Shown here piece after piece: positions 1 through 64,000 of a DNA stretch of 64,000 nucleotides. A program made the position numbers and the translations under genes. Source of the DNA: Pseudomonadota bacterium (GTDB lineage: Bacteria; Desulfobacterota; Desulfobacteria; Desulfobacterales; JBDRRP01). Every line of letters begins with the position of its first letter. Positions within the stretch are counted from its first letter, which is position 1. Under the pieces are notes generated by a model. It made no database searches. It worked only from the letters and a program-made list of their open reading frames with translations, and was not told the origin of the DNA. The stretch covers positions 75,046 through 139,045 of the forward strand of contig JBDRRP010000086.1 of the NCBI GenBank assembly GCA_043825735.1. The letters are read 5' to 3'.

Positions 1-432
1 GGCGTACAGACAGATATGGGGCAGGTGCAGATCGTCCAGAGTGGTTCGGGGAAGGTCTTCCAGGCAGTCTTTCAGATCATAGGAGAAATACCCCATGAGC
101 CCGGCGGCGATGGGTGCCGGCAGCTCCGCACCGGTCATTCGATAGGTTTCCAGAATGCGGCCCAGAGTGTCGAAGGGGTCGGCCGTCAGGGAAAGGTGCC
201 GGCCGCGTATCGTGAGGTTCTGGCATTTTCTGCCTCCGCGCAGCGTCAACCATGGCCGCAGCCCCAAGATGTGGTGCCGGGCGCAGTCCAGATCCCCGCC
301 GCTCATGAGCACCACGGTGCCCGTCTCTCCGGTAAAATGCCCGGCGGCTTCAAGAAACGGATGCTCCAGTTCGAAGTCTTCACTGTCGATGCCGATCAAG
401 CGGCCGGTGATGGCGGTAAGTTCCGTTGCCAT
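1..432 (-). CDS. pabB: Aminodeoxychorismate synthase component I / anthranilate synthase component I family, N-terminal part (runs off the window edge)
   Basis: Not in the ORF track. Manual translation from the ATG at 432 gives MATELTAITG...TVVLMSGGDLDCARHHILG...AGLMGYFSYDLKDCLEDLPRT, containing the GYxSYDL motif of chorismate-utilising component I. Lies downstream of the amidotransferase gene. Confidence 0.75.
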   Translation of the reverse strand, partial: MATELTAITGRLIGIDSEDFELEHPFLEAAGHFTGETGTVVLMSGGDLDCARHHILGLRPWLTLRGGRKCQNLTIRGRHLSLTADPFDTLGRILETYRMTGAELPAPIAAGLMGYFSYDLKDCLEDLPRTTLDDLHLPHICLYA

Positions 433-450
433 TGGGCGACACCCATAAGG

Positions 451-586
451 TTGATGGTTCCGTAAAAAGACCGGATCTCTCGCAAAGCCGCAGAGATCGC
501 AAAGCTAAAGAAATTGATATTAATAATGCTTTTCTTAGCGCACTTGGCGTCTTTGCGAGAAAATTGCTTTTTTACGGATTCATCAA
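451..586. repeat. MITE-like element: terminal inverted repeats enclosing a TCTCGCAAAG...CTTTGCGAGA palindromic repeat
   Basis: TTGATGGTTCCGTAAAAAG (451-469) versus CTTTTTTACGGATTCATCAA (567-586); inner inverted arms at 478-487 and 551-560 around an AT-rich spacer. Confidence 0.65.
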
Positions 587-644
587 TGTTGATAAAGTCG
601 TAAAAGGCGATTCCAAACCCCGCGGTTCGATATCAACGCTTTCC

Positions 645-1301
645 TTAAGCGGCCTTTCCCATGACGAAGCGATGAGTGGCCAGCGGTTCGGCGGTGCGGC
701 GCCCACGGTCGACCCATGCCGCCAGGGGGCCGAGCCGGAGAAAATTGTCGATGAGATGAAAACCGTGTTCGGTCATGAAGCTTTCCGGGTGAAACTGCAC
801 CCCGTGCAGGGGGTAGTCCGGATGGGACAGGCCCATGACGACGCCGTCATCGCTGCGGGCTGTGACGGTGAGCGGGCTGCCGGCCGCAGTGGCCGCCGCC
901 AGAGAGTGGTAGCGGGCCGCCCGAAACGGTGACGGCAGGCCGGTGAAAAGGCCGCCCCCGTCATGGTGCACCTGACTGGTCTTTCCGTGCATGGGCAGGG
1001 GGGCGCGCACCGTTTTGCCGCCGAAGGCCTCGTTCAAGCTCTGCATGCCGAGGCAGACCCCGAGGATGGGCAGCGTCCGGTGGAACCGTGCGATGAGCGG
1101 GATGGAGATGCCGGCGTGCTGGGGGTCCCTGGGCCCTGGGCTCACCAGGAGGTAGTCGGCGGCGGCGGTGGCCACGGCCTCAAGACCGATCTTGTCCGCC
1201 CTATGCACTGAGATGTCCAGCGGATACTGCAGAAACATCTGAACCAGGTTGTAGGTGAAGGAATCGTAGTTGTCGATGACCAGCAGTCGCGGAGTGTCCA
1301 T
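645..1301 (-). CDS. pabA: Glutamine amidotransferase, PabA/TrpG family (component II)
   Basis: Motifs IDNYDSFTYNL, SPGP, GVCLGMQ (nucleophile Cys), MHGK, RYHSL and GVQFHPES. Confidence 0.9.
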   Translation of the reverse strand: MDTPRLLVIDNYDSFTYNLVQMFLQYPLDISVHRADKIGLEAVATAAADYLLVSPGPRDPQHAGISIPLIARFHRTLPILGVCLGMQSLNEAFGGKTVRAPLPMHGKTSQVHHDGGGLFTGLPSPFRAARYHSLAAATAAGSPLTVTARSDDGVVMGLSHPDYPLHGVQFHPESFMTEHGFHLIDNFLRLGPLAAWVDRGRRTAEPLATHRFVMGKAA

Positions 1302-1320
1302 GGTCTCGCCTTTAAAAATA

Positions 1321-1349
1321 GAAAAACCACCCAGTCGAGCCTGGGTGGT
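1321..1349 (-). terminator. Intrinsic-terminator-like hairpin about 20 nt upstream of the pabA start
   Basis: Minus strand reads ACCACCCAG-GCTCGA-CTGGGTGGT-TTTTC: 9-bp stem, 6-nt loop, U tract. Confidence 0.7.
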
Positions 1350-1542
1350 CTGAGACCTGTTGCATAACTCGTTTCAAGTGCCGGCGAATCGCAGGATGAA
1401 GGCCTCCGGCGCCGGAATGATGTTGCTGACAGCCATAGTCCAAAGATCGTCGGCGGTCAAGGCCGGAGGCCGTCATTAACCATCTGTCAGCGGGCGGGGT
1501 GTGGAAAAACTTGATCCAACGGTGTCGATGCTGTCGGGGTTT

Positions 1543-3741
1543 TCAAATGCGGCGGTCAAGCGCACGCCGCAGCGACTTTGCAAGATCCTCGCGGGATACG
1601 GGTTTGAAAAGGATGTCGGCGATGTTGCCCCGGAGACTTTTTTTGTTTTCGAGATGTTCGGAAAAACCCGTGCAGATGATAACGGGCAAATCTGGCCGGA
1701 TGGTCTCGACCTGCCTGGCCAGTTCAAGACCGGTCATTTGCGGCATTGTAAAATCGGTCACGACCACATCCCAGCGATTAGGGTTTGTCTGGATAGCCGC
1801 CAGTGCGTCCGATGCGCTGGCACGGGTCTCCACCCGATATCCGAGCTTGGCCAGAACCATCGTGAGCATCCGGGTGATCTGTTCCTCGTCGTCGACCACG
1901 AGCACGGTCTCAGTGCCGGTGGGTATTATTTCGGTGGCGCATTCTGATTCGGTGTCCTTGCGCCAGGTGTGAACAGGCAGCAGGAGGGTAAATGTCGCCC
2001 CCTTTCCCGGTTCGCTGGTGACTTGAATATGGCCGCCGTGTGCCGTTACGAGCCCGTGAACCACCGACAAACCAAGCCCGGTACCTTCGCCCTGTTCCTT
2101 GGTGGTGAAATAGGGGTCGAAAATGTGCTCGAGCACTTCCCTTGGCATTCCAGTGCCCGTATCGGATACTTCCAGACGGGCGTAGGCTCCCGGAGACGGG
2201 CAAGCGTCACCGGCCTGTTCGGTCAGCTCGACTTGAGACAGGGTCACCTGCAGGGTGCCGCCGGTTGCTTTCATGGCGTGACGGGCGTTTGTGCACAAAT
2301 TGATGACAATCTGGTGTATCTTAGTGGCGTCCCCGAGGATCGGGCCGCAGTGCTCGTCAATCTTACATTGGATGACAATGGTCGAGGGCAGTGACGCCCG
2401 GATGAGTGCCATCGCCTCCTGGATCACCCGGTGAAGGCGAATCGGCTTGTTTTCTTCCTTTTCCTGGCGGCTGAATGCCAGGATCTGTCTTACCAGGTTC
2501 TTGGCGCGGCTTCCCGCCTGCAGGATTTCTTGCAGATTGGCGCTTGCCTCCGAATGACCCTGAAGGTTTTCCAGTGTCATTTCTGCAAAACCGAGAATGG
2601 GAGTTAAAATGTTGTTGAAATCGTGTGCGATGCCGCCGGCCAGGGTCCCCAGGGCTTTCATCTTCTGGGCCTGCTGGAGTTGACTGGTCAGGGCCTCTTT
2701 TTCCGCCTCAAAACGCTGCCTTTCCAGGATTTCCGCCTCCAGGCGCTGGTTGGCGGCTTTCAACTCCTTTAGCACCGCGAGCTCATTTATTCGCAGCGCC
2801 TCTGATTCGAAATAGCGTTTCTCGGCCAGGCGGATCTGGTAGTCCAGTTCCCGGCGGTGCATCTGGCTCATGGGGAGCAGACGTTTGAATTGCGTGAACC
2901 ACCGGCGCCAGAACGGCGGTTCTTTCCAGGAGATCACCACCCGGCCATACGGGGCGTCGAAAATATCACCTTGCCTCAGCAGGGTCCGCCCGTCGATAAC
3001 GACATCCCGGGTCATCCGGACGGCGTTGGGCTGCCCTTGTGCGGCCTCGCAGGGGGTGAGCACCGAGTCCCCGTCGCGAGACTCCGATTCGAGGCAGATG
3101 CGTTTTGCAGCAGGCGTATTCGCTATCCAGATGGCGCCGTTTTCTTCCCGGTAAGTCAGCCCGTAGAGCTGCTCCACGATGTTCTTGAGCCTGGCGTGGT
3201 CGTAAAGGATCCGCGTGTCGGCAGGCCGTCCGCCGTTTGCTGCCGGCAGCGATGACAACACGCCGGTGGTCCATTGAAGATAAATGCCCGCCCCCGCAGC
3301 CACCACCGAGGGGGCGATTTCTGAAATCATGTCCACATGTCCTTTGGACATTTCCCATATTTTCAACCGCCCGTAATTGTTGATGCGCATGATATAGCTG
3401 CCGGCCATGGAATAGAGCTGACTTGGGCCCACCAGCCATATGAGGGTGCGCATGATGCCCGAAACGCTGGCGGCGTGAAGCCGCTGGGCGACGTCGTGCC
3501 AATCATAGATTGTGAGGTGAGGGTGCAGGCGATGACAGTTGGCGAACAGCCGGTAAAAATCAGCCAAGGGGAGGTAGCTGTCAGGATCAGCTATAATGCG
3601 CTCGGCATCTGCGATGCCCTCAAGCAGCGCGCCGACCGGAGCCCCAAGTGATTTAAAATATTCGACGATATGGACAGCGTTCAACGATCTTACCCGGTAT
3701 TGGTCGATGCTGGTATTGTCCCATGTGATTTCCCGATCCAT
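1543..3741 (-). CDS. Soluble hybrid histidine kinase (unrecognised N-terminal sensor, HisKA, HATPase, C-terminal REC)
   Basis: H-box GGIAHDFNNIL, N-box NLCTNA, DTGTGM, FTTK, GTGLGL; REC motifs VVDDE, TDFTMP, KP. Start uncertain (3741 MDREIT or 3822). Confidence 0.9.
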   Translation of the reverse strand: MDREITWDNTSIDQYRVRSLNAVHIVEYFKSLGAPVGALLEGIADAERIIADPDSYLPLADFYRLFANCHRLHPHLTIYDWHDVAQRLHAASVSGIMRTLIWLVGPSQLYSMAGSYIMRINNYGRLKIWEMSKGHVDMISEIAPSVVAAGAGIYLQWTTGVLSSLPAANGGRPADTRILYDHARLKNIVEQLYGLTYREENGAIWIANTPAAKRICLESESRDGDSVLTPCEAAQGQPNAVRMTRDVVIDGRTLLRQGDIFDAPYGRVVISWKEPPFWRRWFTQFKRLLPMSQMHRRELDYQIRLAEKRYFESEALRINELAVLKELKAANQRLEAEILERQRFEAEKEALTSQLQQAQKMKALGTLAGGIAHDFNNILTPILGFAEMTLENLQGHSEASANLQEILQAGSRAKNLVRQILAFSRQEKEENKPIRLHRVIQEAMALIRASLPSTIVIQCKIDEHCGPILGDATKIHQIVINLCTNARHAMKATGGTLQVTLSQVELTEQAGDACPSPGAYARLEVSDTGTGMPREVLEHIFDPYFTTKEQGEGTGLGLSVVHGLVTAHGGHIQVTSEPGKGATFTLLLPVHTWRKDTESECATEIIPTGTETVLVVDDEEQITRMLTMVLAKLGYRVETRASASDALAAIQTNPNRWDVVVTDFTMPQMTGLELARQVETIRPDLPVIICTGFSEHLENKKSLRGNIADILFKPVSREDLAKSLRRALDRRI

Positions 3742-4168
3742 CGAATTTGATGCCTCGTTGAATTTTATGGCGAAAAATGTTTTTTGTTTCTGTACATTAG
3801 CCGCGGAAGGCATTGAGAACAAGCCGTTTCAATGGCTCCCGTTATTAGTTGCCAACAATGCCGATGGTCGGGCGGCCACCTGCAACCTTATCGGTAATTT
3901 ATTACATTGCTTTAATGCGCTTGAGCGGTTCTGTTTCGGGACGAGGCCCGGTCAATGGTGGATGGCCTTAAATGCAAGTGCGTGTATTAGGTCAAAAACT
4001 GCTCTACGGTGGATTCCCGGAGCGGTTTGTAAGGGAGCTGCTGACCAACAGCGGCGGCTGGGGCTCGTTCTCGGGGTCACCGCCATCATGCGCGGGCGCT
4101 TCGAAGACCTGCGCTACAAACTTGCCGGGCACTTCGAACAGGTTGCCTCCCTGAAAGCAAGTTTTTTG

Positions 4169-4216
4169 TTGACAGACCGGTTGTCGTTGTTAGAATGTTG
4201 ACCGGTCGGCCAGTTA
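4169..4216 (+). promoter_or_regulatory. Sigma70-type promoter of the tetR gene with a downstream TetR-type operator
   Basis: TTGACA (4169-4174), 16-bp spacer, TAGAAT (4191-4196); then TTGACCGGTCGGCCAGTTA (4198-4216), nearly identical to the site at 4891. Confidence 0.65.
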
Positions 4217-4247
4217 ATAGCCTTGCCGACGATGGAGGAAAACCTGA

Positions 4248-4859
4248 ATGGTTCACAAACGAGATCCCGAAGCCACCCGTCATGCCCTGCTTGAAGCCGC
4301 TGAAGCGGTGTTTCTTGAAAAAGGATTCGGCAACACCGCCCTGAGCGAAATCGCCCGGCGGGCCGGCATCACAAAAAGCCTGATTCATCATCATTTTGGA
4401 TCCAAGGAGCTTCTGTGGAAGGCGGTCAAGGAGCGGCGGATCGATGCCTACGCAGAGGATCAGATGGCCATGCTGGAAACCACGGAACCCACCGACGATC
4501 TGCTTAAAAGTTCCATCAAGCTCTATTTCCGGTTTTTGAAGAGCAATCCCGAGATCGTTCGCATTCTGGCCTGGATGTTCATCGAACGAGACACCGAGAG
4601 CTGCCCCCTCAAGCACGACGCGCTCATTACTGCGGGGGTCCAGCAGATCCGCGCCGGCCAGGAAGCCGGCATTCTTCGCAGCGACATCGATCCCCGTTTC
4701 ATGCTGTTTACCTTTTTAGGGCTGGCCCAGCACTGGTTCCAGGACAGGGAGCACTTTATCAGCGACTTTGGCATCGACGGGCTTTCCGATGATATCGACG
4801 AGGCATACCTGGCCGACATGCTGAAAATTTTTCTTGGCGGGGTGCTGGCTGCCGGATAG
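4248..4859 (+). CDS. TetR/AcrR family transcriptional regulator
   Basis: N-terminal HTH (LLEAAEAVFLEKGF...SEIARRAGITKSLIHHHFGSKELL); GGAGG RBS; precedes efflux genes. Confidence 0.92.
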   Translation: MVHKRDPEATRHALLEAAEAVFLEKGFGNTALSEIARRAGITKSLIHHHFGSKELLWKAVKERRIDAYAEDQMAMLETTEPTDDLLKSSIKLYFRFLKSNPEIVRILAWMFIERDTESCPLKHDALITAGVQQIRAGQEAGILRSDIDPRFMLFTFLGLAQHWFQDREHFISDFGIDGLSDDIDEAYLADMLKIFLGGVLAAG

Positions 4860-4890
4860 GCGGCGCGGGCAAATTTTTTTGGGGGAATAG

Positions 4891-4909
4891 TTGACTGGCC
4901 GGCCAGTTA
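4891..4909 (+). promoter_or_regulatory. Palindromic operator, probable TetR site upstream of the efflux genes
   Basis: TTGACTGGCCGGCCAGTTA with the perfect palindrome ACTGGCCGGCCAGT (4894-4907). Confidence 0.6.
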
Positions 4910-4942
4910 GTATTTTGCGCCGGCGCTCAAGGAGATAAGGAA

Positions 4943-6028
4943 ATGAAAGCAGGCAGAATCATTTCGACGCTGGTGGGGCTGCTTTTTCTGGGTTCGGCAC
5001 TGGCCTTCGGGTTCTGGCCGGACAACCGGAAGGCGGTGTCCGCACCGTCAGCTGACACAGTGGTGCGGGTTGCGAATGTCAAAGAATCGGTGATCGACCG
5101 TAAGGTCACACTGTCCGGCATTACGCGGGCCGCCCGGCGGGCGGTGCTCGCCTTTTCCCTGCCGGCGCGCATGGTCCAGCGACCCGTGGACGTGGGTGAG
5201 CACGTGGCCGCCGGAGATCTGCTCGCAGTGCTCGATGTGCGCCAGTTCGACAACGCCGTGGCCGCAGCCCGCGCTCAAAAGACCGAAATCGCGGTGCAAC
5301 TGGCGCAGGCAGAGCGGGACCGCAACCGTTTTGCCATCCTGAAAAAAGACAACGTGGTGCCGGTCAAGGATTACGAGCGCGTGGCGGCAACGGCCGACGG
5401 GCTCGCAGCGGGCCTGCAGGCGGCCGAGGCCGGATTGCAGGAGGCCCTTCGCGCGCGCGCTGAAGCCGAGCTGCGCGCGCCGTTTGCCGGTACCATAACG
5501 GCCGTTCACCGGGAGCCGGGAGAATGGGCGGTGCCGGGCCAGCCCGTTGTCGAGATATCCGGTGACGGTGCCGTGGAGCTGGAAGTGGGCGTTCCCGAAA
5601 CGATCATCTGGCAACTGGCGGAGGGGCAACCCGTTGACGTGATCCTGCCTTTTGCCGAGGGACGGCACCTTGCCGGCAGGATAGATGCCGTGGCCCGAGC
5701 GGCACTCTCTTCGGGTCATCTGTTTCCCATGGTGGTCTCAGTTGACGAGCCTTCGGCGGTCATCCCCGGCATGACCGCCGAGGTGATCCTCACCGTTTCC
5801 ACAAAGCCCAGGCTGCTGGTGCCTGTCGATGCGGTGGTCAACCCGGGGGCCAGCAGGCCCAGCGTTTTTGTGGTCACCGATGGCAGGGCGCGCGAAGTGA
5901 CCGTGGCGCTGGGCGTGTTTGCCGGTGACGATGTCTCAGTGACCGGCGATCTGGTTGCCGGAGACCGGGTCGTGGTGGCCGGTCAGACCCTGCTTGCCGA
6001 CGGTAAACCGGTGGTGGTGAAACAATGA
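4943..6028 (+). CDS. RND efflux periplasmic adaptor (membrane fusion protein)
   Basis: N-terminal TM segment, lipoyl half-motifs (VDVGEHVAAGDLLAVLD; LRAPFAGTI), helical hairpin, PGMTAEV; overlaps the RND gene (ATGA). Confidence 0.92.
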   Translation: MKAGRIISTLVGLLFLGSALAFGFWPDNRKAVSAPSADTVVRVANVKESVIDRKVTLSGITRAARRAVLAFSLPARMVQRPVDVGEHVAAGDLLAVLDVRQFDNAVAAARAQKTEIAVQLAQAERDRNRFAILKKDNVVPVKDYERVAATADGLAAGLQAAEAGLQEALRARAEAELRAPFAGTITAVHREPGEWAVPGQPVVEISGDGAVELEVGVPETIIWQLAEGQPVDVILPFAEGRHLAGRIDAVARAALSSGHLFPMVVSVDEPSAVIPGMTAEVILTVSTKPRLLVPVDAVVNPGASRPSVFVVTDGRAREVTVALGVFAGDDVSVTGDLVAGDRVVVAGQTLLADGKPVVVKQ

Positions 6029-9000
6029 AACTATTCGCAGCGTTGCTGGACCGCCATCGGCTGATTCTCACCGTTGCCGCCATGCTGGCCCTGACCGGGC
6101 TGGCGCTGTGGTTGAGCATGGTGCGCCAGGAAGACCCCCGGCTGCCCGACTACTGGGGCCTGGTCATCGCCCCGTTTCCCGGCGCCGATGCGACCACCGT
6201 GGAGCGGCTTGTTCTGCAACCCATCGAGGACGCCCTGGTGGAAGTGGACGCGGTCAAGCAGATCGAGGCCACGGCGTTTGACGAAATGGCCGTGATGACC
6301 GTCGAACTCAGGGGCGACACGAAAAATTTCACCAAAGCCTGGGATGATGTGCGTGAAGCGCTGGCGCGGGCCCGGACGGAGTTTCCCTCCGGGGCCGGGG
6401 AGCCGATGCTGGATGAAAATCAGCAGGACCAGGATTCGGTGGTGCTGGCGGTGACGGGCAGCAGCGACCGCCTGCGCCTGCTGTACGGCGCGCGCCGGAT
6501 GAAAGATGCCCTGCTCAGAATTCCCGCCGTATCGAAAGTGCACCTCGTTGCCGATCCCGGCGAACAGGTAACCATCAAGTTGGACGATGCTGCGGCGCGG
6601 CGGGTGGGACTCAGCCCCGCGGCGCTGGCCGCGCAGTTGGCGGCGAGAAACCGGATCATTCCCGGCGGGTCCATCGAATTGGGGGGAAAAGCCGTCCGCC
6701 TGCGGCCGCTTTCCGAGTTTGCCGCCGTGGATGAAATCGCCAATACGCCCATCGCCCTGGCCGGCGGAAAGTCAATGGCCCTGGATGAAGTGGCCGATGT
6801 ACGCATCGGCTCGGTGGAGCCCATCGCCGCCCGCATGCGCGTCAACGGAGACATCAGCGTCGGGCTGGCCGTTGTTCCGAAAAAGGCGGTGAATCTGGTG
6901 GATTTCGGCGCCTCGGTGCGCCAAGTGCTGGCCGATGCAGCGCCGTCGGTATCCCCCCTTAAGGTCGATATCGTGACATTCCAGCCGAGCCGGACTGCGG
7001 CTCGGATAGACGATTTGAGCCGGTCCCTGGCCACCGGCATGTTGGTCGTGGCGGGCGTGCTGGTGACGACCATGGGGTTGCGTCTGGGGCTTCTGGTGGC
7101 GGCGGTGGTGCCACTGGTGACACTCTCGTCGCTGGCCATCTTTGCCTGGGGCGGCGGCGTGCTTCACCAGATTTCCATTGCCGCTTTCGTGCTGGCACTG
7201 GGCATGCTGGTGGACAATGCCATCGTCGTGGCCGAAAACATCCAGTGGCGACTGGATCGAGGAGAAGCGGCCCGTCCTGCGGCGGTTGGCGCCATTACCG
7301 AGCTGGCGATTCCGCTGGCCGGCGCCACGGCTACAACACTGGCCGCTTTCGTCCCCATGCTCATCTCCCAGGGCCCCACAGCCGCTTTCACCCGCAGCAT
7401 TCCGGTGATCATGATGCTGACCCTGACGGTCAGCTACGGGTTCGCCATGCTGGTAACGCCGGTATTGGCCCGAATGTCTCTGAAAGGCAGACCACCGGCC
7501 AGCGGCGCGAGCGTTGAGCGGCTGGGCGCCTGGCTGGCCCGGGTGGCACTCAATCATTCGACGCTTGTCGCCGTGGCGGCCGTGGCACTGGTCCTCGGTT
7601 CCGTCGCCGCGGCCGGAAGGGTGGACAAGCAGTTCTTTCCCGCGGCGGACCGCAACCAGCTGGTGGTGGATATCAAGCTTGCCGAAGGGGCTCACCTGGA
7701 TGCGACGGACCATGCGGCCCGTATTCTGGAAGAAGCGCTTCTGGCTCGGGAGGATGTGACCCGGGTCGCCAGCTTCATGGGGCGCAGCGCACCGAAGTTT
7801 TACTACAATATCCACCGCGTGCCCTACAGTCCTCACTTTGCTCAGCTCATTGTGGAAACCCGCCAAACCGCCGACATCGACCCTGTGGTGCGCGCTGTGG
7901 GAGAGCTGGCCCGGGAGCGCTTGCCAGGGGTGGAAGTGGTGCCGAGAAAGCTGGAGCAGGGGCCGCCGGTCCAGGCGCCGGTGGAAGTGCGTCTTTTTGG
8001 CGACCGGTTCGAAGACCTGCACGCGGCGGCCGTCAGCGTGTCCGAGGCCCTGGCGCAGATTCCCGGCACTCGCGACGTGCGCCAGGATCTGGGACCGGGA
8101 GTGCCCACTATACGGTTTGCGATGGATGATGCCGCCGCAGCCCGCTATGGCCTGTCGCGGGCGGATGTCGCCAGGACCCTGTATGGCCGGACCCGGGGGC
8201 TGCCCGTGGGTGAGCTTTACATCGGCGAGGATCCGGTCCCGGTCGTGGTGCGCTCCTCGGCCGGCGAGCGGTTAGAGGCTGCATCGCTGGAGACCATCGA
8301 TGTCCAGACCCCAGACGGACGGCTCATTCCGCTCTCTCAGGTCGCGCGGCTGATATCGGCCTGGAGCCCGGCCGCCATCAAACACCGCGACGGCCGCCGG
8401 GTGGTCACCGTGTCCAGTCAGCTCTCGGGCGGGATCCCTTTCAACCAGGTACTGGCCGCGCTTGAACCGAAGCTGAAAGCGATCGATATCCCTAAAGGCA
8501 TTGTGGTCGCATTCGGCGGTGAGGCCGAGGGCTCCGGCGAAGCCAACACCGCTCTCATGACGAGCCTGCCCATCGGTATGTTGCTGCTCGTGGGCGTTCT
8601 GCTGGCGGAGTTCAACTCGTTTAAGCTGGTGGCTCTGGTGCTCATGACCGTGCCTCTGAGTGCGGCCGGCGTCGTGCCGGGGCTTCTCATCGGTAATCAG
8701 CCCTTCGGGTTCATGTCCCTTTTAGGGGTGTTTGCCCTGATCGGCATCGTGGTCAACAACGCCATCGTTCTTTTGGAAGTCATCGAGGAACGCCGCCGCC
8801 AGGGCGCCGCCCTGGAAGAAGCGGTCACCGATGCGGTCAGCCGCCGCATCCGGCCCATTCTCCTGACCACCGGCACCACGGTGGCCGGTCTGTTGCCCCT
8901 GGCGTTTTCTTCATCGACCCTGTGGCCGCCGCTGGCCTCGGCCATGATCTCGGGGCTTTTGGCCTCGACGATGCTCACCCTGGTGGTGCTGCCGGCGGCC

Positions 9001-9111
9001 TACCGGATCGTCTTCGGTAGAAAAACGTCGGACGCTCCAGCTACCGAAACGAGCGGCCGGGCCCTGATATCCTCGGCGATACCCCCCCAAAACAGCCCTG
9101 ACCGTAGCTGA
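6025..9111 (+). CDS. RND efflux permease, AcrB/AcrD/AcrF family
   Basis: 1028 aa; GMLVDNAIVVAEN, GIVVNNAIVL and RIRPILLTT motifs. Confidence 0.93.
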   Translation: MKLFAALLDRHRLILTVAAMLALTGLALWLSMVRQEDPRLPDYWGLVIAPFPGADATTVERLVLQPIEDALVEVDAVKQIEATAFDEMAVMTVELRGDTKNFTKAWDDVREALARARTEFPSGAGEPMLDENQQDQDSVVLAVTGSSDRLRLLYGARRMKDALLRIPAVSKVHLVADPGEQVTIKLDDAAARRVGLSPAALAAQLAARNRIIPGGSIELGGKAVRLRPLSEFAAVDEIANTPIALAGGKSMALDEVADVRIGSVEPIAARMRVNGDISVGLAVVPKKAVNLVDFGASVRQVLADAAPSVSPLKVDIVTFQPSRTAARIDDLSRSLATGMLVVAGVLVTTMGLRLGLLVAAVVPLVTLSSLAIFAWGGGVLHQISIAAFVLALGMLVDNAIVVAENIQWRLDRGEAARPAAVGAITELAIPLAGATATTLAAFVPMLISQGPTAAFTRSIPVIMMLTLTVSYGFAMLVTPVLARMSLKGRPPASGASVERLGAWLARVALNHSTLVAVAAVALVLGSVAAAGRVDKQFFPAADRNQLVVDIKLAEGAHLDATDHAARILEEALLAREDVTRVASFMGRSAPKFYYNIHRVPYSPHFAQLIVETRQTADIDPVVRAVGELARERLPGVEVVPRKLEQGPPVQAPVEVRLFGDRFEDLHAAAVSVSEALAQIPGTRDVRQDLGPGVPTIRFAMDDAAAARYGLSRADVARTLYGRTRGLPVGELYIGEDPVPVVVRSSAGERLEAASLETIDVQTPDGRLIPLSQVARLISAWSPAAIKHRDGRRVVTVSSQLSGGIPFNQVLAALEPKLKAIDIPKGIVVAFGGEAEGSGEANTALMTSLPIGMLLLVGVLLAEFNSFKLVALVLMTVPLSAAGVVPGLLIGNQPFGFMSLLGVFALIGIVVNNAIVLLEVIEERRRQGAALEEAVTDAVSRRIRPILLTTGTTVAGLLPLAFSSSTLWPPLASAMISGLLASTMLTLVVLPAAYRIVFGRKTSDAPATETSGRALISSAIPPQNSPDRS

Positions 9112-9245
9112 GTGAGGTGATTCCCTATATTGACAGGGCGCTATAAATTTTGGATAGTGAATCGATCCAACGAGACGCCCATATCTTGTGGCGCCGGAAA
9201 TCATCGGACACAATTCAAGTAAAAATCAAATTTACTGTGAATGTT

Positions 9246-10205
9246 ATGAAAACTTTGATTGTCGGGATGGGAAATATCGGAATTATTCATGGTTGGGCAT
9301 TGTCTCAGGGCGGTGCTGACGTTACTCATGTCGTGCGCAAAGGGACCAGCGCCAGGCATTCGTCCATCACCAGAATGGATATTCTCGATCTGCGTGGCGA
9401 ATCTCCGCAAAACTATAAATCATCATACCAGGCGAAAATAATCGAATCGCCAGTTCCTGAAGATAATTACCGGTTGGTGCTTGTTCCGACTAATCACTTG
9501 CAGGCGGTTGATGCTGTCCGTCAGTATGTCAATCTTTCACCGGATGCCGACTTTCTTATTTTTACCGCCAATTGGGAAGGGACAGGAGCGTTTGACAAAT
9601 TACTGCCGCCTTCCCGGTATCTCTGGGGATTTTCAGTATCTACCGGTGCTCGTAATCGGGAAGGCCTGCTTTTTGCGAATATTCAGAAACAGTATCGTAT
9701 TGGAGAGTTGGATGGATCAATAACCCATAGGCTTGAGACCATCAGTCATTTGTTTGCCAAAGCGCGAATGACCGCCGATATCAAGTCCAATATTATTGAA
9801 TGGCAATGGGTCCATCATGCCATCAATGCCGGTATCATCGGCACTGCTCTTTTTAGTGGCAAACTTCCGGATGAGAACGACAGTATTGAAGTCTGGTTAT
9901 TGATGTATCGAGCGGTTAGGGATGCTCTGGCGGTACTGAGGAAACGTGGTATCGATGTCTGGTCTTATTCGGATGCAAAACCATTTGTGGAAGAAGGCTC
10001 TGAGACAACTGCTGAACGGCTTCGCCAGTCGTTTCTTGCTATGCCGCATTACCAGCGCATCAGGGGATGCAGCCACTTGGATTCCTCTTTGGAAGAGATG
10101 AAGCGATTTTATCTGGATGTTCTGGAAACGGGAGAACGTCTTGAGGTCTCAATGCCGCACCTTGGCTCCATGAAAGAAAGGATCTGTGGTTTCGGAAAAC
10201 GATAA
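9246..10205 (+). CDS. Ketopantoate reductase (ApbA/PanE)-like oxidoreductase
   Basis: Rossmann GMGNIG at the N-terminus (ATG 9246), RIGELDG and a C-terminal helical domain; visibly AT-richer than its flanks. Confidence 0.7.
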   Translation: MKTLIVGMGNIGIIHGWALSQGGADVTHVVRKGTSARHSSITRMDILDLRGESPQNYKSSYQAKIIESPVPEDNYRLVLVPTNHLQAVDAVRQYVNLSPDADFLIFTANWEGTGAFDKLLPPSRYLWGFSVSTGARNREGLLFANIQKQYRIGELDGSITHRLETISHLFAKARMTADIKSNIIEWQWVHHAINAGIIGTALFSGKLPDENDSIEVWLLMYRAVRDALAVLRKRGIDVWSYSDAKPFVEEGSETTAERLRQSFLAMPHYQRIRGCSHLDSSLEEMKRFYLDVLETGERLEVSMPHLGSMKERICGFGKR

Positions 10206-10359
10206 TAAAAGACGAATTTCCGGAGCAGAATATCGATATAAAGAATGGCGGCGCAAATGCATACGCAAGGTCTTCGAGATAGATCCGCTGATCTGCTTCT
10301 GCCGTTATTTTTCTAAAAAAGTTGGCGGTTCGCTATGAATTTTAAGCCCCTGAGCAAAG

Positions 10360-10737
10360 TCAGCGGGCCGGCGCCACGGCACCGAGGTCGCTCAGCCGCT
10401 GCCAGAGGGCGGCGGCATCGGCGGCGCCGGGGGGATCGGGCAGTTGCATGAGGATGCCCAGTCCCTCTGCGGTGTCGTGAAAGTCGGCCTCCGGCGCTGC
10501 GCTGATGACGGCCGTGTTGATGAGCGCGTTGATCGACAGAATCTCTTTCACCAGGGCAAATGCCGGCCTGTCCATCGATTGATCGATCACCATGAGTACG
10601 GGGGACGTTTTTTTTGCCGCAGCCAGGGCGGCCTCGGCGGTGGGGGCCAGTTGGACTTGGGCACCGGCGGCCTTAAGGGCTGCCGTGAATGCTGCCAGTC
10701 GTTCGCGTGTGGATGAGACCACTACGATGTGTGCCAT
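10360..10737 (-). CDS. Receiver-like single-domain protein (degenerate REC)
   Basis: (beta/alpha)5-like pattern with LMVID at the phospho-Asp position, but lacks the N-terminal acidic pair and the KP lysine; last gene of the minus-strand cluster. Confidence 0.55.
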   Translation of the reverse strand: MAHIVVVSSTRERLAAFTAALKAAGAQVQLAPTAEAALAAAKKTSPVLMVIDQSMDRPAFALVKEILSINALINTAVISAAPEADFHDTAEGLGILMQLPDPPGAADAAALWQRLSDLGAVAPAR

Positions 10738-10760
10738 ATTATTGTTTTCTCCGTTTATTA

Positions 10761-11015
10761 TCAGCCGGCCCGTTTGCCGCAGCATGACCCCGGTCCGGCA
10801 CAGCCGGCGGTTTGAGGCGACTGCCCGCAGCAGGCGGTGTCGCCCGACGAAGGGTAGGCCTGGGCGCTCCGGCCGGTAAGGCTGCTGGTGACCGACATCT
10901 GCTTGGCGACGTTGTCGCTGCCGCAGGCCGGGCAGACCAGCGGCGCCGAGGCCGTCGGGGCCAGCATTTCACCGCCATAGCCACAATCGCTGCAGATAAT
11001 GTCGTAGATAGGCAT
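10761..11015 (-). CDS. FmdB-family zinc-ribbon protein with Cys-rich tail
   Basis: MPIYDIICSDCG...CPACGS...; tail CCG...C...CCG; GGAGG RBS before ATG 11015. Confidence 0.8.
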   Translation of the reverse strand: MPIYDIICSDCGYGGEMLAPTASAPLVCPACGSDNVAKQMSVTSSLTGRSAQAYPSSGDTACCGQSPQTAGCAGPGSCCGKRAG

Positions 11016-11016
11016 G

Positions 11017-11487
11017 TCAGTGTCCTCCTTCCAGTGAATGCACAGGGGGGGGGGCTGATGTCGGCTCCGCCGGGCGGTGCCGCTGCCGCTGGTAATAGTC
11101 GGCGATGGCCTCGCCCACGGTGTTGACCGCCAAGCGGGCGCAGTGCAGGTGATCCTCGGGCAGTCCTCCAAGTTCAGTGGCGACCTGGTCCGGCAGTATT
11201 TCCACGGCTTCTTCCAGTGCGGCGCCCAGCGTGAGAACGCTCACAGCGCTGGCGCAGGCCACGGTATAAACGCATCCATCGGGAATCGCCTGAACGCCGC
11301 TGATGTGATCGTTTTCGATCCGGAGGCAAATGTGAATGGCATCGCCGCAGGCGCCAACCGCGGTGGCCTCGGCATCGACGACGGTCAACGCGGCGGTGTT
11401 CCGGGGAAATTGGGCATGCATCCAGAAACGGGCATCCATCAATTCCGGGGCGTGTTCAATATCCAGTTTCGTTTGGATGTGGCTCAT
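11017..11487 (-). CDS. NifU/IscU-type Fe-S cluster scaffold protein
   Basis: GACGD, DGC..TVACAS and LGGLPEDHLHCA motifs. Confidence 0.85.
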   Translation of the reverse strand: MSHIQTKLDIEHAPELMDARFWMHAQFPRNTAALTVVDAEATAVGACGDAIHICLRIENDHISGVQAIPDGCVYTVACASAVSVLTLGAALEEAVEILPDQVATELGGLPEDHLHCARLAVNTVGEAIADYYQRQRHRPAEPTSAPPPVHSLEGGH

Positions 11488-11517
11488 GTTTGACTGCCCT
11501 GTAAAAAGTGATTTTGA

Positions 11518-11598
11518 ACCGCAGAGCGCGCAGAGGAACGCAGAGAATATGATTAATAAATAATGGTTTGCCTCTGTGATCTCTGCGTCCTCTGTGGT
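11518..11598. repeat. Palindromic repeat with arms of three 9-nt units (REP/REPIN-like)
   Basis: ACCGCAGAG-CGCGCAGAG-GAACGCAGAG, AT-rich spacer, CTCTGTGAT-CTCTGCGTC-CTCTGTGGT. Confidence 0.7.
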
Positions 11599-11772
11599 GA
11601 TTTCAGACTTTTTATATAGCCATCAACTTTAAGCGCTATGCGTCATGGCGCTTAGGATTGTCAGGATGGCCGGCATCTTTTGCCACCGGAGCGCCGCAAC
11701 AAGATGCCTTTCTCTGCGCCCCTGCGTCTCAGCGCGAGAACAGGATTTTTTCCCGTCAACGGAACGGATGCT

Positions 11773-12153
11773 TCAGTGCCCGCCGCCCCCGCCGCAGGTG
11801 TGTTCCTGGCTGAACTGGGGCAGTTTGCCCGCGATAATGGCCTCAATGGCCTGGCCCACCGTGGGGGCGTCGCCGCCATGATAGACTTCGATTCCCACCT
11901 GATTGAACCCCATCAGGGGCCGCAGGCCCATGCCGCCGGCGATGAGTTTTTTCACGCCGTGCTGGGCCAGGTAGTTCACCGGTGCCATGCAGCCCCCCTG
12001 CTGATGGGGCACATTGGGAACCACTGTTACGGTCTTCACCGCGTCGTTGTCGACGGCCACCAGGGTGTACAGGTCGCAGTGGCCGAAATGGGCGCCCAGT
12101 CGGGCGTCGAGCCCGCCGGGATTTTCTGAGGGAACAGCAATCAATGTCTCCAT
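11773..12153 (-). CDS. NifB/NifX (MTH1175-like) metallocluster-binding protein
   Basis: IAVPS...HFGHC...PHQQGGC...IAGGMG; C-terminal HTCGGGGGH; AAGGAG RBS before ATG 12153. Confidence 0.85.
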   Translation of the reverse strand: METLIAVPSENPGGLDARLGAHFGHCDLYTLVAVDNDAVKTVTVVPNVPHQQGGCMAPVNYLAQHGVKKLIAGGMGLRPLMGFNQVGIEVYHGGDAPTVGQAIEAIIAGKLPQFSQEHTCGGGGGH

Positions 12154-12371
12154 TTTTTTCTCCTTTGAGGTGAATTCAGCGGTGATGTTATCGATGATGG
12201 ATCGTTTGCGGTTCAAGCGCCGGTCGCAGCATGCAGCGCGGAGCAAAAAGTGGCTGGCGCCGGCCTGCAACAACCCTATTTTCTGCATGCACGGTTAAAC
12301 ATAATGCAACAGTTGGTCTGCGCTCGCGGCCATGTCGGACGACAGGCTTTACCAAGATTTATTTTTTAATA

Positions 12372-13292
12372 TCAGTTCGTTTTGTTTTCTCCGTGTTCTC
12401 TGTGAACTCCGTGGTGATTCGTCGCTTTCGCGATTGATAAAATCTTTTGCCATGCGTCTTTGAGCAGATCGCCGGTGCCGCTGTCGGCAAATTCGGTAAT
12501 GGCTTTTTTCGCGACCATGGCGTGGGTAAAGGCCGGGTCGTGGGGTAGACGGGCCACCACGGGGACCTTCAGCTGCATGCAGAAGGCTTCGGTTTCGGCA
12601 GTGACCTCAGGGCTCAGATCCCACTTGTTGATGATGACGGCCATGGGCATGTTAAAGTGCCGGCACAGCGTGATGACCCGTTCCAAATCATGCCTCCCCG
12701 AGGGTGTGGGCTCGGTGACGATGACCGCGAGATCCTGGCCGGAGAGTGCGCTGATGACCGGGCAGCCGATCCCTGGAGGTCCGTCCGAAAGAATCAGCTT
12801 AAAGCCGTTTTGCGCGGCCATCTCTTTGGCCTTTCGGCGCAGCAGCGACACCAGAAGTCCGGAGTTTTCTTCGGCCGGAAAGAGCTGGGCGTGCACCATG
12901 GGGCCAAACCGGGTGCCGGACTGATACCACTTGCCGCACTGCTTGGGGATGAAGTCGATGGCGCCTTCCGGGCACAGCGCCACGCAGACCTTGCAGCCTT
13001 CGCATCGGATGTCGTCGATGTGCAGGCCGTCGGCATCGCTGAAAACGGCGCCGTAGCGACACAAGATCTGGCACTGACCGCACAGGGAGCAGCGATCCGG
13101 TGCGATGACGGCCGCGTGTCCGGACCAGAACTCATGGACCAGCGCGTGATCAGGGCTCAGCAGCAGGTGAAGATCCGGGGCGTCCACATCCAGGTCGCAG
13201 ATAATGTGATCAGCGCTCAAATGGGCGAAGGCGGCGGTGAGCGACGTTTTGCCGGTGCCGCCCTTGCCGCTGATGACAAGGATTTCATGCAT
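12372..13292 (-). CDS. MinD/ParA-superfamily P-loop ATPase with 4Fe-4S ferredoxin insert (ORP-type)
   Basis: SGKGGTGKT, DLDVDAPDL, CSLCGQC...C and CEGCKVC...C, DGPPGIGC, VTEPTPSG. Confidence 0.9.
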   Translation of the reverse strand: MHEILVISGKGGTGKTSLTAAFAHLSADHIICDLDVDAPDLHLLLSPDHALVHEFWSGHAAVIAPDRCSLCGQCQILCRYGAVFSDADGLHIDDIRCEGCKVCVALCPEGAIDFIPKQCGKWYQSGTRFGPMVHAQLFPAEENSGLLVSLLRRKAKEMAAQNGFKLILSDGPPGIGCPVISALSGQDLAVIVTEPTPSGRHDLERVITLCRHFNMPMAVIINKWDLSPEVTAETEAFCMQLKVPVVARLPHDPAFTHAMVAKKAITEFADSGTGDLLKDAWQKILSIAKATNHHGVHREHGENKTN

Positions 13293-14160
13293 GCGTCACC
13301 TCCTCGGCCGCAGCCACAAGCCGGGAAATACCTTCGGCCATGTCCACAAACACCTTGTGGTGTTCCCTTGATTCTGCGGCGATGACCCGGCCATTGGCAT
13401 AGCTGCGGGCGATCCCGCTGTCATAGGGGATCCGGGTCAGTATCGGCAGTTTCTGCCGATGGCAGAATTCGGTGACGCTGTCGTCGCCGATACCGTCGCG
13501 ATTGATCACCACCGCCATGGGGATACCCAGCGTTGAAAAGGCCTTGTGTGCCAGTTGCAGGTCATAGTTGCCAAATGGCGTGGGTTCGGTGACTAAAACG
13601 ATCAGGTCGCTGTCCATGACGGCGCTGACCGCCGGGCAACTCACGCCGGGGGGCGCGTCGATGATGATATCCGTCTCATCATCGGCATAGGTGTCGGCAA
13701 GATGGGTTTTCACCACCCGCATCAAGGGCGGACTCATGGCTTCGCCAACCCGAAGTCGACCCATGACAAAATCGTGATCGCCGACTTTCCCGAGGCCGAC
13801 ATCGCCCAGTTCACGGCGACCCGGCGTCAGGGCGCCCTCCGGACAGACAGCAAGGCAGCCGCCGCAGCCGTGGCACATCTCGGGGAAGATGAGCAGGACC
13901 TCTGCCATGACGGTGATGGCTTTGAATTGGCAAAGGTCTGCGCAGGCCATGCAGTGAGTGCACTTGCTCTCATCCGCCACTGGAATTTCCAGATAGGCCG
14001 CCGCGCGGTGGGTAATATCCGGCTTGAGAAACAGGTGCAGGTTGGGCTCTTCCACATCCAGGTCAACGGCCACCACCGGCCGTGGCCACACATGGGTCAG
14101 CGAGGCCGCCACTGTGGTCTTGCCCGTACCGCCCTTGCCGCTGGCAATAGCGATTTTCAT
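13285..14160 (-). CDS. MinD/ParA-superfamily P-loop ATPase with 4Fe-4S ferredoxin insert (ORP-type)
   Basis: SGKGGTGKT, DLDVEEPN, CTHCMAC...C and CHGCGGC...C, DAPPGVSC, VTEPTPFG. Confidence 0.9.
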   Translation of the reverse strand: MKIAIASGKGGTGKTTVAASLTHVWPRPVVAVDLDVEEPNLHLFLKPDITHRAAAYLEIPVADESKCTHCMACADLCQFKAITVMAEVLLIFPEMCHGCGGCLAVCPEGALTPGRRELGDVGLGKVGDHDFVMGRLRVGEAMSPPLMRVVKTHLADTYADDETDIIIDAPPGVSCPAVSAVMDSDLIVLVTEPTPFGNYDLQLAHKAFSTLGIPMAVVINRDGIGDDSVTEFCHRQKLPILTRIPYDSGIARSYANGRVIAAESREHHKVFVDMAEGISRLVAAAEEVTHA

Positions 14161-14525
14161 CGACCGTGCCCCTGCCGATTGGGGGCTTCGGCCCAGTCGA
14201 CAGTCCCCTGCCGATACCGTTCGATCGCATCGCGAACAGTCATGTTTTCAAGGTTCTGCCCCACTTGAATGCCGGCGGCGGATAGGGCCATGTAGGCCTT
14301 GGGCCCGACAAACCCAGTCAACACGATTTTTGCGCCGGCAGTGACCACCGTTTCGGCGGCCTGGATACCGGCACCCTGGGCCATTGTCTGGGCCCGGCCG
14401 TTTTCCACATACCGGTGCTCCATGGTCTGGGGGTCCACGATAACGAACCCGGCCGCACGGCCGAACCTGGGATCGAGGGCGTCCTCGAGGGTGGGGCCTT
14501 CGCTGGTGATGGCAATCTTTGTCAT
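14157..14525 (-). CDS. NifB/NifX family (MTH1175 / orange-protein-like) protein
   Basis: KIAITS...DPRFGRA...GAGIQAA...LTGFVGPKA. Confidence 0.88.
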   Translation of the reverse strand: MTKIAITSEGPTLEDALDPRFGRAAGFVIVDPQTMEHRYVENGRAQTMAQGAGIQAAETVVTAGAKIVLTGFVGPKAYMALSAAGIQVGQNLENMTVRDAIERYRQGTVDWAEAPNRQGHGR

Positions 14526-14542
14526 GTCTCACTCCTTATAGT

Positions 14543-14688
14543 TAGTGTCCATCCATAAACGGCATCTTTTGCCCCCTGGCGGCGTACTCACTCGTCTTCA
14601 ATCCTCGAAATAGCAGGCTTTTTCTCCGGTTGAAGACTCGTTCGAGCCTTGCCAGGAACCAAAATCTATCATTTCTGGACGGACACTA
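14543..14688. mobile_element. MITE-like element with 17-bp imperfect terminal inverted repeats
   Basis: TAGTGTCCATCCATAAA ... TTTCTGGACGGACACTA; internal palindrome GTCTTCAA...TTGAAGAC; related copies at 53978 and 63506. Confidence 0.65.
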
Positions 14689-14732
14689 GTTAAGCGCGTA
14701 CGCCCGCAGTCTTTAAGCGAGCCCCGGGCTAT

Positions 14733-14760
14733 TGTCAAGAAAAAGAGCATATGCTCATAA
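14733..14760 (-). promoter_or_regulatory. Palindromic operator GAGCATATGCTC next to a TTGACA -35 box
   Basis: Perfect 12-bp palindrome at 14745-14756; minus-strand TTGACA at 14733-14738; -10 box not clear. Confidence 0.6.
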
Positions 14761-14973
14761 ATTTCGATGTAAGTTCGAGGTCTGCCAGGGGTGTCATTTC
14801 TTACAACATCTCCCGGTGAGTTGCCCGCTGGATAGGGGTCAAGGGTCCGAGTGAAAAGCAACTCAGCAAACAGCAAGATATTTTTTCAGTTTGTGCGCCC
14901 TTAGGCACCCGGCATTGGGAGTGTGTTTTGGTCGAATCTTTAACCTGATCGGCGCAGCCCTCGAACCCTTTTA

Positions 14974-15234
14974 TTAAGACCGCTCACCCTCGATGCGCGC
15001 CAGACGGGCTTCAATCGATTCCAACGCCGCCGCCAGCCGTGTCAACTGGGCCGATGCCGGGGCCGATTCGATGTCGGCCATAGGGGTCGGCTCGAGTGCC
15101 GCCCGTTGCTGGAACCACCGATATCGCTGACCTCTGCCGCCATAGCCGCGACCATCCCTTGCGCCGCAGCGACCGAATCCGCCGCCGGTCATCGGGCCGC
15201 CGCCCCTCGGACCTGTCTGATCAAAACCTGGCAT
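14974..15234 (-). CDS. DUF5320-like Gly/Arg-rich small protein with C-terminal coiled coil
   Basis: MPGFDQTGPRGGGPMTGGGFGRC...LESIEARLARIE; GGAGG RBS. Confidence 0.75.
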   Translation of the reverse strand: MPGFDQTGPRGGGPMTGGGFGRCGARDGRGYGGRGQRYRWFQQRAALEPTPMADIESAPASAQLTRLAAALESIEARLARIEGERS

Positions 15235-15302
15235 GATGCACCTCCGTTAAATAGTGGTTATCAGTGGCGCTCCCGGCTGGGGAGCGCTGGGTCTCCTTAT
15301 CT

Positions 15303-15659
15303 CTATTGCCCGCCTGTGCGTCTTCGCCTTCCACGGCGCAGCCAGTCATCAGCGGGTTCGATGGCGTCGACGACTTCGAAGTGCCCCCCCTCAATGTGTA
15401 TGGCCCAGCCATTGGTCAGCGCGAAGGCGACGATTTTATGCGCTTCAGTCAGCATTCGTGAAAATGTGGGGCGAGAAATTCCCATCATTTCGGCCGCCGC
15501 CAGATGTTCCAGCCCTTCGGCATCGGCCAGGCGCAAGGCTTCAAAACCTTCAACGGGCAGCTTGATCCCGCTCAGTTCATGACCGGGAACCCCCTGTGGT
15601 TTGTAGATCCGGTGGGCCGGGTGCTGACTGACGCGTCTGCATTTTCGAGGACGGGGCAT
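15303..15659 (-). CDS. DUF134 (UPF0251) putative DNA-binding protein
   Basis: MPRPRKCRRV...YKPQG...EALRLADAEGL...AAEMMGISRPTFSRML...IEGG. Confidence 0.88.
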   Translation of the reverse strand: MPRPRKCRRVSQHPAHRIYKPQGVPGHELSGIKLPVEGFEALRLADAEGLEHLAAAEMMGISRPTFSRMLTEAHKIVAFALTNGWAIHIEGGHFEVVDAIEPADDWLRRGRRRRTGGQ

Positions 15660-15683
15660 GGGTTTCGCCTCGCAGGGGGTTAA

Positions 15684-15745
15684 GAGCATATGTGCATAAT
15701 AATGGCATTCGCGGCGCTGTCAACAGTTTTTACGAACATATGCTC
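15684..15745 (-). promoter_or_regulatory. Sigma70-type promoter of the DUF134 gene bracketed by two GAGCATATGCTC-like operators
   Basis: Minus-strand TTGACA (15718-15723), 16-bp spacer, TATTAT (15696-15701); GAGCATATGTGC at 15684-15695 and GAACATATGCTC at 15734-15745. Confidence 0.7.
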
Positions 15746-16000
15746 AAAAAGATTCGCTGCCCTCTGTTTTGCGCCATTTTGGCGCTGTTGGCGAGAATGG
15801 TTGACACGGTTCGCCCTTGACGTGTATTTATATTGGCATATTAGCTAGATACGGCGCCGGAGATCACCATGCGCGAATCGACCTGATTGGGTCTGTTGCT
15901 GCCTCGTTCCCCCTCCATGCACTTCTTTGACCCACTCGGCCTGCTTTCGCCCGGAATAAGCAGCCACCGTGTTCCATACTCACTGTGAAAGAATGCCATC

Positions 16001-17158
16001 GTGAATGCTCAGGACTGGAAGCTGTTGATCGTCGATGACGAGTCGGACATCCGGGAGGTTATGGCGCTGACCCTGGAAGACGCGGGGTACCAGGTGGAAA
16101 CCGCCTCGGACGGGGAGGCCGGTTTGCGCCGGTGCGCCGAAGCTGCCCCTCAAATCCTTGTCACCGACATCCGGATGCCCAAAATGGATGGCATCCAGTT
16201 GCTGGAGACCGTCAAACATCGGTTCCCGGACATCGAGGTGATCGTGATGACGGCATTCGGAGAGATGGACATGGCCATCCGTGCGCTCCAGTTCGATGCC
16301 TCCGATTTTATCACCAAACCGGTCAACAGTGATGCGCTCACACTGGCACTGAAAAGGGCCCAGGAGCGCTATGTCGCCAGAAAGAAGCTCAAGGACTACA
16401 CCGCGCTGCTGGAGCAGGAAGTGGATGATCAGGCCCGGCTGCTGCATCAGGACAAAATGCTCTCCCTCGGCCGCCTTGCCGCCAGCGTGGTGCACGAGAT
16501 CAACAATCCCCTGTCGGGCATTCTCAATTACATCCGCCTGATGCATCGCATCATGACCCGCGGCGATCTCGATGCGTCGCAGCGGGAAAAATTCCGAGGC
16601 TATCTGGAGCTGGTGGAAACTGAAACCGCGCGGTGCTCACAGATCGTTTCCGGCCTGCTGGCCTTCTCCCGCAAGTCTGAGCCATCGTTTTCAACAGTGC
16701 GCATCGATGACCTGATCGCACGCTGCGTGGCCCTGAGCCGTCACAAACTGGAGCTGCAGCACATCACGCTGGAAATCCGCCTGCCCGAGGCGCTGCCGCC
16801 GGTGCGTGGTGATATGAACCAGCTGCAGCAGTGCATCATCAACCTTGTCTTCAATGCCATCGACGCCATGCCCGACGGCGGCACCCTGACCATCAGCGCC
16901 ACCGGCAGCCGGAAGGAAAACGTCGCCCGGATCACCGTCAGCGACACGGGCTCGGGAATTGCGTCATCGGAGCTGGCGAAGATTTTTCAGCCGTTTTACA
17001 CCACCAAAAAGGACGGACACGGGGTAGGGCTGGGGCTGTCAACGGTATCGGGCATCATGGAGCACCACCATGGCGCGGTCTCTGTGGAAAGCCGCCCCGG
17101 AGACGGGGCCGCCTTTACCCTTACCATTCCCCTTCAAGGAGATGCGGAGAGCCCATGA
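16001..17158 (+). CDS. Soluble REC-histidine kinase (N-terminal receiver, HisKA, HATPase)
   Basis: IVDDE, TDIRMP, MTA, TKP; H-box VVHEINNPL; NAIDAM, DTGSGI, GVGLGL. Confidence 0.92.
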   Translation: MNAQDWKLLIVDDESDIREVMALTLEDAGYQVETASDGEAGLRRCAEAAPQILVTDIRMPKMDGIQLLETVKHRFPDIEVIVMTAFGEMDMAIRALQFDASDFITKPVNSDALTLALKRAQERYVARKKLKDYTALLEQEVDDQARLLHQDKMLSLGRLAASVVHEINNPLSGILNYIRLMHRIMTRGDLDASQREKFRGYLELVETETARCSQIVSGLLAFSRKSEPSFSTVRIDDLIARCVALSRHKLELQHITLEIRLPEALPPVRGDMNQLQQCIINLVFNAIDAMPDGGTLTISATGSRKENVARITVSDTGSGIASSELAKIFQPFYTTKKDGHGVGLGLSTVSGIMEHHHGAVSVESRPGDGAAFTLTIPLQGDAESP

Positions 17159-18906
17159 CAGCGGCCGGAGGTGAACGCAGCGGCACGGTTCAAGAGACAA
17201 CGATTCGTTCCGGACAATGGCTGGAACTGCTGGATGAGCTCAACATCGGCGCCTTTACCGTGGACATGAACCGGCAGATCATGGCCATGAACTTCAGCGC
17301 CCAGGGGCTCATGGGGCTCAAGGAAAGCGAGGCCGTGGGCAAGGACTGCCGGGAAGTATTTACCGGCGTTCCTTGTCTGGCCCAGTGTCTCATCAGAAAG
17401 TTCGCCCGGTCACCGGCTCCGGAAATCGACTTTGAAATTCGCGACGAAAACGAGGAAAAGCACCTCATCACGCGGCTGACCACGCCGATTCACAATCTGG
17501 CGGGGCAAGTCGTCGGCTGCATGACGATTCTTCAGGACTACTCCCCCATTGCCGACCTGATCAACCGGGTGCACTACGAAGAGCGCAGTCTGAAAATCAT
17601 TCTCGACAATTTGGATATCGGCATCTTCACCGTCAACCGCGGCGGGTTCCTGAATTTTTTCAACAAGGCCGCCGAGCGCATTACCGGCTACGACCGCCGG
17701 CTCGTTCTGGCAAAGCCCTGCGCCGCCATTTTCGGTCGTGATGCCGAAGGCGACTTCTGTCTGGCCGACAGCATTATCCCCGGCGGCAAAACCAAGCGGC
17801 ATCTGGAAGGCGTTATCGCCGTCAAGGACGGAGACACCATTCCCATCCGGGCGGACTACATCCCCCTGCGAAATGAGAAGGAAACCATCGTCGGAGGGCT
17901 GGTCACGTTTCAGGATCTCACCCTGGTGCACCAGCTCAACAAGGTCGTCAGCGACCAGTACAGTTTCCACGATATGATCGGCAAGGACCCCGCTATGCGG
18001 AAAGTCTTCGACATGGCCGGTGTCGTCGCCGAAAGCGATGCTACCGTTCTCATCGAAGGCGATACCGGAACCGGGAAAGATCTTCTGGCAAAAATCATCC
18101 ATGCAACAAGCCGGCGATCGTCCCGACCCATGGTAAAGATCAACTGCGCATCACTGCCCCACAATTTGCTGGAATCCGAGCTGTTCGGTTACGTCAAAGG
18201 GGCCTTTACCGGAGCCGACCGGGACAAACCTGGGCGGTTTCAGGAAGCCGATGGCAGCACGCTGTTTCTGGACGAGATCGGAGACCTGCCCCTGTCGTTG
18301 CAGGGAAAACTGCTGAGGGTGCTGGAAGAAAAGGAATTTTACCCCCTGGGCAGCCGGCATACGGTCACCGTGGACGTGCGCATTCTCTCCGCCACCAACC
18401 GCGGCCTGGAAAACCTGGTGGCAAAACGACGTTTCCGGGAGGATCTCTACTACCGGCTCAACGTGCTTCGCATCGAATTGCCGCGGCTTCAGGACCGGCG
18501 TGCCGATCTGCCGCTGCTCATCAACCACATCGTCCGCCGGCTGTGTGCCGCCCGGGCGAAACTGCCGCCGGCCATCACTGAAGATGCGATGCGCCTGCTG
18601 CTTTCCTTCGACTACCCGGGCAACGTGCGGCAGCTTGAAAACACCCTCGAACACGCACTGATCACCTGCAGGGGCGCTGCCATCCGCGCAGACCATCTGC
18701 CTGAGTATCTCCAACGGTCGCCTGAAAAACCCTCGGCCGTCTCTGGAGGATTGGTCACCATCCTGGAAACCACACTTGAGGAAGAGCGACAGCGGATCCT
18801 GGCCATTTTGTCCCGGTGCGGCGGGCACCGCGGCAAGGCCGCCGATGCCCTGGGAATGGCGCGAACGACCCTGTGGCGGAAGATGAAGAAACTCGGCTTG
18901 GAGTAA
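17155..18906 (+). CDS. Sigma54-dependent activator with two PAS domains, AAA+ domain and Fis-type HTH (no receiver)
   Basis: GDTGTGK, ESELFG, GAFTGA, LFLDEIG, FREDLYYRL, PGNVRQLEN, LGMARTTLWRKM; ATGA overlap with the upstream gene puts the start at 17155. Confidence 0.93.
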   Translation: MTAAGGERSGTVQETTIRSGQWLELLDELNIGAFTVDMNRQIMAMNFSAQGLMGLKESEAVGKDCREVFTGVPCLAQCLIRKFARSPAPEIDFEIRDENEEKHLITRLTTPIHNLAGQVVGCMTILQDYSPIADLINRVHYEERSLKIILDNLDIGIFTVNRGGFLNFFNKAAERITGYDRRLVLAKPCAAIFGRDAEGDFCLADSIIPGGKTKRHLEGVIAVKDGDTIPIRADYIPLRNEKETIVGGLVTFQDLTLVHQLNKVVSDQYSFHDMIGKDPAMRKVFDMAGVVAESDATVLIEGDTGTGKDLLAKIIHATSRRSSRPMVKINCASLPHNLLESELFGYVKGAFTGADRDKPGRFQEADGSTLFLDEIGDLPLSLQGKLLRVLEEKEFYPLGSRHTVTVDVRILSATNRGLENLVAKRRFREDLYYRLNVLRIELPRLQDRRADLPLLINHIVRRLCAARAKLPPAITEDAMRLLLSFDYPGNVRQLENTLEHALITCRGAAIRADHLPEYLQRSPEKPSAVSGGLVTILETTLEEERQRILAILSRCGGHRGKAADALGMARTTLWRKMKKLGLE

Positions 18907-18919
18907 AAATGGGACGCCC

Positions 18920-19186
18920 TGTTTCATTTTTGTTTCATTTTTGATGCGCAACATTTATCCGCCGTTTGCATTATTCTACCTTCCGTCCTACTCAGCGCGG
19001 GTTTACAGTGAAGACCCCGGCGTGCCCGTGCCGCGATCAATCGGCGAAACGGGCAGCACCGGTTGTTGCACAGTGTTTCATTCTGCCTTGTTGTCCATCT
19101 TCCGGCCGATCTTTCAACTGCGACAATATTCCAAATAATAATAATAAGTTATCGGTCGCTTCGCTGTAAATGGCATGCCTCGTGCT
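18920..19186 (+). promoter_or_regulatory. Sigma54 (-24/-12) promoter with upstream repeated candidate activator sites
   Basis: TGGCATGCCTCGTGCT at 19171-19186 (GG-N10-GC); TGTTTCA repeats at 18920-18937 and TGTTGCACAGTGTTTCA at 19064-19080; AT-rich tract in between. Confidence 0.7.
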
Positions 19187-19264
19187 TCTGTAGGGCATCA
19201 GATCGATGGCCGCAGGTCGCGGTACGATCATCTTTTTACAGGCACTTCATGAGCAGGGGGAGCC

Positions 19265-19672
19265 GTGGGCACCAGGGCGCAGAAAAAACGCATCCTCATC
19301 GTCGATGCCGACGCTGATGTCCGCTTGTTTCTCTCCAATCTGCTGAATGCCAATGCCTATGATTCGGTTGGTGTCGGCAGTATCCAGGGCGCCCGCATGA
19401 TGGTGCCTGAGCTCAACCCCGACATGATCATTTTGGATGCCATGATGGAAAACGATGCGGGCATCGAATTGTTTGCCGAATTCAAGTGCCAGGACTGCTT
19501 CCGGGAAAAGCCGGTTCTCATGCTGGCCACACTCGACTGGCGCACCCTTACGTTGCTTCAGAAGATGAAGGACGCGGCGGTGGGACGGAGAATTCCCGAG
19601 CCGGAAGCCTATTTGAAAAAACCCCTGGAAGCAGAGGAGGTTTTGCAGCTGGTATCGCAGCTGACGCAATGA
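19265..19672 (+). CDS. Single-domain response regulator (receiver only)
   Basis: ILIVDAD, IILDAMM (phospho-Asp) and LKKP; GTG start after GGGGAG. Confidence 0.8.
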   Translation: MGTRAQKKRILIVDADADVRLFLSNLLNANAYDSVGVGSIQGARMMVPELNPDMIILDAMMENDAGIELFAEFKCQDCFREKPVLMLATLDWRTLTLLQKMKDAAVGRRIPEPEAYLKKPLEAEEVLQLVSQLTQ

Positions 19673-19696
19673 CCTTCACCATTCATGGGAGGGACG

Positions 19697-22600
19697 ATGC
19701 CTTTGAGAATCGGTTTCTACATCTGCCATTGCGGGATCAACATCGCTTACAAGGTGGACGTCGCGGCGGTGGCCGCATTTGCCGGTCAGCTGCCTGATGT
19801 GGTGGTGTCCCGGGACTACAAGTTCATGTGCTCGGACCCGGGCCAGGAAATGATCGAAAAAGATATCCGGGAGCAGGGCCTTAACCGGGTGGTGGTGGCC
19901 TCCTGCTCTCCGAGGCTTCACGAAAAGACTTTCCAGTCGGCCTGTCTGCGGGCCGGGTTGAATCCCTTCATGTTTCAGATGGCTTCGGTGCGTGAACAGG
20001 TGTCTTGGGTCACCGCTGATCCGGAAGAGGCCACGCGAAAGGCCAAGACCCTGGCGGCGGCCGCCATCAACCGGGTCCGGTATCACCACAGGCTTCAAAG
20101 CCGGGAGGTACCGGTGCACCCTGACATCCTCGTGGTGGGCGCCGGTATCGCCGGTATGCAGGCGGCGCTCGACATCGGCAATTCGGGCCGCAAGGTTCAC
20201 CTGGTGGAAAAGGACACCACCATCGGCGGTCACATGCTTCAGTTTGACAAGACATTTCCCACTCTGGACTGTGCGGCCTGCATCGGTACGCCGAAAATGG
20301 TCGAGGTGGCCCAGAATGCTAACATCGCCCTGTATTCCTATAGCGAGGTGGCCGAGGTATCCGGCGCCATCGGCAATTTCAATGTCACCATCCGGCGAAA
20401 ACCCCGTTACGTGAAGGAAGGGATCTGCACCGGCTGCGGGGAGTGCGCTTCGGTCTGCCCCGTATCGGTGCCCAGCTTGTGGGACCTGGGGATGGGACAG
20501 CGAAAGGCCATCTATCGCGCGTTTCCCCAGGCCGTGCCAATTACTTTCTGTATCGATAAAAATGACCGGGCACCGTGTGTGGGCGCCTGCCCGGCCGGGG
20601 TCAATGTCCAGGGTTACATCCAGCTTATTGCGGCCGGCCGCTACGAGCAGGCCTACCGGCTCATACAGGAGCGGCTGCCGCTTCCCGGCGTGCTGGGCCG
20701 GGTCTGCCCCCATCCCTGCGAAGACGCTTGTCGGCGGCAGGAAGTGGACGCGCCGGTGGCCATCCGGGACCTGAAGCGGTTTGCCGCCGATCAGGTGGAT
20801 GTGGATGCACTGGCCATCCCGGAGATCGCCCCCCGGCCGGAAACCGTGGCGGTGATCGGTTCCGGTCCGGCCGGCCTTACCGTCGCCTACGACTTGAGGC
20901 TGAAAGGATACGGCGTCACGGTGTTTGAGGCCCTGGACCGGCTGGGCGGCATGCTCCGGGTGGGCATTCCGGACTATCGGCTGCCACCGGATATCCTTGA
21001 CCGGGAGATCAATTACATCCGCCGGCTGGGTGTCGAGACCCGAACGGGTGTGCGCCTGGGCGTTGACATGAGCCTTTCCGAGCTGGCAACGGAAGGCTTC
21101 GCAGCGGTCTTTCTCGCCACCGGCGCCCACGGCTCACTGTCCATGAACATTCCTGGAGAAGACACCGGTGGTGGGGTGCTCGATGCGGTGGCCTTTCTTC
21201 GGGAGGTGAATCTTGGCGCCGTCCGCCTGCCGGGAGACCGGGTGGCGGTCATCGGCGGCGGCAACGTGGCCATCGATGCTGCGCGGGTGGCCCGGCGTCT
21301 GGGCGCTTCGGAGGTCACCGTGGTTTACCGCCGGTCGGAGGCGGAGATGCCGGCCTACGGAGAAGAGATCGCGGGGGCCGAGGCTGAAGGGATTCATTTC
21401 AGCACCCTGACCGCGCCGGTGGCGATTCGCAGCGAAAATGGCCGGGTGTGCGGCCTCGAGTGCATCCGCACCGAACTTGGCCCCCCGGACGACAGCGGCC
21501 GGCGGCGACCATTACCCGTCGCGGGCTCAGAGTTTTTGATCAACTGCGATGCCGTCATCCCGGCCATCGGCCAGCGCATTGACACATCCTGGGCGGCCGA
21601 AGTGCCTGAGCTGAAGTGGTCCCGCCGAGGAACTCTGACCGTGGCCGCCGGTATGCAGACCGGGCTGCCCCACATCTTTGCCGCCGGAGACCTGGTGTCC
21701 GGCCCGGCAACGGTGGTGGCGGCCGTGGCCGCCGGTCACAGCGCTGCCGAGGGGATCCATGGTTTCCTTCAGGGCGTCGCAGTGCCCATCCCGGCCCCGG
21801 GCGCGGTCGCGGCGGAGTTGACTCCGGCCGGCAATTGGGCGCCCATCGGACCGACCATCGCTGCCCAGAGCAGAGAGGGCCTGCCCCACCTTGCGCCGGA
21901 GGGGCGGGCGGAAACGTTCGATGAAGTCGCCACGGGGTTTGACGAAGTGCAGGCGCTCCGAGAGGCCGGGCGCTGCCTCAACTGCGGCACCTGCTGCGAG
22001 TGCATGGAATGCGTGAGGGCCTGTGAAGCAAATGCCATCGATCACCATATGCCCGAAACCCTGATCGACGTCACGGTGGGCAGCATCATCCTGGCCACCG
22101 GCTACGATGTGCTCGATCCCACGGCCATGAGCCAGTTCGGCTACGGACGCTACCCGAATGTATTTACCAGCCTGGAGTTCGAGCGGCTCAGCAATGCCAC
22201 GGGTCCCACCGGGGGGAAAATTCTGATCCGGGACGATGAGGGCCATTTCACCCGGACCCCTGACAGCGTTGCGATTTTGCACTGCATCGGCAGCCGGGAT
22301 GTCAACTATCATGAATACTGTTCCCGGGTCTGCTGCATGTATGCCCTCAAATACTCCCATCTCATCAAGGAAAAGGTGGGGCACCACACGCCGGTCTACG
22401 ATTTTTACATCGACATGCGTTGCTTCGGAGAGGGCTACGAAGAATTCTATCGCCGCTGTCAGGAGGAGGGTACCGTTTTCGTGCGCGGCAAGGTGGCGGA
22501 GATCACCGACCGGGCGGCGTCTCCGGAGGAAGAAGGCAAACTCATCGCCCTGGCCGAAGACACCCTGCTGGGACGAAACATCCGGGTCCCGGTAGACATG

Positions 22601-23107
22601 GTGGTGCTGTGCGTGGCCATGCAGGCCCGGGCGGACGCCGCCGATGTGGGCCGACTGTTCGGGGTCAACCTGGGCGCCGATGGTTTTTTTCTGGAAGAGC
22701 ACCCCAAGCTGGGGCCGCTGAACACCGCGACCGACGGTGTGTTTCTGGGCGGCGCCTGCCAGTCGCCAAAGGACATCCCCGACACCGTGTCCCAGGCTTC
22801 AGGGGCGGCGGCCAAGGCACTGTCCCTGGCGGACCGGGGCCACGTGCAGGTGCCCTCTGCCATTTCCTGGATCGACCCGGAAGTCTGCGCCGGTTGCCAG
22901 ACATGCATCGGTCTGTGCCCCTATTCGGCCATTGCCTTCGATCCCCGGCGGCAGGTGTCGGTCGTCAATGAGGCGCTGTGCAAGGGCTGCGGCAGTTGCA
23001 GCGGCTTTTGCCCCAGCGGCGCCGCACAGGTCAGGCACTTCAACGAGAAGCAGATCTTCGCCGAACTCGACGGCCTGATGGATGCCGTGCATGCGGTGGG
23101 GGTGTGA
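19697..23107 (+). CDS. hdrA: HdrA-like flavoprotein with inserted GltD/NfnB-like NAD(P)H-binding module (HdrL-type)
   Basis: N-terminal CHCG.NI, MCS.PGQ, CSPRLHE; GAGIAG, DKTFPTLDC, HCIGSRD...YCSRVCC; insert with CPAG, GRVCPHPCE, GSGPAG, GGGNVAID; C-terminal 2x CxxCxxCxxxC. Confidence 0.88.
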   Translation: MPLRIGFYICHCGINIAYKVDVAAVAAFAGQLPDVVVSRDYKFMCSDPGQEMIEKDIREQGLNRVVVASCSPRLHEKTFQSACLRAGLNPFMFQMASVREQVSWVTADPEEATRKAKTLAAAAINRVRYHHRLQSREVPVHPDILVVGAGIAGMQAALDIGNSGRKVHLVEKDTTIGGHMLQFDKTFPTLDCAACIGTPKMVEVAQNANIALYSYSEVAEVSGAIGNFNVTIRRKPRYVKEGICTGCGECASVCPVSVPSLWDLGMGQRKAIYRAFPQAVPITFCIDKNDRAPCVGACPAGVNVQGYIQLIAAGRYEQAYRLIQERLPLPGVLGRVCPHPCEDACRRQEVDAPVAIRDLKRFAADQVDVDALAIPEIAPRPETVAVIGSGPAGLTVAYDLRLKGYGVTVFEALDRLGGMLRVGIPDYRLPPDILDREINYIRRLGVETRTGVRLGVDMSLSELATEGFAAVFLATGAHGSLSMNIPGEDTGGGVLDAVAFLREVNLGAVRLPGDRVAVIGGGNVAIDAARVARRLGASEVTVVYRRSEAEMPAYGEEIAGAEAEGIHFSTLTAPVAIRSENGRVCGLECIRTELGPPDDSGRRRPLPVAGSEFLINCDAVIPAIGQRIDTSWAAEVPELKWSRRGTLTVAAGMQTGLPHIFAAGDLVSGPATVVAAVAAGHSAAEGIHGFLQGVAVPIPAPGAVAAELTPAGNWAPIGPTIAAQSREGLPHLAPEGRAETFDEVATGFDEVQALREAGRCLNCGTCCECMECVRACEANAIDHHMPETLIDVTVGSIILATGYDVLDPTAMSQFGYGRYPNVFTSLEFERLSNATGPTGGKILIRDDEGHFTRTPDSVAILHCIGSRDVNYHEYCSRVCCMYALKYSHLIKEKVGHHTPVYDFYIDMRCFGEGYEEFYRRCQEEGTVFVRGKVAEITDRAASPEEEGKLIALAEDTLLGRNIRVPVDMVVLCVAMQARADAADVGRLFGVNLGADGFFLEEHPKLGPLNTATDGVFLGGACQSPKDIPDTVSQASGAAAKALSLADRGHVQVPSAISWIDPEVCAGCQTCIGLCPYSAIAFDPRRQVSVVNEALCKGCGSCSGFCPSGAAQVRHFNEKQIFAELDGLMDAVHAVGV

Positions 23108-23132
23108 AAGTGTGTTTACGCGAATGCTATTT

Positions 23133-23229
23133 GAACCACGGAGGACACGGAGGACACGGAGAGAAATGCCCTGGGAAGGGAAGTGTTCAGTATTGTTTTT
23201 CTCCGTGTTCTCCGTGAACTCCGTGGTTC
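23133..23229. repeat. Palindromic repeat with arms of three 9-nt units (REP/REPIN-like)
   Basis: GAACCACGGAG-GACACGGAG-GACACGGAG ... CTCCGTGTT-CTCCGTGAA-CTCCGTGGTTC; the right arm is almost identical to 12385-12415. Confidence 0.75.
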
Positions 23230-23293
23230 CTTCAAACGTAACGCTTGCCTGAAGGCGTGAATGAATAAAGAAGGGATACGCACGGAGGAGAAC

Positions 23294-23716
23294 ATGGAAG
23301 ACTTTGAACCGACCATCATCGCATTCGTCTGCAATTGGTGCACCTACACGGCCGCGGACCTGGCCGGCACCTCCCGGCTGGGCTACCCGCGCAATGTGCG
23401 CCTGATCCGCGTCATGTGCACGGGGATGGTGGATCCCCAGTACATCATCAAGGCATTTTTGGAGGGGGCTGACGGGGTTCTGGTGAGCGGGTGCCACCCG
23501 GGCGATTGTCATTACATCAACGGCAACTACAAGGCGCGCCGGCGCATCAAGCTGCTCAAAGAGCTGCTGCCCCAGTTCGGATTTGCACCCGAGCGGCTGC
23601 GGCTGACCTGGATCGGCGCCAGTGACGGCATCATGTTTTCAGAGATCATGAAAGCGCTGGTGAGTCAGGTGATCGCTCTCGGGCCCAGCACAGCAAAGCT
23701 CAAGATGGTCATATGA
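23294..23716 (+). CDS. mvhD: MvhD/FlxD-type 2Fe-2S subunit
   Basis: FVCNWCTYTAADLAG, VMCTGMVD, GADGVLVSGCHPGDCHY; GGAGGAG RBS. Confidence 0.92.
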   Translation: MEDFEPTIIAFVCNWCTYTAADLAGTSRLGYPRNVRLIRVMCTGMVDPQYIIKAFLEGADGVLVSGCHPGDCHYINGNYKARRRIKLLKELLPQFGFAPERLRLTWIGASDGIMFSEIMKALVSQVIALGPSTAKLKMVI

Positions 23717-23996
23717 TAAATCGCTTCGCGATTTATACGGCGGCTACGCCGCATGGGGAATGGGGGGATTGTCAAAACATGGCACCAATGGAGTCCGCCG
23801 CTGATGAATGACAATGCGAAAAAAATGATGTCATGCCGGCGAAGGCCTGCATCCAGAAAATCTGAACGCGGATTCAAAATGCCAGTTTAAATCCTGCTTT
23901 CTGGCGGGAGCTGCGGATTGTCAATCGGGAGCGATCAGAAAATATCGGGGATAGGGTGCAGAGACAACTGCCGAAACGCATGCACGGGAGGCTTTC

Positions 23997-25130
23997 ATGG
24001 CTAAGACGGTAACAGTTGACGTGAAAGACCGGGATTTGTTGGGAGCGTTGAGAGGCTTTTTGACGGCTGTACTGGCGCAGGAAGAGATCAGCGCGATTCT
24101 GGTCCCCTGGCGGCTTCCCATGAAAAACGTGGTCATGCCGACACTGGTAACGGATCCGGCCCTGATGGACCGGGCCGATCCTCTGGCGCCGGCATTTCCC
24201 ATCAACGGGGCCAAGCTTGCCAGCAGGTTGACCCGAAAGGCATCAGGTGGGCGAATCGCCGCAGTAATGCGCCCTTGCGAAATCCGGGCCTTCACCGAAC
24301 TGGTCAAGCTTAAGCAAGGCAGCGCCGAAGACCTGGTGATCATCGGCATCGATTGCCTGGGCGCCTTTGATAATTCCGATTTCACAAAGTGGGCCGAAGA
24401 AAATAACGGGGACGGCTCGCAACGGTTCGCTGCTCAGGTGCTGGCCGGGGAAACGACCGGCCCTGATCTGGCGCCGGCCTGCCGGATCTGTGAGTTTCCA
24501 GTGGCTTCGGGGGCCGACATCAGTGTGGCCCTCTACGGCGTCGATACCGGCAGCCGTATCCTGGCGATCGGGCAGAGCGCGGCCGGAGACGCGCTGCTGT
24601 CGAGCCTCGGGCTTGCCGATGCCAAGACGCCGCCGGCTCGGGAGCAGGCCGTCACGGCCTTGGTCGACGGCAGAATCACCGCCCGGGACCGCCTGTTTGC
24701 CGAGACCCGCGAGGCGACGGATGATCTGGAAAAACTGACCGGGTATCTGGCCGGCTGCGTCAACTGCTACAACTGCCGCGTGGCCTGTCCGGTCTGCTAC
24801 TGCAAGGAGTGCGTTTTTGTCACCGACGTGTTCAACCACGAGCCCCTCCAGTATCTGCGGTGGGCCGAGCGCAAGGGGGCCGTCAAAATGCCCACCGACA
24901 CGGTGTTTTATCACCTGACCCGGCTCGCTCACATGAGCACCGCGTGCGTGGGGTGTGGCCAGTGTTCCAACGCCTGCCCCAACGACATCCCGGTCATGGA
25001 ACTGTTTCGTACGGCGGCGCACGCCGTGCAGGCGGCTTTTAACTACGAAGCCGGCCGCAGCCCCGAAGAAAAGCCGCCGCTGTCGGAATTTCGTGAGAAA
25101 GAATTCGAAGAAGTCGTCGGTATGGCCTGA
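23997..25130 (+). CDS. FrhB/FdhB-family Fe-S protein with C-terminal 4Fe-4S dicluster
   Basis: RPCEIRA..ELVKLKQ...IIGIDC; CVNCYNCRVACPVCYCKEC; YHLTRLAHM..CVGCGQCSNACP, as in methanogen FdhB. Confidence 0.8.
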   Translation: MAKTVTVDVKDRDLLGALRGFLTAVLAQEEISAILVPWRLPMKNVVMPTLVTDPALMDRADPLAPAFPINGAKLASRLTRKASGGRIAAVMRPCEIRAFTELVKLKQGSAEDLVIIGIDCLGAFDNSDFTKWAEENNGDGSQRFAAQVLAGETTGPDLAPACRICEFPVASGADISVALYGVDTGSRILAIGQSAAGDALLSSLGLADAKTPPAREQAVTALVDGRITARDRLFAETREATDDLEKLTGYLAGCVNCYNCRVACPVCYCKECVFVTDVFNHEPLQYLRWAERKGAVKMPTDTVFYHLTRLAHMSTACVGCGQCSNACPNDIPVMELFRTAAHAVQAAFNYEAGRSPEEKPPLSEFREKEFEEVVGMA

Positions 25131-25141
25131 AGGGAGACGCC

Positions 25142-28100
25142 ATGAAAGCGAAAATCGGCAAGGCCCTGGTGGTGGGCGCGGGCATCAGCGGCATCCGCAG
25201 TGCGCTGGATCTGGCCGAAACCGGGTATCATGTGACGCTGATCGACCGCGCGCCGCATATCGGCGGCGTGCTCAGCCAACTGGATCGCCAGTTCCCCAGC
25301 GACCGCTGCGGCATGTGCAAGATGCTGCCCCTGGTGGACCGCGACAGCGCCAGCCAGTACTGCCTTCGCAAGGGGATGTTTCACCGGAATATCGATATCC
25401 TCCTGTCCACCGAAATCGCATCGGTCACCGGTGAGGCGGGCCGCTACGAAGTCGTGCTCAAAGAGCGTCCCACGTGGGTGGACCCCCAGCTGTGCAACGG
25501 GTGCGGTGCCTGCACGGCGGTGTGCCCTGTCGATGTGCCCGATGAATTCAATGCCGGCCTGTCTACCCGCAAGGCCATCTATCTGCCCGTGCCCCATACG
25601 ATTCCCAACCCCTTCATCATCGATCTTGCCGCCTGCACCCGCTGCGGGGCCTGCGAGACGGCCTGCCCCACCGGGGCCGTGAGGCTGTCCCAACAGGAGC
25701 GAAAGAAATTCCGGATTCTGGTGGTGGATGACGAATTGGTGGTGAGAGATTCCATCAAGGCCTGGCTCGAAGAGGAAGGCGGATTTGCCGTGGAAACGGC
25801 TGCCTCGGGTCCGGAGGCCCTGGAACTGCTTTCCCGAAATGCCTACCACCTCATGATGCTCGACATCAAAATGCCGGGGATGGACGGGGTGGATGTGCTC
25901 AAGGCCGCAATGGAAACGGCGGCTGATCTGCCGGTGATCATGATGACCGCCTATGCGGCCGTCGAGACCGCCGTTGAAGCCATGAAGCTGGGCGCCCTGG
26001 ACTACCTCATCAAACCCTTTGATCCGGCATCGCTAACAGCCATGGTTATCGCCCGCTACGAGGATGCCGAGGCCGCCCGGGGCCGAAAGCTGGAAGTGGG
26101 CGCCGTGGTGCTGTGCGGCGGCACCGAGCATTACGATCCCACCGGCGGGAAGAACACCTTGGGCTACGGCCTGGTGCCGGACGTCGTCACCGGGCTGGAA
26201 TTTGAGCGGATCATGAGCGGCACCGGTCCTTCGGGAGGGCGGCTCGTGCGCCCCAGCGATGGGCGTCCCATCCGGCGGGTGGCATGGCTCCAGTGCGTGG
26301 GTTCCAGGGATCTTCAGGCCGACGCGGATTTTTGTTCGAGCATCTGCTGCATGTTCGCCATCAAGGAAGCCATCGTGGCCAGGGAGCAGGCTGGGGGGGA
26401 TTTTGAGGCCAGTATTTTTTATATGGACATGCGCACCTGCGGCAAAGGTTTCCAGCGCTACCGGGAGCGGGCTGAAACCGAGCACGGCATCGCTTTTATC
26501 CGGGGGCGGGTGCACTCGGTCGTGAGGGACGCCGCCACCGGCGACCTCATGCTGCGCACCACCAAAGAGGACGGCGGCAGCCATGACACCGCCGTAGACC
26601 TGGTCGTGTTGTCGGTGGGGCAGCGACCCGCCCCGGCGGTGGCAAAACTGACCGAACCGCTGGCGCTGGACACGAACCCGTGGGGGTTCGTAAAAACCGC
26701 ACCGTTTTCTCTGACCCGTGTCGGCAATGACGGCGTCTTTGTGGGCGGATCGTTTGCCGGACCCCGTGATATCGGGGAGGCCGTCATTCAGGCCTCCGCC
26801 GCGGCGTTGGGCGCTTCCCGCGTGATCCATTCTCATGGTGGCGGCATGGCCGTGGTGGCGGATGCCGCGGTTCCGCCGCCAAAGGACGTCTCATTCGAGA
26901 CGCCGCGCGCCCTGGTGGTGGTCTGTACGTGCGGCGGTCGCCTGCTGAAAGGCCTCGATATGGCGGCTCTGGAACAATCTTTTCAGCGCGATCCCGCAGT
27001 GGCGCAGATTGCATCGGCGGAGAATCTGTGTACGGCCGCCGGGTGGGACGCGCTCACGGAAATGATGACCGCCCATCAGCCCAACCGTCTGCTCCTGGGC
27101 ACCTGCATGCCGTATGTCTATAATGAGAAATTGGACGCGCTCAGCCGCCGCATCCAACTGCCGCGCGCGCTCATGACTGCTGTGGACATACGGCCGCCGG
27201 CCCCGGCGTCGGGTACCCCGCCCGCAGATGCCCCCGCCACGGCTGGCCATGTGCTGTCGGTATTGAGATCCGGCCTGGCCAAACTCAAACACGCCGAACC
27301 CGGGCCGGTGGAGACCCGGCCGGTGACAGCCGGGGCACTGGTGATGGGCGGCGGCATCGCCGGCATGACCGCAGCACTGGCCATCGCGGATCACGGTTTT
27401 CACGTGGACCTGGTGGAGGCCGCCGATGCTTTAGGCGGCAACCTCAAGTGGGTGTCGGGTACCCTGGACGGAGAGGATACCGCGCCGCTGCTCGCCGACA
27501 GTATCAAGAAAGTGGAAAATCACCCCCGCGTCACCGTTCACACCCGGACCCGCCTTATCCATGCCGCTGGTCGGGTGGGAGCGTTTTCCAGCACCATCGA
27601 GGCGGCCGACGGCCGGGTGGAAATGCTCTCCCATGGCGTGACCATCCTGGCCACCGGGGGGCATGAAGCGCCCACCACGGCCTATGGATATGGTCGGCTC
27701 GATGGGGTTATCACCCAGAAGGAAATGGCGCAGGCGATTGCCGAGGGCTTTCTGGCAACGGAAAAGACCGGCTCGGTGGTGATGATCCTTTGCGTGGAAT
27801 CCCGTGAAGAGCCCCGCAACTATTGCAGCAAGGTGTGCTGCACAACGGCCCTTAAACACGCCCTTTATCTGAAAAAAGCCTGGCCGGACGCGCCGGTCAC
27901 CGTGGTGTACCGCGACATGATGACCACCGGATTTGCCGAGCACTGGTACACCGAGGCCCGGCGGCAGGGGGTTTTGTTTATTCGATACACACCGGAGCGC
28001 AAACCGACAGTGGCACCGGCTGCGGCCGGGGATGCCGGCAGCCGCCTGCAGGTGGATGTATGGGAGCCCTTGCTCGCAAAGCGGTTGCTTATCGAAGCCG

Positions 28101-28588
28101 ATCTGGTCGTGCTGGCAACCGGCGTAATCCCTGATTTGCCGGCCGATGTGGCAGCGGCCTATGGTGCCGCTTGTGACGGCGACGGCTTTTTTCAGGAGGC
28201 GGAATCCAAGTGGCGGCCGGTCGATTCGCTCACCGAAGGGGTCTTTGCGAGCGGTTTGTGTCATTCTCCCCGGTCCATCGCCGAATCCATCGCCACCGCC
28301 GAAGCCGCCGCCCAGCGGGCCCTGAGAATTCTTGCCAGTGAGTCGCTGCCGGTGAGCCGCGTCTCGGCCAGTGTCCGTCACAGTCTGTGCTCCCTGTGCC
28401 TGCGCTGCATCGACGCCTGCCCCTATGGGGCACGCAGCGTCGATACGGACGAGGAGCGCATCGTGGTCAATTCGCTCATGTGCCAGGGGTGCGGCGCGTG
28501 TGCCGCCGCCTGCCCGAATGGGGCGTCCATTATTGACGGGTATTCCAAGCCGTTCGTCATGGAGATGATCGATGCGGCGTTTGGGTGA
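25142..28588 (+). CDS. hdrA: Tandem HdrA-like flavoprotein with an internal response-regulator receiver domain
   Basis: Module 1: GAGISG, ferredoxin insert, REC (~25709-26065), QCVGSRD...FCSSICC. Internal CTCG..NLC..GTC domain. Module 2: GGGIAG, CVESRE...YCSKVCC. C-terminal 2x CxxCxxCxxxC. Confidence 0.88.
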   Translation: MKAKIGKALVVGAGISGIRSALDLAETGYHVTLIDRAPHIGGVLSQLDRQFPSDRCGMCKMLPLVDRDSASQYCLRKGMFHRNIDILLSTEIASVTGEAGRYEVVLKERPTWVDPQLCNGCGACTAVCPVDVPDEFNAGLSTRKAIYLPVPHTIPNPFIIDLAACTRCGACETACPTGAVRLSQQERKKFRILVVDDELVVRDSIKAWLEEEGGFAVETAASGPEALELLSRNAYHLMMLDIKMPGMDGVDVLKAAMETAADLPVIMMTAYAAVETAVEAMKLGALDYLIKPFDPASLTAMVIARYEDAEAARGRKLEVGAVVLCGGTEHYDPTGGKNTLGYGLVPDVVTGLEFERIMSGTGPSGGRLVRPSDGRPIRRVAWLQCVGSRDLQADADFCSSICCMFAIKEAIVAREQAGGDFEASIFYMDMRTCGKGFQRYRERAETEHGIAFIRGRVHSVVRDAATGDLMLRTTKEDGGSHDTAVDLVVLSVGQRPAPAVAKLTEPLALDTNPWGFVKTAPFSLTRVGNDGVFVGGSFAGPRDIGEAVIQASAAALGASRVIHSHGGGMAVVADAAVPPPKDVSFETPRALVVVCTCGGRLLKGLDMAALEQSFQRDPAVAQIASAENLCTAAGWDALTEMMTAHQPNRLLLGTCMPYVYNEKLDALSRRIQLPRALMTAVDIRPPAPASGTPPADAPATAGHVLSVLRSGLAKLKHAEPGPVETRPVTAGALVMGGGIAGMTAALAIADHGFHVDLVEAADALGGNLKWVSGTLDGEDTAPLLADSIKKVENHPRVTVHTRTRLIHAAGRVGAFSSTIEAADGRVEMLSHGVTILATGGHEAPTTAYGYGRLDGVITQKEMAQAIAEGFLATEKTGSVVMILCVESREEPRNYCSKVCCTTALKHALYLKKAWPDAPVTVVYRDMMTTGFAEHWYTEARRQGVLFIRYTPERKPTVAPAAAGDAGSRLQVDVWEPLLAKRLLIEADLVVLATGVIPDLPADVAAAYGAACDGDGFFQEAESKWRPVDSLTEGVFASGLCHSPRSIAESIATAEAAAQRALRILASESLPVSRVSASVRHSLCSLCLRCIDACPYGARSVDTDEERIVVNSLMCQGCGACAAACPNGASIIDGYSKPFVMEMIDAAFG

Positions 28589-28759
28589 GGAAAGTAGAAG
28601 ATGGGAGATGGGAGATCGGAGATAGGGCAGGGACGATTGCTGATTATCGTTATGGCGGATGCGATCCGCTAGTCAACGAATGACAAAACCGATGCTGGTG
28701 CGTAGGGGTGGGGTTTAACCCCGCCCGCAGGCATCAACCAGTTGCGCAAGGAAAAGACC

Positions 28760-29332
28760 ATGATGCAGCCGCAGACTACTGACAATGCCTCAGCGCGCGT
28801 GAGCATCGCCGTTCCCGACCAACTCGCGCCGGTGCGCGAGATGGTCCAGGCGTGCATTCAGTGCGGGACGTGCTCGGGCTCGTGCCCCAACGCCTTTGCC
28901 ATGGACATCACGCCCCGGCGCATGTGGCGCATGGTGCTCACAGGCCAGATGGCGGATCTTTTCAGCAGCAAGACCTTCATGCTCTGCTCGGTCTGCTACG
29001 CCTGCACCCTGAGATGCCCGCGCGGGCTTCCCCTGACCGATGCCATGAGCGCGCTCAAGCGGATCGCCGCCCGGGAAAACCGGCATCGAAGCAGCACTCA
29101 GTTTTACCTGAACTTCATGGAAAGCGTGCGTCGGCACGGCCGTGTGCGGGAGATGGAATTTATGACCCTGTATTTTTTCGCCATGAAAAATCCGCTGCTC
29201 CCGTTGCAGTTTGCATCCCTGGGGATGCGGCTGATGGCCAAGGGGAAAGTGTCGCTGCAGCTGCCGTCAAAAGGCAAGGGTAAACTCGACACCATATTTC
29301 GCAACGCGGAAGCCATGGAGGCGAAAGAATGA
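28760..29332 (+). CDS. hdrC: Heterodisulfide reductase subunit C-like 4Fe-4S protein
   Basis: CIQCGTCSGSCP and CSVCYACTLRCPRG; overlaps hdrB (ATGA). Confidence 0.85.
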   Translation: MMQPQTTDNASARVSIAVPDQLAPVREMVQACIQCGTCSGSCPNAFAMDITPRRMWRMVLTGQMADLFSSKTFMLCSVCYACTLRCPRGLPLTDAMSALKRIAARENRHRSSTQFYLNFMESVRRHGRVREMEFMTLYFFAMKNPLLPLQFASLGMRLMAKGKVSLQLPSKGKGKLDTIFRNAEAMEAKE

Positions 29333-30207
29333 ACTATTTGTACTACCCGGGGTGCTCACTGGAAGGGACGGCAAAGGAGTACGACCTGTCCACCCGGACA
29401 TTTATGGCGGCCGTGGGCGCCGTACTGACCGAATTGCCGGACTGGACCTGCTGCGGTGCGAGCGCTGCAGAGGCCACCAGTGCCGTTCTTTCCTTGGCCC
29501 TGCCGGCGAGAAACCTGGCCCTGGCCCAGCGTGCGGCGCCGGGGACCGATGTGTTGATTCCCTGCAGTGCCTGTTACCTGAATCTCAAGAAGGCGGCGGA
29601 AAAAATCCGGGAACCTGCCGTACTCAGCATGGTTAACACCGTCCTGGGGGAAGAAGATCTGGTCATGGGCACCGGAGTGCGGCCCCGGCATCTTCTAGAT
29701 GTTTTGAGTGTTGATATTGGCGCCCAAACCCTGGACGCGCGGGTCGCGCACCGGCTCGACGGTCTTGTCATTGCCCCTTACTACGGGTGCCAGTGTCTGC
29801 GTCCCTACCATGTGTTTGACGACCCGGAGCGGCCCCGGTCCATGGCGCCGCTCATTGAGGCCGTGGGTGCGACGGTCTTTCCCTGGGAAATGGGCGCTCG
29901 TTGCTGCGGCGCTTCTCACCTGACCACCAAACCGGCAGTGGGTCTCGAACTGGTGGCGGCAATTCTGAGTGCGGCCCGGGGGGCCGATGCCATTGTGACC
30001 GTCTGCCCCATGTGCCAGATGAATTTGGAAGCCTACCAGAAGAAAGCCTCCGGGCTCAACGGCAACGATTTGGAAATATCCATACTCTACCTGCCGCAAC
30101 TGCTCGGCCTGGCCGTCGGCCTTCCGGCCAGAGACCTGGGGATCGATCTCAATCTGACAATTACCGATGCGCTTTGCGACCGTCTCGAGGTGCTGGTGCC
30201 GGTGTGA
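29329..30207 (+). CDS. hdrB: Heterodisulfide reductase subunit B-like (two CCG domains)
   Basis: YYPGC, WTCCG, PCSAC; YYGC, CCG, VCPMCQMNLE. Confidence 0.9.
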   Translation: MNYLYYPGCSLEGTAKEYDLSTRTFMAAVGAVLTELPDWTCCGASAAEATSAVLSLALPARNLALAQRAAPGTDVLIPCSACYLNLKKAAEKIREPAVLSMVNTVLGEEDLVMGTGVRPRHLLDVLSVDIGAQTLDARVAHRLDGLVIAPYYGCQCLRPYHVFDDPERPRSMAPLIEAVGATVFPWEMGARCCGASHLTTKPAVGLELVAAILSAARGADAIVTVCPMCQMNLEAYQKKASGLNGNDLEISILYLPQLLGLAVGLPARDLGIDLNLTITDALCDRLEVLVPV

Positions 30208-30356
30208 CCGGGGGGCGTTTGGTGCATGAGCTATCAAATAGCTGCGGTGTCGGATCGTCTCCAAAGGAACCATCGCAGCAAAGGGTTCATTGAACACGCC
30301 CCGGATTTTTTTATCCGCCGGTGGGACACGACACCTTGCCCCGGAGTGCCTTTCTT

Positions 30357-32630
30357 ATGAAAAGTCCGATGAAAATGATTCGCCGCAGCCTGGCCGCCAA
30401 ACTCATCGTCATGGTGGGTAGTGTGCTGCTGTTGTCCATCGCCATCTGGTTCTATTACAACATCCGCTACCAGAAGGCCCAGATGATGGAAAATATTGTG
30501 GAGGGCACGGACCGGCTTACCAACGCCATCCGGCTGGGCACCCACTACGCTATGATGCTCAACTCCAGAGACGACATCACCCAGATCATCAACAACATCG
30601 CGCGTCAACCTGAAATCGAGAACATCCGCATTTACAACAAGGCCGGGCAGATCAAGTATTCCAACAAACCCGGAGAAGTCGACACCATCACCAATATCAA
30701 GGCCGAGGCCTGTGATATCTGCCACCGAAGCGATCCGCCGCAGGCCGCGCTCGCGTTGACCGAGCGCACGCGGATTTTTAGAGGGCCGGGCGGATACCGC
30801 CTGCTGGGTATCATCAGCCCTATCTGCAACGATACCGGCTGCGCCACCGGTGATTGCCACGTGCATCCGGAAGGAAAAGTTATCCTGGGCGCGCTGGACC
30901 TGGTGGTCTCACTCGAAAAGATCGACCGCGAGATCCTTGCGGCGGAAAAAGGCATCCTCGGGCTGACCGCTTTTATTTTCTTCGTCACCTCCTCCATCAT
31001 CTTCGTCTTCGTGCTCCACTTCGTCAACCAGCCGGTGAAGCGGTTGATCCGGAGCACGAAACTGATCGGCCAGGGCCAATACGCCACACGCGTGTCGGTC
31101 CAGCAGGAGGACGAGTTGGGTCAACTGGCCGAAACCATCAACGGCATGGGAGAGCAGATCGGCAAAAAACAGGAGGAATTGAGGCGGCAGCGCGACGAGT
31201 ACCAGAACCTTTTCGATCTGGTTCCCTGCATGATCACGGTGCAGGATCGCAACTACCGCATCCTTCGCTGCAACAGCGCTTTTTTCGGCGTGTTCCGGCC
31301 CGAGCCCGGCGATCTGTGTTTTCGCGCCTACAAGGGGCGCACTGAGAAATGCATCAACTGCCCGGTGGAAACGACGTTCGCCGATGGCCAGTCTCACTAC
31401 GCCGAAGAGACGGGGATCGACAAGGACGGCAATCCCAAGCACTGGCTGGTGAGAACTTCTCCCATCCGGGACGACGCCGGTGATATCGTGGCCGCCATGG
31501 AAGTTTCCCTGGACATTACTCCCCGCAAGCTTTTGGAAGACAAGCTGGAGGCATCCGAGAAGAAGTACCACGCCATCTTCAACAATATCCCAAACCCGGT
31601 ATTCGTTCTCGATAAGAAGACGCTGGTGATTCTCGACTGCAACGAGAGCGTCAAACCGGTTTACGCCATAGACGGCAAAGCACTGATCGGCGTCCCGTTT
31701 CCTGAGCTGTTCGCACCTGAAGAACGGGAGCGCTACGCCGGGGCGATCATTTCTTCGGAGGTGATCAACCAGGCCAAACAGGTGGCGGCCGGCGGCAAGA
31801 CAATATTCGTCAACATCCGCGTCTCTCCTTCGGAATATGACGGCCGCCACGTGCTGCTGGTGACCACCAGCGACATCACCCAGCGTCTGGAGACCGAGCA
31901 GCAGCTCATCCAGGCCAGCAAGATGGCCACCCTCGGGGAAATGGCCACCGGGGTGGCCCACGAACTCAACCAGCCCCTGTCGGTCATCAAGACGGCCAGC
32001 AGTTTTTTTATCAAGAAACTCGACACCCAAAGCCACCTGGATCCGGAAATTTTGTCGATCATGCTTCGAAAAATAGACGCCAACGTCGACCGGGCCTCAA
32101 AGATCATCAGTCATATGCGCCTGTTTGCCAGAAAGTCGGAGATCGACCTGGTGCACACCAATGTCAACGCCGTTCTGGTGAAGGCCTTCGAGATGTTCAG
32201 CCAGCAGCTCAAGGTGCGCGGCATCGAGGTGGTCTGGGATATCGCGGAAGATCTGCCCCCGGTGAGCGCAGACCCCATCCGGCTGGAGCAGGTGTTCATC
32301 AATCTGCTGCTTAACGCCCGCGATGCCATCGAGGAGCGTCTCGGCACCGATGCCGGCGTGCAGGAAGGCGTCATCAGACTTAAAACGCGCTTGAACAAGG
32401 AGATGGCTGTCATTGAAGTCGCCGACAACGGCAACGGCATTCCAGGCGAAATGGTGGACAAGGTCTTTGAGCCCTTTTTCACGACCAAGGAAGTTGGCAA
32501 GGGTACGGGGCTCGGCCTGTCCATCAGTTACGGCATCATCCGCGAGTGCGGCGGCAGCATTCGCGCAACCAACATGCCCGGCGGCGGGGCCAGGTTCATC
32601 ATTGCCCTGCCGGTTTGGAGGAGCGCATGA
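30357..32630 (+). CDS. Membrane sensor histidine kinase: periplasmic heme-c-motif domain, HAMP, 2 PAS, HisKA, HATPase
   Basis: Two TM segments flank CDICH and CATGDCH; HAMP DELGQLA; H-box [27 protein letters not shown]. Confidence 0.9.
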
Positions 32631-33823
32631 AACCCACCCCTGAAGGCATCGACACCATACTGCTCGTGGATGATGAAGAAGACATCCGCGAAGTGCTCTC
32701 GCTGTCCCTGACTGACATGGGCCACCGGGTGATCTGCGCGCGGGACGGCGTGGAGGGTCTGGCGCTGTATATGGAAGAAAAACCGCTCGTGGTGCTGACC
32801 GACATCAAGATGCCCAAGATGAACGGCATCGATCTGCTGCAGAAGATCAAGCATGAAAACCCGGAAACCGAAGTGATCATGATCACGGGTCACGGCGACA
32901 TGGACCTGGCGATCATGAGTCTCAAATACGATGCGGCCGATTTTGTCACCAAACCCATCAATGTGGACGCGCTCGAAATCGCCATGAAGCGGGCCTGTGA
33001 CCGCATCATCACCCGCCGCCAGCTCAGGTCCTATATGGAAAACCTTGAACGGCTGGTGCGCGAAAAGACCGAGTTGCAAGATCACCTCTCGTCGTTGGGG
33101 CTCATGATCGGCTCCATCAGTCACGGCATCAAGGGGCTGCTCACCGGTCTTGACGGCGGCATGTACGACATCGACCGGGGTCTGGGAAAGAAGGATCTTG
33201 GGGAAATCGCCGAGGGATGGCTGACGGTGAAGCAGGTGATGGCGCGCATCCGCAAAATGGTCCTGGACATTCTTTACTATGCCAAGGATCGGGATCTTCA
33301 GTGGGAGTGGGTCAATGTGCTGCAATTCGCCGAGGAGGTGGCGGCGGTGTTCGCATCCAAACTCCAGCAGTCAGGCATCGACTTTGTTCGCGATTTCGAC
33401 CCGTCGGCCACCGAGGCCCGCATCGATCCGGGCAGCGTTCACGCCGCGCTCATCAACATCCTGGAAAACGCGGTGGATGCTTGCCTGCGGGACGCTTCCA
33501 AGGATCAGCACACCATCACCTTCGGCGTCAGCCAGCGGGCCGGCGAAATCATTTTCAAGGTGCACGACAACGGCACCGGCATGAACCGGGAGACCCTGGA
33601 AAAGATCTTCGCGCTGTTTTACTCTTCAAAGGGCAGCGCCGGCACCGGTTTGGGCCTGTTTATCTCCAATACCATCGTGCGCCAGCACGGGGGCCAGATC
33701 CAGGTCTCATCCACCCCGGGCGTCGGCACCGTTTTCACCATCCGCCTGCCGGCGGAGCCAACCGGCGAAACCGTCCGGAACCCCGCCGAGGCGTCTGCTG
33801 CAGCCGAATCCGCGGATGGTTAA
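32627..33823 (+). CDS. Soluble REC-histidine kinase with atypical H-box
   Basis: LVDDE, TDIKMP, ITG, TKP; SISHGIKGLL; ENAVDA, DNGTGM, GTGLGL; ATGA overlap gives the start at 32627. Confidence 0.88.
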   Translation: MKPTPEGIDTILLVDDEEDIREVLSLSLTDMGHRVICARDGVEGLALYMEEKPLVVLTDIKMPKMNGIDLLQKIKHENPETEVIMITGHGDMDLAIMSLKYDAADFVTKPINVDALEIAMKRACDRIITRRQLRSYMENLERLVREKTELQDHLSSLGLMIGSISHGIKGLLTGLDGGMYDIDRGLGKKDLGEIAEGWLTVKQVMARIRKMVLDILYYAKDRDLQWEWVNVLQFAEEVAAVFASKLQQSGIDFVRDFDPSATEARIDPGSVHAALINILENAVDACLRDASKDQHTITFGVSQRAGEIIFKVHDNGTGMNRETLEKIFALFYSSKGSAGTGLGLFISNTIVRQHGGQIQVSSTPGVGTVFTIRLPAEPTGETVRNPAEASAAAESADG

Positions 33824-33995
33824 CTGCTCGTAATGCCGGGATCGATCCGGCATCCACTCGTGCCGCCGGCTGTAGGGCGGTATTCGAGAAACCCTGGCTC
33901 CGGATACAGGCGTCCTTTCCGTTTAGGCGCACGCATTATCATCGGGCCGTACACTAAGCGATCCGTAGCATGCAGTGGGCGGTGTCTTTTTTTGA

Positions 33996-34916
33996 CTACG
34001 GCAACGCCGGCGACAGATCCATGTACACTAACTTGGTGAATTGGTCCGGCGGCAGAAATCCTTTCCCCCATTTCTCGTCATATGCCTGGGTCGGTTTCGC
34101 GGCAATCACTGCTTCCATGGTTGCGCCGTTTTGCATGAGGCGGCCGACCTCGTCTCTGATCGCGGTCAGCATGGAAACGTATTGCTGGAGTCGGGTCTTG
34201 TCGGATAACGGCCCGTGCCCCGGCACGACCTTGGTTTTATCGTCGATCATCGGCAGAATCTGGTTGATGACTTTGATCATTCCATCGATCGATCCGCCTG
34301 AGTAGATGCCGATATAGGGGTAAAGACCCTCAAAATAGAGGTCGCCCATATGAATTACATTGGCATTTTGAAAGTAAACGACGGAATCCCCATCGGTATG
34401 GCCGGCTGCCAGATGAAACACCCGGACATCTTCCCCGTTCATGTGAAAAGCCATCTCTTTGGTATAAGTCAGCAGCGGGCGCGCCATTTCCGAAGAGGGC
34501 GGGACCTTGGTATTTAACATTGCCATATCGTGCGCCATCGCCATTTGTTTTCTGACATTCTCGTGGGCGATGATCGTGGCGCCGGTTTTCGCCACTTGCT
34601 CGTTGCCACCGACATGATCGAAATGCCAATGGGTGATCACCGCAAATCGGATCGGCTTCTCGCTCAGCTCCGAGATTCTGGATAACAGAGGAGAGACGGC
34701 CGCTTCGATTTTCGTATCGACCATCAACACGCCGTCACGACCGGTCAGAACAACGGTGTTGCCCATACCGCCGGTATCTTGAAGCAGATAGATGTTTTCA
34801 GTAATTTTCTCAGCACCGACTTCAATTGCGGCCGGCTCCTCGGCAAACGACACTGAAAGGCCGACAACGGTGATGACAACACTTCCGATGATCGCAAAAA
34901 TACGTCTGTGTTTCAT
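33996..34916 (-). CDS. Exported MBL-fold metallo-hydrolase (cyclase-like)
   Basis: Signal peptide MKHRRIFAIIG...SFA; THWHFDHVGGN, GHTDGD, HMGD, PGHG. Confidence 0.85.
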   Translation of the reverse strand: MKHRRIFAIIGSVVITVVGLSVSFAEEPAAIEVGAEKITENIYLLQDTGGMGNTVVLTGRDGVLMVDTKIEAAVSPLLSRISELSEKPIRFAVITHWHFDHVGGNEQVAKTGATIIAHENVRKQMAMAHDMAMLNTKVPPSSEMARPLLTYTKEMAFHMNGEDVRVFHLAAGHTDGDSVVYFQNANVIHMGDLYFEGLYPYIGIYSGGSIDGMIKVINQILPMIDDKTKVVPGHGPLSDKTRLQQYVSMLTAIRDEVGRLMQNGATMEAVIAAKPTQAYDEKWGKGFLPPDQFTKLVYMDLSPALP

Positions 34917-34930
34917 AGAAATGTCACTCC

Positions 34931-35242
34931 CTACTTGATAAAGCTGCAGCAATAATCGGTTGTTTTTGATACCTTCAGCTGGAATTTGGACTTGGCGGGT
35001 ACTTCGAAATCCTCCCCCCCCTTTATTCTTTGCCATTCGCCACCGGGCAGGAGAACATCCAGATCCCCCGACAGGATTTCCATAATCTCTTTGTCATCAG
35101 TGTTGAACTCGTATTCACCGGGGAGCATGATGCCCAGCGTTTTACGGGAGCCATCTTTGAAAATCACCGAGCGGCTGGTGACCTGGCCGTCAAAATAGAT
35201 ATTCGCCTCGCGGACAACGGATACGTTTTCAAATTGAGACAT
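34931..35242 (-). CDS. ppnP: Pyrimidine/purine nucleoside phosphorylase (DUF1255)
   Basis: [12 protein letters not shown]...[21 protein letters not shown]...DYCCSF. Confidence 0.9.
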
Positions 35243-35518
35243 ATAGGGTTCCTTTATACGCTGAAAAGGTTTGCTCCAGTTCTTTTTTCTGGAGGTAGAT
35301 TGCTTCTTAATCGAAATCGAATTGCGCAGTCAGCGCGCCGGCCGTGTCATGACGCGCTTATTATGCGCTTCTCGAGAGCCGGTAGATATCACCTTGGCCA
35401 GTCCAGGTTCAATGACGTTTCGATTTCGATAGCGATCCCGATTTCGATTTGGATCGGTGGTCCCGGCAACTCCGTTTACCCCACCACAAAATGGTAACCT
35501 TCTCAAGCACAATTCTAA

Positions 35519-35664
35519 AGACATCATGGTCTGCTGTGTCAGGGGGGTTTTGCACGTGGGACATTCGCGGATGATGTCGGGTCCAGGCCGGTATGACCAA
35601 GCCGGCGATGCATAAAGGAGGCCGAGGATCGCCAAGAAAAAAAGTATGCTTTTCAGTTTTACAT
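35519..35664 (-). pseudogene. 5' fragment of a secreted CxxC protein, apparently truncated
   Basis: Signal-like KSILFFLAILGLLYASPAWS followed by PGPDIIRECPTCKTPLTQQTMMS; the frame then runs into repeat-derived sequence (NRNRDRYRNRN). Confidence 0.4.
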
Positions 35665-35705
35665 TTGTTATCTTGTGTCCGGCCGGAAATGGTAGAATTG
35701 GTAGT

Positions 35706-35781
35706 ACCAAAAAGTGGCGTGGATGGAAGGTGCCGGAAATCGCGCCGCTTTTTGGTGCCTGAGTGGATGTGATTGTTAGAC
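35706..35781 (-). other. Partial integron attC-like site
   Basis: Minus-strand GTCTAAC (RYYYAAC) 8 nt after the methyltransferase stop, then a 14-bp inner stem ACCAAAAAGCGGCG / CGCCACTTTTTGGT; no matching GTTRRRY end found. Confidence 0.45.
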
Positions 35782-35789
35782 TATCAGTG

Positions 35790-36797
35790 CTAAACTCTTT
35801 TTGCAATTAGAAGTACTTCTTCGCTGAGTTTACTATTATCAATAACTTGTTGAAATTCAGACATCAACATTGAGATTTTTTGATGCAGTATAGATCCATC
35901 TAAGTCTAAAGCAAAAAGCCCTAATGTGGAAAACATTTCATAAAAATCTTGTCCAAAATACCAAACATTTGTTATTTCGTAATTGCTGTTTGTTAACATA
36001 ATCTCTAACGACCTTACAGAGAACAAAAATAGATGAAGCGGTGGATGCATAATCCTATTTACTTGTTCTGGAAATGCGATTTGGCTGTAGGCTGATAAAG
36101 ATGGGAAATGTGGCACCTCAAGAACAAGATTGTCATTTTTTATCTGGATTTTTTGTATGGACGCTAACAGACTTAATGGATCCAATACATGCTCTAACAC
36201 GCCAAACAGCGAAATAACCCCCCATTTCCCATAGAATTCTGAAATATTTTCTTTAGTTATGGATTTCTCATCGATATCCACCCCAAACCTTTTCTTCCCA
36301 AAATTCCTTTCCTCTGTTTTAGTTTCTAAGCCACGCACTACAAATCCATTTTGAGATGCTACATATAGCATTTCGGCAATACCACATCCTATGTCTAACC
36401 AGGAGTTATTTTCAGTAGTGATATTTTTTGAAATATATTCGAACTTTGGTTCTGCAATATGTTTTACTCTAAAGTCTGCCATATCTGATAATAGTTGCTT
36501 GTTTGCAGAAGTGTAATAGTCAGAGTTATATATCTTACTTAATTCACTTTCTGCCGGTGGGTTTCCAACAAAGGCGACATTGCATTCACAGCATTCATAA
36601 TAAGAAAAATTATAAATGGTTTGTAATAACTTGAAATCAGAAGATTTGCAGATTGGACAGCCACTTAACGTGGCGCCAGGAACAATTTCTTCGGATGCCT
36701 TCTTTGCCAGAGCAATCGAATTTTCTTTATTTAGGGACTTTTTCAACTTTGTACTATCTAATTGTTTTCCATATTTAATTTCAGGTGAGTTTGTCAT
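35790..36797 (-). CDS. Class I SAM-dependent methyltransferase with N-terminal CxxC..CxxC
   Basis: CPIC...CCEC, WLDIGCG, VLEHV.DP, LEVP, HLFLFS; strongly AT-rich. Confidence 0.85.
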   Translation of the reverse strand: MTNSPEIKYGKQLDSTKLKKSLNKENSIALAKKASEEIVPGATLSGCPICKSSDFKLLQTIYNFSYYECCECNVAFVGNPPAESELSKIYNSDYYTSANKQLLSDMADFRVKHIAEPKFEYISKNITTENNSWLDIGCGIAEMLYVASQNGFVVRGLETKTEERNFGKKRFGVDIDEKSITKENISEFYGKWGVISLFGVLEHVLDPLSLLASIQKIQIKNDNLVLEVPHFPSLSAYSQIAFPEQVNRIMHPPLHLFLFSVRSLEIMLTNSNYEITNVWYFGQDFYEMFSTLGLFALDLDGSILHQKISMLMSEFQQVIDNSKLSEEVLLIAKRV

Positions 36798-37042
36798 CTG
36801 TTAACTCCCGTTAATAGGCTTTTCACATCTAAAATTATAATGTCTTGCTATCTGGTTTTGCTGGAGCCTCGGTATCTGAGGCCCCGCAGCTATTCAATTC
36901 ACAGTTTTTGTCAAAAATTATCCTTCACAACAGTTTGGCAAATTATACTCTGCGAGCTGCAGCCGCCAGACGGCGAAATATTTGGGTCTCAGATAGATTA
37001 GGCGCCACTCTTCGTACTTGATCGCGTGTGTATGGGGCTTTA

Positions 37043-37483
37043 TTATTTTGGCTGCAAAGAAGATATTTTGAAAGGATTTTGTACTGTAATGCCGTAGTAT
37101 TGCTGACCATCATTCAGGTCTTCAGAAAGGATCCTTGCACACTGGGATCGTTCGGCTGCGGCGACGATCAGCGAATCCCAATATGAGATCGAATAGCGCT
37201 GGTAAGTATCGATGGCGCGCGTGACCATCGCCCTGTCGATTTCCTGAACCGGCAGGATTTCGAGCGTCCTGATGATTTCCAGCGCTTCGACGGGGGCCAT
37301 TGGCGAACTGATCTTGCGCGTGATGACGTTGAAGAATTCCCCCAGGACTTGGACGGATATAACAGCGTTTTCGTTTTCAATAGACATCCTGAGGATATTT
37401 TCAGCCACACGCTGTTTTGCGCCGTTGTGCGTGTCGTAGGTATAGACGAGCACATTGGTGTCGAGAAAGATCCTATCGGTCAT
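37043..37483 (-). CDS. vapC: PIN-domain toxin, VapC family
   Basis: FLDTNVLVY, QVLGEF, SYWDSLIVAAA, LSEDL. Confidence 0.88.
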   Translation of the reverse strand: MTDRIFLDTNVLVYTYDTHNGAKQRVAENILRMSIENENAVISVQVLGEFFNVITRKISSPMAPVEALEIIRTLEILPVQEIDRAMVTRAIDTYQRYSISYWDSLIVAAAERSQCARILSEDLNDGQQYYGITVQNPFKISSLQPK

Positions 37484-37706
37484 AGAGATCTTCCCTTTTC
37501 CATTGCCGGATCCCCATATCCCGGCTCAGTCTCCGGATGGATTGTTCAAGGGCTTGAATTGTCTCAGATTTTTTGTGGTGGTCTCTATTTGCGATTTCAA
37601 CGAGATACTCTCGTACCATCGCCGTTAACGTCGTATTTTTATCGATGGCCACTTTCCTGACTTTTTTTATGACCTCATCGTCGACACTCAGGGTGATATT
37701 GGACAT
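37473..37706 (-). CDS. Putative antitoxin (ribbon-helix-helix-like N-terminus)
   Basis: 77 aa, NITLSVD...LTAMVREYL, C-terminal WKREDLYDR; overlaps the PIN gene. Confidence 0.8.
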   Translation of the reverse strand: MSNITLSVDDEVIKKVRKVAIDKNTTLTAMVREYLVEIANRDHHKKSETIQALEQSIRRLSRDMGIRQWKREDLYDR

Positions 37707-37828
37707 AGCTACTCACTCCATAAACTCAATGGTTCAGAATGGCCGGGATATGTGTAACACTTATTATGGTTGGGCATTCGAATTTGTCAACCCTTGCCCG
37801 AATAGCCTTAGAATGGTTGGCGGTGTTT

Positions 37829-39241
37829 TCACCGCCGGCGCAACAGGTTTTTGGCGGTGCTGATCTCCACGTAGGAGGCGCCGGCGTCGCTGCCGAAGTT
37901 TCCGGCCAAAACGGTGATCAGGTCATCCTCGCTGAAGTGTTTTTCCTCCAGAAGGCGGCTCAGCGCGGTTTTCAAGAACTCGTGGGTTGAAAGATCAGTT
38001 TCCATAAAGCTGGCGTAAACGCCGAATGACAGGGCCAGTTCGCGCATCACCCGATGGCTGTAACACTGGGCGTAGATGGGGCTCTCCCCCCGGTAGGCCA
38101 CCAGGCTGAGGATGGTCTTTCCGCTGATGCTGTCGGCGATGAGCCCCTTGGTGTTGAGGCGCATGGCCGACTTGACGGCGGCCTTGGCAAGGTAGCTGGT
38201 GACGTTGGTCTCGCCCTCGTAGGGGGTGTTGAAAAAGGTGCTCAGGCTCGTTTCCACCTCATTGGCGATCGTGGCCATCATCTGCACCGCCGCCACCGGG
38301 TAGCGGCCGTTGGCGGTCTCTCCCGAAAGCATGACGGCATCGGTGTGATCGAGGATGGCGTTGGCCACATCGGAGACCTCGGCCCGGGTGGGGCGGGGCG
38401 AAGTGATCATGGACTGGAGCATCTGGGTGGCGATGATCACCGGTTTGCGACGCTCGATACACTTTCTGACCAACTGCTTTTGAATGATGGGGATTTTCTC
38501 GGCGGGCATCTCGATGGCCAGATCCCCCCGGGCAACCATGGCCCCGTAGGCGAGATCCAGAATCTCGTCGATGTTTTTCACGCCCGCATGGTTTTCGATC
38601 TTGGCAATGATTTTGATCTGGCTGCCCCTGGCGTCGAGGAGATCCTGAACGGCGCGTACGTCGGCTTTGGAGCGGACAAAGGAGTGGGCAATGAAATCCA
38701 CTTCCTGGTCCATGGCAAAGGCGATGAATGCTTTGTCCTTTTCGTTGAGTGACGGCAGGTCGGCGATGTGCACGCTGGGCAGGTTGATGCTTTTTCTGCC
38801 CTTGATGACGCCGCCGTTTTGAACTTCGCATTCGAGCGCGCCGTCCGCCTTGCCCACCACGAGCAGCTCGATGTCGCCGTCATCGATGAGAATGCGGTCG
38901 CCGGAGTTCAAATCTTCGGCAAACCGGTCGTAGGTGACGTAGATGCACTCGGGGGTGCTCTCTCGGGTGTGATCCCCCCGAATGAAAACAATGTCGCGTG
39001 CCTTGACCGGGATGCCTTCGGCTGCAGTGGTGGTGCGGATCTCCGGCCCTTTGGTGTCGATCATGATGGCGATACGGTCGGACACCGCGCGCACATTTTC
39101 AATGACGGTGAGCGCCTCTTCGGGGGTGGAGTGGGCGGTGTTGATGCGCACCACGTCCATGCCGGCTTCGTGAAGCTGTTTCAAGAGGTGGGCGTCGCAC
39201 ATCAAACTGGATATGGTGGCGATGATTTTGGTCTTTTTCAT
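37829..39241 (-). CDS. pyk: Pyruvate kinase
   Basis: KTKIIAT, DTKGPEIR, KIEN, MVARGDL, ATQML.SM...PRPTRAEVSDVANA, MLSGETA. Confidence 0.97.
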   Translation of the reverse strand: MKKTKIIATISSLMCDAHLLKQLHEAGMDVVRINTAHSTPEEALTVIENVRAVSDRIAIMIDTKGPEIRTTTAAEGIPVKARDIVFIRGDHTRESTPECIYVTYDRFAEDLNSGDRILIDDGDIELLVVGKADGALECEVQNGGVIKGRKSINLPSVHIADLPSLNEKDKAFIAFAMDQEVDFIAHSFVRSKADVRAVQDLLDARGSQIKIIAKIENHAGVKNIDEILDLAYGAMVARGDLAIEMPAEKIPIIQKQLVRKCIERRKPVIIATQMLQSMITSPRPTRAEVSDVANAILDHTDAVMLSGETANGRYPVAAVQMMATIANEVETSLSTFFNTPYEGETNVTSYLAKAAVKSAMRLNTKGLIADSISGKTILSLVAYRGESPIYAQCYSHRVMRELALSFGVYASFMETDLSTHEFLKTALSRLLEEKHFSEDDLITVLAGNFGSDAGASYVEISTAKNLLRRR

Positions 39242-39478
39242 GATTTTTCCCTTGGTGGAGATTTAGCCGTCTTTATGCGACAAGCTTAATCCGACTGCGG
39301 CCCGTATTCAAGCTGAGAATTGAGACGGCGACTGCGGCGTTCAACCTCCTGGTGCCCTGCGCGGTTGATGCCGTCGGTATCTCGGGCGATATGATGTCAA
39401 CCGGTCCGTCGAGGACGCGCGCAGTTGCCGATGCTGGGAAAACGCTTATTCTTGAAAAACACGTATAATACGCAATTT

Positions 39479-39599
39479 TCTCGCAAAGACGCCAGGTGCG
39501 CAAAAAAATACATTTTTAATATCAATTTGTTGCCTTTTCGATCGCTGCCCTTCGACTTCGCCAAGGGCCGAGCGTCTGTCGAACAGCGGCGTTGCGAGA
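39479..39599. repeat. TCTCGCAAAG...TTGCGAGA palindromic repeat with a nested second repeat
   Basis: Reverse-orientation relative of 478-560 (TCTCGCAAAGACGCCAGGTGCGC...TAATATCAATTT) with an extra CCCTTCGACTTCGCCAAGGG...GTCGAA insert. Confidence 0.6.
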
Positions 39600-39664
39600 G
39601 ATTCACACTTTTTCGAGCCCATCATCCTTGACCCCATCTTTAAACCGAGGGGGATGAAACGCCC

Positions 39665-39883
39665 ATGGACGAAGCGGATATCATCGAAGGCCTCAAAATG
39701 GTTTGCCAGTGCCGGGGGATTCGACAGCGGCGGTTGGTCGAGCACATCGCCGCGGGGCACACCTCACTTGAAATGCTTCAGCAGTTGACCGGTGCCGGAG
39801 CGGGTGATTGCGGCGGCAAGCGGTGTTTGCCGCGGATTTCGGCGCTGTTGGCGGCCGGGGAGGCAACGAATGAACTCACCTGA
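39665..39883 (+). CDS. Bfd-like (2Fe-2S)-binding protein
   Basis: VCQCRGI...TGAGAGDCGGKRC. Confidence 0.78.
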   Translation: MDEADIIEGLKMVCQCRGIRQRRLVEHIAAGHTSLEMLQQLTGAGAGDCGGKRCLPRISALLAAGEATNELT

Positions 39884-41195
39884 AAAGCCCTATGCAGTCA
39901 TCGGTGCCGGCCCGGCGGGTCTGGCCGTTGCCCGTAATCTGGACAAACTGGGTATCCCATTTATCGGCTTCGAGATGGGAGGGACTGTGGGCGGTCTGTG
40001 GAACATCGACGGCCCTCGAAGCACGATGTACCAGTCGGCCCACCTGATTTCATCTCGGGACATGACGGCCTTCAAGGAGTTTCCCATGGGCGCCGACGTT
40101 GCCGATTATCCGCATCACAGTGAGGTCTTCCGCTATTTCCAGGCCTATGCCGAGCACTTCGGGCTCAAGACCAAATATCGGTTCGAGACGGAGGTCGTGT
40201 CGGTGCGTCCGGCCGCCGGAGGCCCAGATGACGGCTGGTTGATCGATGTGCGCCCGGCCGGTGGCAGCAGTGACGGGGCTTGCACCGAGCGGGTCGGCGG
40301 TGTCATCATTGCCAACGGCACCCTGTCGGAGCCCAACATGCCCTCAATTGTGGGCCGCTTCGACGGAAGGCTCATGCATTCGGCCGAGTACAAACGCGCC
40401 GATATCTTCGAGGGAAAGCGGGTGCTGATCGTCGGTGCCGGCAACAGCGCCTGTGACATCGCCGTGGACGCGGTGCACCGGGCGCGCTCGGTGTCGATGA
40501 GTGTGCGCCGCGGCGTTCATTTTGTGCCCAAGTACGTTTTCGGACGGCCGGCAGACACGGTGGGCGGCAAAATCCGACTACCCTTCCGGTTGAAGCAGCG
40601 CATCGACACCGTTCTTCTCAAATGGTTCACCGGCGATCCGCAGCGCTTCGGATTTCCCAGACCGGACCACCGTTTCTATGAATCCCATCCCGTGGTCAAT
40701 TCCCTGGTGCTGCATCATCTGGGGCACGGCGATATCCGTCTTTTCGGCGACATCGTTCGTTTTGAGGGAAAGACGGTGGTTTTTAAGGACGGCAACCGAC
40801 ATGATGTCGATCTGGTACTCATGGCCACCGGATACCGGCTTCACTTCCCGTTTATCGACAACGCCCTTCTCAACTGGCGGGGCGTTTGCCCGCATCTTTA
40901 TCTCAACGCCTTTCATCCCCGATACAACAACCTGTTTGTGGCTGGGATGGTGGAGGCGGCCGGGCTGGGATGGGAGGGGCGAAACGAGCAGGCCGAGTTG
41001 ATCGCACGTTATATCCAAGCCATCGGGCGCCGCACTGCAGCCGCGCTGGCATTCAAGAAAGTGAAACAAGAGCCGTTTGCCGGCATGAACGGCGGGGTGC
41101 CCTATCTCAAGCTCGATCGCATGGCCTATTATGTCCACAAGGATACCTACCGGCGCGCCCTACGCCGGCACATCCGGGAATTGAAGGCGGCATAA
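39870..41195 (+). CDS. Flavin-containing monooxygenase (FMO / class B)
   Basis: GAGPAG, GGLW, FDGRLMHSAEYK (FxGxxxHxxxY fingerprint), GAGNSACD, ATGY; start 39870 overlaps the Bfd-like gene. Confidence 0.88.
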   Translation: MNSPEKPYAVIGAGPAGLAVARNLDKLGIPFIGFEMGGTVGGLWNIDGPRSTMYQSAHLISSRDMTAFKEFPMGADVADYPHHSEVFRYFQAYAEHFGLKTKYRFETEVVSVRPAAGGPDDGWLIDVRPAGGSSDGACTERVGGVIIANGTLSEPNMPSIVGRFDGRLMHSAEYKRADIFEGKRVLIVGAGNSACDIAVDAVHRARSVSMSVRRGVHFVPKYVFGRPADTVGGKIRLPFRLKQRIDTVLLKWFTGDPQRFGFPRPDHRFYESHPVVNSLVLHHLGHGDIRLFGDIVRFEGKTVVFKDGNRHDVDLVLMATGYRLHFPFIDNALLNWRGVCPHLYLNAFHPRYNNLFVAGMVEAAGLGWEGRNEQAELIARYIQAIGRRTAAALAFKKVKQEPFAGMNGGVPYLKLDRMAYYVHKDTYRRALRRHIRELKAA

Positions 41196-41199
41196 TGAT

Positions 41200-41913
41200 T
41201 CACCACCGCCAGGGGATGAGCATGGGCACGCGCCGCCGGTACAGCGCATAGGCCTCACCAAATCGGGTCTCCAGATCGCGTTCTTCCAGCCGGGCGCCGA
41301 TGACGATCCACAGCGACCAGAGCAGGTTGAACAGCAGCCGGTCGGCGGTCACCACTGGACAGGCCCAGATCATCACCAGGGAGAGAAAATACAGCGGGTG
41401 GCGGATCCATCGGTACGGGCCGCTGACCGTGAGCCCTGAGGTGGGCGCACGGGGCGCCTCCCGGCGGCCGATTGCCTGGCGGATGCCAAGACCGTCAAAT
41501 TCCCCGAGGGCTGACACGCTCCATATAAAACCGAGCCCCGCGATGAAAAAAGCGGTTCGCAGCAGCCATGCCCAGGGCGCGGGGACGTTGTAGACAACTG
41601 CCGGCACCGGCTGCCACAGTCCCACCACCAGTGCCAGGGACGCGCCGGCGGCGATGCTGTAAACCGCGCCGAAGACTGGCTCGGGCAAGCGTGTTGACAG
41701 CCGCCGCCGGAACCCGAAGCGGATCATGCCGCTATGCTGGAAAAAGAAAACCAGGCTGATGAGGCCGTTCCATCCCAGGGCGCCCCAGGGGCTCAACCCC
41801 AGCGCCACCAGAGAGAAACCGCCAGCGTAAAGAAATGCCCCGAAAGCCAGTAATGATCCTCCGCCCAGCAGGGCCGAAGCCGAAATCATTATCCATGGTA
41901 TTGCTTTTTTCAT
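41200..41913 (-). CDS. Membrane methyltransferase, MddA/nurim/ICMT-like
   Basis: Multi-TM; FFFQHSGM, LWQP, GPYRWIRHPLY, LEERDL..RFG..Y..YRRRVPMLIP; GGAG-like RBS absent but ATG 41913 opens the hydrophobic domain. Confidence 0.75.
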   Translation of the reverse strand: MKKAIPWIMISASALLGGGSLLAFGAFLYAGGFSLVALGLSPWGALGWNGLISLVFFFQHSGMIRFGFRRRLSTRLPEPVFGAVYSIAAGASLALVVGLWQPVPAVVYNVPAPWAWLLRTAFFIAGLGFIWSVSALGEFDGLGIRQAIGRREAPRAPTSGLTVSGPYRWIRHPLYFLSLVMIWACPVVTADRLLFNLLWSLWIVIGARLEERDLETRFGEAYALYRRRVPMLIPWRW

Positions 41914-42196
41914 TAAATGGCCGCCGCGTGATGGGGTAATGAGGTACCTCCCGGATGCGGCGCCCTGGCACCGCAGGATAACAGAGCCAATATGGTCCCG
42001 AAAACGGGTATGTAAAGTCGCCGATAGACAACACCGGTCCGGCGTTGTGCGCGATTGGGGGGCAAGCGCCATGCTCAAAGGACCAGGCGGGGCGGGGTTT
42101 ATGTCCTCCCTTATTTTCTCAATGTTGTCCTGTTGACGCAGCATCGCCGAGTCGCTTAAACTGGTTGCAACCCAACCCCATACCGGAGGCGCCGCG

Positions 42197-42961
42197 ATGG
42201 ACCCCACCACCAGACTCATCGAGATCATCAACGAAATCGCCCAGGGCAACTACTCCAACGACATTATGCCGCTGACCACAGAGGATCAGCCGGAAACGGT
42301 GCGCGTCATCGCCGAAGCGGTGGGGTTGATGATGGTGAAGATCGAGGTGCGTGAATATCAAAATGAGATGCTCATCGAGGAGCTTCGCCAGCTGAACGAA
42401 ACCATCAAGCAAAACACCATCAAAACGGTTTCTTCAATGGCCGCCGCCCTGGCCGCCCGGGATGAATACACCGAGGGGCACACCCACCGGGTCAGTGAAC
42501 TGGCTGCGGGCATGGCCCGTCACATGGGAATGGCGGATGATGCGGTGGAGCATGTCCGCCTGGCGGGGATCCTCCACGACATCGGCAAGATCGGTTTTCC
42601 CGACACCCTTTTTGAGGATCATGGTGCCAAGGTTCCCAATGAACTGGTGAAGGCCATTACCCGCCACCCTGCCAAAGGCGCTGAGATTTTGAAAGACCTC
42701 GATTTTCTGGGGCCGACGGTGGAGTATGTCCATGACCATCACGAGCGCCCCGACGGCAAAGGCTACCCGCGACACCTGACGGCGGAAGAGATTCCGCTGG
42801 GGGCAAAGATTTTAGCCGTTGCCGACAGTTTTGACGCCATCACCACGGATCGGCCTTACCAGAAGGGGCGCTCGAAGGAAGACGCCCTGGAGATATTGCA
42901 TAAGCTTGCTGGAACCAAGTGGGACTCGCAATGTGTCACCGCGCTGGAGGCGATTCTTTAG
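42197..42961 (+). CDS. HD-GYP domain phosphohydrolase
   Basis: YTEGHT.RV, LHDIGK, HHERPDGKGYP, VADSFDA.TTDRPY. Confidence 0.9.
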   Translation: MDPTTRLIEIINEIAQGNYSNDIMPLTTEDQPETVRVIAEAVGLMMVKIEVREYQNEMLIEELRQLNETIKQNTIKTVSSMAAALAARDEYTEGHTHRVSELAAGMARHMGMADDAVEHVRLAGILHDIGKIGFPDTLFEDHGAKVPNELVKAITRHPAKGAEILKDLDFLGPTVEYVHDHHERPDGKGYPRHLTAEEIPLGAKILAVADSFDAITTDRPYQKGRSKEDALEILHKLAGTKWDSQCVTALEAIL

Positions 42962-42995
42962 ACATCGGTGTATAGACAAACACCGGCTCGCCAAG

Positions 42996-43032
42996 AAAAA
43001 AAGCGCTTTTCCTCGCGGAAAAGCGCTTTTTT
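42996..43032. terminator. Bidirectional intrinsic terminator
   Basis: AAAAAAAGCGCTTTTCC-TCGC-GGAAAAGCGCTTTTTT between convergent genes. Confidence 0.8.
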
Positions 43033-43050
43033 AATTTGGGTCGTGTCGGT

Positions 43051-43251
43051 TTAGACGATTGTGACGTTTTCCGCCGCAGGACCTTTTTTGCCCTGAACGA
43101 TGTCAAAGGTCACGCGGTCGCCCTCGTTGAGGGACTTGAAACCGGTGGCGTTAATGCCCGTGTGGTGAACGAATACGTCCGGTCCGTCTTCCTGCTCGAT
43201 GAAGCCGAAACCCTTGGCGTCGTTAAACCATTTTACAATGCCGTTTGCCAT
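43051..43251 (-). CDS. csp: Cold-shock protein (CSD)
   Basis: [15 protein letters not shown]...DVFVH...GFKSL.EG; AAGGAGG RBS. Confidence 0.96.
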
Positions 43252-43734
43252 GCTGCCATCCTCCTTTCATAATAATTTTCTCAAAGTCTCACACTGGAGG
43301 ATGCCGCGCGAACAACGTTGGGGTACCTTCAGACTGAAACCGGCCCGCCGAATAGATGCGAGCCTTTATTGATTGGCGCAATAATAAGTGCAATTTTTGC
43401 AAAAAGCAAGCAAAAAGAGAGAGATGAACTGTGAACGGCCGTGTCCTGGCTCTTGCGGCAAAGGTCAGTGGTCACCGGGGGAGGCCATTTTTACGTGGAA
43501 TCGTTGGTCGGCGCCGAGATCGATATCGTCATTCACTACCTGTGCACCATCCAGTCCAGATGGTTTGAAGGCCAAGCCGGGCCCGACGCTGCAGAAGAGC
43601 AGCGCCAGGGTAATGATGAGCAGACCGCGATAGGACATGGGTGGGTGTTTTCAAGGCCTCATGGTCGGAATCCTCGCGGATGGCCGGCGGCCGGCTGCCT
43701 TTATGAAATGGTGGCGACATGATACGACTGTGGC

Positions 43735-44544
43735 ATGAAGCGGCCTTTACTCACTGAGGCATGGACTGCGGGCCTGTGCGCGTTGGCGTTGCTGGCCGCT
43801 GTCGCTATTGTTGTCGCCGGTTGTGCGGAGCCCCGGCCCGTAAGATCGGCCCCGGCCCCGCCGCCGGCGCCTTCGGCTCTTCCTGAACCAGCGGTGGCGA
43901 CATCGCTGAAGGCCATCCGGTACACGATTCAGGTCGGTGCCTTTTCAACACCGGAGCGCGCCGCCGCCTATCAAGACAAGCTGACGGCCGCCGGTATCGA
44001 TGCGTACTATTTCATCGATACGGACCATCTGAGCAAGGTGCGCTTCGGGCGGTTCGACTCGAAGGCGGCCGCCCGAGATTTTGCCGCAAACCTGGTCGCC
44101 CGTGGCATCATCGACGAATATTATATCGTTCGCCCAAGGCCGCCCACGCCCCGGACGGCACTGCTGACCGCCTTGCGGGAGAGCCTTGTGGATACCGCAC
44201 AACGGTTCATCGGAACCCCGTACCGATGGGGCGGCACCTCGGCCAGGGACGGCTTCGACTGCAGCGGTCTCACCATGACGGTCTATCGATTGAACGGTCT
44301 GGATCTGCCCCGCACCGCCCGCGCTCAATATCGATCGGGGACCGTCGTTTCAAAACAAAAACTCCAGCCCGGCGATCTTGTGTTTTTTCGGGCCGAAGCC
44401 CGTGGACGCATTTCCCATGTGGGCATATACAGCGGCGATGGCCAGTTCATCCACTCCCCAGGCACCGGCAAAACCATCCGCAGCGCATCCCTTTCAAACA
44501 GCTATTTCAGCCGGCATTTTGCCGGGGCCCGTCGATATTTTTGA
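43735..44544 (+). CDS. SPOR-NlpC/P60 lipoprotein (peptidoglycan endopeptidase)
   Basis: Lipobox VAGC; SPOR YTIQVGAFS; GTPYRWGG...GFDCSG...HVGIY...FIHS. Confidence 0.9.
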   Translation: MKRPLLTEAWTAGLCALALLAAVAIVVAGCAEPRPVRSAPAPPPAPSALPEPAVATSLKAIRYTIQVGAFSTPERAAAYQDKLTAAGIDAYYFIDTDHLSKVRFGRFDSKAAARDFAANLVARGIIDEYYIVRPRPPTPRTALLTALRESLVDTAQRFIGTPYRWGGTSARDGFDCSGLTMTVYRLNGLDLPRTARAQYRSGTVVSKQKLQPGDLVFFRAEARGRISHVGIYSGDGQFIHSPGTGKTIRSASLSNSYFSRHFAGARRYF

Positions 44545-44599
44545 CCCGCTGCGTGTGTGCCCGTACCGAAATGGGCTTGCGCGCCTCCGCACTGTAGTC

Positions 44600-45883
44600 T
44601 CAGGCGAAACGACGGATCAATGCTTCAAGATAGCGGCTGGAGACCTGCCGGGTGGCTAGCGTCCGGCGCACCGGAGATAGGCGAAGGATGGTGCCGATAA
44701 CGGCGGCCAGCGTCCGGTGGCTCCAGAGTACCTGGTTGTCGAAGATGAGGTGCTGAAGCGTTCCTCGCTCGATGGCCATGATCACGGCCCGATGAGTGCC
44801 GTTTAGGGGAGTGATGACCCGGGCGGGGCGGCAGGCCAACCGGACGCCACCATCTTTGGGGCAGGCTCTGACGCAGATGCCGCATCCAAGGCAGCGGTCT
44901 TCTTCCAGGCGGGCGGTTTTGCGTTTGGGCCGGGCCGGGTCATTGGCTGAGATGAGCACCATGGCTTCCACCGGGCAGATGGTGACACAGCGGCCGCACC
45001 CATTGCAGACGGCATGATTGACTACCGGGATGAAGTTGGTGGTGTGCACCGGGTGCATGAGGGAAAACCGGCGCGCGGCGATCATGGCTTCGCAGCAGCA
45101 CCCGCAGCAGTTGCAGATAAAGTTGACCCCTTCCCGGATGTTTTCCCCGAACTGGACCAGGTTGTTGTCGTAGGCCTGCTGCAATAGATCCATGGCCTCG
45201 ACGGCATCCACCCCCCTGGCATGACCGTGACGGATCAGGGCCGCGCCGGAGGTGTTGAAGGTCATGCAGATTTCAAGCGGCGCCTGGCAGGTACGGCCCA
45301 CATGCAGCATTTTGTGGCGGCAGTAGCAGGTGCTGATGCCGATGGCGGTGGCTGTAGCGATGACCGCACTGGCCCGCTCGTAGTCCAAAACATGCAGGGA
45401 ATTTCGCTCTGAAAGTGCGGGCTCGTTGACGAAGACGCGTCCCAACTGGGTCTCGCCCCGAGTAAAAAGCTCTCGGACAAAGTCCTCTTCTTCATTGAGA
45501 TATTGATAAAAGAGCGTGCTCAAAAGTTTCTGATCGATGTCGCCCCGCACCCGCATCAGGGAAAACTCGAAAAATCCGGCCATGGGCGGCGGCAGCACGT
45601 AATGGACAGTGCCGTTTTCTTCAAAATCCACCAAAAGCGCACGGTCGGCCAGATTATCGAGAATGCGCCGGGCGGCTACGGTATTCATTTTCCAGATGCG
45701 CGCTGCCCGCGCGGCGGTGAACGGCCGCACCGGCAGCAGTGCCACCAGGGAGGCCTCTGTTTCTTGAAACAGGATCTTGAGGATTTTTAAAAGTAGTTCA
45801 GACGGCGGGGCGCCTTGGGGGTAGCGGTTCAGGCGTTCAGTCAGACGGTGGTATGCGCCGGTGCCGGAAAGATGATGGGCCAT
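44600..45883 (-). CDS. Multi-cluster 4Fe-4S binding protein
   Basis: CYCR, ICNCCGCCC, CNGCGRCVTICP, CLGCGICVRACP. Confidence 0.8.
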   Translation of the reverse strand: MAHHLSGTGAYHRLTERLNRYPQGAPPSELLLKILKILFQETEASLVALLPVRPFTAARAARIWKMNTVAARRILDNLADRALLVDFEENGTVHYVLPPPMAGFFEFSLMRVRGDIDQKLLSTLFYQYLNEEEDFVRELFTRGETQLGRVFVNEPALSERNSLHVLDYERASAVIATATAIGISTCYCRHKMLHVGRTCQAPLEICMTFNTSGAALIRHGHARGVDAVEAMDLLQQAYDNNLVQFGENIREGVNFICNCCGCCCEAMIAARRFSLMHPVHTTNFIPVVNHAVCNGCGRCVTICPVEAMVLISANDPARPKRKTARLEEDRCLGCGICVRACPKDGGVRLACRPARVITPLNGTHRAVIMAIERGTLQHLIFDNQVLWSHRTLAAVIGTILRLSPVRRTLATRQVSSRYLEALIRRFA

Positions 45884-45929
45884 AGCAGTGCTCCCTGAGC
45901 CAAAGCGGTATCATACAAAGAGGTACAGA

Positions 45930-46964
45930 GGGGTCAAAGCTTGATTTGTGAATAAATGTGATTTAGCGTATCCAGAAATTGAGGGTTTTCGCGCATTTTC
46001 GTTTTCAGCCCGCGGATTACATGGCTGACAGCAGAATAGCTGATTCCGAACATACGGCCGATCTCATGATTGCTGTAATGCCCGGACTGCCATAGCAGAT
46101 AGACCATGATATCACGCCGGTCTTTTTCCTCTCCGGTGACCCGTCCGGCGTTGCCGAAACGTCGAAATTCACAACCCATCGACTGCTCTGCTGCGCGCAA
46201 AAGCAACTCCGCGTTCACCGGTTTTGCCGTTTTAATTTGGTGAGGTATACTCCCATCAGGTTCGGAGGGCAGGTGCTGGTCACGCATCCGTTTGACAAAA
46301 TCAGCCGTCCCAAGGAAAAGCCCGTGGTGAAAGTTTTCCCAAAGCTTTTGCTCTTCATCAGCGTATGATTGTACTTTGTTCCGATAGTGATCACGGCTGT
46401 CTTCGGTTCCGAACTGCGAAAGGAGCAAGGCAGTCGACAACCACGAGGGGTTGCTACGGTAATAGGTATAAGCCAGATAGCTGCTCCATGGATAATCGGC
46501 AAGCCGTTTCACTATGCCGGCTCTCAAGGGGTTGCGATGTATGTAGCAGGACAACTGCAGGAGATAGGCCTCGTTTTCAACAATGATGCTTTTGTATCGA
46601 CCCTGAAAAAGATGACCCGTGCGTGAATGGCGATGGTTGAATCTTTGTGTGTAGGTGGTGCCGAACCAGTGCATTGCTTTTTTTAGATTTGCCAGACGGG
46701 TCCGTACCAGCAGATGGTAGTGATTGGGCATCAGAACATAGGCGAAAACATCAATGCCGAAACGTTCGGACAGCCCTTCCAGGGTATCCAGAAACATGAT
46801 TCGGTCCCTGTCGTCTTGGAAAATTTTCCGGCCTTCATTGCCTCGTGACAATAAATGATAAAACGCCCCGGAAAATTCAATGCGCCAGGCTCTACTCATA
46901 ATTTTTGTCTTATGGAAAGGGATGTTTCAAGTCAAGGGAAATTCACAATACAAGCTTTGACCCC
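45930..46964. mobile_element. Element bounded by 24-bp inverted repeats carrying a Y1 transposase gene
   Basis: GGGGTCAAAGCTTGATTTGTGAAT (45930-45953) versus ATTCACAATACAAGCTTTGACCCC (46941-46964), 22/24 complementary; interior AT-richer than flanks. Confidence 0.7.
45934..46899 (-). CDS. Y1 HUH transposase (IS200-like / REP-associated RAYT type) with C-terminal HTH extension
   Basis: YHLLSRGN, YVLMPNHYHLL (HUH), HLFQGRYKS, YIHRNP (catalytic Tyr), YPWSSY; C-terminal EIGRMFGISYSAVS. Confidence 0.88.
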   Translation of the reverse strand: MSRAWRIEFSGAFYHLLSRGNEGRKIFQDDRDRIMFLDTLEGLSERFGIDVFAYVLMPNHYHLLVRTRLANLKKAMHWFGTTYTQRFNHRHSRTGHLFQGRYKSIIVENEAYLLQLSCYIHRNPLRAGIVKRLADYPWSSYLAYTYYRSNPSWLSTALLLSQFGTEDSRDHYRNKVQSYADEEQKLWENFHHGLFLGTADFVKRMRDQHLPSEPDGSIPHQIKTAKPVNAELLLRAAEQSMGCEFRRFGNAGRVTGEEKDRRDIMVYLLWQSGHYSNHEIGRMFGISYSAVSHVIRGLKTKMRENPQFLDTLNHIYSQIKL

Positions 46965-47118
46965 ATTGTTTTTTGGCGGGGGGTGCGACTGTGATTTTGA
47001 ACAAGAGGCCTTATTGCCGGGGAGCATATCGGCCAGAGGGTGAGATCACGTATTACGGTCGGGGACGGCACCGGTCGGTGTCGTCCCCGGAAATACGGCT
47101 GGCAGCGGTCCGGCGGTT

Positions 47119-47676
47119 TCAGGCCGGCCCGAAGGAGGCTTCAAAAAGGCTGCGCAGGGCGGTGCGGCCGTCTTCGGACAGATTCCGGGTGCCGGTGCCG
47201 ACGAAAGTCTTGTGGGCGATCAACGGGGTTTCAGCGACCCACCGGCCGTCCTTCCAGGCGAACCAATCCTTTTTGTCCTGGTCGTACACGTTGATGGGCC
47301 GGTTGAATAGTTTGGCCAGCTCAACACCCCATCCGGTGCCGCCTTTGACGGTGTTATCGGCCTGGATCCATCCGACGGTAATGACATGGTAGCCGTTGTT
47401 GACCATGTGAAAAATGCTTTGGATGACCTTGCGGATTTTATCCGCCTGGGAAAAATTGCGGCCCAACCGCGTCGAAACGATTTCCATGCTGACGTTGCCC
47501 TTGTCGAGCTCTTCCGGGCTCAACACCCGAACCACCCCCCGGGTACGCTCAATGTTGTGTCCCATGAACGAAAAGTGGACTTCCCCAATTCCCCATTCTT
47601 CAGCCAATCGGCCGAATTCGGTCTCGGTGCCCTTGTGCCCGCCGCTGTAAAGCGTGATGTTGGAACGCGCTGCCAT
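47119..47676 (-). CDS. Conserved hypothetical protein, SLOG-superfamily-like
   Basis: LYSGGHKGTE and KGGTGWGVELAK resemble SLOG SGGxxG / GGT motifs; AAGGAG RBS before ATG 47676. Confidence 0.55.
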   Translation of the reverse strand: MAARSNITLYSGGHKGTETEFGRLAEEWGIGEVHFSFMGHNIERTRGVVRVLSPEELDKGNVSMEIVSTRLGRNFSQADKIRKVIQSIFHMVNNGYHVITVGWIQADNTVKGGTGWGVELAKLFNRPINVYDQDKKDWFAWKDGRWVAETPLIAHKTFVGTGTRNLSEDGRTALRSLFEASFGPA

Positions 47677-47856
47677 GTGGTCTCTCCTTATACGTGCTGA
47701 ATTTGCTGAGGTGTAAAAAACAGACCACCCTGCCGCAGTTCGGCAGGGTGGAATGGCCATGATAAGGCCAGTTTCAGACAATGCAACCGCCATTGGCACA
47801 ATAAGGCAAAAAACAGCGACCACGCGGCGACTGTGCCGCCAGCAGGAAATCGGCGC

Positions 47857-49782
47857 TTAGGCCGAGGCGGCCATCAAATCACCCACCAGTTTGGAAAACC
47901 GGGAGGGGTCTGTCACCTTGCCGCCCTCGCCGATAACGGCGAGATCCAGCAGAAGCTGGGTGTAGTCCTTGAGCTTGGGATCGTCCTTGTCTTTTTCGAA
48001 CAGGGCCGCCATCTTTTCCACCACCGGATGTTCGGTGTTGAGCTCCAAAACCCGCTTGGCCTCCGGGGGTGTCTGTCCGGCTGAACGCAGGATTTTCTCC
48101 ATGTAGGCGCTCATGTCGGCGGCGTCACCGCTGAGGCAGGCTACTGAGTTCTTAAGTCGTGTGGAAGGCTTGACTTCCTTGATGGTGTCTTCGAGGGCGA
48201 TCCGGATATGCTTGAACAGGGCCTCGAAACGGCCCTTTGTTTCCTCGGGCACCGCCTCGATGTCCAACTCGCCCTTTTCGGCGCTTTTGATGGGCTTACC
48301 GTCGTATTCGGTAAGGCTCTGCACCACCCACTCGTCGACGGGATCGGTCATCAGGAGCACTTCGTAGTCCTTTGCCTTGAGCTGCTCCAGCAGCGGGCTG
48401 TTGATGAGGGCGGCCATGTTGTCGCCGGTGATGTAGAAGATGTCCTTTTGATCAGGCTGCATTCGCGCCACGTAGTCCTTCAAAGAAACCCAAGCACCCT
48501 CGCTTTTTGTGGTCTTGTAGCGGGCCAGCTCGGCGATGCGCTCCTTGTTCTCGTGGTCGCTGTGGATACCCACCTTGAGCACAGGGCCGAATTCCTCCCA
48601 GAACGTCTTGTACGTGTCGGCCTCCAGGTTTCCGAGCAGTTCGAAGAGTTTTTTCACAAGGTTGCGGCGGATGTTTCTCACCAGGCGATCCTGCTGGAGG
48701 ATTTCGCGGCTCACGTTAAGATTGAGATCCGGGGCGTCCACCACACCCTTGATGAACCGGAAGTACTCGGGTAGCAGATCTTCGCAGTTATCCATGATAA
48801 AGACCCGCTTGCAGAAGAGATGAACACCGTGGCGGGACTCCGGGTGAAAAAGATCGAACGGTGCCTTTGAGGGGATGTAGAGCAGGGCCGTGTACTCGGT
48901 AGTGCCTTCGAACTTCATGTGCAGGTGCGACAGGGGTGAATTCCAGTCGTGACTGATATGACGGTAGAACTCCTCGTGCTCCTTTTCGGAGACGTCATCC
49001 TTGGCTTTGGCCCAGATGGCCTTCATGGAGTTCAGGGTCTCCTCCTTGATTACCTTCCGGGTGCTCTTGCCGATGGTCTTGCCGTTTTTGTCTTTGAGCT
49101 GTTCGGTGTCGGGGATGGGCTCGTCGCGTTCCACATCCATTACGATGGGGTAGCCCACAAAGTCAGAATGCTGCTTGACGATGCGCCGGATGGTCCACTC
49201 GTCGGTGAAATCCGGGTCGTCCTTTTCTTTCTTCTTGAGCGCCAGGGTGATCGTAGTGCCGCGGGTGGCTTTTTTCGATTCTTCGATGGTATACGACCCG
49301 TCGCCGGTGGACACCCACTTTACGCCGGTCTCTGCGCCGGCGGCCCGGGTTACCAGGGTGATCTTGTCGGCCACGATGAAGGCGCTGTAAAAGCCGACGC
49401 CGAATTGGCCGATGAGCTCAGGGGGTACGCCTTCGCCGTGCTGGTGCTTGCTCATGGCTTCCATAAAGGCTGCCGTCCCGCTCTGGGCGATGGTGCCGAT
49501 ATTTTCGATGACCTCGTCGTAGGTCATACCGATGCCGTTGTCGGAAATTTCAAGTGTGTTTTTGATGCCGTCGGCGGTAATTTTGATCTTGAATTCGGTA
49601 TCATCGCCCAAGACGCCCGGATCGGTCTGAGATTTAAACCGGAGCTTGTCCACGGCATCAGAGGCATTGCTGATCAGTTCCCTTAAAAAGATTTCCTTGT
49701 TGGAATACAGGGAGTTGATGATCAGGTTCAGCATTTGTTTGACTTCGGTCTTAAATTCGTGGGTTTCTTTTTTGACGCTCAT
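47857..49782 (-). CDS. htpG: Molecular chaperone HtpG (Hsp90)
   Basis: [47 protein letters not shown]. Confidence 0.97.
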
Positions 49783-49824
49783 GCAGCCTCCTGTTTACGG
49801 TCAGCGGTAATTTCGTGGAATCAA

Positions 49825-49852
49825 TAATGGTGGCGAATTTTTAAATGTCAAG
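49825..49852 (-). promoter_or_regulatory. Probable htpG promoter (sigma32-like)
   Basis: Minus strand CTTGACA-N13-CACCATTA resembles the CTTGAA-N13/14-CCCCAT heat-shock consensus. Confidence 0.45.
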
Positions 49853-49988
49853 GAGGTAAAGTGTTGATTTTCAAATGTAAATCGAATACGGTCCGATGTG
49901 CCGCGTTGCGACTCCGAAAAGGCCCGCCAAGGCGTTACGGTGTGCCTGATACGGCGGGCGGCGGAGCGGTAACATAAAGGGAAAAAAG

Positions 49989-50423
49989 ATGAATGACGGC
50001 TCTTTTGAACGGGTCTCCGTTTCTGACAACCGGCTCTACGGGCCACGTAAGGTTTTGTTCTGCGGTTTTCTCGCCAAGGCCCACCCGGCCGTCGCGGCGC
50101 TCCTAAAAATGGTCGGCCTCGAGGATGTGGGGGCCATTTATGCGGGGCCGGCGCAGGTCGGCGAGACCGTGGGCGATCTTTTCCAGCTTCCGGGCGGCAC
50201 CGGTGAAGGGCGCGATTCCGACTTGCCCCGGGCGATCATCCTCGGCGGCATCACGGAAAAGGAACTCCATCAGCTGATGGAGGGCACCCGGTTGTCGCGG
50301 ATGCAGCCGCCCCTGTGGGCGGTGCTGACGCCGGTGTCTGAAAACTGGACTCTGGCTGATCTGCTCCGGGAACTGGCCGCTGAGCGCGCGGCGCTCAATC
50401 GGCCCGATACGGCGCCGTCTTGA
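49989..50423 (+). CDS. DUF3783-like protein
   Basis: YGPRKVLFCGF...PLWAVLTPVSENWTL..LL.EL..ER. Confidence 0.65.
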   Translation: MNDGSFERVSVSDNRLYGPRKVLFCGFLAKAHPAVAALLKMVGLEDVGAIYAGPAQVGETVGDLFQLPGGTGEGRDSDLPRAIILGGITEKELHQLMEGTRLSRMQPPLWAVLTPVSENWTLADLLRELAAERAALNRPDTAPS

Positions 50424-50541
50424 TGCCGGCGCTGGCAAGCCGCCATCTCGTGGGGGCCGGAGGGCGGCTGACTGATGTCCCGGATTTCTCCACGGCCCTG
50501 TATTTTCAAATAGTTATATTGTATGATCAACGTTTTTGGCC

Positions 50542-50570
50542 TTGACGGGGAAAACCGTTTTCCCTATAGT
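50542..50570 (+). promoter_or_regulatory. Sigma70 promoter of the TRAP operon with a palindromic spacer
   Basis: TTGACG-GGGAAAACCGTTTTCCC-TATAGT (17-bp spacer). Confidence 0.65.
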
Positions 50571-50632
50571 CCGCCGGGATGAACGTACCCTGTTTAGTGA
50601 ATCGTGATCAGTAACAGGAAGTCAGGACGGTT

Positions 50633-51163
50633 ATGAACATTATCAAATGGATTGTTAACGCCATCGACACGCTCAATCTCCGGGTAGGGACTGCTGTCTC
50701 CTGGGTATCGGGCCTGGTCGTTGTCGTGGTTTTTGCCGATGTCGTGATGCGCTACGCATTCAACATCAGCTATGTGTTTACCCAGGAATTGGAGTGGCAC
50801 CTGTTTGCCTTCATTTTTCTTATGGGTGCCGGCTACACACTGCTCAAGGACGGGCACGTCCGCGTGGACATCATCTACCAGCGCTGTAGCCCCAAGAGTC
50901 AGGCCTGGATCAACCTGCTGGGGGTGATTTTCTTTCTGATCCCCGGCTGCTATCTCATCATCGCCACGTCCTGGCTGTGGGTGCAAAATTCCTGGGCGAT
51001 CATGGAAGGCTCACCCGACCCGGGAGGCATCCCCTACCGGTACATCGTGAAAGGCTGCGTGCCGGTTGGTTTTTCCCTGATCTTATTGCAGGGCATTTCA
51101 CTGGGACTGAAGAGCTTTATGACGATTCTGGGCAGAGATATTAACGCGGGGGAGACATCCTGA
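50633..51163 (+). CDS. dctQ: TRAP transporter small permease
   Basis: Four TM segments; VVMRY, ELEWHL, GHVRVDI, EGSPDPGG. Confidence 0.9.
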   Translation: MNIIKWIVNAIDTLNLRVGTAVSWVSGLVVVVVFADVVMRYAFNISYVFTQELEWHLFAFIFLMGAGYTLLKDGHVRVDIIYQRCSPKSQAWINLLGVIFFLIPGCYLIIATSWLWVQNSWAIMEGSPDPGGIPYRYIVKGCVPVGFSLILLQGISLGLKSFMTILGRDINAGETS

Positions 51164-52500
51164 TGGAGTGGTTTTACGGTTATTTGCCGGGCTGGATGTT
51201 TCTGGCGCTGACGATTCTGCTCATGGTGGGCTTTCCGGTGACTTTCACCCTGCTGGGGACGGCGCTGTGCTTTGGCCTCATCGGTTTCGGCTGGGGGTTT
51301 TTCAACCTGCTGCCCCTGCGGATCTGGGGGGTCATGGGCAACGTGACCCTGCTGGCGGTGCCGCTCTTTGTCTTCATGGGGGTCATGCTGGAGCGCTCCG
51401 GCCTTGCCGAGGAGCTATTGGACACCATGGGCCTGCTGTTCGGCCGGATCCGCGGCGGTCTGGCGGTGTCGGTGGTTCTCGTGGGTGCACTGATGGGCGC
51501 TTCGACTGGTATCGTGGGGGCCACGGTGGTCACCATGGGGCTGCTGGCCGTGCCCACCATGCTCAAACGTGGCTACAACAAGGAGCTGGCCTGCGGTACG
51601 GTGTCCGCTTCGGGCACCCTGGGTCAGATCATCCCTCCCAGCATCGTTCTGGTACTCATTGGCGACATCGTCGGGGTTCCCGTGGGCGATCTTTTCATGG
51701 GGGCGGTGATGCCGGGGATGGTGCTCGTTTTGCTTTACATTCTTTACATCTTCCTCGCCTCGTGGATCAAACCCGGCTGGGCGCCGCCGATTCCCCGTGC
51801 CGAGCTGGCCGAGTTTTCCGGCAAGGAAATGTACCTGCGCATCGGCAAAGCGCTCTTTCCGCCGCTATTTCTCATGGTGGCGGTGCTCGGTTCCATTTTT
51901 GCCGGCGTGGCTTCGCCCACCGAGGCCGCGGCTGTGGGTGCCGTAGGCTCCACGATTCTGACCGTGGCCAACAGAAAGTTCAACCTAACCATTTTAAGAG
52001 AGGTCATGCAGTCTACCACTCAGCTCACCTGCATGGTGTTCATCATCCTGGTGGGCGCTGCTGCTTTTGGCCTGGTCTTCAGGGGCATGGGCGGCGACGA
52101 AATGGTTCGCCACTTTCTGGGCGGTCTCTCCGAGACCCACGGTAAGTGGTTCGTGCTTTTTATCGTCATGGGGCTCATCTTCGTCATCGGGTTTTTTCTC
52201 GACTTCATCGAGATCACGTTTATCCATGTTCCGGTGCTGGCCCCCATCATGATCGAGTTCGGCTTCGACCCGGTCTGGTTCTGTATCCTCATCGCGGTGA
52301 ACTTGCAGACCTCGTTCATGACGCCGCCGTTCGGTTTTTCCCTGTTTTACCTGAAAGCGGTGACGCCGCCGGAGATCCAGACCGGCCACATTTACCGCGG
52401 CATCATTCCTTTTGTTATTTTCCAGCTCATCGGCCTGCTCATTGTGGTCATGTTTCCCGAGCTGGTGACGTGGTTGCCGAAAATAGTCTTTGGCGGTTAG
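51163..52500 (+). CDS. dctM: TRAP transporter large permease
   Basis: AVPLFVFMG, GTLGQIIPPSI, PTEAAAVG, TPPFG. Confidence 0.93.
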   Translation: MEWFYGYLPGWMFLALTILLMVGFPVTFTLLGTALCFGLIGFGWGFFNLLPLRIWGVMGNVTLLAVPLFVFMGVMLERSGLAEELLDTMGLLFGRIRGGLAVSVVLVGALMGASTGIVGATVVTMGLLAVPTMLKRGYNKELACGTVSASGTLGQIIPPSIVLVLIGDIVGVPVGDLFMGAVMPGMVLVLLYILYIFLASWIKPGWAPPIPRAELAEFSGKEMYLRIGKALFPPLFLMVAVLGSIFAGVASPTEAAAVGAVGSTILTVANRKFNLTILREVMQSTTQLTCMVFIILVGAAAFGLVFRGMGGDEMVRHFLGGLSETHGKWFVLFIVMGLIFVIGFFLDFIEITFIHVPVLAPIMIEFGFDPVWFCILIAVNLQTSFMTPPFGFSLFYLKAVTPPEIQTGHIYRGIIPFVIFQLIGLLIVVMFPELVTWLPKIVFGG

Positions 52501-52703
52501 TCGTATCTTCTGGTATCTTGTACAGCACTCTACAAGGGGCCGCAGAACCCGCCCCTTGCCAGTGGCTTGAAACTCGCGCCGGCTTGGTATTCCGGTGGCT
52601 GCCTCGGTGCACCGCGACAGGTGCTCTCCGGTGGCGCCGTCCCGATTGGGGCAACCACAGCCGTCGCGGATCGTCTTAACCCCAACGAAAGGAGTCTGGC
52701 GGA

Positions 52704-53807
52704 ATGAAAAGAAGAGACTTTCTGAAAACGACGGGTAAGGCAGCCGTCGCGGCCGCCGCTGCGACCGCGATCGGCGCGCCGGCAGTTCATGCCGCGAAGA
52801 AGTACAGCTGGAAGATGGTGACCACCTGGCCACCCAATCTGCCGGTGCTCCAGACCGGCGCCGTGCGGTTTGCCAAGCGGGTGGAAGAAGCCACTGATGG
52901 GCAGATCAAGATCCAGGTTTTTGCCGGCGGCGAGTTGGTTCCGCCTCTGGGTGTTTTCGATGCGGTATCCGACGGCACGGTGGAAGTGGGCTCCGGCGCC
53001 TCTTACTATTGGGCCGGCAAAGTGCCCGCGGCCCAGTGGTTTGCGGCCGTACCCTTCGGTTTCAACGCCCAGGGGATCAACGCCTGGTTTTACAGCGGCG
53101 GCGGTTTGAAGCTTTGGGAAGAAGTCTATGCCCCCTTTAATCTGGTGCCTCGGCCTCAGGGCAACACGGGTGTGCAGATGGGCGGCTGGTTTCGCAAGGA
53201 GATGAACACCATCGACGACTACAAGGGGCTCAAGATGCGCATCCCGGGCCTCGGCGGCAAGGTCGTCGCCAAGGCGGGTGGCACGGTCGTGCTGCTTCCC
53301 GGCGGTGAGATTTTCACCTCACTGGAGCGCGGCGTCATCGACGCCACCGAATGGGTCGGCCCCATGCATGACCTGCGGATGGGTTTTTACAAGGCCGCAA
53401 AGTACTACTACTATCCCGGCTGGCACGAGCCCGGGACCTGCCTTGAAGTCATGTTCAACAAAAAAGTCTACGACGCCCTGCCCAAGGGGCTGCAGCAGAC
53501 CTTGGACGCGGTGGCCGCCGAGACCAACATGTGGAGCCTTTGTGAGTTCGAGGCGGGCAACGGCGCCGCGCTTCAGGAACTGATCACCAAACACAACGTC
53601 AACCTGGTCAAGTTCCCTGACAAACTGATGGCGGACCTGCGCGTTCTGGCCACCGAAGTGCTCGAGGAAGAAGCGGCCAAGGATGCCATGAGCATGAAGG
53701 TGAACGAAGCGTTCAAGAAGTTCAAGGCGCAGGTGGGCGTGTGGGGGTCGGTCTCAGAGAACCCCTTCTACAACGACATCGCCGACAAGTACAAACTTAA
53801 GATGTAA
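52704..53807 (+). CDS. dctP: TRAP substrate-binding protein, TakP-like, Tat-exported
   Basis: Tat signal MKRRDFLK; WKMVTTWP, GNTGVQMGGWF, GLKMRIPG, YYYPGWHEP. Confidence 0.92.
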   Translation: MKRRDFLKTTGKAAVAAAAATAIGAPAVHAAKKYSWKMVTTWPPNLPVLQTGAVRFAKRVEEATDGQIKIQVFAGGELVPPLGVFDAVSDGTVEVGSGASYYWAGKVPAAQWFAAVPFGFNAQGINAWFYSGGGLKLWEEVYAPFNLVPRPQGNTGVQMGGWFRKEMNTIDDYKGLKMRIPGLGGKVVAKAGGTVVLLPGGEIFTSLERGVIDATEWVGPMHDLRMGFYKAAKYYYYPGWHEPGTCLEVMFNKKVYDALPKGLQQTLDAVAAETNMWSLCEFEAGNGAALQELITKHNVNLVKFPDKLMADLRVLATEVLEEEAAKDAMSMKVNEAFKKFKAQVGVWGSVSENPFYNDIADKYKLKM

Positions 53808-53836
53808 AACCGGCGGCTGTCGCCACCGTTTTTGTG

Positions 53837-53869
53837 AAAAGCCCCCGCGAATGCTCGCGGGGGCTTTTT
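53837..53869. terminator. Bidirectional intrinsic terminator
   Basis: AAAAGCCCCCGCGA-ATGC-TCGCGGGGGCTTTTT. Confidence 0.85.
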
Positions 53870-53977
53870 CATTTTCATGATCACGACAACCCGTCAGATC
53901 AATACATTTATCATTGCCTTGGAAACCCTGCGCTTCGCGTTGGGTACCATGCGCATATCTGCGGTGCTGGCGCACCG

Positions 53978-54053
53978 GCAGGCTATTCCTCCGGTTGAAG
54001 ACGCATTCGAGCCTTGCCGGGAACCAAAATCCGCCGTTTCTGGACGGAAACGA
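53978..54053. mobile_element. Partial copy (right half) of the MITE at 14543-14688
   Basis: GCAGGCT..CTCCGGTTGAAGAC...TTCGAGCCTTGCC.GGAACCAAAATC....TTTCTGGACGGA matches 14613-14683. Confidence 0.7.
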
Positions 54054-54894
54054 GATAGGAGACGGTGCCGGTCTGCCCCCGGTTGTTTTGTCGTGTTTCG
54101 ATTCTGAAATGACAGCTCCCCGCCACGGTGCCGGTGAAGTTGAATTCCAAAACCGCCGTCGTGTCACCCGCCCCTTTGGGATTGAATCCCATGGCGGTCA
54201 GCCACATGAAGGTCTCGATGGAATCCGGGCGCGGTACGAGGCCTTTCTCGTCGAATTCCCTGGGAGAAACCCCTTCGGCAATGCACGTCTTCCAGAACAT
54301 GTTGGCCATCCTGGCCATCATGTGCGTGTCACCCACGATGTCCTGGGTGACGCGGGCCAGGGTCTCCGGAGAAACTTTGAGGTTTGCCACGATTTCCCTG
54401 CCGGCCTGCCGTGTCGCTTCCAGGATCTCCCGGGCCTTGTCTTTCAGGAAAGCCTGAGTCAGGCTCTCGGCGGCCGGTCGGTAGATTTCGGCCACGAGTT
54501 TGTCGTTTCTTCCGAAAACGAACCGGGCCCACGACGAAAGCTGGTCAAAAATCGAGGCTTCCGGAAATCCTGCCACCGAGAGGATCACCGTCTTGGGCAG
54601 CGGATACCGCGGAGGGTGTACCGTCTCGCCGGCCCGGGTTTCAAAAAACGGCTGAAGGACCGGCAGGGTGCGCTCAATAAAGGCCTTCATGTCGTCCTTG
54701 TGGATGCACACCCCCGGCGTCTTGGTCCAGCAGGTGAAACAACCGGAGCAGTACCGGATCGTCTTTTTTCGGAGTGCCACCACGTCAACGTCCGCGCCGG
54801 CCTCGCGCATGCCTTCCACAAGGGCATCCAGCATGAGTTCGGTCTTGCTCTGGCCGCCCCCGCGGGGGCTCGAGTTGAAGGCTATAATTTTCAT
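53983..54894 (-). pseudogene. Flavodoxin-like NAD(P)H:FMN reductase / iron-sulfur flavoprotein with start of an SCP2-like domain, probably degraded
   Basis: NSSPRG..SKT and CSGCFTCW...C present, but KDDM runs straight into KAFIER with no ADxxxxxTPxY segment; the C-terminus reads into the MITE copy. Confidence 0.6.
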
Positions 54895-54936
54895 ACACGT
54901 CTCCGTTTTCTTTTTACGTTCCCGGTTCGCAATCAT

Positions 54937-55500
54937 TCATGAAGGGATCCCTTTCCTGGATCCGCCGCCCAAGTCCGCCGGATTGGCTGAAGCGTTCTTG
55001 TCCTGTTTCAGTTCTTCGACGATGTCCGACACATTCCGGGCGATGTCTTCGAAGAACCGCAAGCCGAAGCAATAGCACAGGAATTGAAACCGGTCCGCCC
55101 GGCCTTCGATCTGGGGCTGAATCGCCTTGAGGTTCTCATGAGCCTGGCGCAGGGACGCCAGATGCCGCTCGGCCGCGGCACACCGCTCTTCGGCAGCGAG
55201 ATGGGAGAAGAAGAAGAGCCGCGTCAGAAAGGCATTTTTGAGGCGATCCATTTCGAAAGGGGCCTTGAGCTCCGCCATGAACGCCTCTTTTCCCGCTTCG
55301 GTGACGGTGTAGACTTTCCGGTTGGGCGATCCGTCCTGCACTGCCACCTGCATGGTGACCCATCCCGCCTTTTCCATCTTTTTCAGGGCGGGATAGATGG
55401 AGCCGTAGCTCAGGCCCGAAAAATGGGAAAAGGACAAGGAAAAGGATTTTTTGAGTTCGTACCCGGTCTTGCTCCCATCCATGAGAAACCCCAAAAGCAT
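54937..55500 (-). CDS. PadR family transcriptional regulator
   Basis: LLGFL...TGYELKK...GSIYPALKKME..GWV...PNRKVYTVTEAG; start uncertain (55500 or 55551). Confidence 0.85.
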   Translation of the reverse strand: MLLGFLMDGSKTGYELKKSFSLSFSHFSGLSYGSIYPALKKMEKAGWVTMQVAVQDGSPNRKVYTVTEAGKEAFMAELKAPFEMDRLKNAFLTRLFFFSHLAAEERCAAAERHLASLRQAHENLKAIQPQIEGRADRFQFLCYCFGLRFFEDIARNVSDIVEELKQDKNASANPADLGGGSRKGIPS

Positions 55501-55586
55501 GGTGCAATTGATAGCGGTGGACACAGCTTGGGTTAAGTGATTTATTGCCATGGTGAGTTAATATCCAAGCAGCGGAGCGATGAGAA

Positions 55587-57410
55587 ATGAGAATTCGAAA
55601 TCTTCGGATATGGTGCGTGTCGATGCTGGCCGCCGTTTTCTTGAGTGCAGCGCTGCAGGGCTGCGTGACGACCGGGGATGCGCCGGCACCGGTCGCCCAA
55701 AAGCAGGAAGAAAGTGCCTTCGAAAAAGGAAAGGCCCTGTATGAGCAAGGCAATTACGAGTCGGCCCTCCCCTTGTTCACTGCAGCGGCCAAAGCCGAGC
55801 CCGCCAACTGGGTGTACTACAACTGGATCGGGTGGACGTATTACTATCTCAAGAAATACGATGAGGGGATTATTCAGTTCAAGGTGGCGAACACGCTCAA
55901 GGAAACCGGCGTAAATTACAATGGCCTCGGGCAATCCTACACAGCGCTCGAAGATTACAACGCCGCGGTGGTGAACTACAAAAAATTCGCGCAATTGGAG
56001 CCCGCGAATTGGGAGCCTTATAACCTGCTGGGATGGGCTTATTACAACCTTGGGAAATACCAAGATGGGATCGTTCAGTTCAAGATCGCAAACACCCTCA
56101 AAGAGGAGTCCGGAAACTACGCCGGTCTGGGAAAAGCAAATTGTGAGCGTGAACAGTATGAGGCTGCAAACGCCGCATTTTCCAGTGCTTTGAAAATCGC
56201 CCAAAATCAGCCGGAAAAGGATCAGCTGAACTTTGCCTGGGCCACCTGCAATGTGGCCAAAGGTGACTACCAGAAGGCCTTTGAAATCCTCGGTCAGAAG
56301 CCTTTTCTCGGGATGAGAATCGCACAGACCACCGAAGGCATAAATATCCAGGAGGTGTTTAAGGGGGCGCCCGCAGAGTTGGCAGGGCTGAAATCGGGAG
56401 ATGTGGTGATATCTTTCAACGGGCAGGGGCTGGCGGGGGTGACGGTCAAACAATTTCTTGAAGTTATTCTCGGGAAAGTGGCCTTCGGGGCTCAGGTTCC
56501 CATTCAAGTAAAACGGGGCAACGGCGTTTTCGAATCCACTGTCCAGGTCGGGATTACGCCGCAAATGGCCGAATTTAAATCCACGCCAAAACCGACGGCC
56601 CCGGTGCCGAGTGTCGCGGCAACTCCGGCGGGGATGCGCTGGGCGGTCATCATCGGGATCTCCGATTATAAGGATTCCAAGATCCCGCAACTTCGCTACG
56701 CCGCTGCCGATGCCCGCGCTTTTAAAGACTGGATCACGGCCACGGACGGCGGGCGATACGCGCCGGCCAACGTGAAACTGTTGATCGACACCGATGCCAC
56801 CGGGAGAAATATCAAGGCCGCCCTGTTTGAATGGCTCAAAAGGGCGCTGGAAGAAGACATGGTGGTCATCTATTTTGCCGGCCACGGCTCGCCCGAATCT
56901 CCCGATTCACCGGGCAACCTGTTTTTGCTCCCCTACGATACCCAGTACGACAGCATCGCCACGACCGGGTTTCCCATGTGGGACATCGAAACCGCGCTCA
57001 AACGGTATATCCGGCCGAAAAAAGTCGTGGTCATCGCCGATGCCTGCCATTCGGGCGGCGTTGGGCAGTCCTTCGACGTAGCCCGGCGCGACAGCCGCGC
57101 CGTCACCGTCAACCCGATCAGCGCGGGCATCCAGGGTTTGTCCCAAACCGGCGACGGGGTCTGCGTGATCAGCGCATCCGGAGAAAGTCAGTATTCCCAG
57201 GAAAGCCGGGAGTGGGGTGGCGGGCACGGGGTGTTCACCTACTATCTGCTGAAAGGGCTCGCCGGCGATGCCGATTACAATAAAAACGTTTCGGTGTCGC
57301 TGGGCGAGCTGACCTCGTATCTGTCCGAGCAGGTGCGGCGGGAGACGAAAAACGCGCAGAGCCCGACGGTGGCCGGCCGCTACGACCCGGCTCTGGCCAT
57401 CGGCAAATAA
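55587..57410 (+). CDS. Lipoprotein with TPR repeats, PDZ domain and caspase-like (C14) peptidase domain
   Basis: Lipobox LQGC (Cys26); duplicated EPANW..YN..GW.YY TPR units; PDZ FLGMRI...PAELAGLKSGDVVISFNG; WAVIIGISDY, FAGHG and DACHSG dyad. Confidence 0.88.
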   Translation: MRIRNLRIWCVSMLAAVFLSAALQGCVTTGDAPAPVAQKQEESAFEKGKALYEQGNYESALPLFTAAAKAEPANWVYYNWIGWTYYYLKKYDEGIIQFKVANTLKETGVNYNGLGQSYTALEDYNAAVVNYKKFAQLEPANWEPYNLLGWAYYNLGKYQDGIVQFKIANTLKEESGNYAGLGKANCEREQYEAANAAFSSALKIAQNQPEKDQLNFAWATCNVAKGDYQKAFEILGQKPFLGMRIAQTTEGINIQEVFKGAPAELAGLKSGDVVISFNGQGLAGVTVKQFLEVILGKVAFGAQVPIQVKRGNGVFESTVQVGITPQMAEFKSTPKPTAPVPSVAATPAGMRWAVIIGISDYKDSKIPQLRYAAADARAFKDWITATDGGRYAPANVKLLIDTDATGRNIKAALFEWLKRALEEDMVVIYFAGHGSPESPDSPGNLFLLPYDTQYDSIATTGFPMWDIETALKRYIRPKKVVVIADACHSGGVGQSFDVARRDSRAVTVNPISAGIQGLSQTGDGVCVISASGESQYSQESREWGGGHGVFTYYLLKGLAGDADYNKNVSVSLGELTSYLSEQVRRETKNAQSPTVAGRYDPALAIGK

Positions 57411-57469
57411 GGCGCCGCACCGCTCGCCCCTGAAGCCCAACAAATCTTGCCTGCGGCGCCGAATGGCGT

Positions 57470-57553
57470 ACCACGAAGTTCACGAAGGGCACGAAGTAAA
57501 CATTTAAAACCTTGGGCTATTATAATCTTCGTGTTCTTCGTGAACTTCGTGGT
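57470..57553. repeat. Palindromic repeat with arms of three 9-nt units (REP/REPIN-like)
   Basis: ACCACGAAG-TTCACGAAG-GGCACGAAG ... CTTCGTGTT-CTTCGTGAA-CTTCGTGGT. Confidence 0.75.
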
Positions 57554-57568
57554 GATCAAAAAGGGCAG

Positions 57569-58729
57569 TCAGACCCCACTATCCGCAGTTTCAGGTTCCG
57601 GTGCCGTGCGGATCCACTGGACGGCGATGAGCGACACCAGGCTCATGGCGGCACCGGCCAGAAAGGGGATGCGGTAGTCCACCATCCACAGCATCCCTCC
57701 CAGGGCCGGGAGCACCACGGCGGCGATGTGGTTGACGGTGAAGCCCACGGCCATGCTGGGGGCGATGTCTTCGGGCGCTCCGATTTTCTGGAAATAGGTG
57801 CGGATGGCGATGGCGAAGTTGAAAAAGATGTGATCGAGAATGTACAGCAGCGCCGCCACCGCCTTGGAATCGGTCCAGGCATAGGCCAGAAAGACCACGA
57901 TGAGACTGGCGTATTCCAGGGAGAGGACCTTTCGCTCGCCAAAGCGGAGGATGGCCCGGCCGATGGCTGGGCTCAGAAAATAGTTGATCACGTTGTTGAC
58001 GACAAACAGCAGGGTGATCTCCCGGACCGAAAACCCGAACCGGGTGACCAGCAAAAACACGGCAAAAGCGATGAAAATCTGCCGGCGCGCGCCTGCCATG
58101 AAGGTGAGAAAGTAGTAGAGTCCGTATCGGCGGCGCAGCACCAACTCTTTTCGCTGGGGCGTCAAATTCCGCTCCGTGGGGTTCGTGGAGAGCGCCCACA
58201 GCGCCGCTCCTGAAATCAACGCCCCCACCAGCACATAGGTCCCCTTGAATGCCAGCCATGGCGTGACGGTCCAGATGAGCAACCCGACACCGATGCTGGA
58301 GACGGCAGCCACGGCACGCAGGCGCCCGAACACCCACGGAGACGTGCCCTTGTCGAAGTATTGGAGGGTGAGACTCTGGTTGGTGGTTTCGTAATAGTGA
58401 AACCCGAAGCTCATGATCACGGTGGTCGCCAGCAAGCCGCTGAAGGAGGGGAAAAAACCGGTCACGCCGAGACCCGCACCCAAGGTGAGAATGGACAGGG
58501 CCGAGAGCCGGTGCTCGCTCACCAGGCGGATGACGAAGACCACCAGCAGGGTGAGAAACCCGGGGATCTCTCTCACCGACTGAATGATGCCCACATGGGC
58601 GCCGCTGAGGCCGGCCACATCCGAGGCAAAATTGTTAAACAGCGTGGTCCAGGTCTGCAGGCCCAGCGTCGAGGCAATGGTGAGCACCAAGAGGTAGCGG
58701 TACATGGCTTTTTTTTTGGCGTCTTCCAC
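57569..58729 (-). CDS. MFS transporter
   Basis: About 12 hydrophobic segments; QSVREIPGFL, RFGERKVL; GTG start at 58729 after AAGGAG. Confidence 0.85.
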   Translation of the reverse strand: MEDAKKKAMYRYLLVLTIASTLGLQTWTTLFNNFASDVAGLSGAHVGIIQSVREIPGFLTLLVVFVIRLVSEHRLSALSILTLGAGLGVTGFFPSFSGLLATTVIMSFGFHYYETTNQSLTLQYFDKGTSPWVFGRLRAVAAVSSIGVGLLIWTVTPWLAFKGTYVLVGALISGAALWALSTNPTERNLTPQRKELVLRRRYGLYYFLTFMAGARRQIFIAFAVFLLVTRFGFSVREITLLFVVNNVINYFLSPAIGRAILRFGERKVLSLEYASLIVVFLAYAWTDSKAVAALLYILDHIFFNFAIAIRTYFQKIGAPEDIAPSMAVGFTVNHIAAVVLPALGGMLWMVDYRIPFLAGAAMSLVSLIAVQWIRTAPEPETADSGV

Positions 58730-58808
58730 AGATCGGGCTCCTTGGGGCTCCAAGACAACGGGGCGAAACGCTACAGCACAATGACGTCGAAAACAAGCGC
58801 CGGGGTGC

Positions 58809-58855
58809 TTGCACAACGGCCGGATCCATTCTATAGGCTTTACGTCAACGTAAAG
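58809..58855 (+). promoter_or_regulatory. Promoter of fadH with a LiuR-like palindromic operator
   Basis: TTGCAC-N17-TATAGG followed directly by CTTTACGTCAACGTAAAG (58838-58855). Confidence 0.6.
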
Positions 58856-58899
58856 GGCATGGCCGACTTGCCGCCCCACATACCACCATGGAGGCCGTT

Positions 58900-60906
58900 A
58901 TGAACGATCCGCTGTTTGCACCCATTACCGTCAACACCCTTGAGATCAAAAACCGAATATACATGCCGGCCATGCACCTGGGCATGGGCGTGGATTTCGA
59001 GGTCACGGACCCGATCGTCGAATTTTATGCCGAGCGGGCCAGGGGCGGTGCGGGCATGATCTGCGTCGGCTATGCCACAGTGGATGAGCTTTCCGGCAAT
59101 ACCCAGAACATCGGCGCCCATGATGACCGGTTCATTCCGGGGCTCGCCCGGCTGGCCGCGGCCATTAATGAAAACGGCGCCCGCTCGGCCGTGCAGCTCA
59201 ACCACGCCGGCCGCTATAACTTTTCCTTTTTTCTCAACGGGCAGCCGCCCGTGGCGCCGTCGCCCATCGCCTCGCGCCTGACCCGCGAGACGCCCCGGGA
59301 GCTGAGTGTGGAGGATATCGGCGAGATCGTGGATCGGTTTGCGCAGGCCGCCGGACGGGTGAAAGCCGCCGGCTTCGATGCGGTGGAGGTTCTCAGCGGC
59401 ACGGGCTATCTCATCAGCGAGTTTCTCTCGCCATTGACCAACCATCGTCAGGATGCGTATGGGGGCGCGCTGGAAAACCGGATGCGCTTCGGGCTGGCAG
59501 TGATGCGCGCCATCCGCCAAACGGTGGGGCCGGACTACCCGCTCATCGTCCGTATCAACGGCAACGATTTTATGGAAGGCGGCCAGGACCCCGAGGAACT
59601 GCGCACTTATGCCGAGGCCCTGGTGGATCGGGCCGGGGTGGATGCCATCTGCGTCAACGTCGGATGGCACGAGGCCCGGGTGCCCCAGATCATCACCAGC
59701 GTGCCGAGGGGGGTGTTCGCTTATCTTGCCCGGGGAATCCGGGAGCGTGTGTCGGTGCCGGTCATTGCCAGCCACCGTATCAACGATCCGGCCACGGCCC
59801 GGGAGCTGATTGCCGACGGCATGTGCGACATGGTGGCCATGGGGCGAAGCCTCATCGCCGATCCGCGGCTACCGGAGAAAGCTCAGACCGGCCGGGAAAA
59901 AGAGATCGTCCATTGCATCGCCTGCGCCCAGGGATGCTTCGATCACCTGTTCCAGCTCAAGAGCGTCCAGTGTCTGTGCAACCCGCGGGCGGGTCGCGAG
60001 ATGGAAACACGCATCGACAAAGCCGCCGCGCCCAAATCGGTGATGGTGGTGGGCGGCGGGGCCGCCGGCATGAGCGCTGCCCTGGCCGCAGCCGAGCGGG
60101 GCCACCGGGTCACCCTTTACGAGCGTTCGATGATACTGGGCGGGCAGCTCTTTCTGGCCGCCGCCCCTCCGGGCCGGGCGGAATTTGCCGAGCTGGCCAA
60201 AGACCTGGCCACTCAGGTCGGCGCCAGCAATGTATCGGTGGTGCTCAACACCACCGTGGATGCGGCTACGCTGGCATCAGCAGCGCCCGATGCGGTCATT
60301 GTGGCCACCGGCGCCCGTCCGCTGACGCCGCCCATTCCTGGGGCGGATCTGCCCCACGTGGTGCAGGCCTGGGATGTGCTGGCCGGCAAGGTGCACACCG
60401 GGCATCGGGTGGTGGTCATCGGCGGCGGGGCGGTGGGCGTGGAGGTCTCGCTGTTTCTGGCGGAGAAAGGCACCCTTTCGCCCGAAGCGGTCAAATTTCT
60501 CCTGGTCAACCGGGCCGCACCGCCCGATGAGCTCTACCGCCTGGCCACGCAGGGGACCAAGGAAGTGGTTCTTATCGAAATGCTCGGCAAAATCGGCAAG
60601 GATATTGGCAAATCGACCCGCTGGGCCATGCTTCAGGAGGTGGACCGGGTGGGTATTAAAAGCGGCGTGGACACACGCGCCGTGGAAATCACCGCAAACG
60701 GTGTTCGGGTGGCTTCCGGCAACGGGGTGCAGGAGTTCATTTCGGCCGACACGGTGGTGATGGCTGCCGGTTCGGTATCGCACCATCCCCTGCAGGCCGC
60801 TCTTTCAAAAATCGGTATCCCGTTTCTGGTGGCAGGGGATGCGGGCACGGTGGGGCTGGCTTTTGATGCTGTTCACCAGGGCTTTGAGGCGGGACGATCC
60901 ATTTAG
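58900..60906 (+). CDS. fadH: 2,4-dienoyl-CoA reductase (NADPH), FadH-type old-yellow-enzyme/Fe-S flavoprotein
   Basis: GFDAVEVLSGTGYLISEFLSP, GWHEARVP, CIACAQGC...CLCNP, GGGAAG, GGGAVG; GGAGG RBS. Confidence 0.8.
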   Translation: MNDPLFAPITVNTLEIKNRIYMPAMHLGMGVDFEVTDPIVEFYAERARGGAGMICVGYATVDELSGNTQNIGAHDDRFIPGLARLAAAINENGARSAVQLNHAGRYNFSFFLNGQPPVAPSPIASRLTRETPRELSVEDIGEIVDRFAQAAGRVKAAGFDAVEVLSGTGYLISEFLSPLTNHRQDAYGGALENRMRFGLAVMRAIRQTVGPDYPLIVRINGNDFMEGGQDPEELRTYAEALVDRAGVDAICVNVGWHEARVPQIITSVPRGVFAYLARGIRERVSVPVIASHRINDPATARELIADGMCDMVAMGRSLIADPRLPEKAQTGREKEIVHCIACAQGCFDHLFQLKSVQCLCNPRAGREMETRIDKAAAPKSVMVVGGGAAGMSAALAAAERGHRVTLYERSMILGGQLFLAAAPPGRAEFAELAKDLATQVGASNVSVVLNTTVDAATLASAAPDAVIVATGARPLTPPIPGADLPHVVQAWDVLAGKVHTGHRVVVIGGGAVGVEVSLFLAEKGTLSPEAVKFLLVNRAAPPDELYRLATQGTKEVVLIEMLGKIGKDIGKSTRWAMLQEVDRVGIKSGVDTRAVEITANGVRVASGNGVQEFISADTVVMAAGSVSHHPLQAALSKIGIPFLVAGDAGTVGLAFDAVHQGFEAGRSI

Positions 60907-60918
60907 GATGCAGCAGGA

Positions 60919-61086
60919 TCAGGGAACGCGTCGGTCGGGTTGGCCTTTACGGCGACGGATGACATCGCCGCTGCCGCCGGTGGTGCGGGGAGGCTTGGGC
61001 TGCTTTTCCTTTTCCTGGTTCAGCTCGCGCTCCAGCAGTGACTGCAGCATCTCTTCCAGTTTTTTCTTTTTAGCTTCGTCCATCAT
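60919..61086 (-). CDS. Small basic hypothetical protein (55 aa)
   Basis: Below the ORF-track cutoff: MMDEAKKKKLEEMLQSLLERELNQEKEKQPKPPRTTGGSGDVIRRRKGQPDRRVP; protein-like composition, fills the gap downstream of fadH. Confidence 0.5.
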   Translation of the reverse strand: MMDEAKKKKLEEMLQSLLERELNQEKEKQPKPPRTTGGSGDVIRRRKGQPDRRVP

Positions 61087-61431
61087 CGGGCTCGTTGCGT
61101 GACGGTTGCCGTGCGTGCTGCAACCGTGATCGCAATTGTCGGAGGTGAGTTCAAAGATAGGGTCCGTATCGGGGTCCTGTCTACTTATTCGTCCATTTAG
61201 CGAAAATCTTTAGCAGGGTTCGAGTCGATTCGGGCGTCGTTGCCGGTCCGTCTTGCAAAGCCAGCGCTTTGGCTTATGTTTATATTCATAAAAAATCAAC
61301 CGTCAACCGGGTCGTGGCAGCAGAAAAATCCTTAAGGCGCCGATTGAGCGCCCTATCGCATGCGATTGCCCGCCACGATCGTACATAAATCCGCCCTGTT
61401 GGGCGGGGTGCCACAGGTAAGGGGGTGCTCT

Positions 61432-62409
61432 ATGAATTACGCCATACGAATCCATGCCACCGGTGGCCCGGAAGTCCTTTCCTGGGAGGCCATCGACCCA
61501 GGGACACCCGCGCCGGGCGAGGCCCTGGTGCGGCATGCCGCCATCGGGCTCAATTATATTGACGTGTACCACCGCACCGGGCTTTACCCGCTGCCGGCAC
61601 TTCCCGCAATCCCCGGCATGGAAGGCGCCGGTGTTGTCGCCGCCGTCGGCGATGGGGTGCTGGAAGTGGCCGTGGGCGACCGGGTGGCCTATGCGGGTCT
61701 GCCCCCTGGCGCCTACGCGCAGTCGCGCTGCATGCCGGCCCACCGGCTGGTGAAGCTGCCCGATGTCATCGGATTCGAGCAGGCAGCGGCCATGATGCTT
61801 CAGGGCATGACGGCGCGCTACCTTCTGTACGGCTGCTACCCGGTGTCAAGCGGCGACACCGTTCTGATCCATGCCGCCGCCGGAGGCGTTGGATCCATCG
61901 TCGTCCAGTGGGCTCGTCATCTGGGCGCCACCGTCATCGGAACGGTTGGCTCGGAGGAAAAGGCGGCCTTGGCAGCCGCCAATGGCTGCCATCATCCGAT
62001 TCTTTACAACCGGGAGGACTGGGTGGCCCGGGTCCGGGACCTCACCGGTGGAAAAGGCGTCGATGTGGTCTACGACTCGGTGGGAAAGGCCACCTTTTTT
62101 AAATCCCTGGACTGCCTGCGCCCCATGGGGATGATGGTGTCTTTCGGCCAGTCCTCGGGAGGCGTTCCCGCGGTGGATCTCCAGTTGCTGGCCGCCAAGG
62201 GCTCTTTGTTTCTCACCCGCCCCAGCCTTATGGCCTACACTGCCAACCGCGCGGATCTGCTGGCCCATGCGGCGGATCTTTTCGATGTTGTGACCAGCGG
62301 GGCGGTCTCCATCGCCGTGCGGCAGACCTATCCACTGAAAGCCGCGGCTCAGGCCCATGCGGATCTGGAAGCCCGGCGGACCACCGGTTCCACCATCTTG
62401 CTGCCCTGA
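61432..62409 (+). CDS. qor: NADPH:quinone oxidoreductase (zeta-crystallin / MDR family)
   Basis: GGPEVL, GLNYIDVYHRTGLY, PGMEGAG, HAAAGGVG, GVDVVYDSVG, TTGSTIL. Confidence 0.92.
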   Translation: MNYAIRIHATGGPEVLSWEAIDPGTPAPGEALVRHAAIGLNYIDVYHRTGLYPLPALPAIPGMEGAGVVAAVGDGVLEVAVGDRVAYAGLPPGAYAQSRCMPAHRLVKLPDVIGFEQAAAMMLQGMTARYLLYGCYPVSSGDTVLIHAAAGGVGSIVVQWARHLGATVIGTVGSEEKAALAAANGCHHPILYNREDWVARVRDLTGGKGVDVVYDSVGKATFFKSLDCLRPMGMMVSFGQSSGGVPAVDLQLLAAKGSLFLTRPSLMAYTANRADLLAHAADLFDVVTSGAVSIAVRQTYPLKAAAQAHADLEARRTTGSTILLP

Positions 62410-62461
62410 GGGTGTTTATAGGACAACGTTTTGGGAGAGGATCCGCAATTGTGAAGAGACA

Positions 62462-63178
62462 CTACCTCAGCGTGGGCATCTGGGACATCTCCTGGAGAAT
62501 GCGCCGGTAGCGCTCGGCGGCTTGTCCGGAAAGCAACACCGGCGACCACTTTCGGGGGTTGGGCAAGATGGCGGCCAGTCGGGCGGCCTCATCCCTGTCC
62601 AGCCGGTCGGCCGGTTTTTTGAAATACATCCAGGCGGCGGCCTCCGCCCCCATGATACCCTCTCCCCAGTCCACGGTGTTGAGATACATTTCAAGGATGC
62701 GGCGTTTGGACCACACCGCTTCGATCAGGACCGTGTAATACGATTCAGCGGCTTTTCTCAGCAGGGTGCGGCTCTGCGGTAAAAACACCGTTCGCGCCGT
62801 CTGCATGCTGATGGTGCTTGCTCCCCTGAGGCGTTCGCCGGCGGCCATTTCTTCGACGGCATTCTTCAGCTCGATGACGTCAAACCCCCGGTGCTGAAGA
62901 AAACGCTGATCCTCTCCGGCAAAAACGGCCTGTTGAAGCTGCGGGTTGATGCGCTCCAGCGGCCGCCATACATAGGCCGGCGGCCGGGCATCGGGAACGC
63001 CGGCTGCCTGGAGGGCCCGCGCCCATGCGGTTCGGGCGGTAAACGGCGGATTTACGGTGCGCAGCAGCAGCACCTGCCCCACCGTCAGCAGCAGGGCCGC
63101 CACGATGCTGATTGCCACCGCGATGAACAATCGATGATACCACGCGCGCGTCTTTTTTTTAATTTTCCGTTTGGCCAT
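62462..63178 (-). CDS. mtgA: Monofunctional peptidoglycan transglycosylase
   Basis: EDQRF..H.GFD, RGASTISMQTAR, RKAAE, SKRRILEMYLN. Confidence 0.92.
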   Translation of the reverse strand: MAKRKIKKKTRAWYHRLFIAVAISIVAALLLTVGQVLLLRTVNPPFTARTAWARALQAAGVPDARPPAYVWRPLERINPQLQQAVFAGEDQRFLQHRGFDVIELKNAVEEMAAGERLRGASTISMQTARTVFLPQSRTLLRKAAESYYTVLIEAVWSKRRILEMYLNTVDWGEGIMGAEAAAWMYFKKPADRLDRDEAARLAAILPNPRKWSPVLLSGQAAERYRRILQEMSQMPTLR

Positions 63179-63505
63179 AGGATGTCAGCTTATTTCTAAA
63201 TGCACCCGGTATCGCACGGGCATCAGCGTGTTCGTGGTATCCGGCATGCTGGTCCTTGGGTGGCGGTTGGTTTCTGAAATGAGTTTTGAGCTGACTATAC
63301 CAGAACCCCGGTGTTTTATGAAGCACTGTCGGCCTTTACGGGTAAAGACAGAACGCTTCGGAAAACCGCAAGAATCGGGTTGCCGGGGCGGGCGCGATGG
63401 CTTATCAGAAAGACTTTAAACGCCAATCGATTGCCGTCGGCGGGCTGGGTTGAACCCGCATCAGCGAGGGTATTGCCCCGTAGTTTGCCGGGGGGGAGGG
63501 CAAAT

Positions 63506-63625
63506 TAGTGCCCATCCATAAATACCCCGCCCCTTGCGGAAGGGGGCAGGGCGGGTTGTCACCCTCACCCCGGCCCTCTCCCATCAAGGAAGAGGGAGCA
63601 AGCGGCTTCCCATGGATGCACACAA
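63506..63625. mobile_element. MITE-like element sharing the 14543-type terminus, enclosing a CCCTCACCCCGGCCCTCTCCC REP-like hairpin
   Basis: TAGTGCCCATCCATAAA left end; degenerate right end ATGGATGCACACAA; CAAATTAG repeated at both borders. Confidence 0.5.
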
Positions 63626-63671
63626 ATTAGAATACCGGCCTAAGTGACGCCACTAATGGGGAAAATTTATC

Positions 63672-64000
63672 ATGACCACCATGGAGCAGCTCTGTGACGA
63701 CTACCAGCGTGTGGAAAAAGCCATCGCCTATCTGGAAAGTCACGTGGCACGGCAACCCTCGCTGACGGATATCGCCGCCAGTGTTCACCTCAGCGAGTAC
63801 CACTTCCAGCGTCTGTTCAGCCGCTGGACCGGCATCAGCCCCAAACGGTTTCTGCAGTTTCTGACCGCAGAGTATGCCAAGTCCCTTCTCAATGAATCCC
63901 CCAATGTGCTGGATGCGGCTTTTGATGCGGGGCTGTCCGGGTCCGGGCGCCTTCACGATCTTTTGGTCGTCTGCGAGGCGGTCACGCCGGGGGACGTGCG
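63672..64000 (+). CDS. AraC-HTH / methylated-DNA-protein-cysteine methyltransferase (Ada-like), N-terminal part (runs off the window edge)
   Basis: Manual translation: MTTMEQLCDDYQRVEKAIAYL...QPSL..IAASVHLSEYHFQRLFSRWTGISPKRFLQFLT...GLSGSGRLHDL...EAVTPG. Confidence 0.85.
   Translation, partial: MTTMEQLCDDYQRVEKAIAYLESHVARQPSLTDIAASVHLSEYHFQRLFSRWTGISPKRFLQFLTAEYAKSLLNESPNVLDAAFDAGLSGSGRLHDLLVVCEAVTPGDV

Follow-up and report, generated by a model that had tools for sequence, protein, structure and literature searches.

The locus and its fused HdrA protein

The window analysed here is a stretch of DNA of 64,000 nucleotides. Its source is a sulfate-reducer-type bacterium. The following features lie in and around the operon of interest:

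16001..17158, + strand: recHK1, a REC-HisKA-HATPase hybrid kinase (Pfam Response_reg 2.3e-31, HisKA 7.6e-13, HATPase_c 1.9e-26)
17155..18906, + strand: sigma-54 activator, PAS-PAS-AAA-HTH_8, with no receiver (Pfam Sigma54_activat 2e-69, PAS_4, PAS_9, HTH_8); the mechanical ORF runs from 16831, and the Met at 17155 is the inferred start
19171..19185, + strand: weak candidate sigma-54 (-24/-12) promoter, TGGCATGCCTCGTGC, about 80 nt upstream of the small receiver gene
19265..19672, + strand: sREC, a small stand-alone receiver of 135 aa, first gene of the operon (Pfam Response_reg 7.9e-11)
19685..23107, + strand: HdrL, an HdrA with a GltD/NfnB-like NAD(P)H module after the inserted ferredoxin domain (Pfam Fer4_20, Pyr_redox_2 4.6e-44, FAD, Fer4; architecture comparison)
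23261..23716, + strand: MvhD (FlpD) [2Fe-2S]-type subunit (Pfam FlpD 1.6e-52)
23997..25130, + strand: FdhB/ElpB-like FeS flavoprotein subunit (Pfam FrhB_FdhB_C 4.2e-08)
25142..28588, + strand: fused double HdrA with an inserted receiver, 1148 aa, the subject of this analysis
28742..29332, + strand: HdrC-like ferredoxin subunit (Pfam Fer4_17, Fer4_8)
29329..30207, + strand: HdrB-like subunit with two CCG domains (Pfam CCG 2.2e-18, two stretches)
30321..32630, + strand: HK2, a sensor kinase with HAMP, two PAS, HisKA and HATPase domains (Pfam)
32627..33823, + strand: recHK3, a REC-DHp-HATPase hybrid kinase (Pfam; mechanical ORF from 32546)

HdrL, MvhD, the FdhB-like FeS protein, HdrA, HdrC and HdrB are co-encoded here, in a gene order that is identical in the receiver-bearing loci with enough flanking sequence, and by gene content the operon is of the known but functionally uncharacterised HdrABC/HdrL type. 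The best solved relatives of the FdhB/ElpB-like subunit are FdhB-type Hdr subunits (8rvu_E, 9.4e-27; 9t1s_M; 7bkb_E), and homologues of sREC occupy the equivalent position in eight loci. The three neighbouring kinases mentioned in the preliminary description are recHK1, HK2 and recHK3; recHK3 is 35% identical to recHK1 over its full length and retains the H-box His. The extracytoplasmic part of HK2 carries CDICH and CATGDCH between two hydrophobic stretches, and this pair of haem-c motifs (CXXCH plus CX4-5CH) is conserved in its orthologues. Matches to the sigma-54 promoter type were no commoner in the window than chance (54 found versus 84.8 expected), and when upstream regions were taken from mechanical ORF starts, just 3 of 21 loci, counting the window, had the strict motif. 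No bam genes (class II benzoyl-CoA reductase) occurred among the ORFs scanned around the HdrA gene.

The HdrA gene is a single unbroken ORF with an ATG start, and its product is laid out as follows:

25472..25699, + strand: inserted ferredoxin domain of module 1, aa 111-186 (Pfam Fer4, conserved columns, alignment to 5odc_A 238-313)
25700..26077, + strand: receiver (REC) domain with its linkers, aa 187-312 (Pfam, (beta-alpha)5 fold in the AF2 model, residue conservation)
26078..26851, + strand: flavin (thioredoxin-reductase-like) domain of module 1, resumed, with FeS cysteines C385, C398, C402 and C403 (conserved columns, alignment)
26894..28585, + strand: HdrA module 2, with an N-terminal FeS domain (C595, C597, C630, C655), an FAD domain and a C-terminal 2x[4Fe-4S] ferredoxin

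The preliminary description had claimed a continuous ORF of 1148 aa, a complete REC between two HdrA motifs, a full set of canonical receiver residues and a second HdrA module in the same chain, and all four claims were borne out. Pfam Response_reg (PF00072) matched aa 192-302 over profile positions 1-110 of 111 (E 2.8e-30; 105.2 bits against a curated cut-off of 30.2 bits), between CPTGAV at 175 and LEVGAVVLCGG at 317. The receiver motifs are VVDDE at 194 (D196, D197), LDIKMP at 240 (the phospho-acceptor D241, codon 25862-25864), MMTAY at 267 (T269) and IKPF at 290 (K291). Module 2 comprises the N-terminal FeS domain (~585-725), the FAD domain (726-1070) and the C-terminal ferredoxin (1071-1148). 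Both modules have an invariant FAD-binding GxGxxG (G12/G14/G17 and G736/G738/G741) and structural matches to HdrA chains. FeS-ligand cysteines of the HdrA type, invariant or at least 90% conserved, are shared out between module 1 (56, 59, 74, 118, 121, 124, 128, 165, 168, 171, 175, 385, 398, 402, 403) and module 2 (595, 597, 630, 655, 884, 895, 899, 900, 1083-1124). Bifurcation or confurcation activity and REC phosphorylation are functions that we predict from the sequence of this protein.

The alignment to the solved HdrA 5odc_A pairs residues 7-185 with 145-313 of that chain and residues 317-558 with 319-561. Because the alignment is split between chain residues 313 and 319, the REC is a clean insertion that replaces about five linker residues; it sits where the inserted ferredoxin ends C-terminally and the chain returns to the flavin domain. 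This ferredoxin has eight cysteines, six of them invariant (C118, C128, C165, C168, C171, C175) and two at least 90% conserved (C121, C124). By Pfam domains and architecture comparison, module 2 has no inserted ferredoxin, so the REC lies on the only such arm of the protein. In the AF2 model (mean pLDDT 88.5, pTM 0.89; REC block means of about 71-92), DSSP assigned beta1 to 191-195, alpha1 to 199-211, beta2 to 216-220, alpha2 to 223-232, beta3 to 237-241, alpha3 to 249-259, beta4 to 265-269, alpha4 to 274-282, beta5 to 287-290 and alpha5 to 295-312, after which the chain goes directly to flavin-domain strand 316-319.

The idea that assembly or gene calling joined a response-regulator gene to pieces of hdrA is refuted for practical purposes, although the window comes from a metagenome-assembled genome. 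No chimera was found at the REC junctions: the frame is unbroken and free of stops, and composition is even across both. All of the best 120 matches listed, drawn from NCBI, ENA, JGI and Logan and with the 8.0-Mb genome of Desulfonema magnum among them, share this architecture and a length of about 1130-1170 aa, and the fusion was present in 11 of the 401 sampled genomes of the phylum, 10 of them further genomes. Both junctions are also spanned by one 3173-nt contig from the probable source run, identical to 25420-28588 at every position, which is not independent evidence. Among the read sets, one is probably the source sample, and two others held only fragments of relatives, some of them across the 5' junction. 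An RNA run gave only pieces of 33-48 nt, on conserved motifs.

Distribution of the receiver and of neighbouring kinases

We found the HdrA-REC fusion in 164 distinct junction-spanning sequences, so the architecture is recurrent, and its phosphotransfer residues are almost invariant: D241 is retained in 164 of these sequences, K291 in 163, D196 in 162, and D197 and T269 in 161 each. Of the 164 relatives, 161 have the complete D/D/D/T/K set, as does the window protein. The hinge insertion, with its short linkers, is kept across several families of the phylum sample. In databases, proteins of this kind are annotated as 'response regulator' or as 'two component system response regulator domain-containing protein, FAD/NAD(P)-binding'.

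In an HdrA tree built without the REC columns (FastTree only), all 37 REC-bearing rows fell within one clade of 39 (support 98), so that on this tree the REC arose once inside the tandem-HdrA family. Within that family it was lost twice, and in one further lineage (P0138, P0141 and L011) it is degenerate, with the domain at the same site and the acidic pair and switch Thr gone. Two losses and one degeneration argue that the enzyme works without the phospho-switch. The nearest relatives of the REC are NtrC-class receivers (NtrC/AtoC/ZraR-type); the chain has no AAA+ or HTH domain in Pfam, so only its receiver is NtrC-like. Receivers of operon-adjacent activators were among the 15 nearest non-HdrA receivers, in a 120-column tree that is poorly resolved (82 of 176 branches open), and this is no more than suggestive of a derivation from the operon's own NtrC-type activator. 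At least two further architectures also combine a REC with an HdrA-like protein.

An HK2-type orthologue was present in 17 of the 23 informative REC-bearing loci, mostly directly downstream and on the same strand; two of the informative loci had no kinase in the sequence covered. The one degenerate-REC locus examined lacked HK2 and recHK3 in the 7 kb downstream. Kinase proximity as such was dropped as an argument, as a control showed it to be unspecific in the window's genome. Of the 141 kinase-like ORFs there, one or more fall within 29% of ±10 kb intervals placed at random, and a kinase also lies within 10 kb of 5 of the 6 REC-less tandem-HdrA paralogues. We therefore relied on conserved orthologous synteny instead. 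REC-less orthologous operons encode kinases in 5 of 7 loci, with two stand-alone receivers beside the kinase in 4 of 7, and the kinases may thus serve those receivers or transcription first.

Possible roles of the receiver

This double HdrA of an HdrABC/HdrL-type complex carries an intact NtrC-class REC at the hinge of its only inserted ferredoxin domain, and we propose, with confidence just short of even, that phosphorylation of Asp241 by the operon's kinase cascade would reposition or occlude the ferredoxin arm and switch the low-potential branch. The site of the insertion fits a gating of electron flow: the available portion of PMC12350162 describes the inserted ferredoxin domain as a polyferredoxin binding site and the anticipated electron exit. 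In the mechanism that we envisage, the membrane kinase HK2 would use c-type haem to sense a ligand or the redox state of the periplasm and would signal, via one or both REC-kinase hybrids, to HdrA-REC and to sREC. Phosphorylation would then shift the alpha4-beta5-alpha5 face and helix alpha5 of the REC, as in other receivers. Since alpha5 lies within three residues of flavin-domain strand 316-319, and only about 5-10 residues separate beta1 from the final cluster motif in the inserted ferredoxin, such a movement would reach the arm from which ferredoxin or a polyferredoxin-like partner receives low-potential electrons. The outcome would be fast switching between a coupled (bifurcating or confurcating) and an idle or uncoupled state, on top of sigma-54-dependent transcription. 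We are more doubtful of the extended form of this proposal, but consider it possible: a periplasmic haem-c kinase cascade would phosphorylate a receiver built into the bifurcating flavoprotein, thereby opening or closing the single low-potential ferredoxin branch, and REC-less sister operons would achieve the same in trans via stand-alone receivers.

It is unlikely, but conceivable, that the REC instead controls assembly, with phosphorylation driving REC-REC dimerization or making a partner dock or leave, be it HdrL, the MvhD/FdhB-like arm or a ferredoxin-like acceptor, and thereby deciding which complex is built. NtrC-class receivers, to which its closest relatives belong, act through alpha4-beta5-alpha5 dimer rearrangements, and the corresponding face is almost invariant in HdrA-REC proteins, though equally so in the NtrC-type outgroup. 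The operon also encodes several alternative electron-input modules, and in methanogen complexes, according to the same portion of PMC12350162, polyferredoxins dock at the inserted ferredoxin domain. The positions whose conservation is specific to the HdrA-REC family (R187, F190, D203, W208 and Y306), however, map to the N-linker, alpha1 and the end of alpha5, away from alpha4-beta5. Control of assembly overlaps with gating of the arm, because occlusion of a docking site is also a form of gating.

We give a rather small chance to the view that the enzyme is no regulated target at all and that HdrA-REC is a phosphate sink or reporter in a local two-component network, draining or competing for phosphoryl groups, perhaps redox-dependently, and so tuning the small receivers and REC-kinase hybrids. 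Many receivers and few outputs are encoded at the locus (sREC, two REC-kinase hybrids and HdrA-REC), a kinase and two single-domain receivers are retained in REC-less orthologous operons, and at locus L016 a near-copy of this REC occurs in a Usp-REC-Usp protein adjoining the operon, a hint that several acceptors share one kinase. A sink would not need a precise hinge insertion inside a catalytic fold, conserved with short linkers. It would also have no receiver-bearing transcription factor to tune: as the sigma-54 activator has PAS domains and no receiver, a scan of 15 ORFs in and near the operon (12372-36797) turned up none that could take phosphoryl groups.

A purely structural role, in which the REC would be an unphosphorylated pseudo-receiver serving as a spacer or scaffold beside the ferredoxin insert, is very improbable for the window protein. 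The degenerate lineage keeps the domain without its acidic pair and switch Thr, so that there it must act without canonical phosphotransfer, but the near-universal retention of the five residues elsewhere is unexpected for a scaffold. Direct phospho-control of the ferredoxin arm, an inferred mechanism, is the best reading of these data.

Electron-bifurcating Hdr-type complexes divide electrons between high- and low-potential acceptors in anaerobes that live near the thermodynamic limit, and the fusion raises the question of whether signalling can switch electron flow through such an enzyme within seconds. Our literature searches found no description of an HdrA-REC fusion, in agreement with the earlier statement that no characterised example is known, and none of post-translational control of an electron-bifurcating Hdr-type enzyme. 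The extended proposal, if correct, would amount to the first known case of a two-component system switching flavin-based electron bifurcation or confurcation after translation. Phospho-control of the arm would also offer an initial clue to what the HdrABC/HdrL complex, abundant but uncharacterised in sulfate reducers and syntrophs, does. A hinge receiver at the ferredoxin exit arm, together with its own kinase bearing haem-c motifs, provides a concrete and testable handle.

Comparison with known systems

By sequence, the window protein is HdrA-like and not the methanogen enzyme: it matched 5odc_A with E 2.5e-110, and Foldseek matched it to 8rvy_A (E 1.9e-44; TM 0.76 on target), whereas its scores stayed below the NCBIfam equivalog cut-offs for HdrA2 (659.4 versus 1100 bits) and HdrA (524.7 versus 1400). 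Like methanogen HdrA (PDB 5ODC, Mvh-Hdr; 8RVY/8RVU, Elp-Hdr; 7BKB, Fdh-Hdr-Fmd), it has a flavin domain, an inserted 2x[4Fe-4S] ferredoxin, an N-terminal FeS domain and a C-terminal ferredoxin, and genes for HdrB, HdrC, MvhD and an FdhB-like protein lie alongside, as with the methanogen Hdr complexes. Unlike methanogen HdrA, it consists of two modules in one chain with these domains shared out between them, and has a 126-residue receiver where a linker would otherwise follow the inserted ferredoxin.

Fused or tandem HdrA pseudo-heterodimers are described in the available part of PMC9012536, namely HdrA3/HdrA4 of ANME and the HdrA of the Moorella MetFV-HdrABC-MvhD complex. The window protein resembles them in complementary loss, with the N-terminal FeS domain on one module and the Cys197-type ligand on the other: C59 of module 1 aligns with Cys197 of 5odc_A, the N-terminal domain is on module 2 only, and the FAD-binding stretch of module 2 (about 736-883) has no invariant or at least 90% conserved Cys listed where module 1 has C56/C59. 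Its order is the reverse of that in ANME HdrA3/4, since the module with the Cys197 equivalent and without the N-terminal domain comes first. None of these fused proteins is reported there with a receiver. In HdrL and in HdrA with an NfnB-like insert, by architecture comparison and a legend in PMC9012536, a foreign domain occupies the same place as here, inside the inserted ferredoxin domain or at its end; the insert of HdrL, however, is a redox module (FAD/NAD(P)H plus FeS), whereas that of the window HdrA is a signalling domain with no cofactor.

Compared by description, the same gene set of HdrL, MvhD, FdhB-like FeS protein, HdrA, HdrC and HdrB is found in Syntrophobacter fumaroxidans (Sfum_0819-0824; PMC5947623, text available in part) and at locus VIII of Desulfobacterium autotrophicum HRM2 (hdrL/hdrA4-hdrCB; PMC2702500, likewise in part). 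The S. fumaroxidans HdrABC/HdrL complex was detected only with sulfate, and its authors proposed electron confurcation, possibly towards DsrC (PMC5947623). In the portions available, neither text connects HdrA with a receiver: the word 'receiver' has 0 occurrences in PMC5947623, and PMC2702500 uses 'response regulator' and 'CheY-like regulator' once each, both as labels of neighbouring genes in a figure legend. Two Syntrophobacteraceae MAG loci carry an HdrA with a REC.

That a covalently linked receiver can control an enzyme is an established principle, known from response regulators with enzymatic outputs such as CheB, PleD and the like. If our proposal holds, a redox multi-cluster flavoprotein would join the known response-regulator outputs. 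Unlike in NtrC-class and enzymatic-output regulators, the REC here is not terminal: it interrupts the fold of a redox flavoprotein that carries several clusters.

Anatomy and spread of the fused enzyme

The reading frame at 25142-28588 (+) is uninterrupted through 1148 codons and encodes HdrA-REC-HdrA, a fused double HdrA in which a receiver domain (REC, residues 192-302; full-length Pfam match, E = 2.8e-30) lies between Fer4 motifs (113-180) and a Pyr_redox_2 domain, with a second FAD module from residue 733 and a C-terminal di-cluster ferredoxin at 1076-1128. This bears out the preliminary description of a single chain with a complete receiver and a second HdrA module, and the motifs it had listed were all found in place: the acidic pair D196/D197, the phospho-acceptor D241, the switch T269 and K291, together with CPTGAV at 175 and LEVGAVVLCGG at 317. 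The NCBIfam HdrA2 and HdrA models matched four stretches, all below the models' cut-offs. When the protein was aligned with 5odc_A, a solved methanogen HdrA, residues 7-185 corresponded to chain residues 145-313 and residues 317-558 to 319-561, so that the receiver and its linkers (186-316) stand in for approximately five residues where the inserted ferredoxin rejoins the flavin domain. The HdrA domains are divided between the two modules. Module 1 (1-570) has a FAD domain, the sole inserted ferredoxin and C59, which aligns with the cluster ligand Cys197 of 5ODC; the N-terminal FeS domain (C595, C597, C630 and C655) is found in module 2 (585-1148), along with a FAD domain and the C-terminal ferredoxin. 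These cysteines are invariant or at least 90% conserved. An AlphaFold2 model based on a 56-row alignment (mean pLDDT 88.5, pTM 0.89) predicted the receiver to be a canonical (beta-alpha)5 unit whose alpha5 (295-312) ends no more than three residues before a flavin-domain strand (316-319). The top Foldseek matches were the HdrA chains of 8RVY, 8RVU, 5ODC and 7BKB/7BKD, and a receiver was absent from every match listed.

All of the best 120 matches to a search with residues 110-420 carried PF00072; they were mostly 1130-1170 residues long, came from NCBI, ENA, JGI and Logan, and included the 8.0-Mb genome of Desulfonema magnum, a cultured carrier (WP_207680659.1). With five candidates scored per genome, the fused junction (E <= 1e-60) was present in at least 11 of 401 genomes of an even phylum sample, the window's own included; this corresponds to at least 10 of the 255 genera sampled and, among high-quality genomes alone, to at least 9 of 340. 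Within a 50%-identity protein library, approximately 31 of the best 150 representatives had REC in the same position, including 8 full-length proteins. The preliminary description had named an assembly chimera and absence from related genomes as possible failings; the open frame, even composition over both junctions and recurrence in other genomes argue that the fusion is no artefact. One contig of the probable source run also bridges both junctions with 0 differences, which is not independent evidence. Our literature searches turned up no account of a receiver within HdrA, and a preprint surveying HdrA domain architectures has zero mentions of 'receiver', 'response regulator' or 'CheY'. Database entries for these proteins read 'response regulator', 'FAD-dependent oxidoreductase' or 'heterodisulfide reductase subunit A'. 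HdrA-REC-HdrA is thus a real and widespread variant of a known enzyme for which we found no description.

Conservation of the phosphorylation residues was assessed in 169 sequences contiguous over the ferredoxin, REC and flavin domain (164 distinct). D241 occurs in all 164, K291 in 163, D196 in 162, and T269 and D197 in 161 each. The exceptions belong to one divergent lineage (P0138, P0141 and L011) that keeps the domain at the same site and is a pseudo-receiver, because the acidic pair and switch threonine are lost. When the canonical HdrA receivers (161) were compared with receivers of NtrC type (79), R187, F190, D203, W208, M238, I242, V250 and Y306 proved to be at least 90% conserved in HdrA receivers only, with S204, E212, S222 and A272 near that threshold. 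These family-specific positions fall in the N-linker, alpha1 and the end of alpha5, and the alpha4-beta5 face is conserved in both groups alike. Kinases dock on receivers at alpha1, and the family-specific positions may reflect such docking or the stitching of the linkers into HdrA.

The operon and its kinases

Genes of the locus in the window, in order
16001-17158, REC-kinase hybrid (recHK1)
to 18906, PAS-PAS sigma-54 activator without a receiver
19265-19672, small stand-alone receiver (sREC)
19685-23107, HdrL, an HdrA with a GltD/NfnB-like NAD(P)H insert
23261-23716, MvhD
23997-25130, FdhB/ElpB-like protein
25142-28588 (+), HdrA-REC-HdrA
28742-29332, HdrC
29329-30207, HdrB
30321-32630, kinase HK2
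32627-33823, REC-kinase hybrid (recHK3)

Upstream of the signalling genes, at 12372-14160 (-), lie two adjoining CbiA/MinD-type P-loop proteins with Fer4 inserts. The operon matches an HdrABC/HdrL cluster already known in Syntrophobacter fumaroxidans, where it was detected only with sulfate and proposed to perform electron confurcation, possibly towards DsrC (PMC5947623). Locus VIII of Desulfobacterium autotrophicum (PMC2702500) is the same cluster.

In HK2, two hydrophobic stretches enclose CDICH and CATGDCH motifs spaced approximately 43 residues apart; HAMP, a pair of PAS domains and the kinase core follow. The CXXCH and CX4-5CH pair was found in HK2 and in 11 of 11 distinct full-length orthologues examined, and a partial kinase (L014) keeps the second motif; the pair is absent from three N-terminally shorter forms and from a contig-cut one (L019). 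From these motifs we infer that HK2 is a c-type haem sensor. The shorter kinases (L012, L092 and L099; approximately 550-620 residues) lack the N-terminal membrane and haem-motif part and keep the PAS-kinase core beside the same operon. The first PAS of HK2 (approximately residues 330-350) also contains C-x11-C-x2-C, with a further cysteine 14 residues upstream, a possible metal or FeS site besides the periplasmic haem motifs.

Canonical REC is found at 25 distinct loci (the window, 18 from a contig search and 6 from a genome search, after removal of three duplicates), two of them too short to judge. Counted by hand from gene maps, at least one kinase lies in the fetched flanks of 21 of the 23 informative loci; L018 and L093 showed none in the available flanking sequence. 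An HK2-type orthologue is present at 17 of the 23, in most cases as a same-strand gene directly downstream, and a recHK3-type gene usually comes next. Kinase proximity alone says little, because kinases are frequent in the window's genome: 141 of its ORFs are kinase-like, a random ±10 kb window contains at least one in 29% of cases and at least two in 7%, and a kinase lies within 10 kb of 5 of 6 tandem-HdrA paralogues that lack REC. Seven orthologous operons lacking REC were examined in other families (L101-L107). In four, the hdr genes are directly followed by a kinase and two neighbouring genes for single-domain receivers; a divergent kinase plus NtrC-type regulator occurs in one, and two have no such two-component genes. 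Two-component genes are therefore a feature of this operon family whether or not REC is inserted. The four operons with free receivers (L101, L102, L103 and L105), of the HdrL-MvhD-FdhB-like-HdrA type, are candidates for regulation in trans, the free receivers being a possible counterpart of the fused REC by Rosetta-stone-type reasoning. At a locus with degenerate REC (L100; G041:C3:469500-489400), the 7 kb downstream contain no HK2/recHK3 pair, and all that is kept is a divergent kinase plus NtrC-type regulator, a pattern from a single lineage that is compatible with HK2/recHK3 serving an intact REC.

A protein of approximately 770 residues with an HdrC-like FeS region is encoded upstream of HdrL at five loci (L013:612-2921, L024:1-1830, L027:2152-4452, L106:16567-18939 and L107:2651-4918). 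L013, L024 and L027, which bear REC, are missing the HdrC/HdrB pair downstream of HdrA, and together these features suggest an alternative acceptor module.

Origin of the inserted receiver

A single REC-bearing copy stands beside at least six REC-less tandem HdrA paralogues in the window's genome (6.8 Mb, 160 contigs), and tandem HdrA (E <= 1e-200), REC-bearing forms included, occurs in 166 of the 401 phylum-sample genomes. A FastTree tree of 77 rows, built with the REC columns left out, placed all 37 REC-bearing rows within one clade of 39 (support 98), the other two rows being the REC-less P0151 and P0163. This topology fits one gain of REC and two losses inside tandem HdrA. Several of the genome's REC-less paralogues have a single in-frame TGA in the N-terminal flavin/ferredoxin part (C152:94075-94599, C152:90238-90756, C68:135653-136180, C152:64988-65479 and C93:114341-114835), possibly a selenocysteine codon; selenocysteine is reported for Hdr proteins of Db. 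autotrophicum (PMC2702500).

A poorly resolved receiver-domain tree grouped 25 rows of HdrA receivers with a contig-end fragment and the receiver of a protein from L016; the nearest outsiders were all receivers of NtrC-type sigma-54 activators, some encoded beside such hdr operons, which is suggestive of an NtrC-class origin. The L016 protein (14659-15990 (-), 444 residues, just downstream of the hdr operon) has a Usp-like/REC/Usp-like layout, Usp being assigned by eye. Its receiver falls inside the HdrA-REC clade with nearly identical motif content. It is a copy of the HdrA-REC cassette in another protein, possibly with a shared kinase. REC is joined to HdrA-like proteins in two further architectures: P0137 has one HdrA-like module preceded by three receivers at the N terminus, and in P0222 a glycine-cleavage-H (lipoyl-carrier-like) domain separates REC from an HdrA-like module. 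Sulfur-oxidiser sHdr systems use lipoate-binding proteins, and P0222 recalls them in its lipoyl-carrier-like domain beside an HdrA-like module.

Putative gating and known HdrA systems

The architecture of HdrA-REC-HdrA gives a specific, testable hypothesis for a putative regulatory function. A signal would pass from the kinase with periplasmic haem-c motifs, via one or more REC-kinase hybrids, to Asp241; the two linkers, both short, would pass movement of alpha4-beta5-alpha5 and alpha5 on to the inserted ferredoxin arm, and the accessibility or distance of the low-potential exit clusters would change. The sequence data establish the anatomy, the insertion site, residue conservation, a single origin and synteny, and each signalling and gating step built on them is putative. 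Alternatively, REC may control assembly or partner docking, or may act as a phosphate sink or reporter. A pseudo-receiver scaffold is real only in the minor lineage that has lost the acidic pair and switch threonine.

The inserted ferredoxin domain is described in PMC12350162 as the place where the polyferredoxins FmdF and MvhB bind and as the anticipated electron exit. Because only module 1 has this domain, REC sits at the hinge of the pseudo-dimer's sole low-potential arm. Fused HdrA3/HdrA4 of ANME and Moorella HdrA show complementary domain sharing (PMC9012536); HdrA-REC-HdrA is alike in domain complementarity, but its module order is reversed. Architecture comparison, with a figure legend in PMC9012536, places the GltD/NfnB-like NAD(P)H module of HdrL-type proteins at the insertion site of REC, and the HdrL gene upstream of HdrA-REC-HdrA in the window encodes one such NAD(P)H-insert protein.
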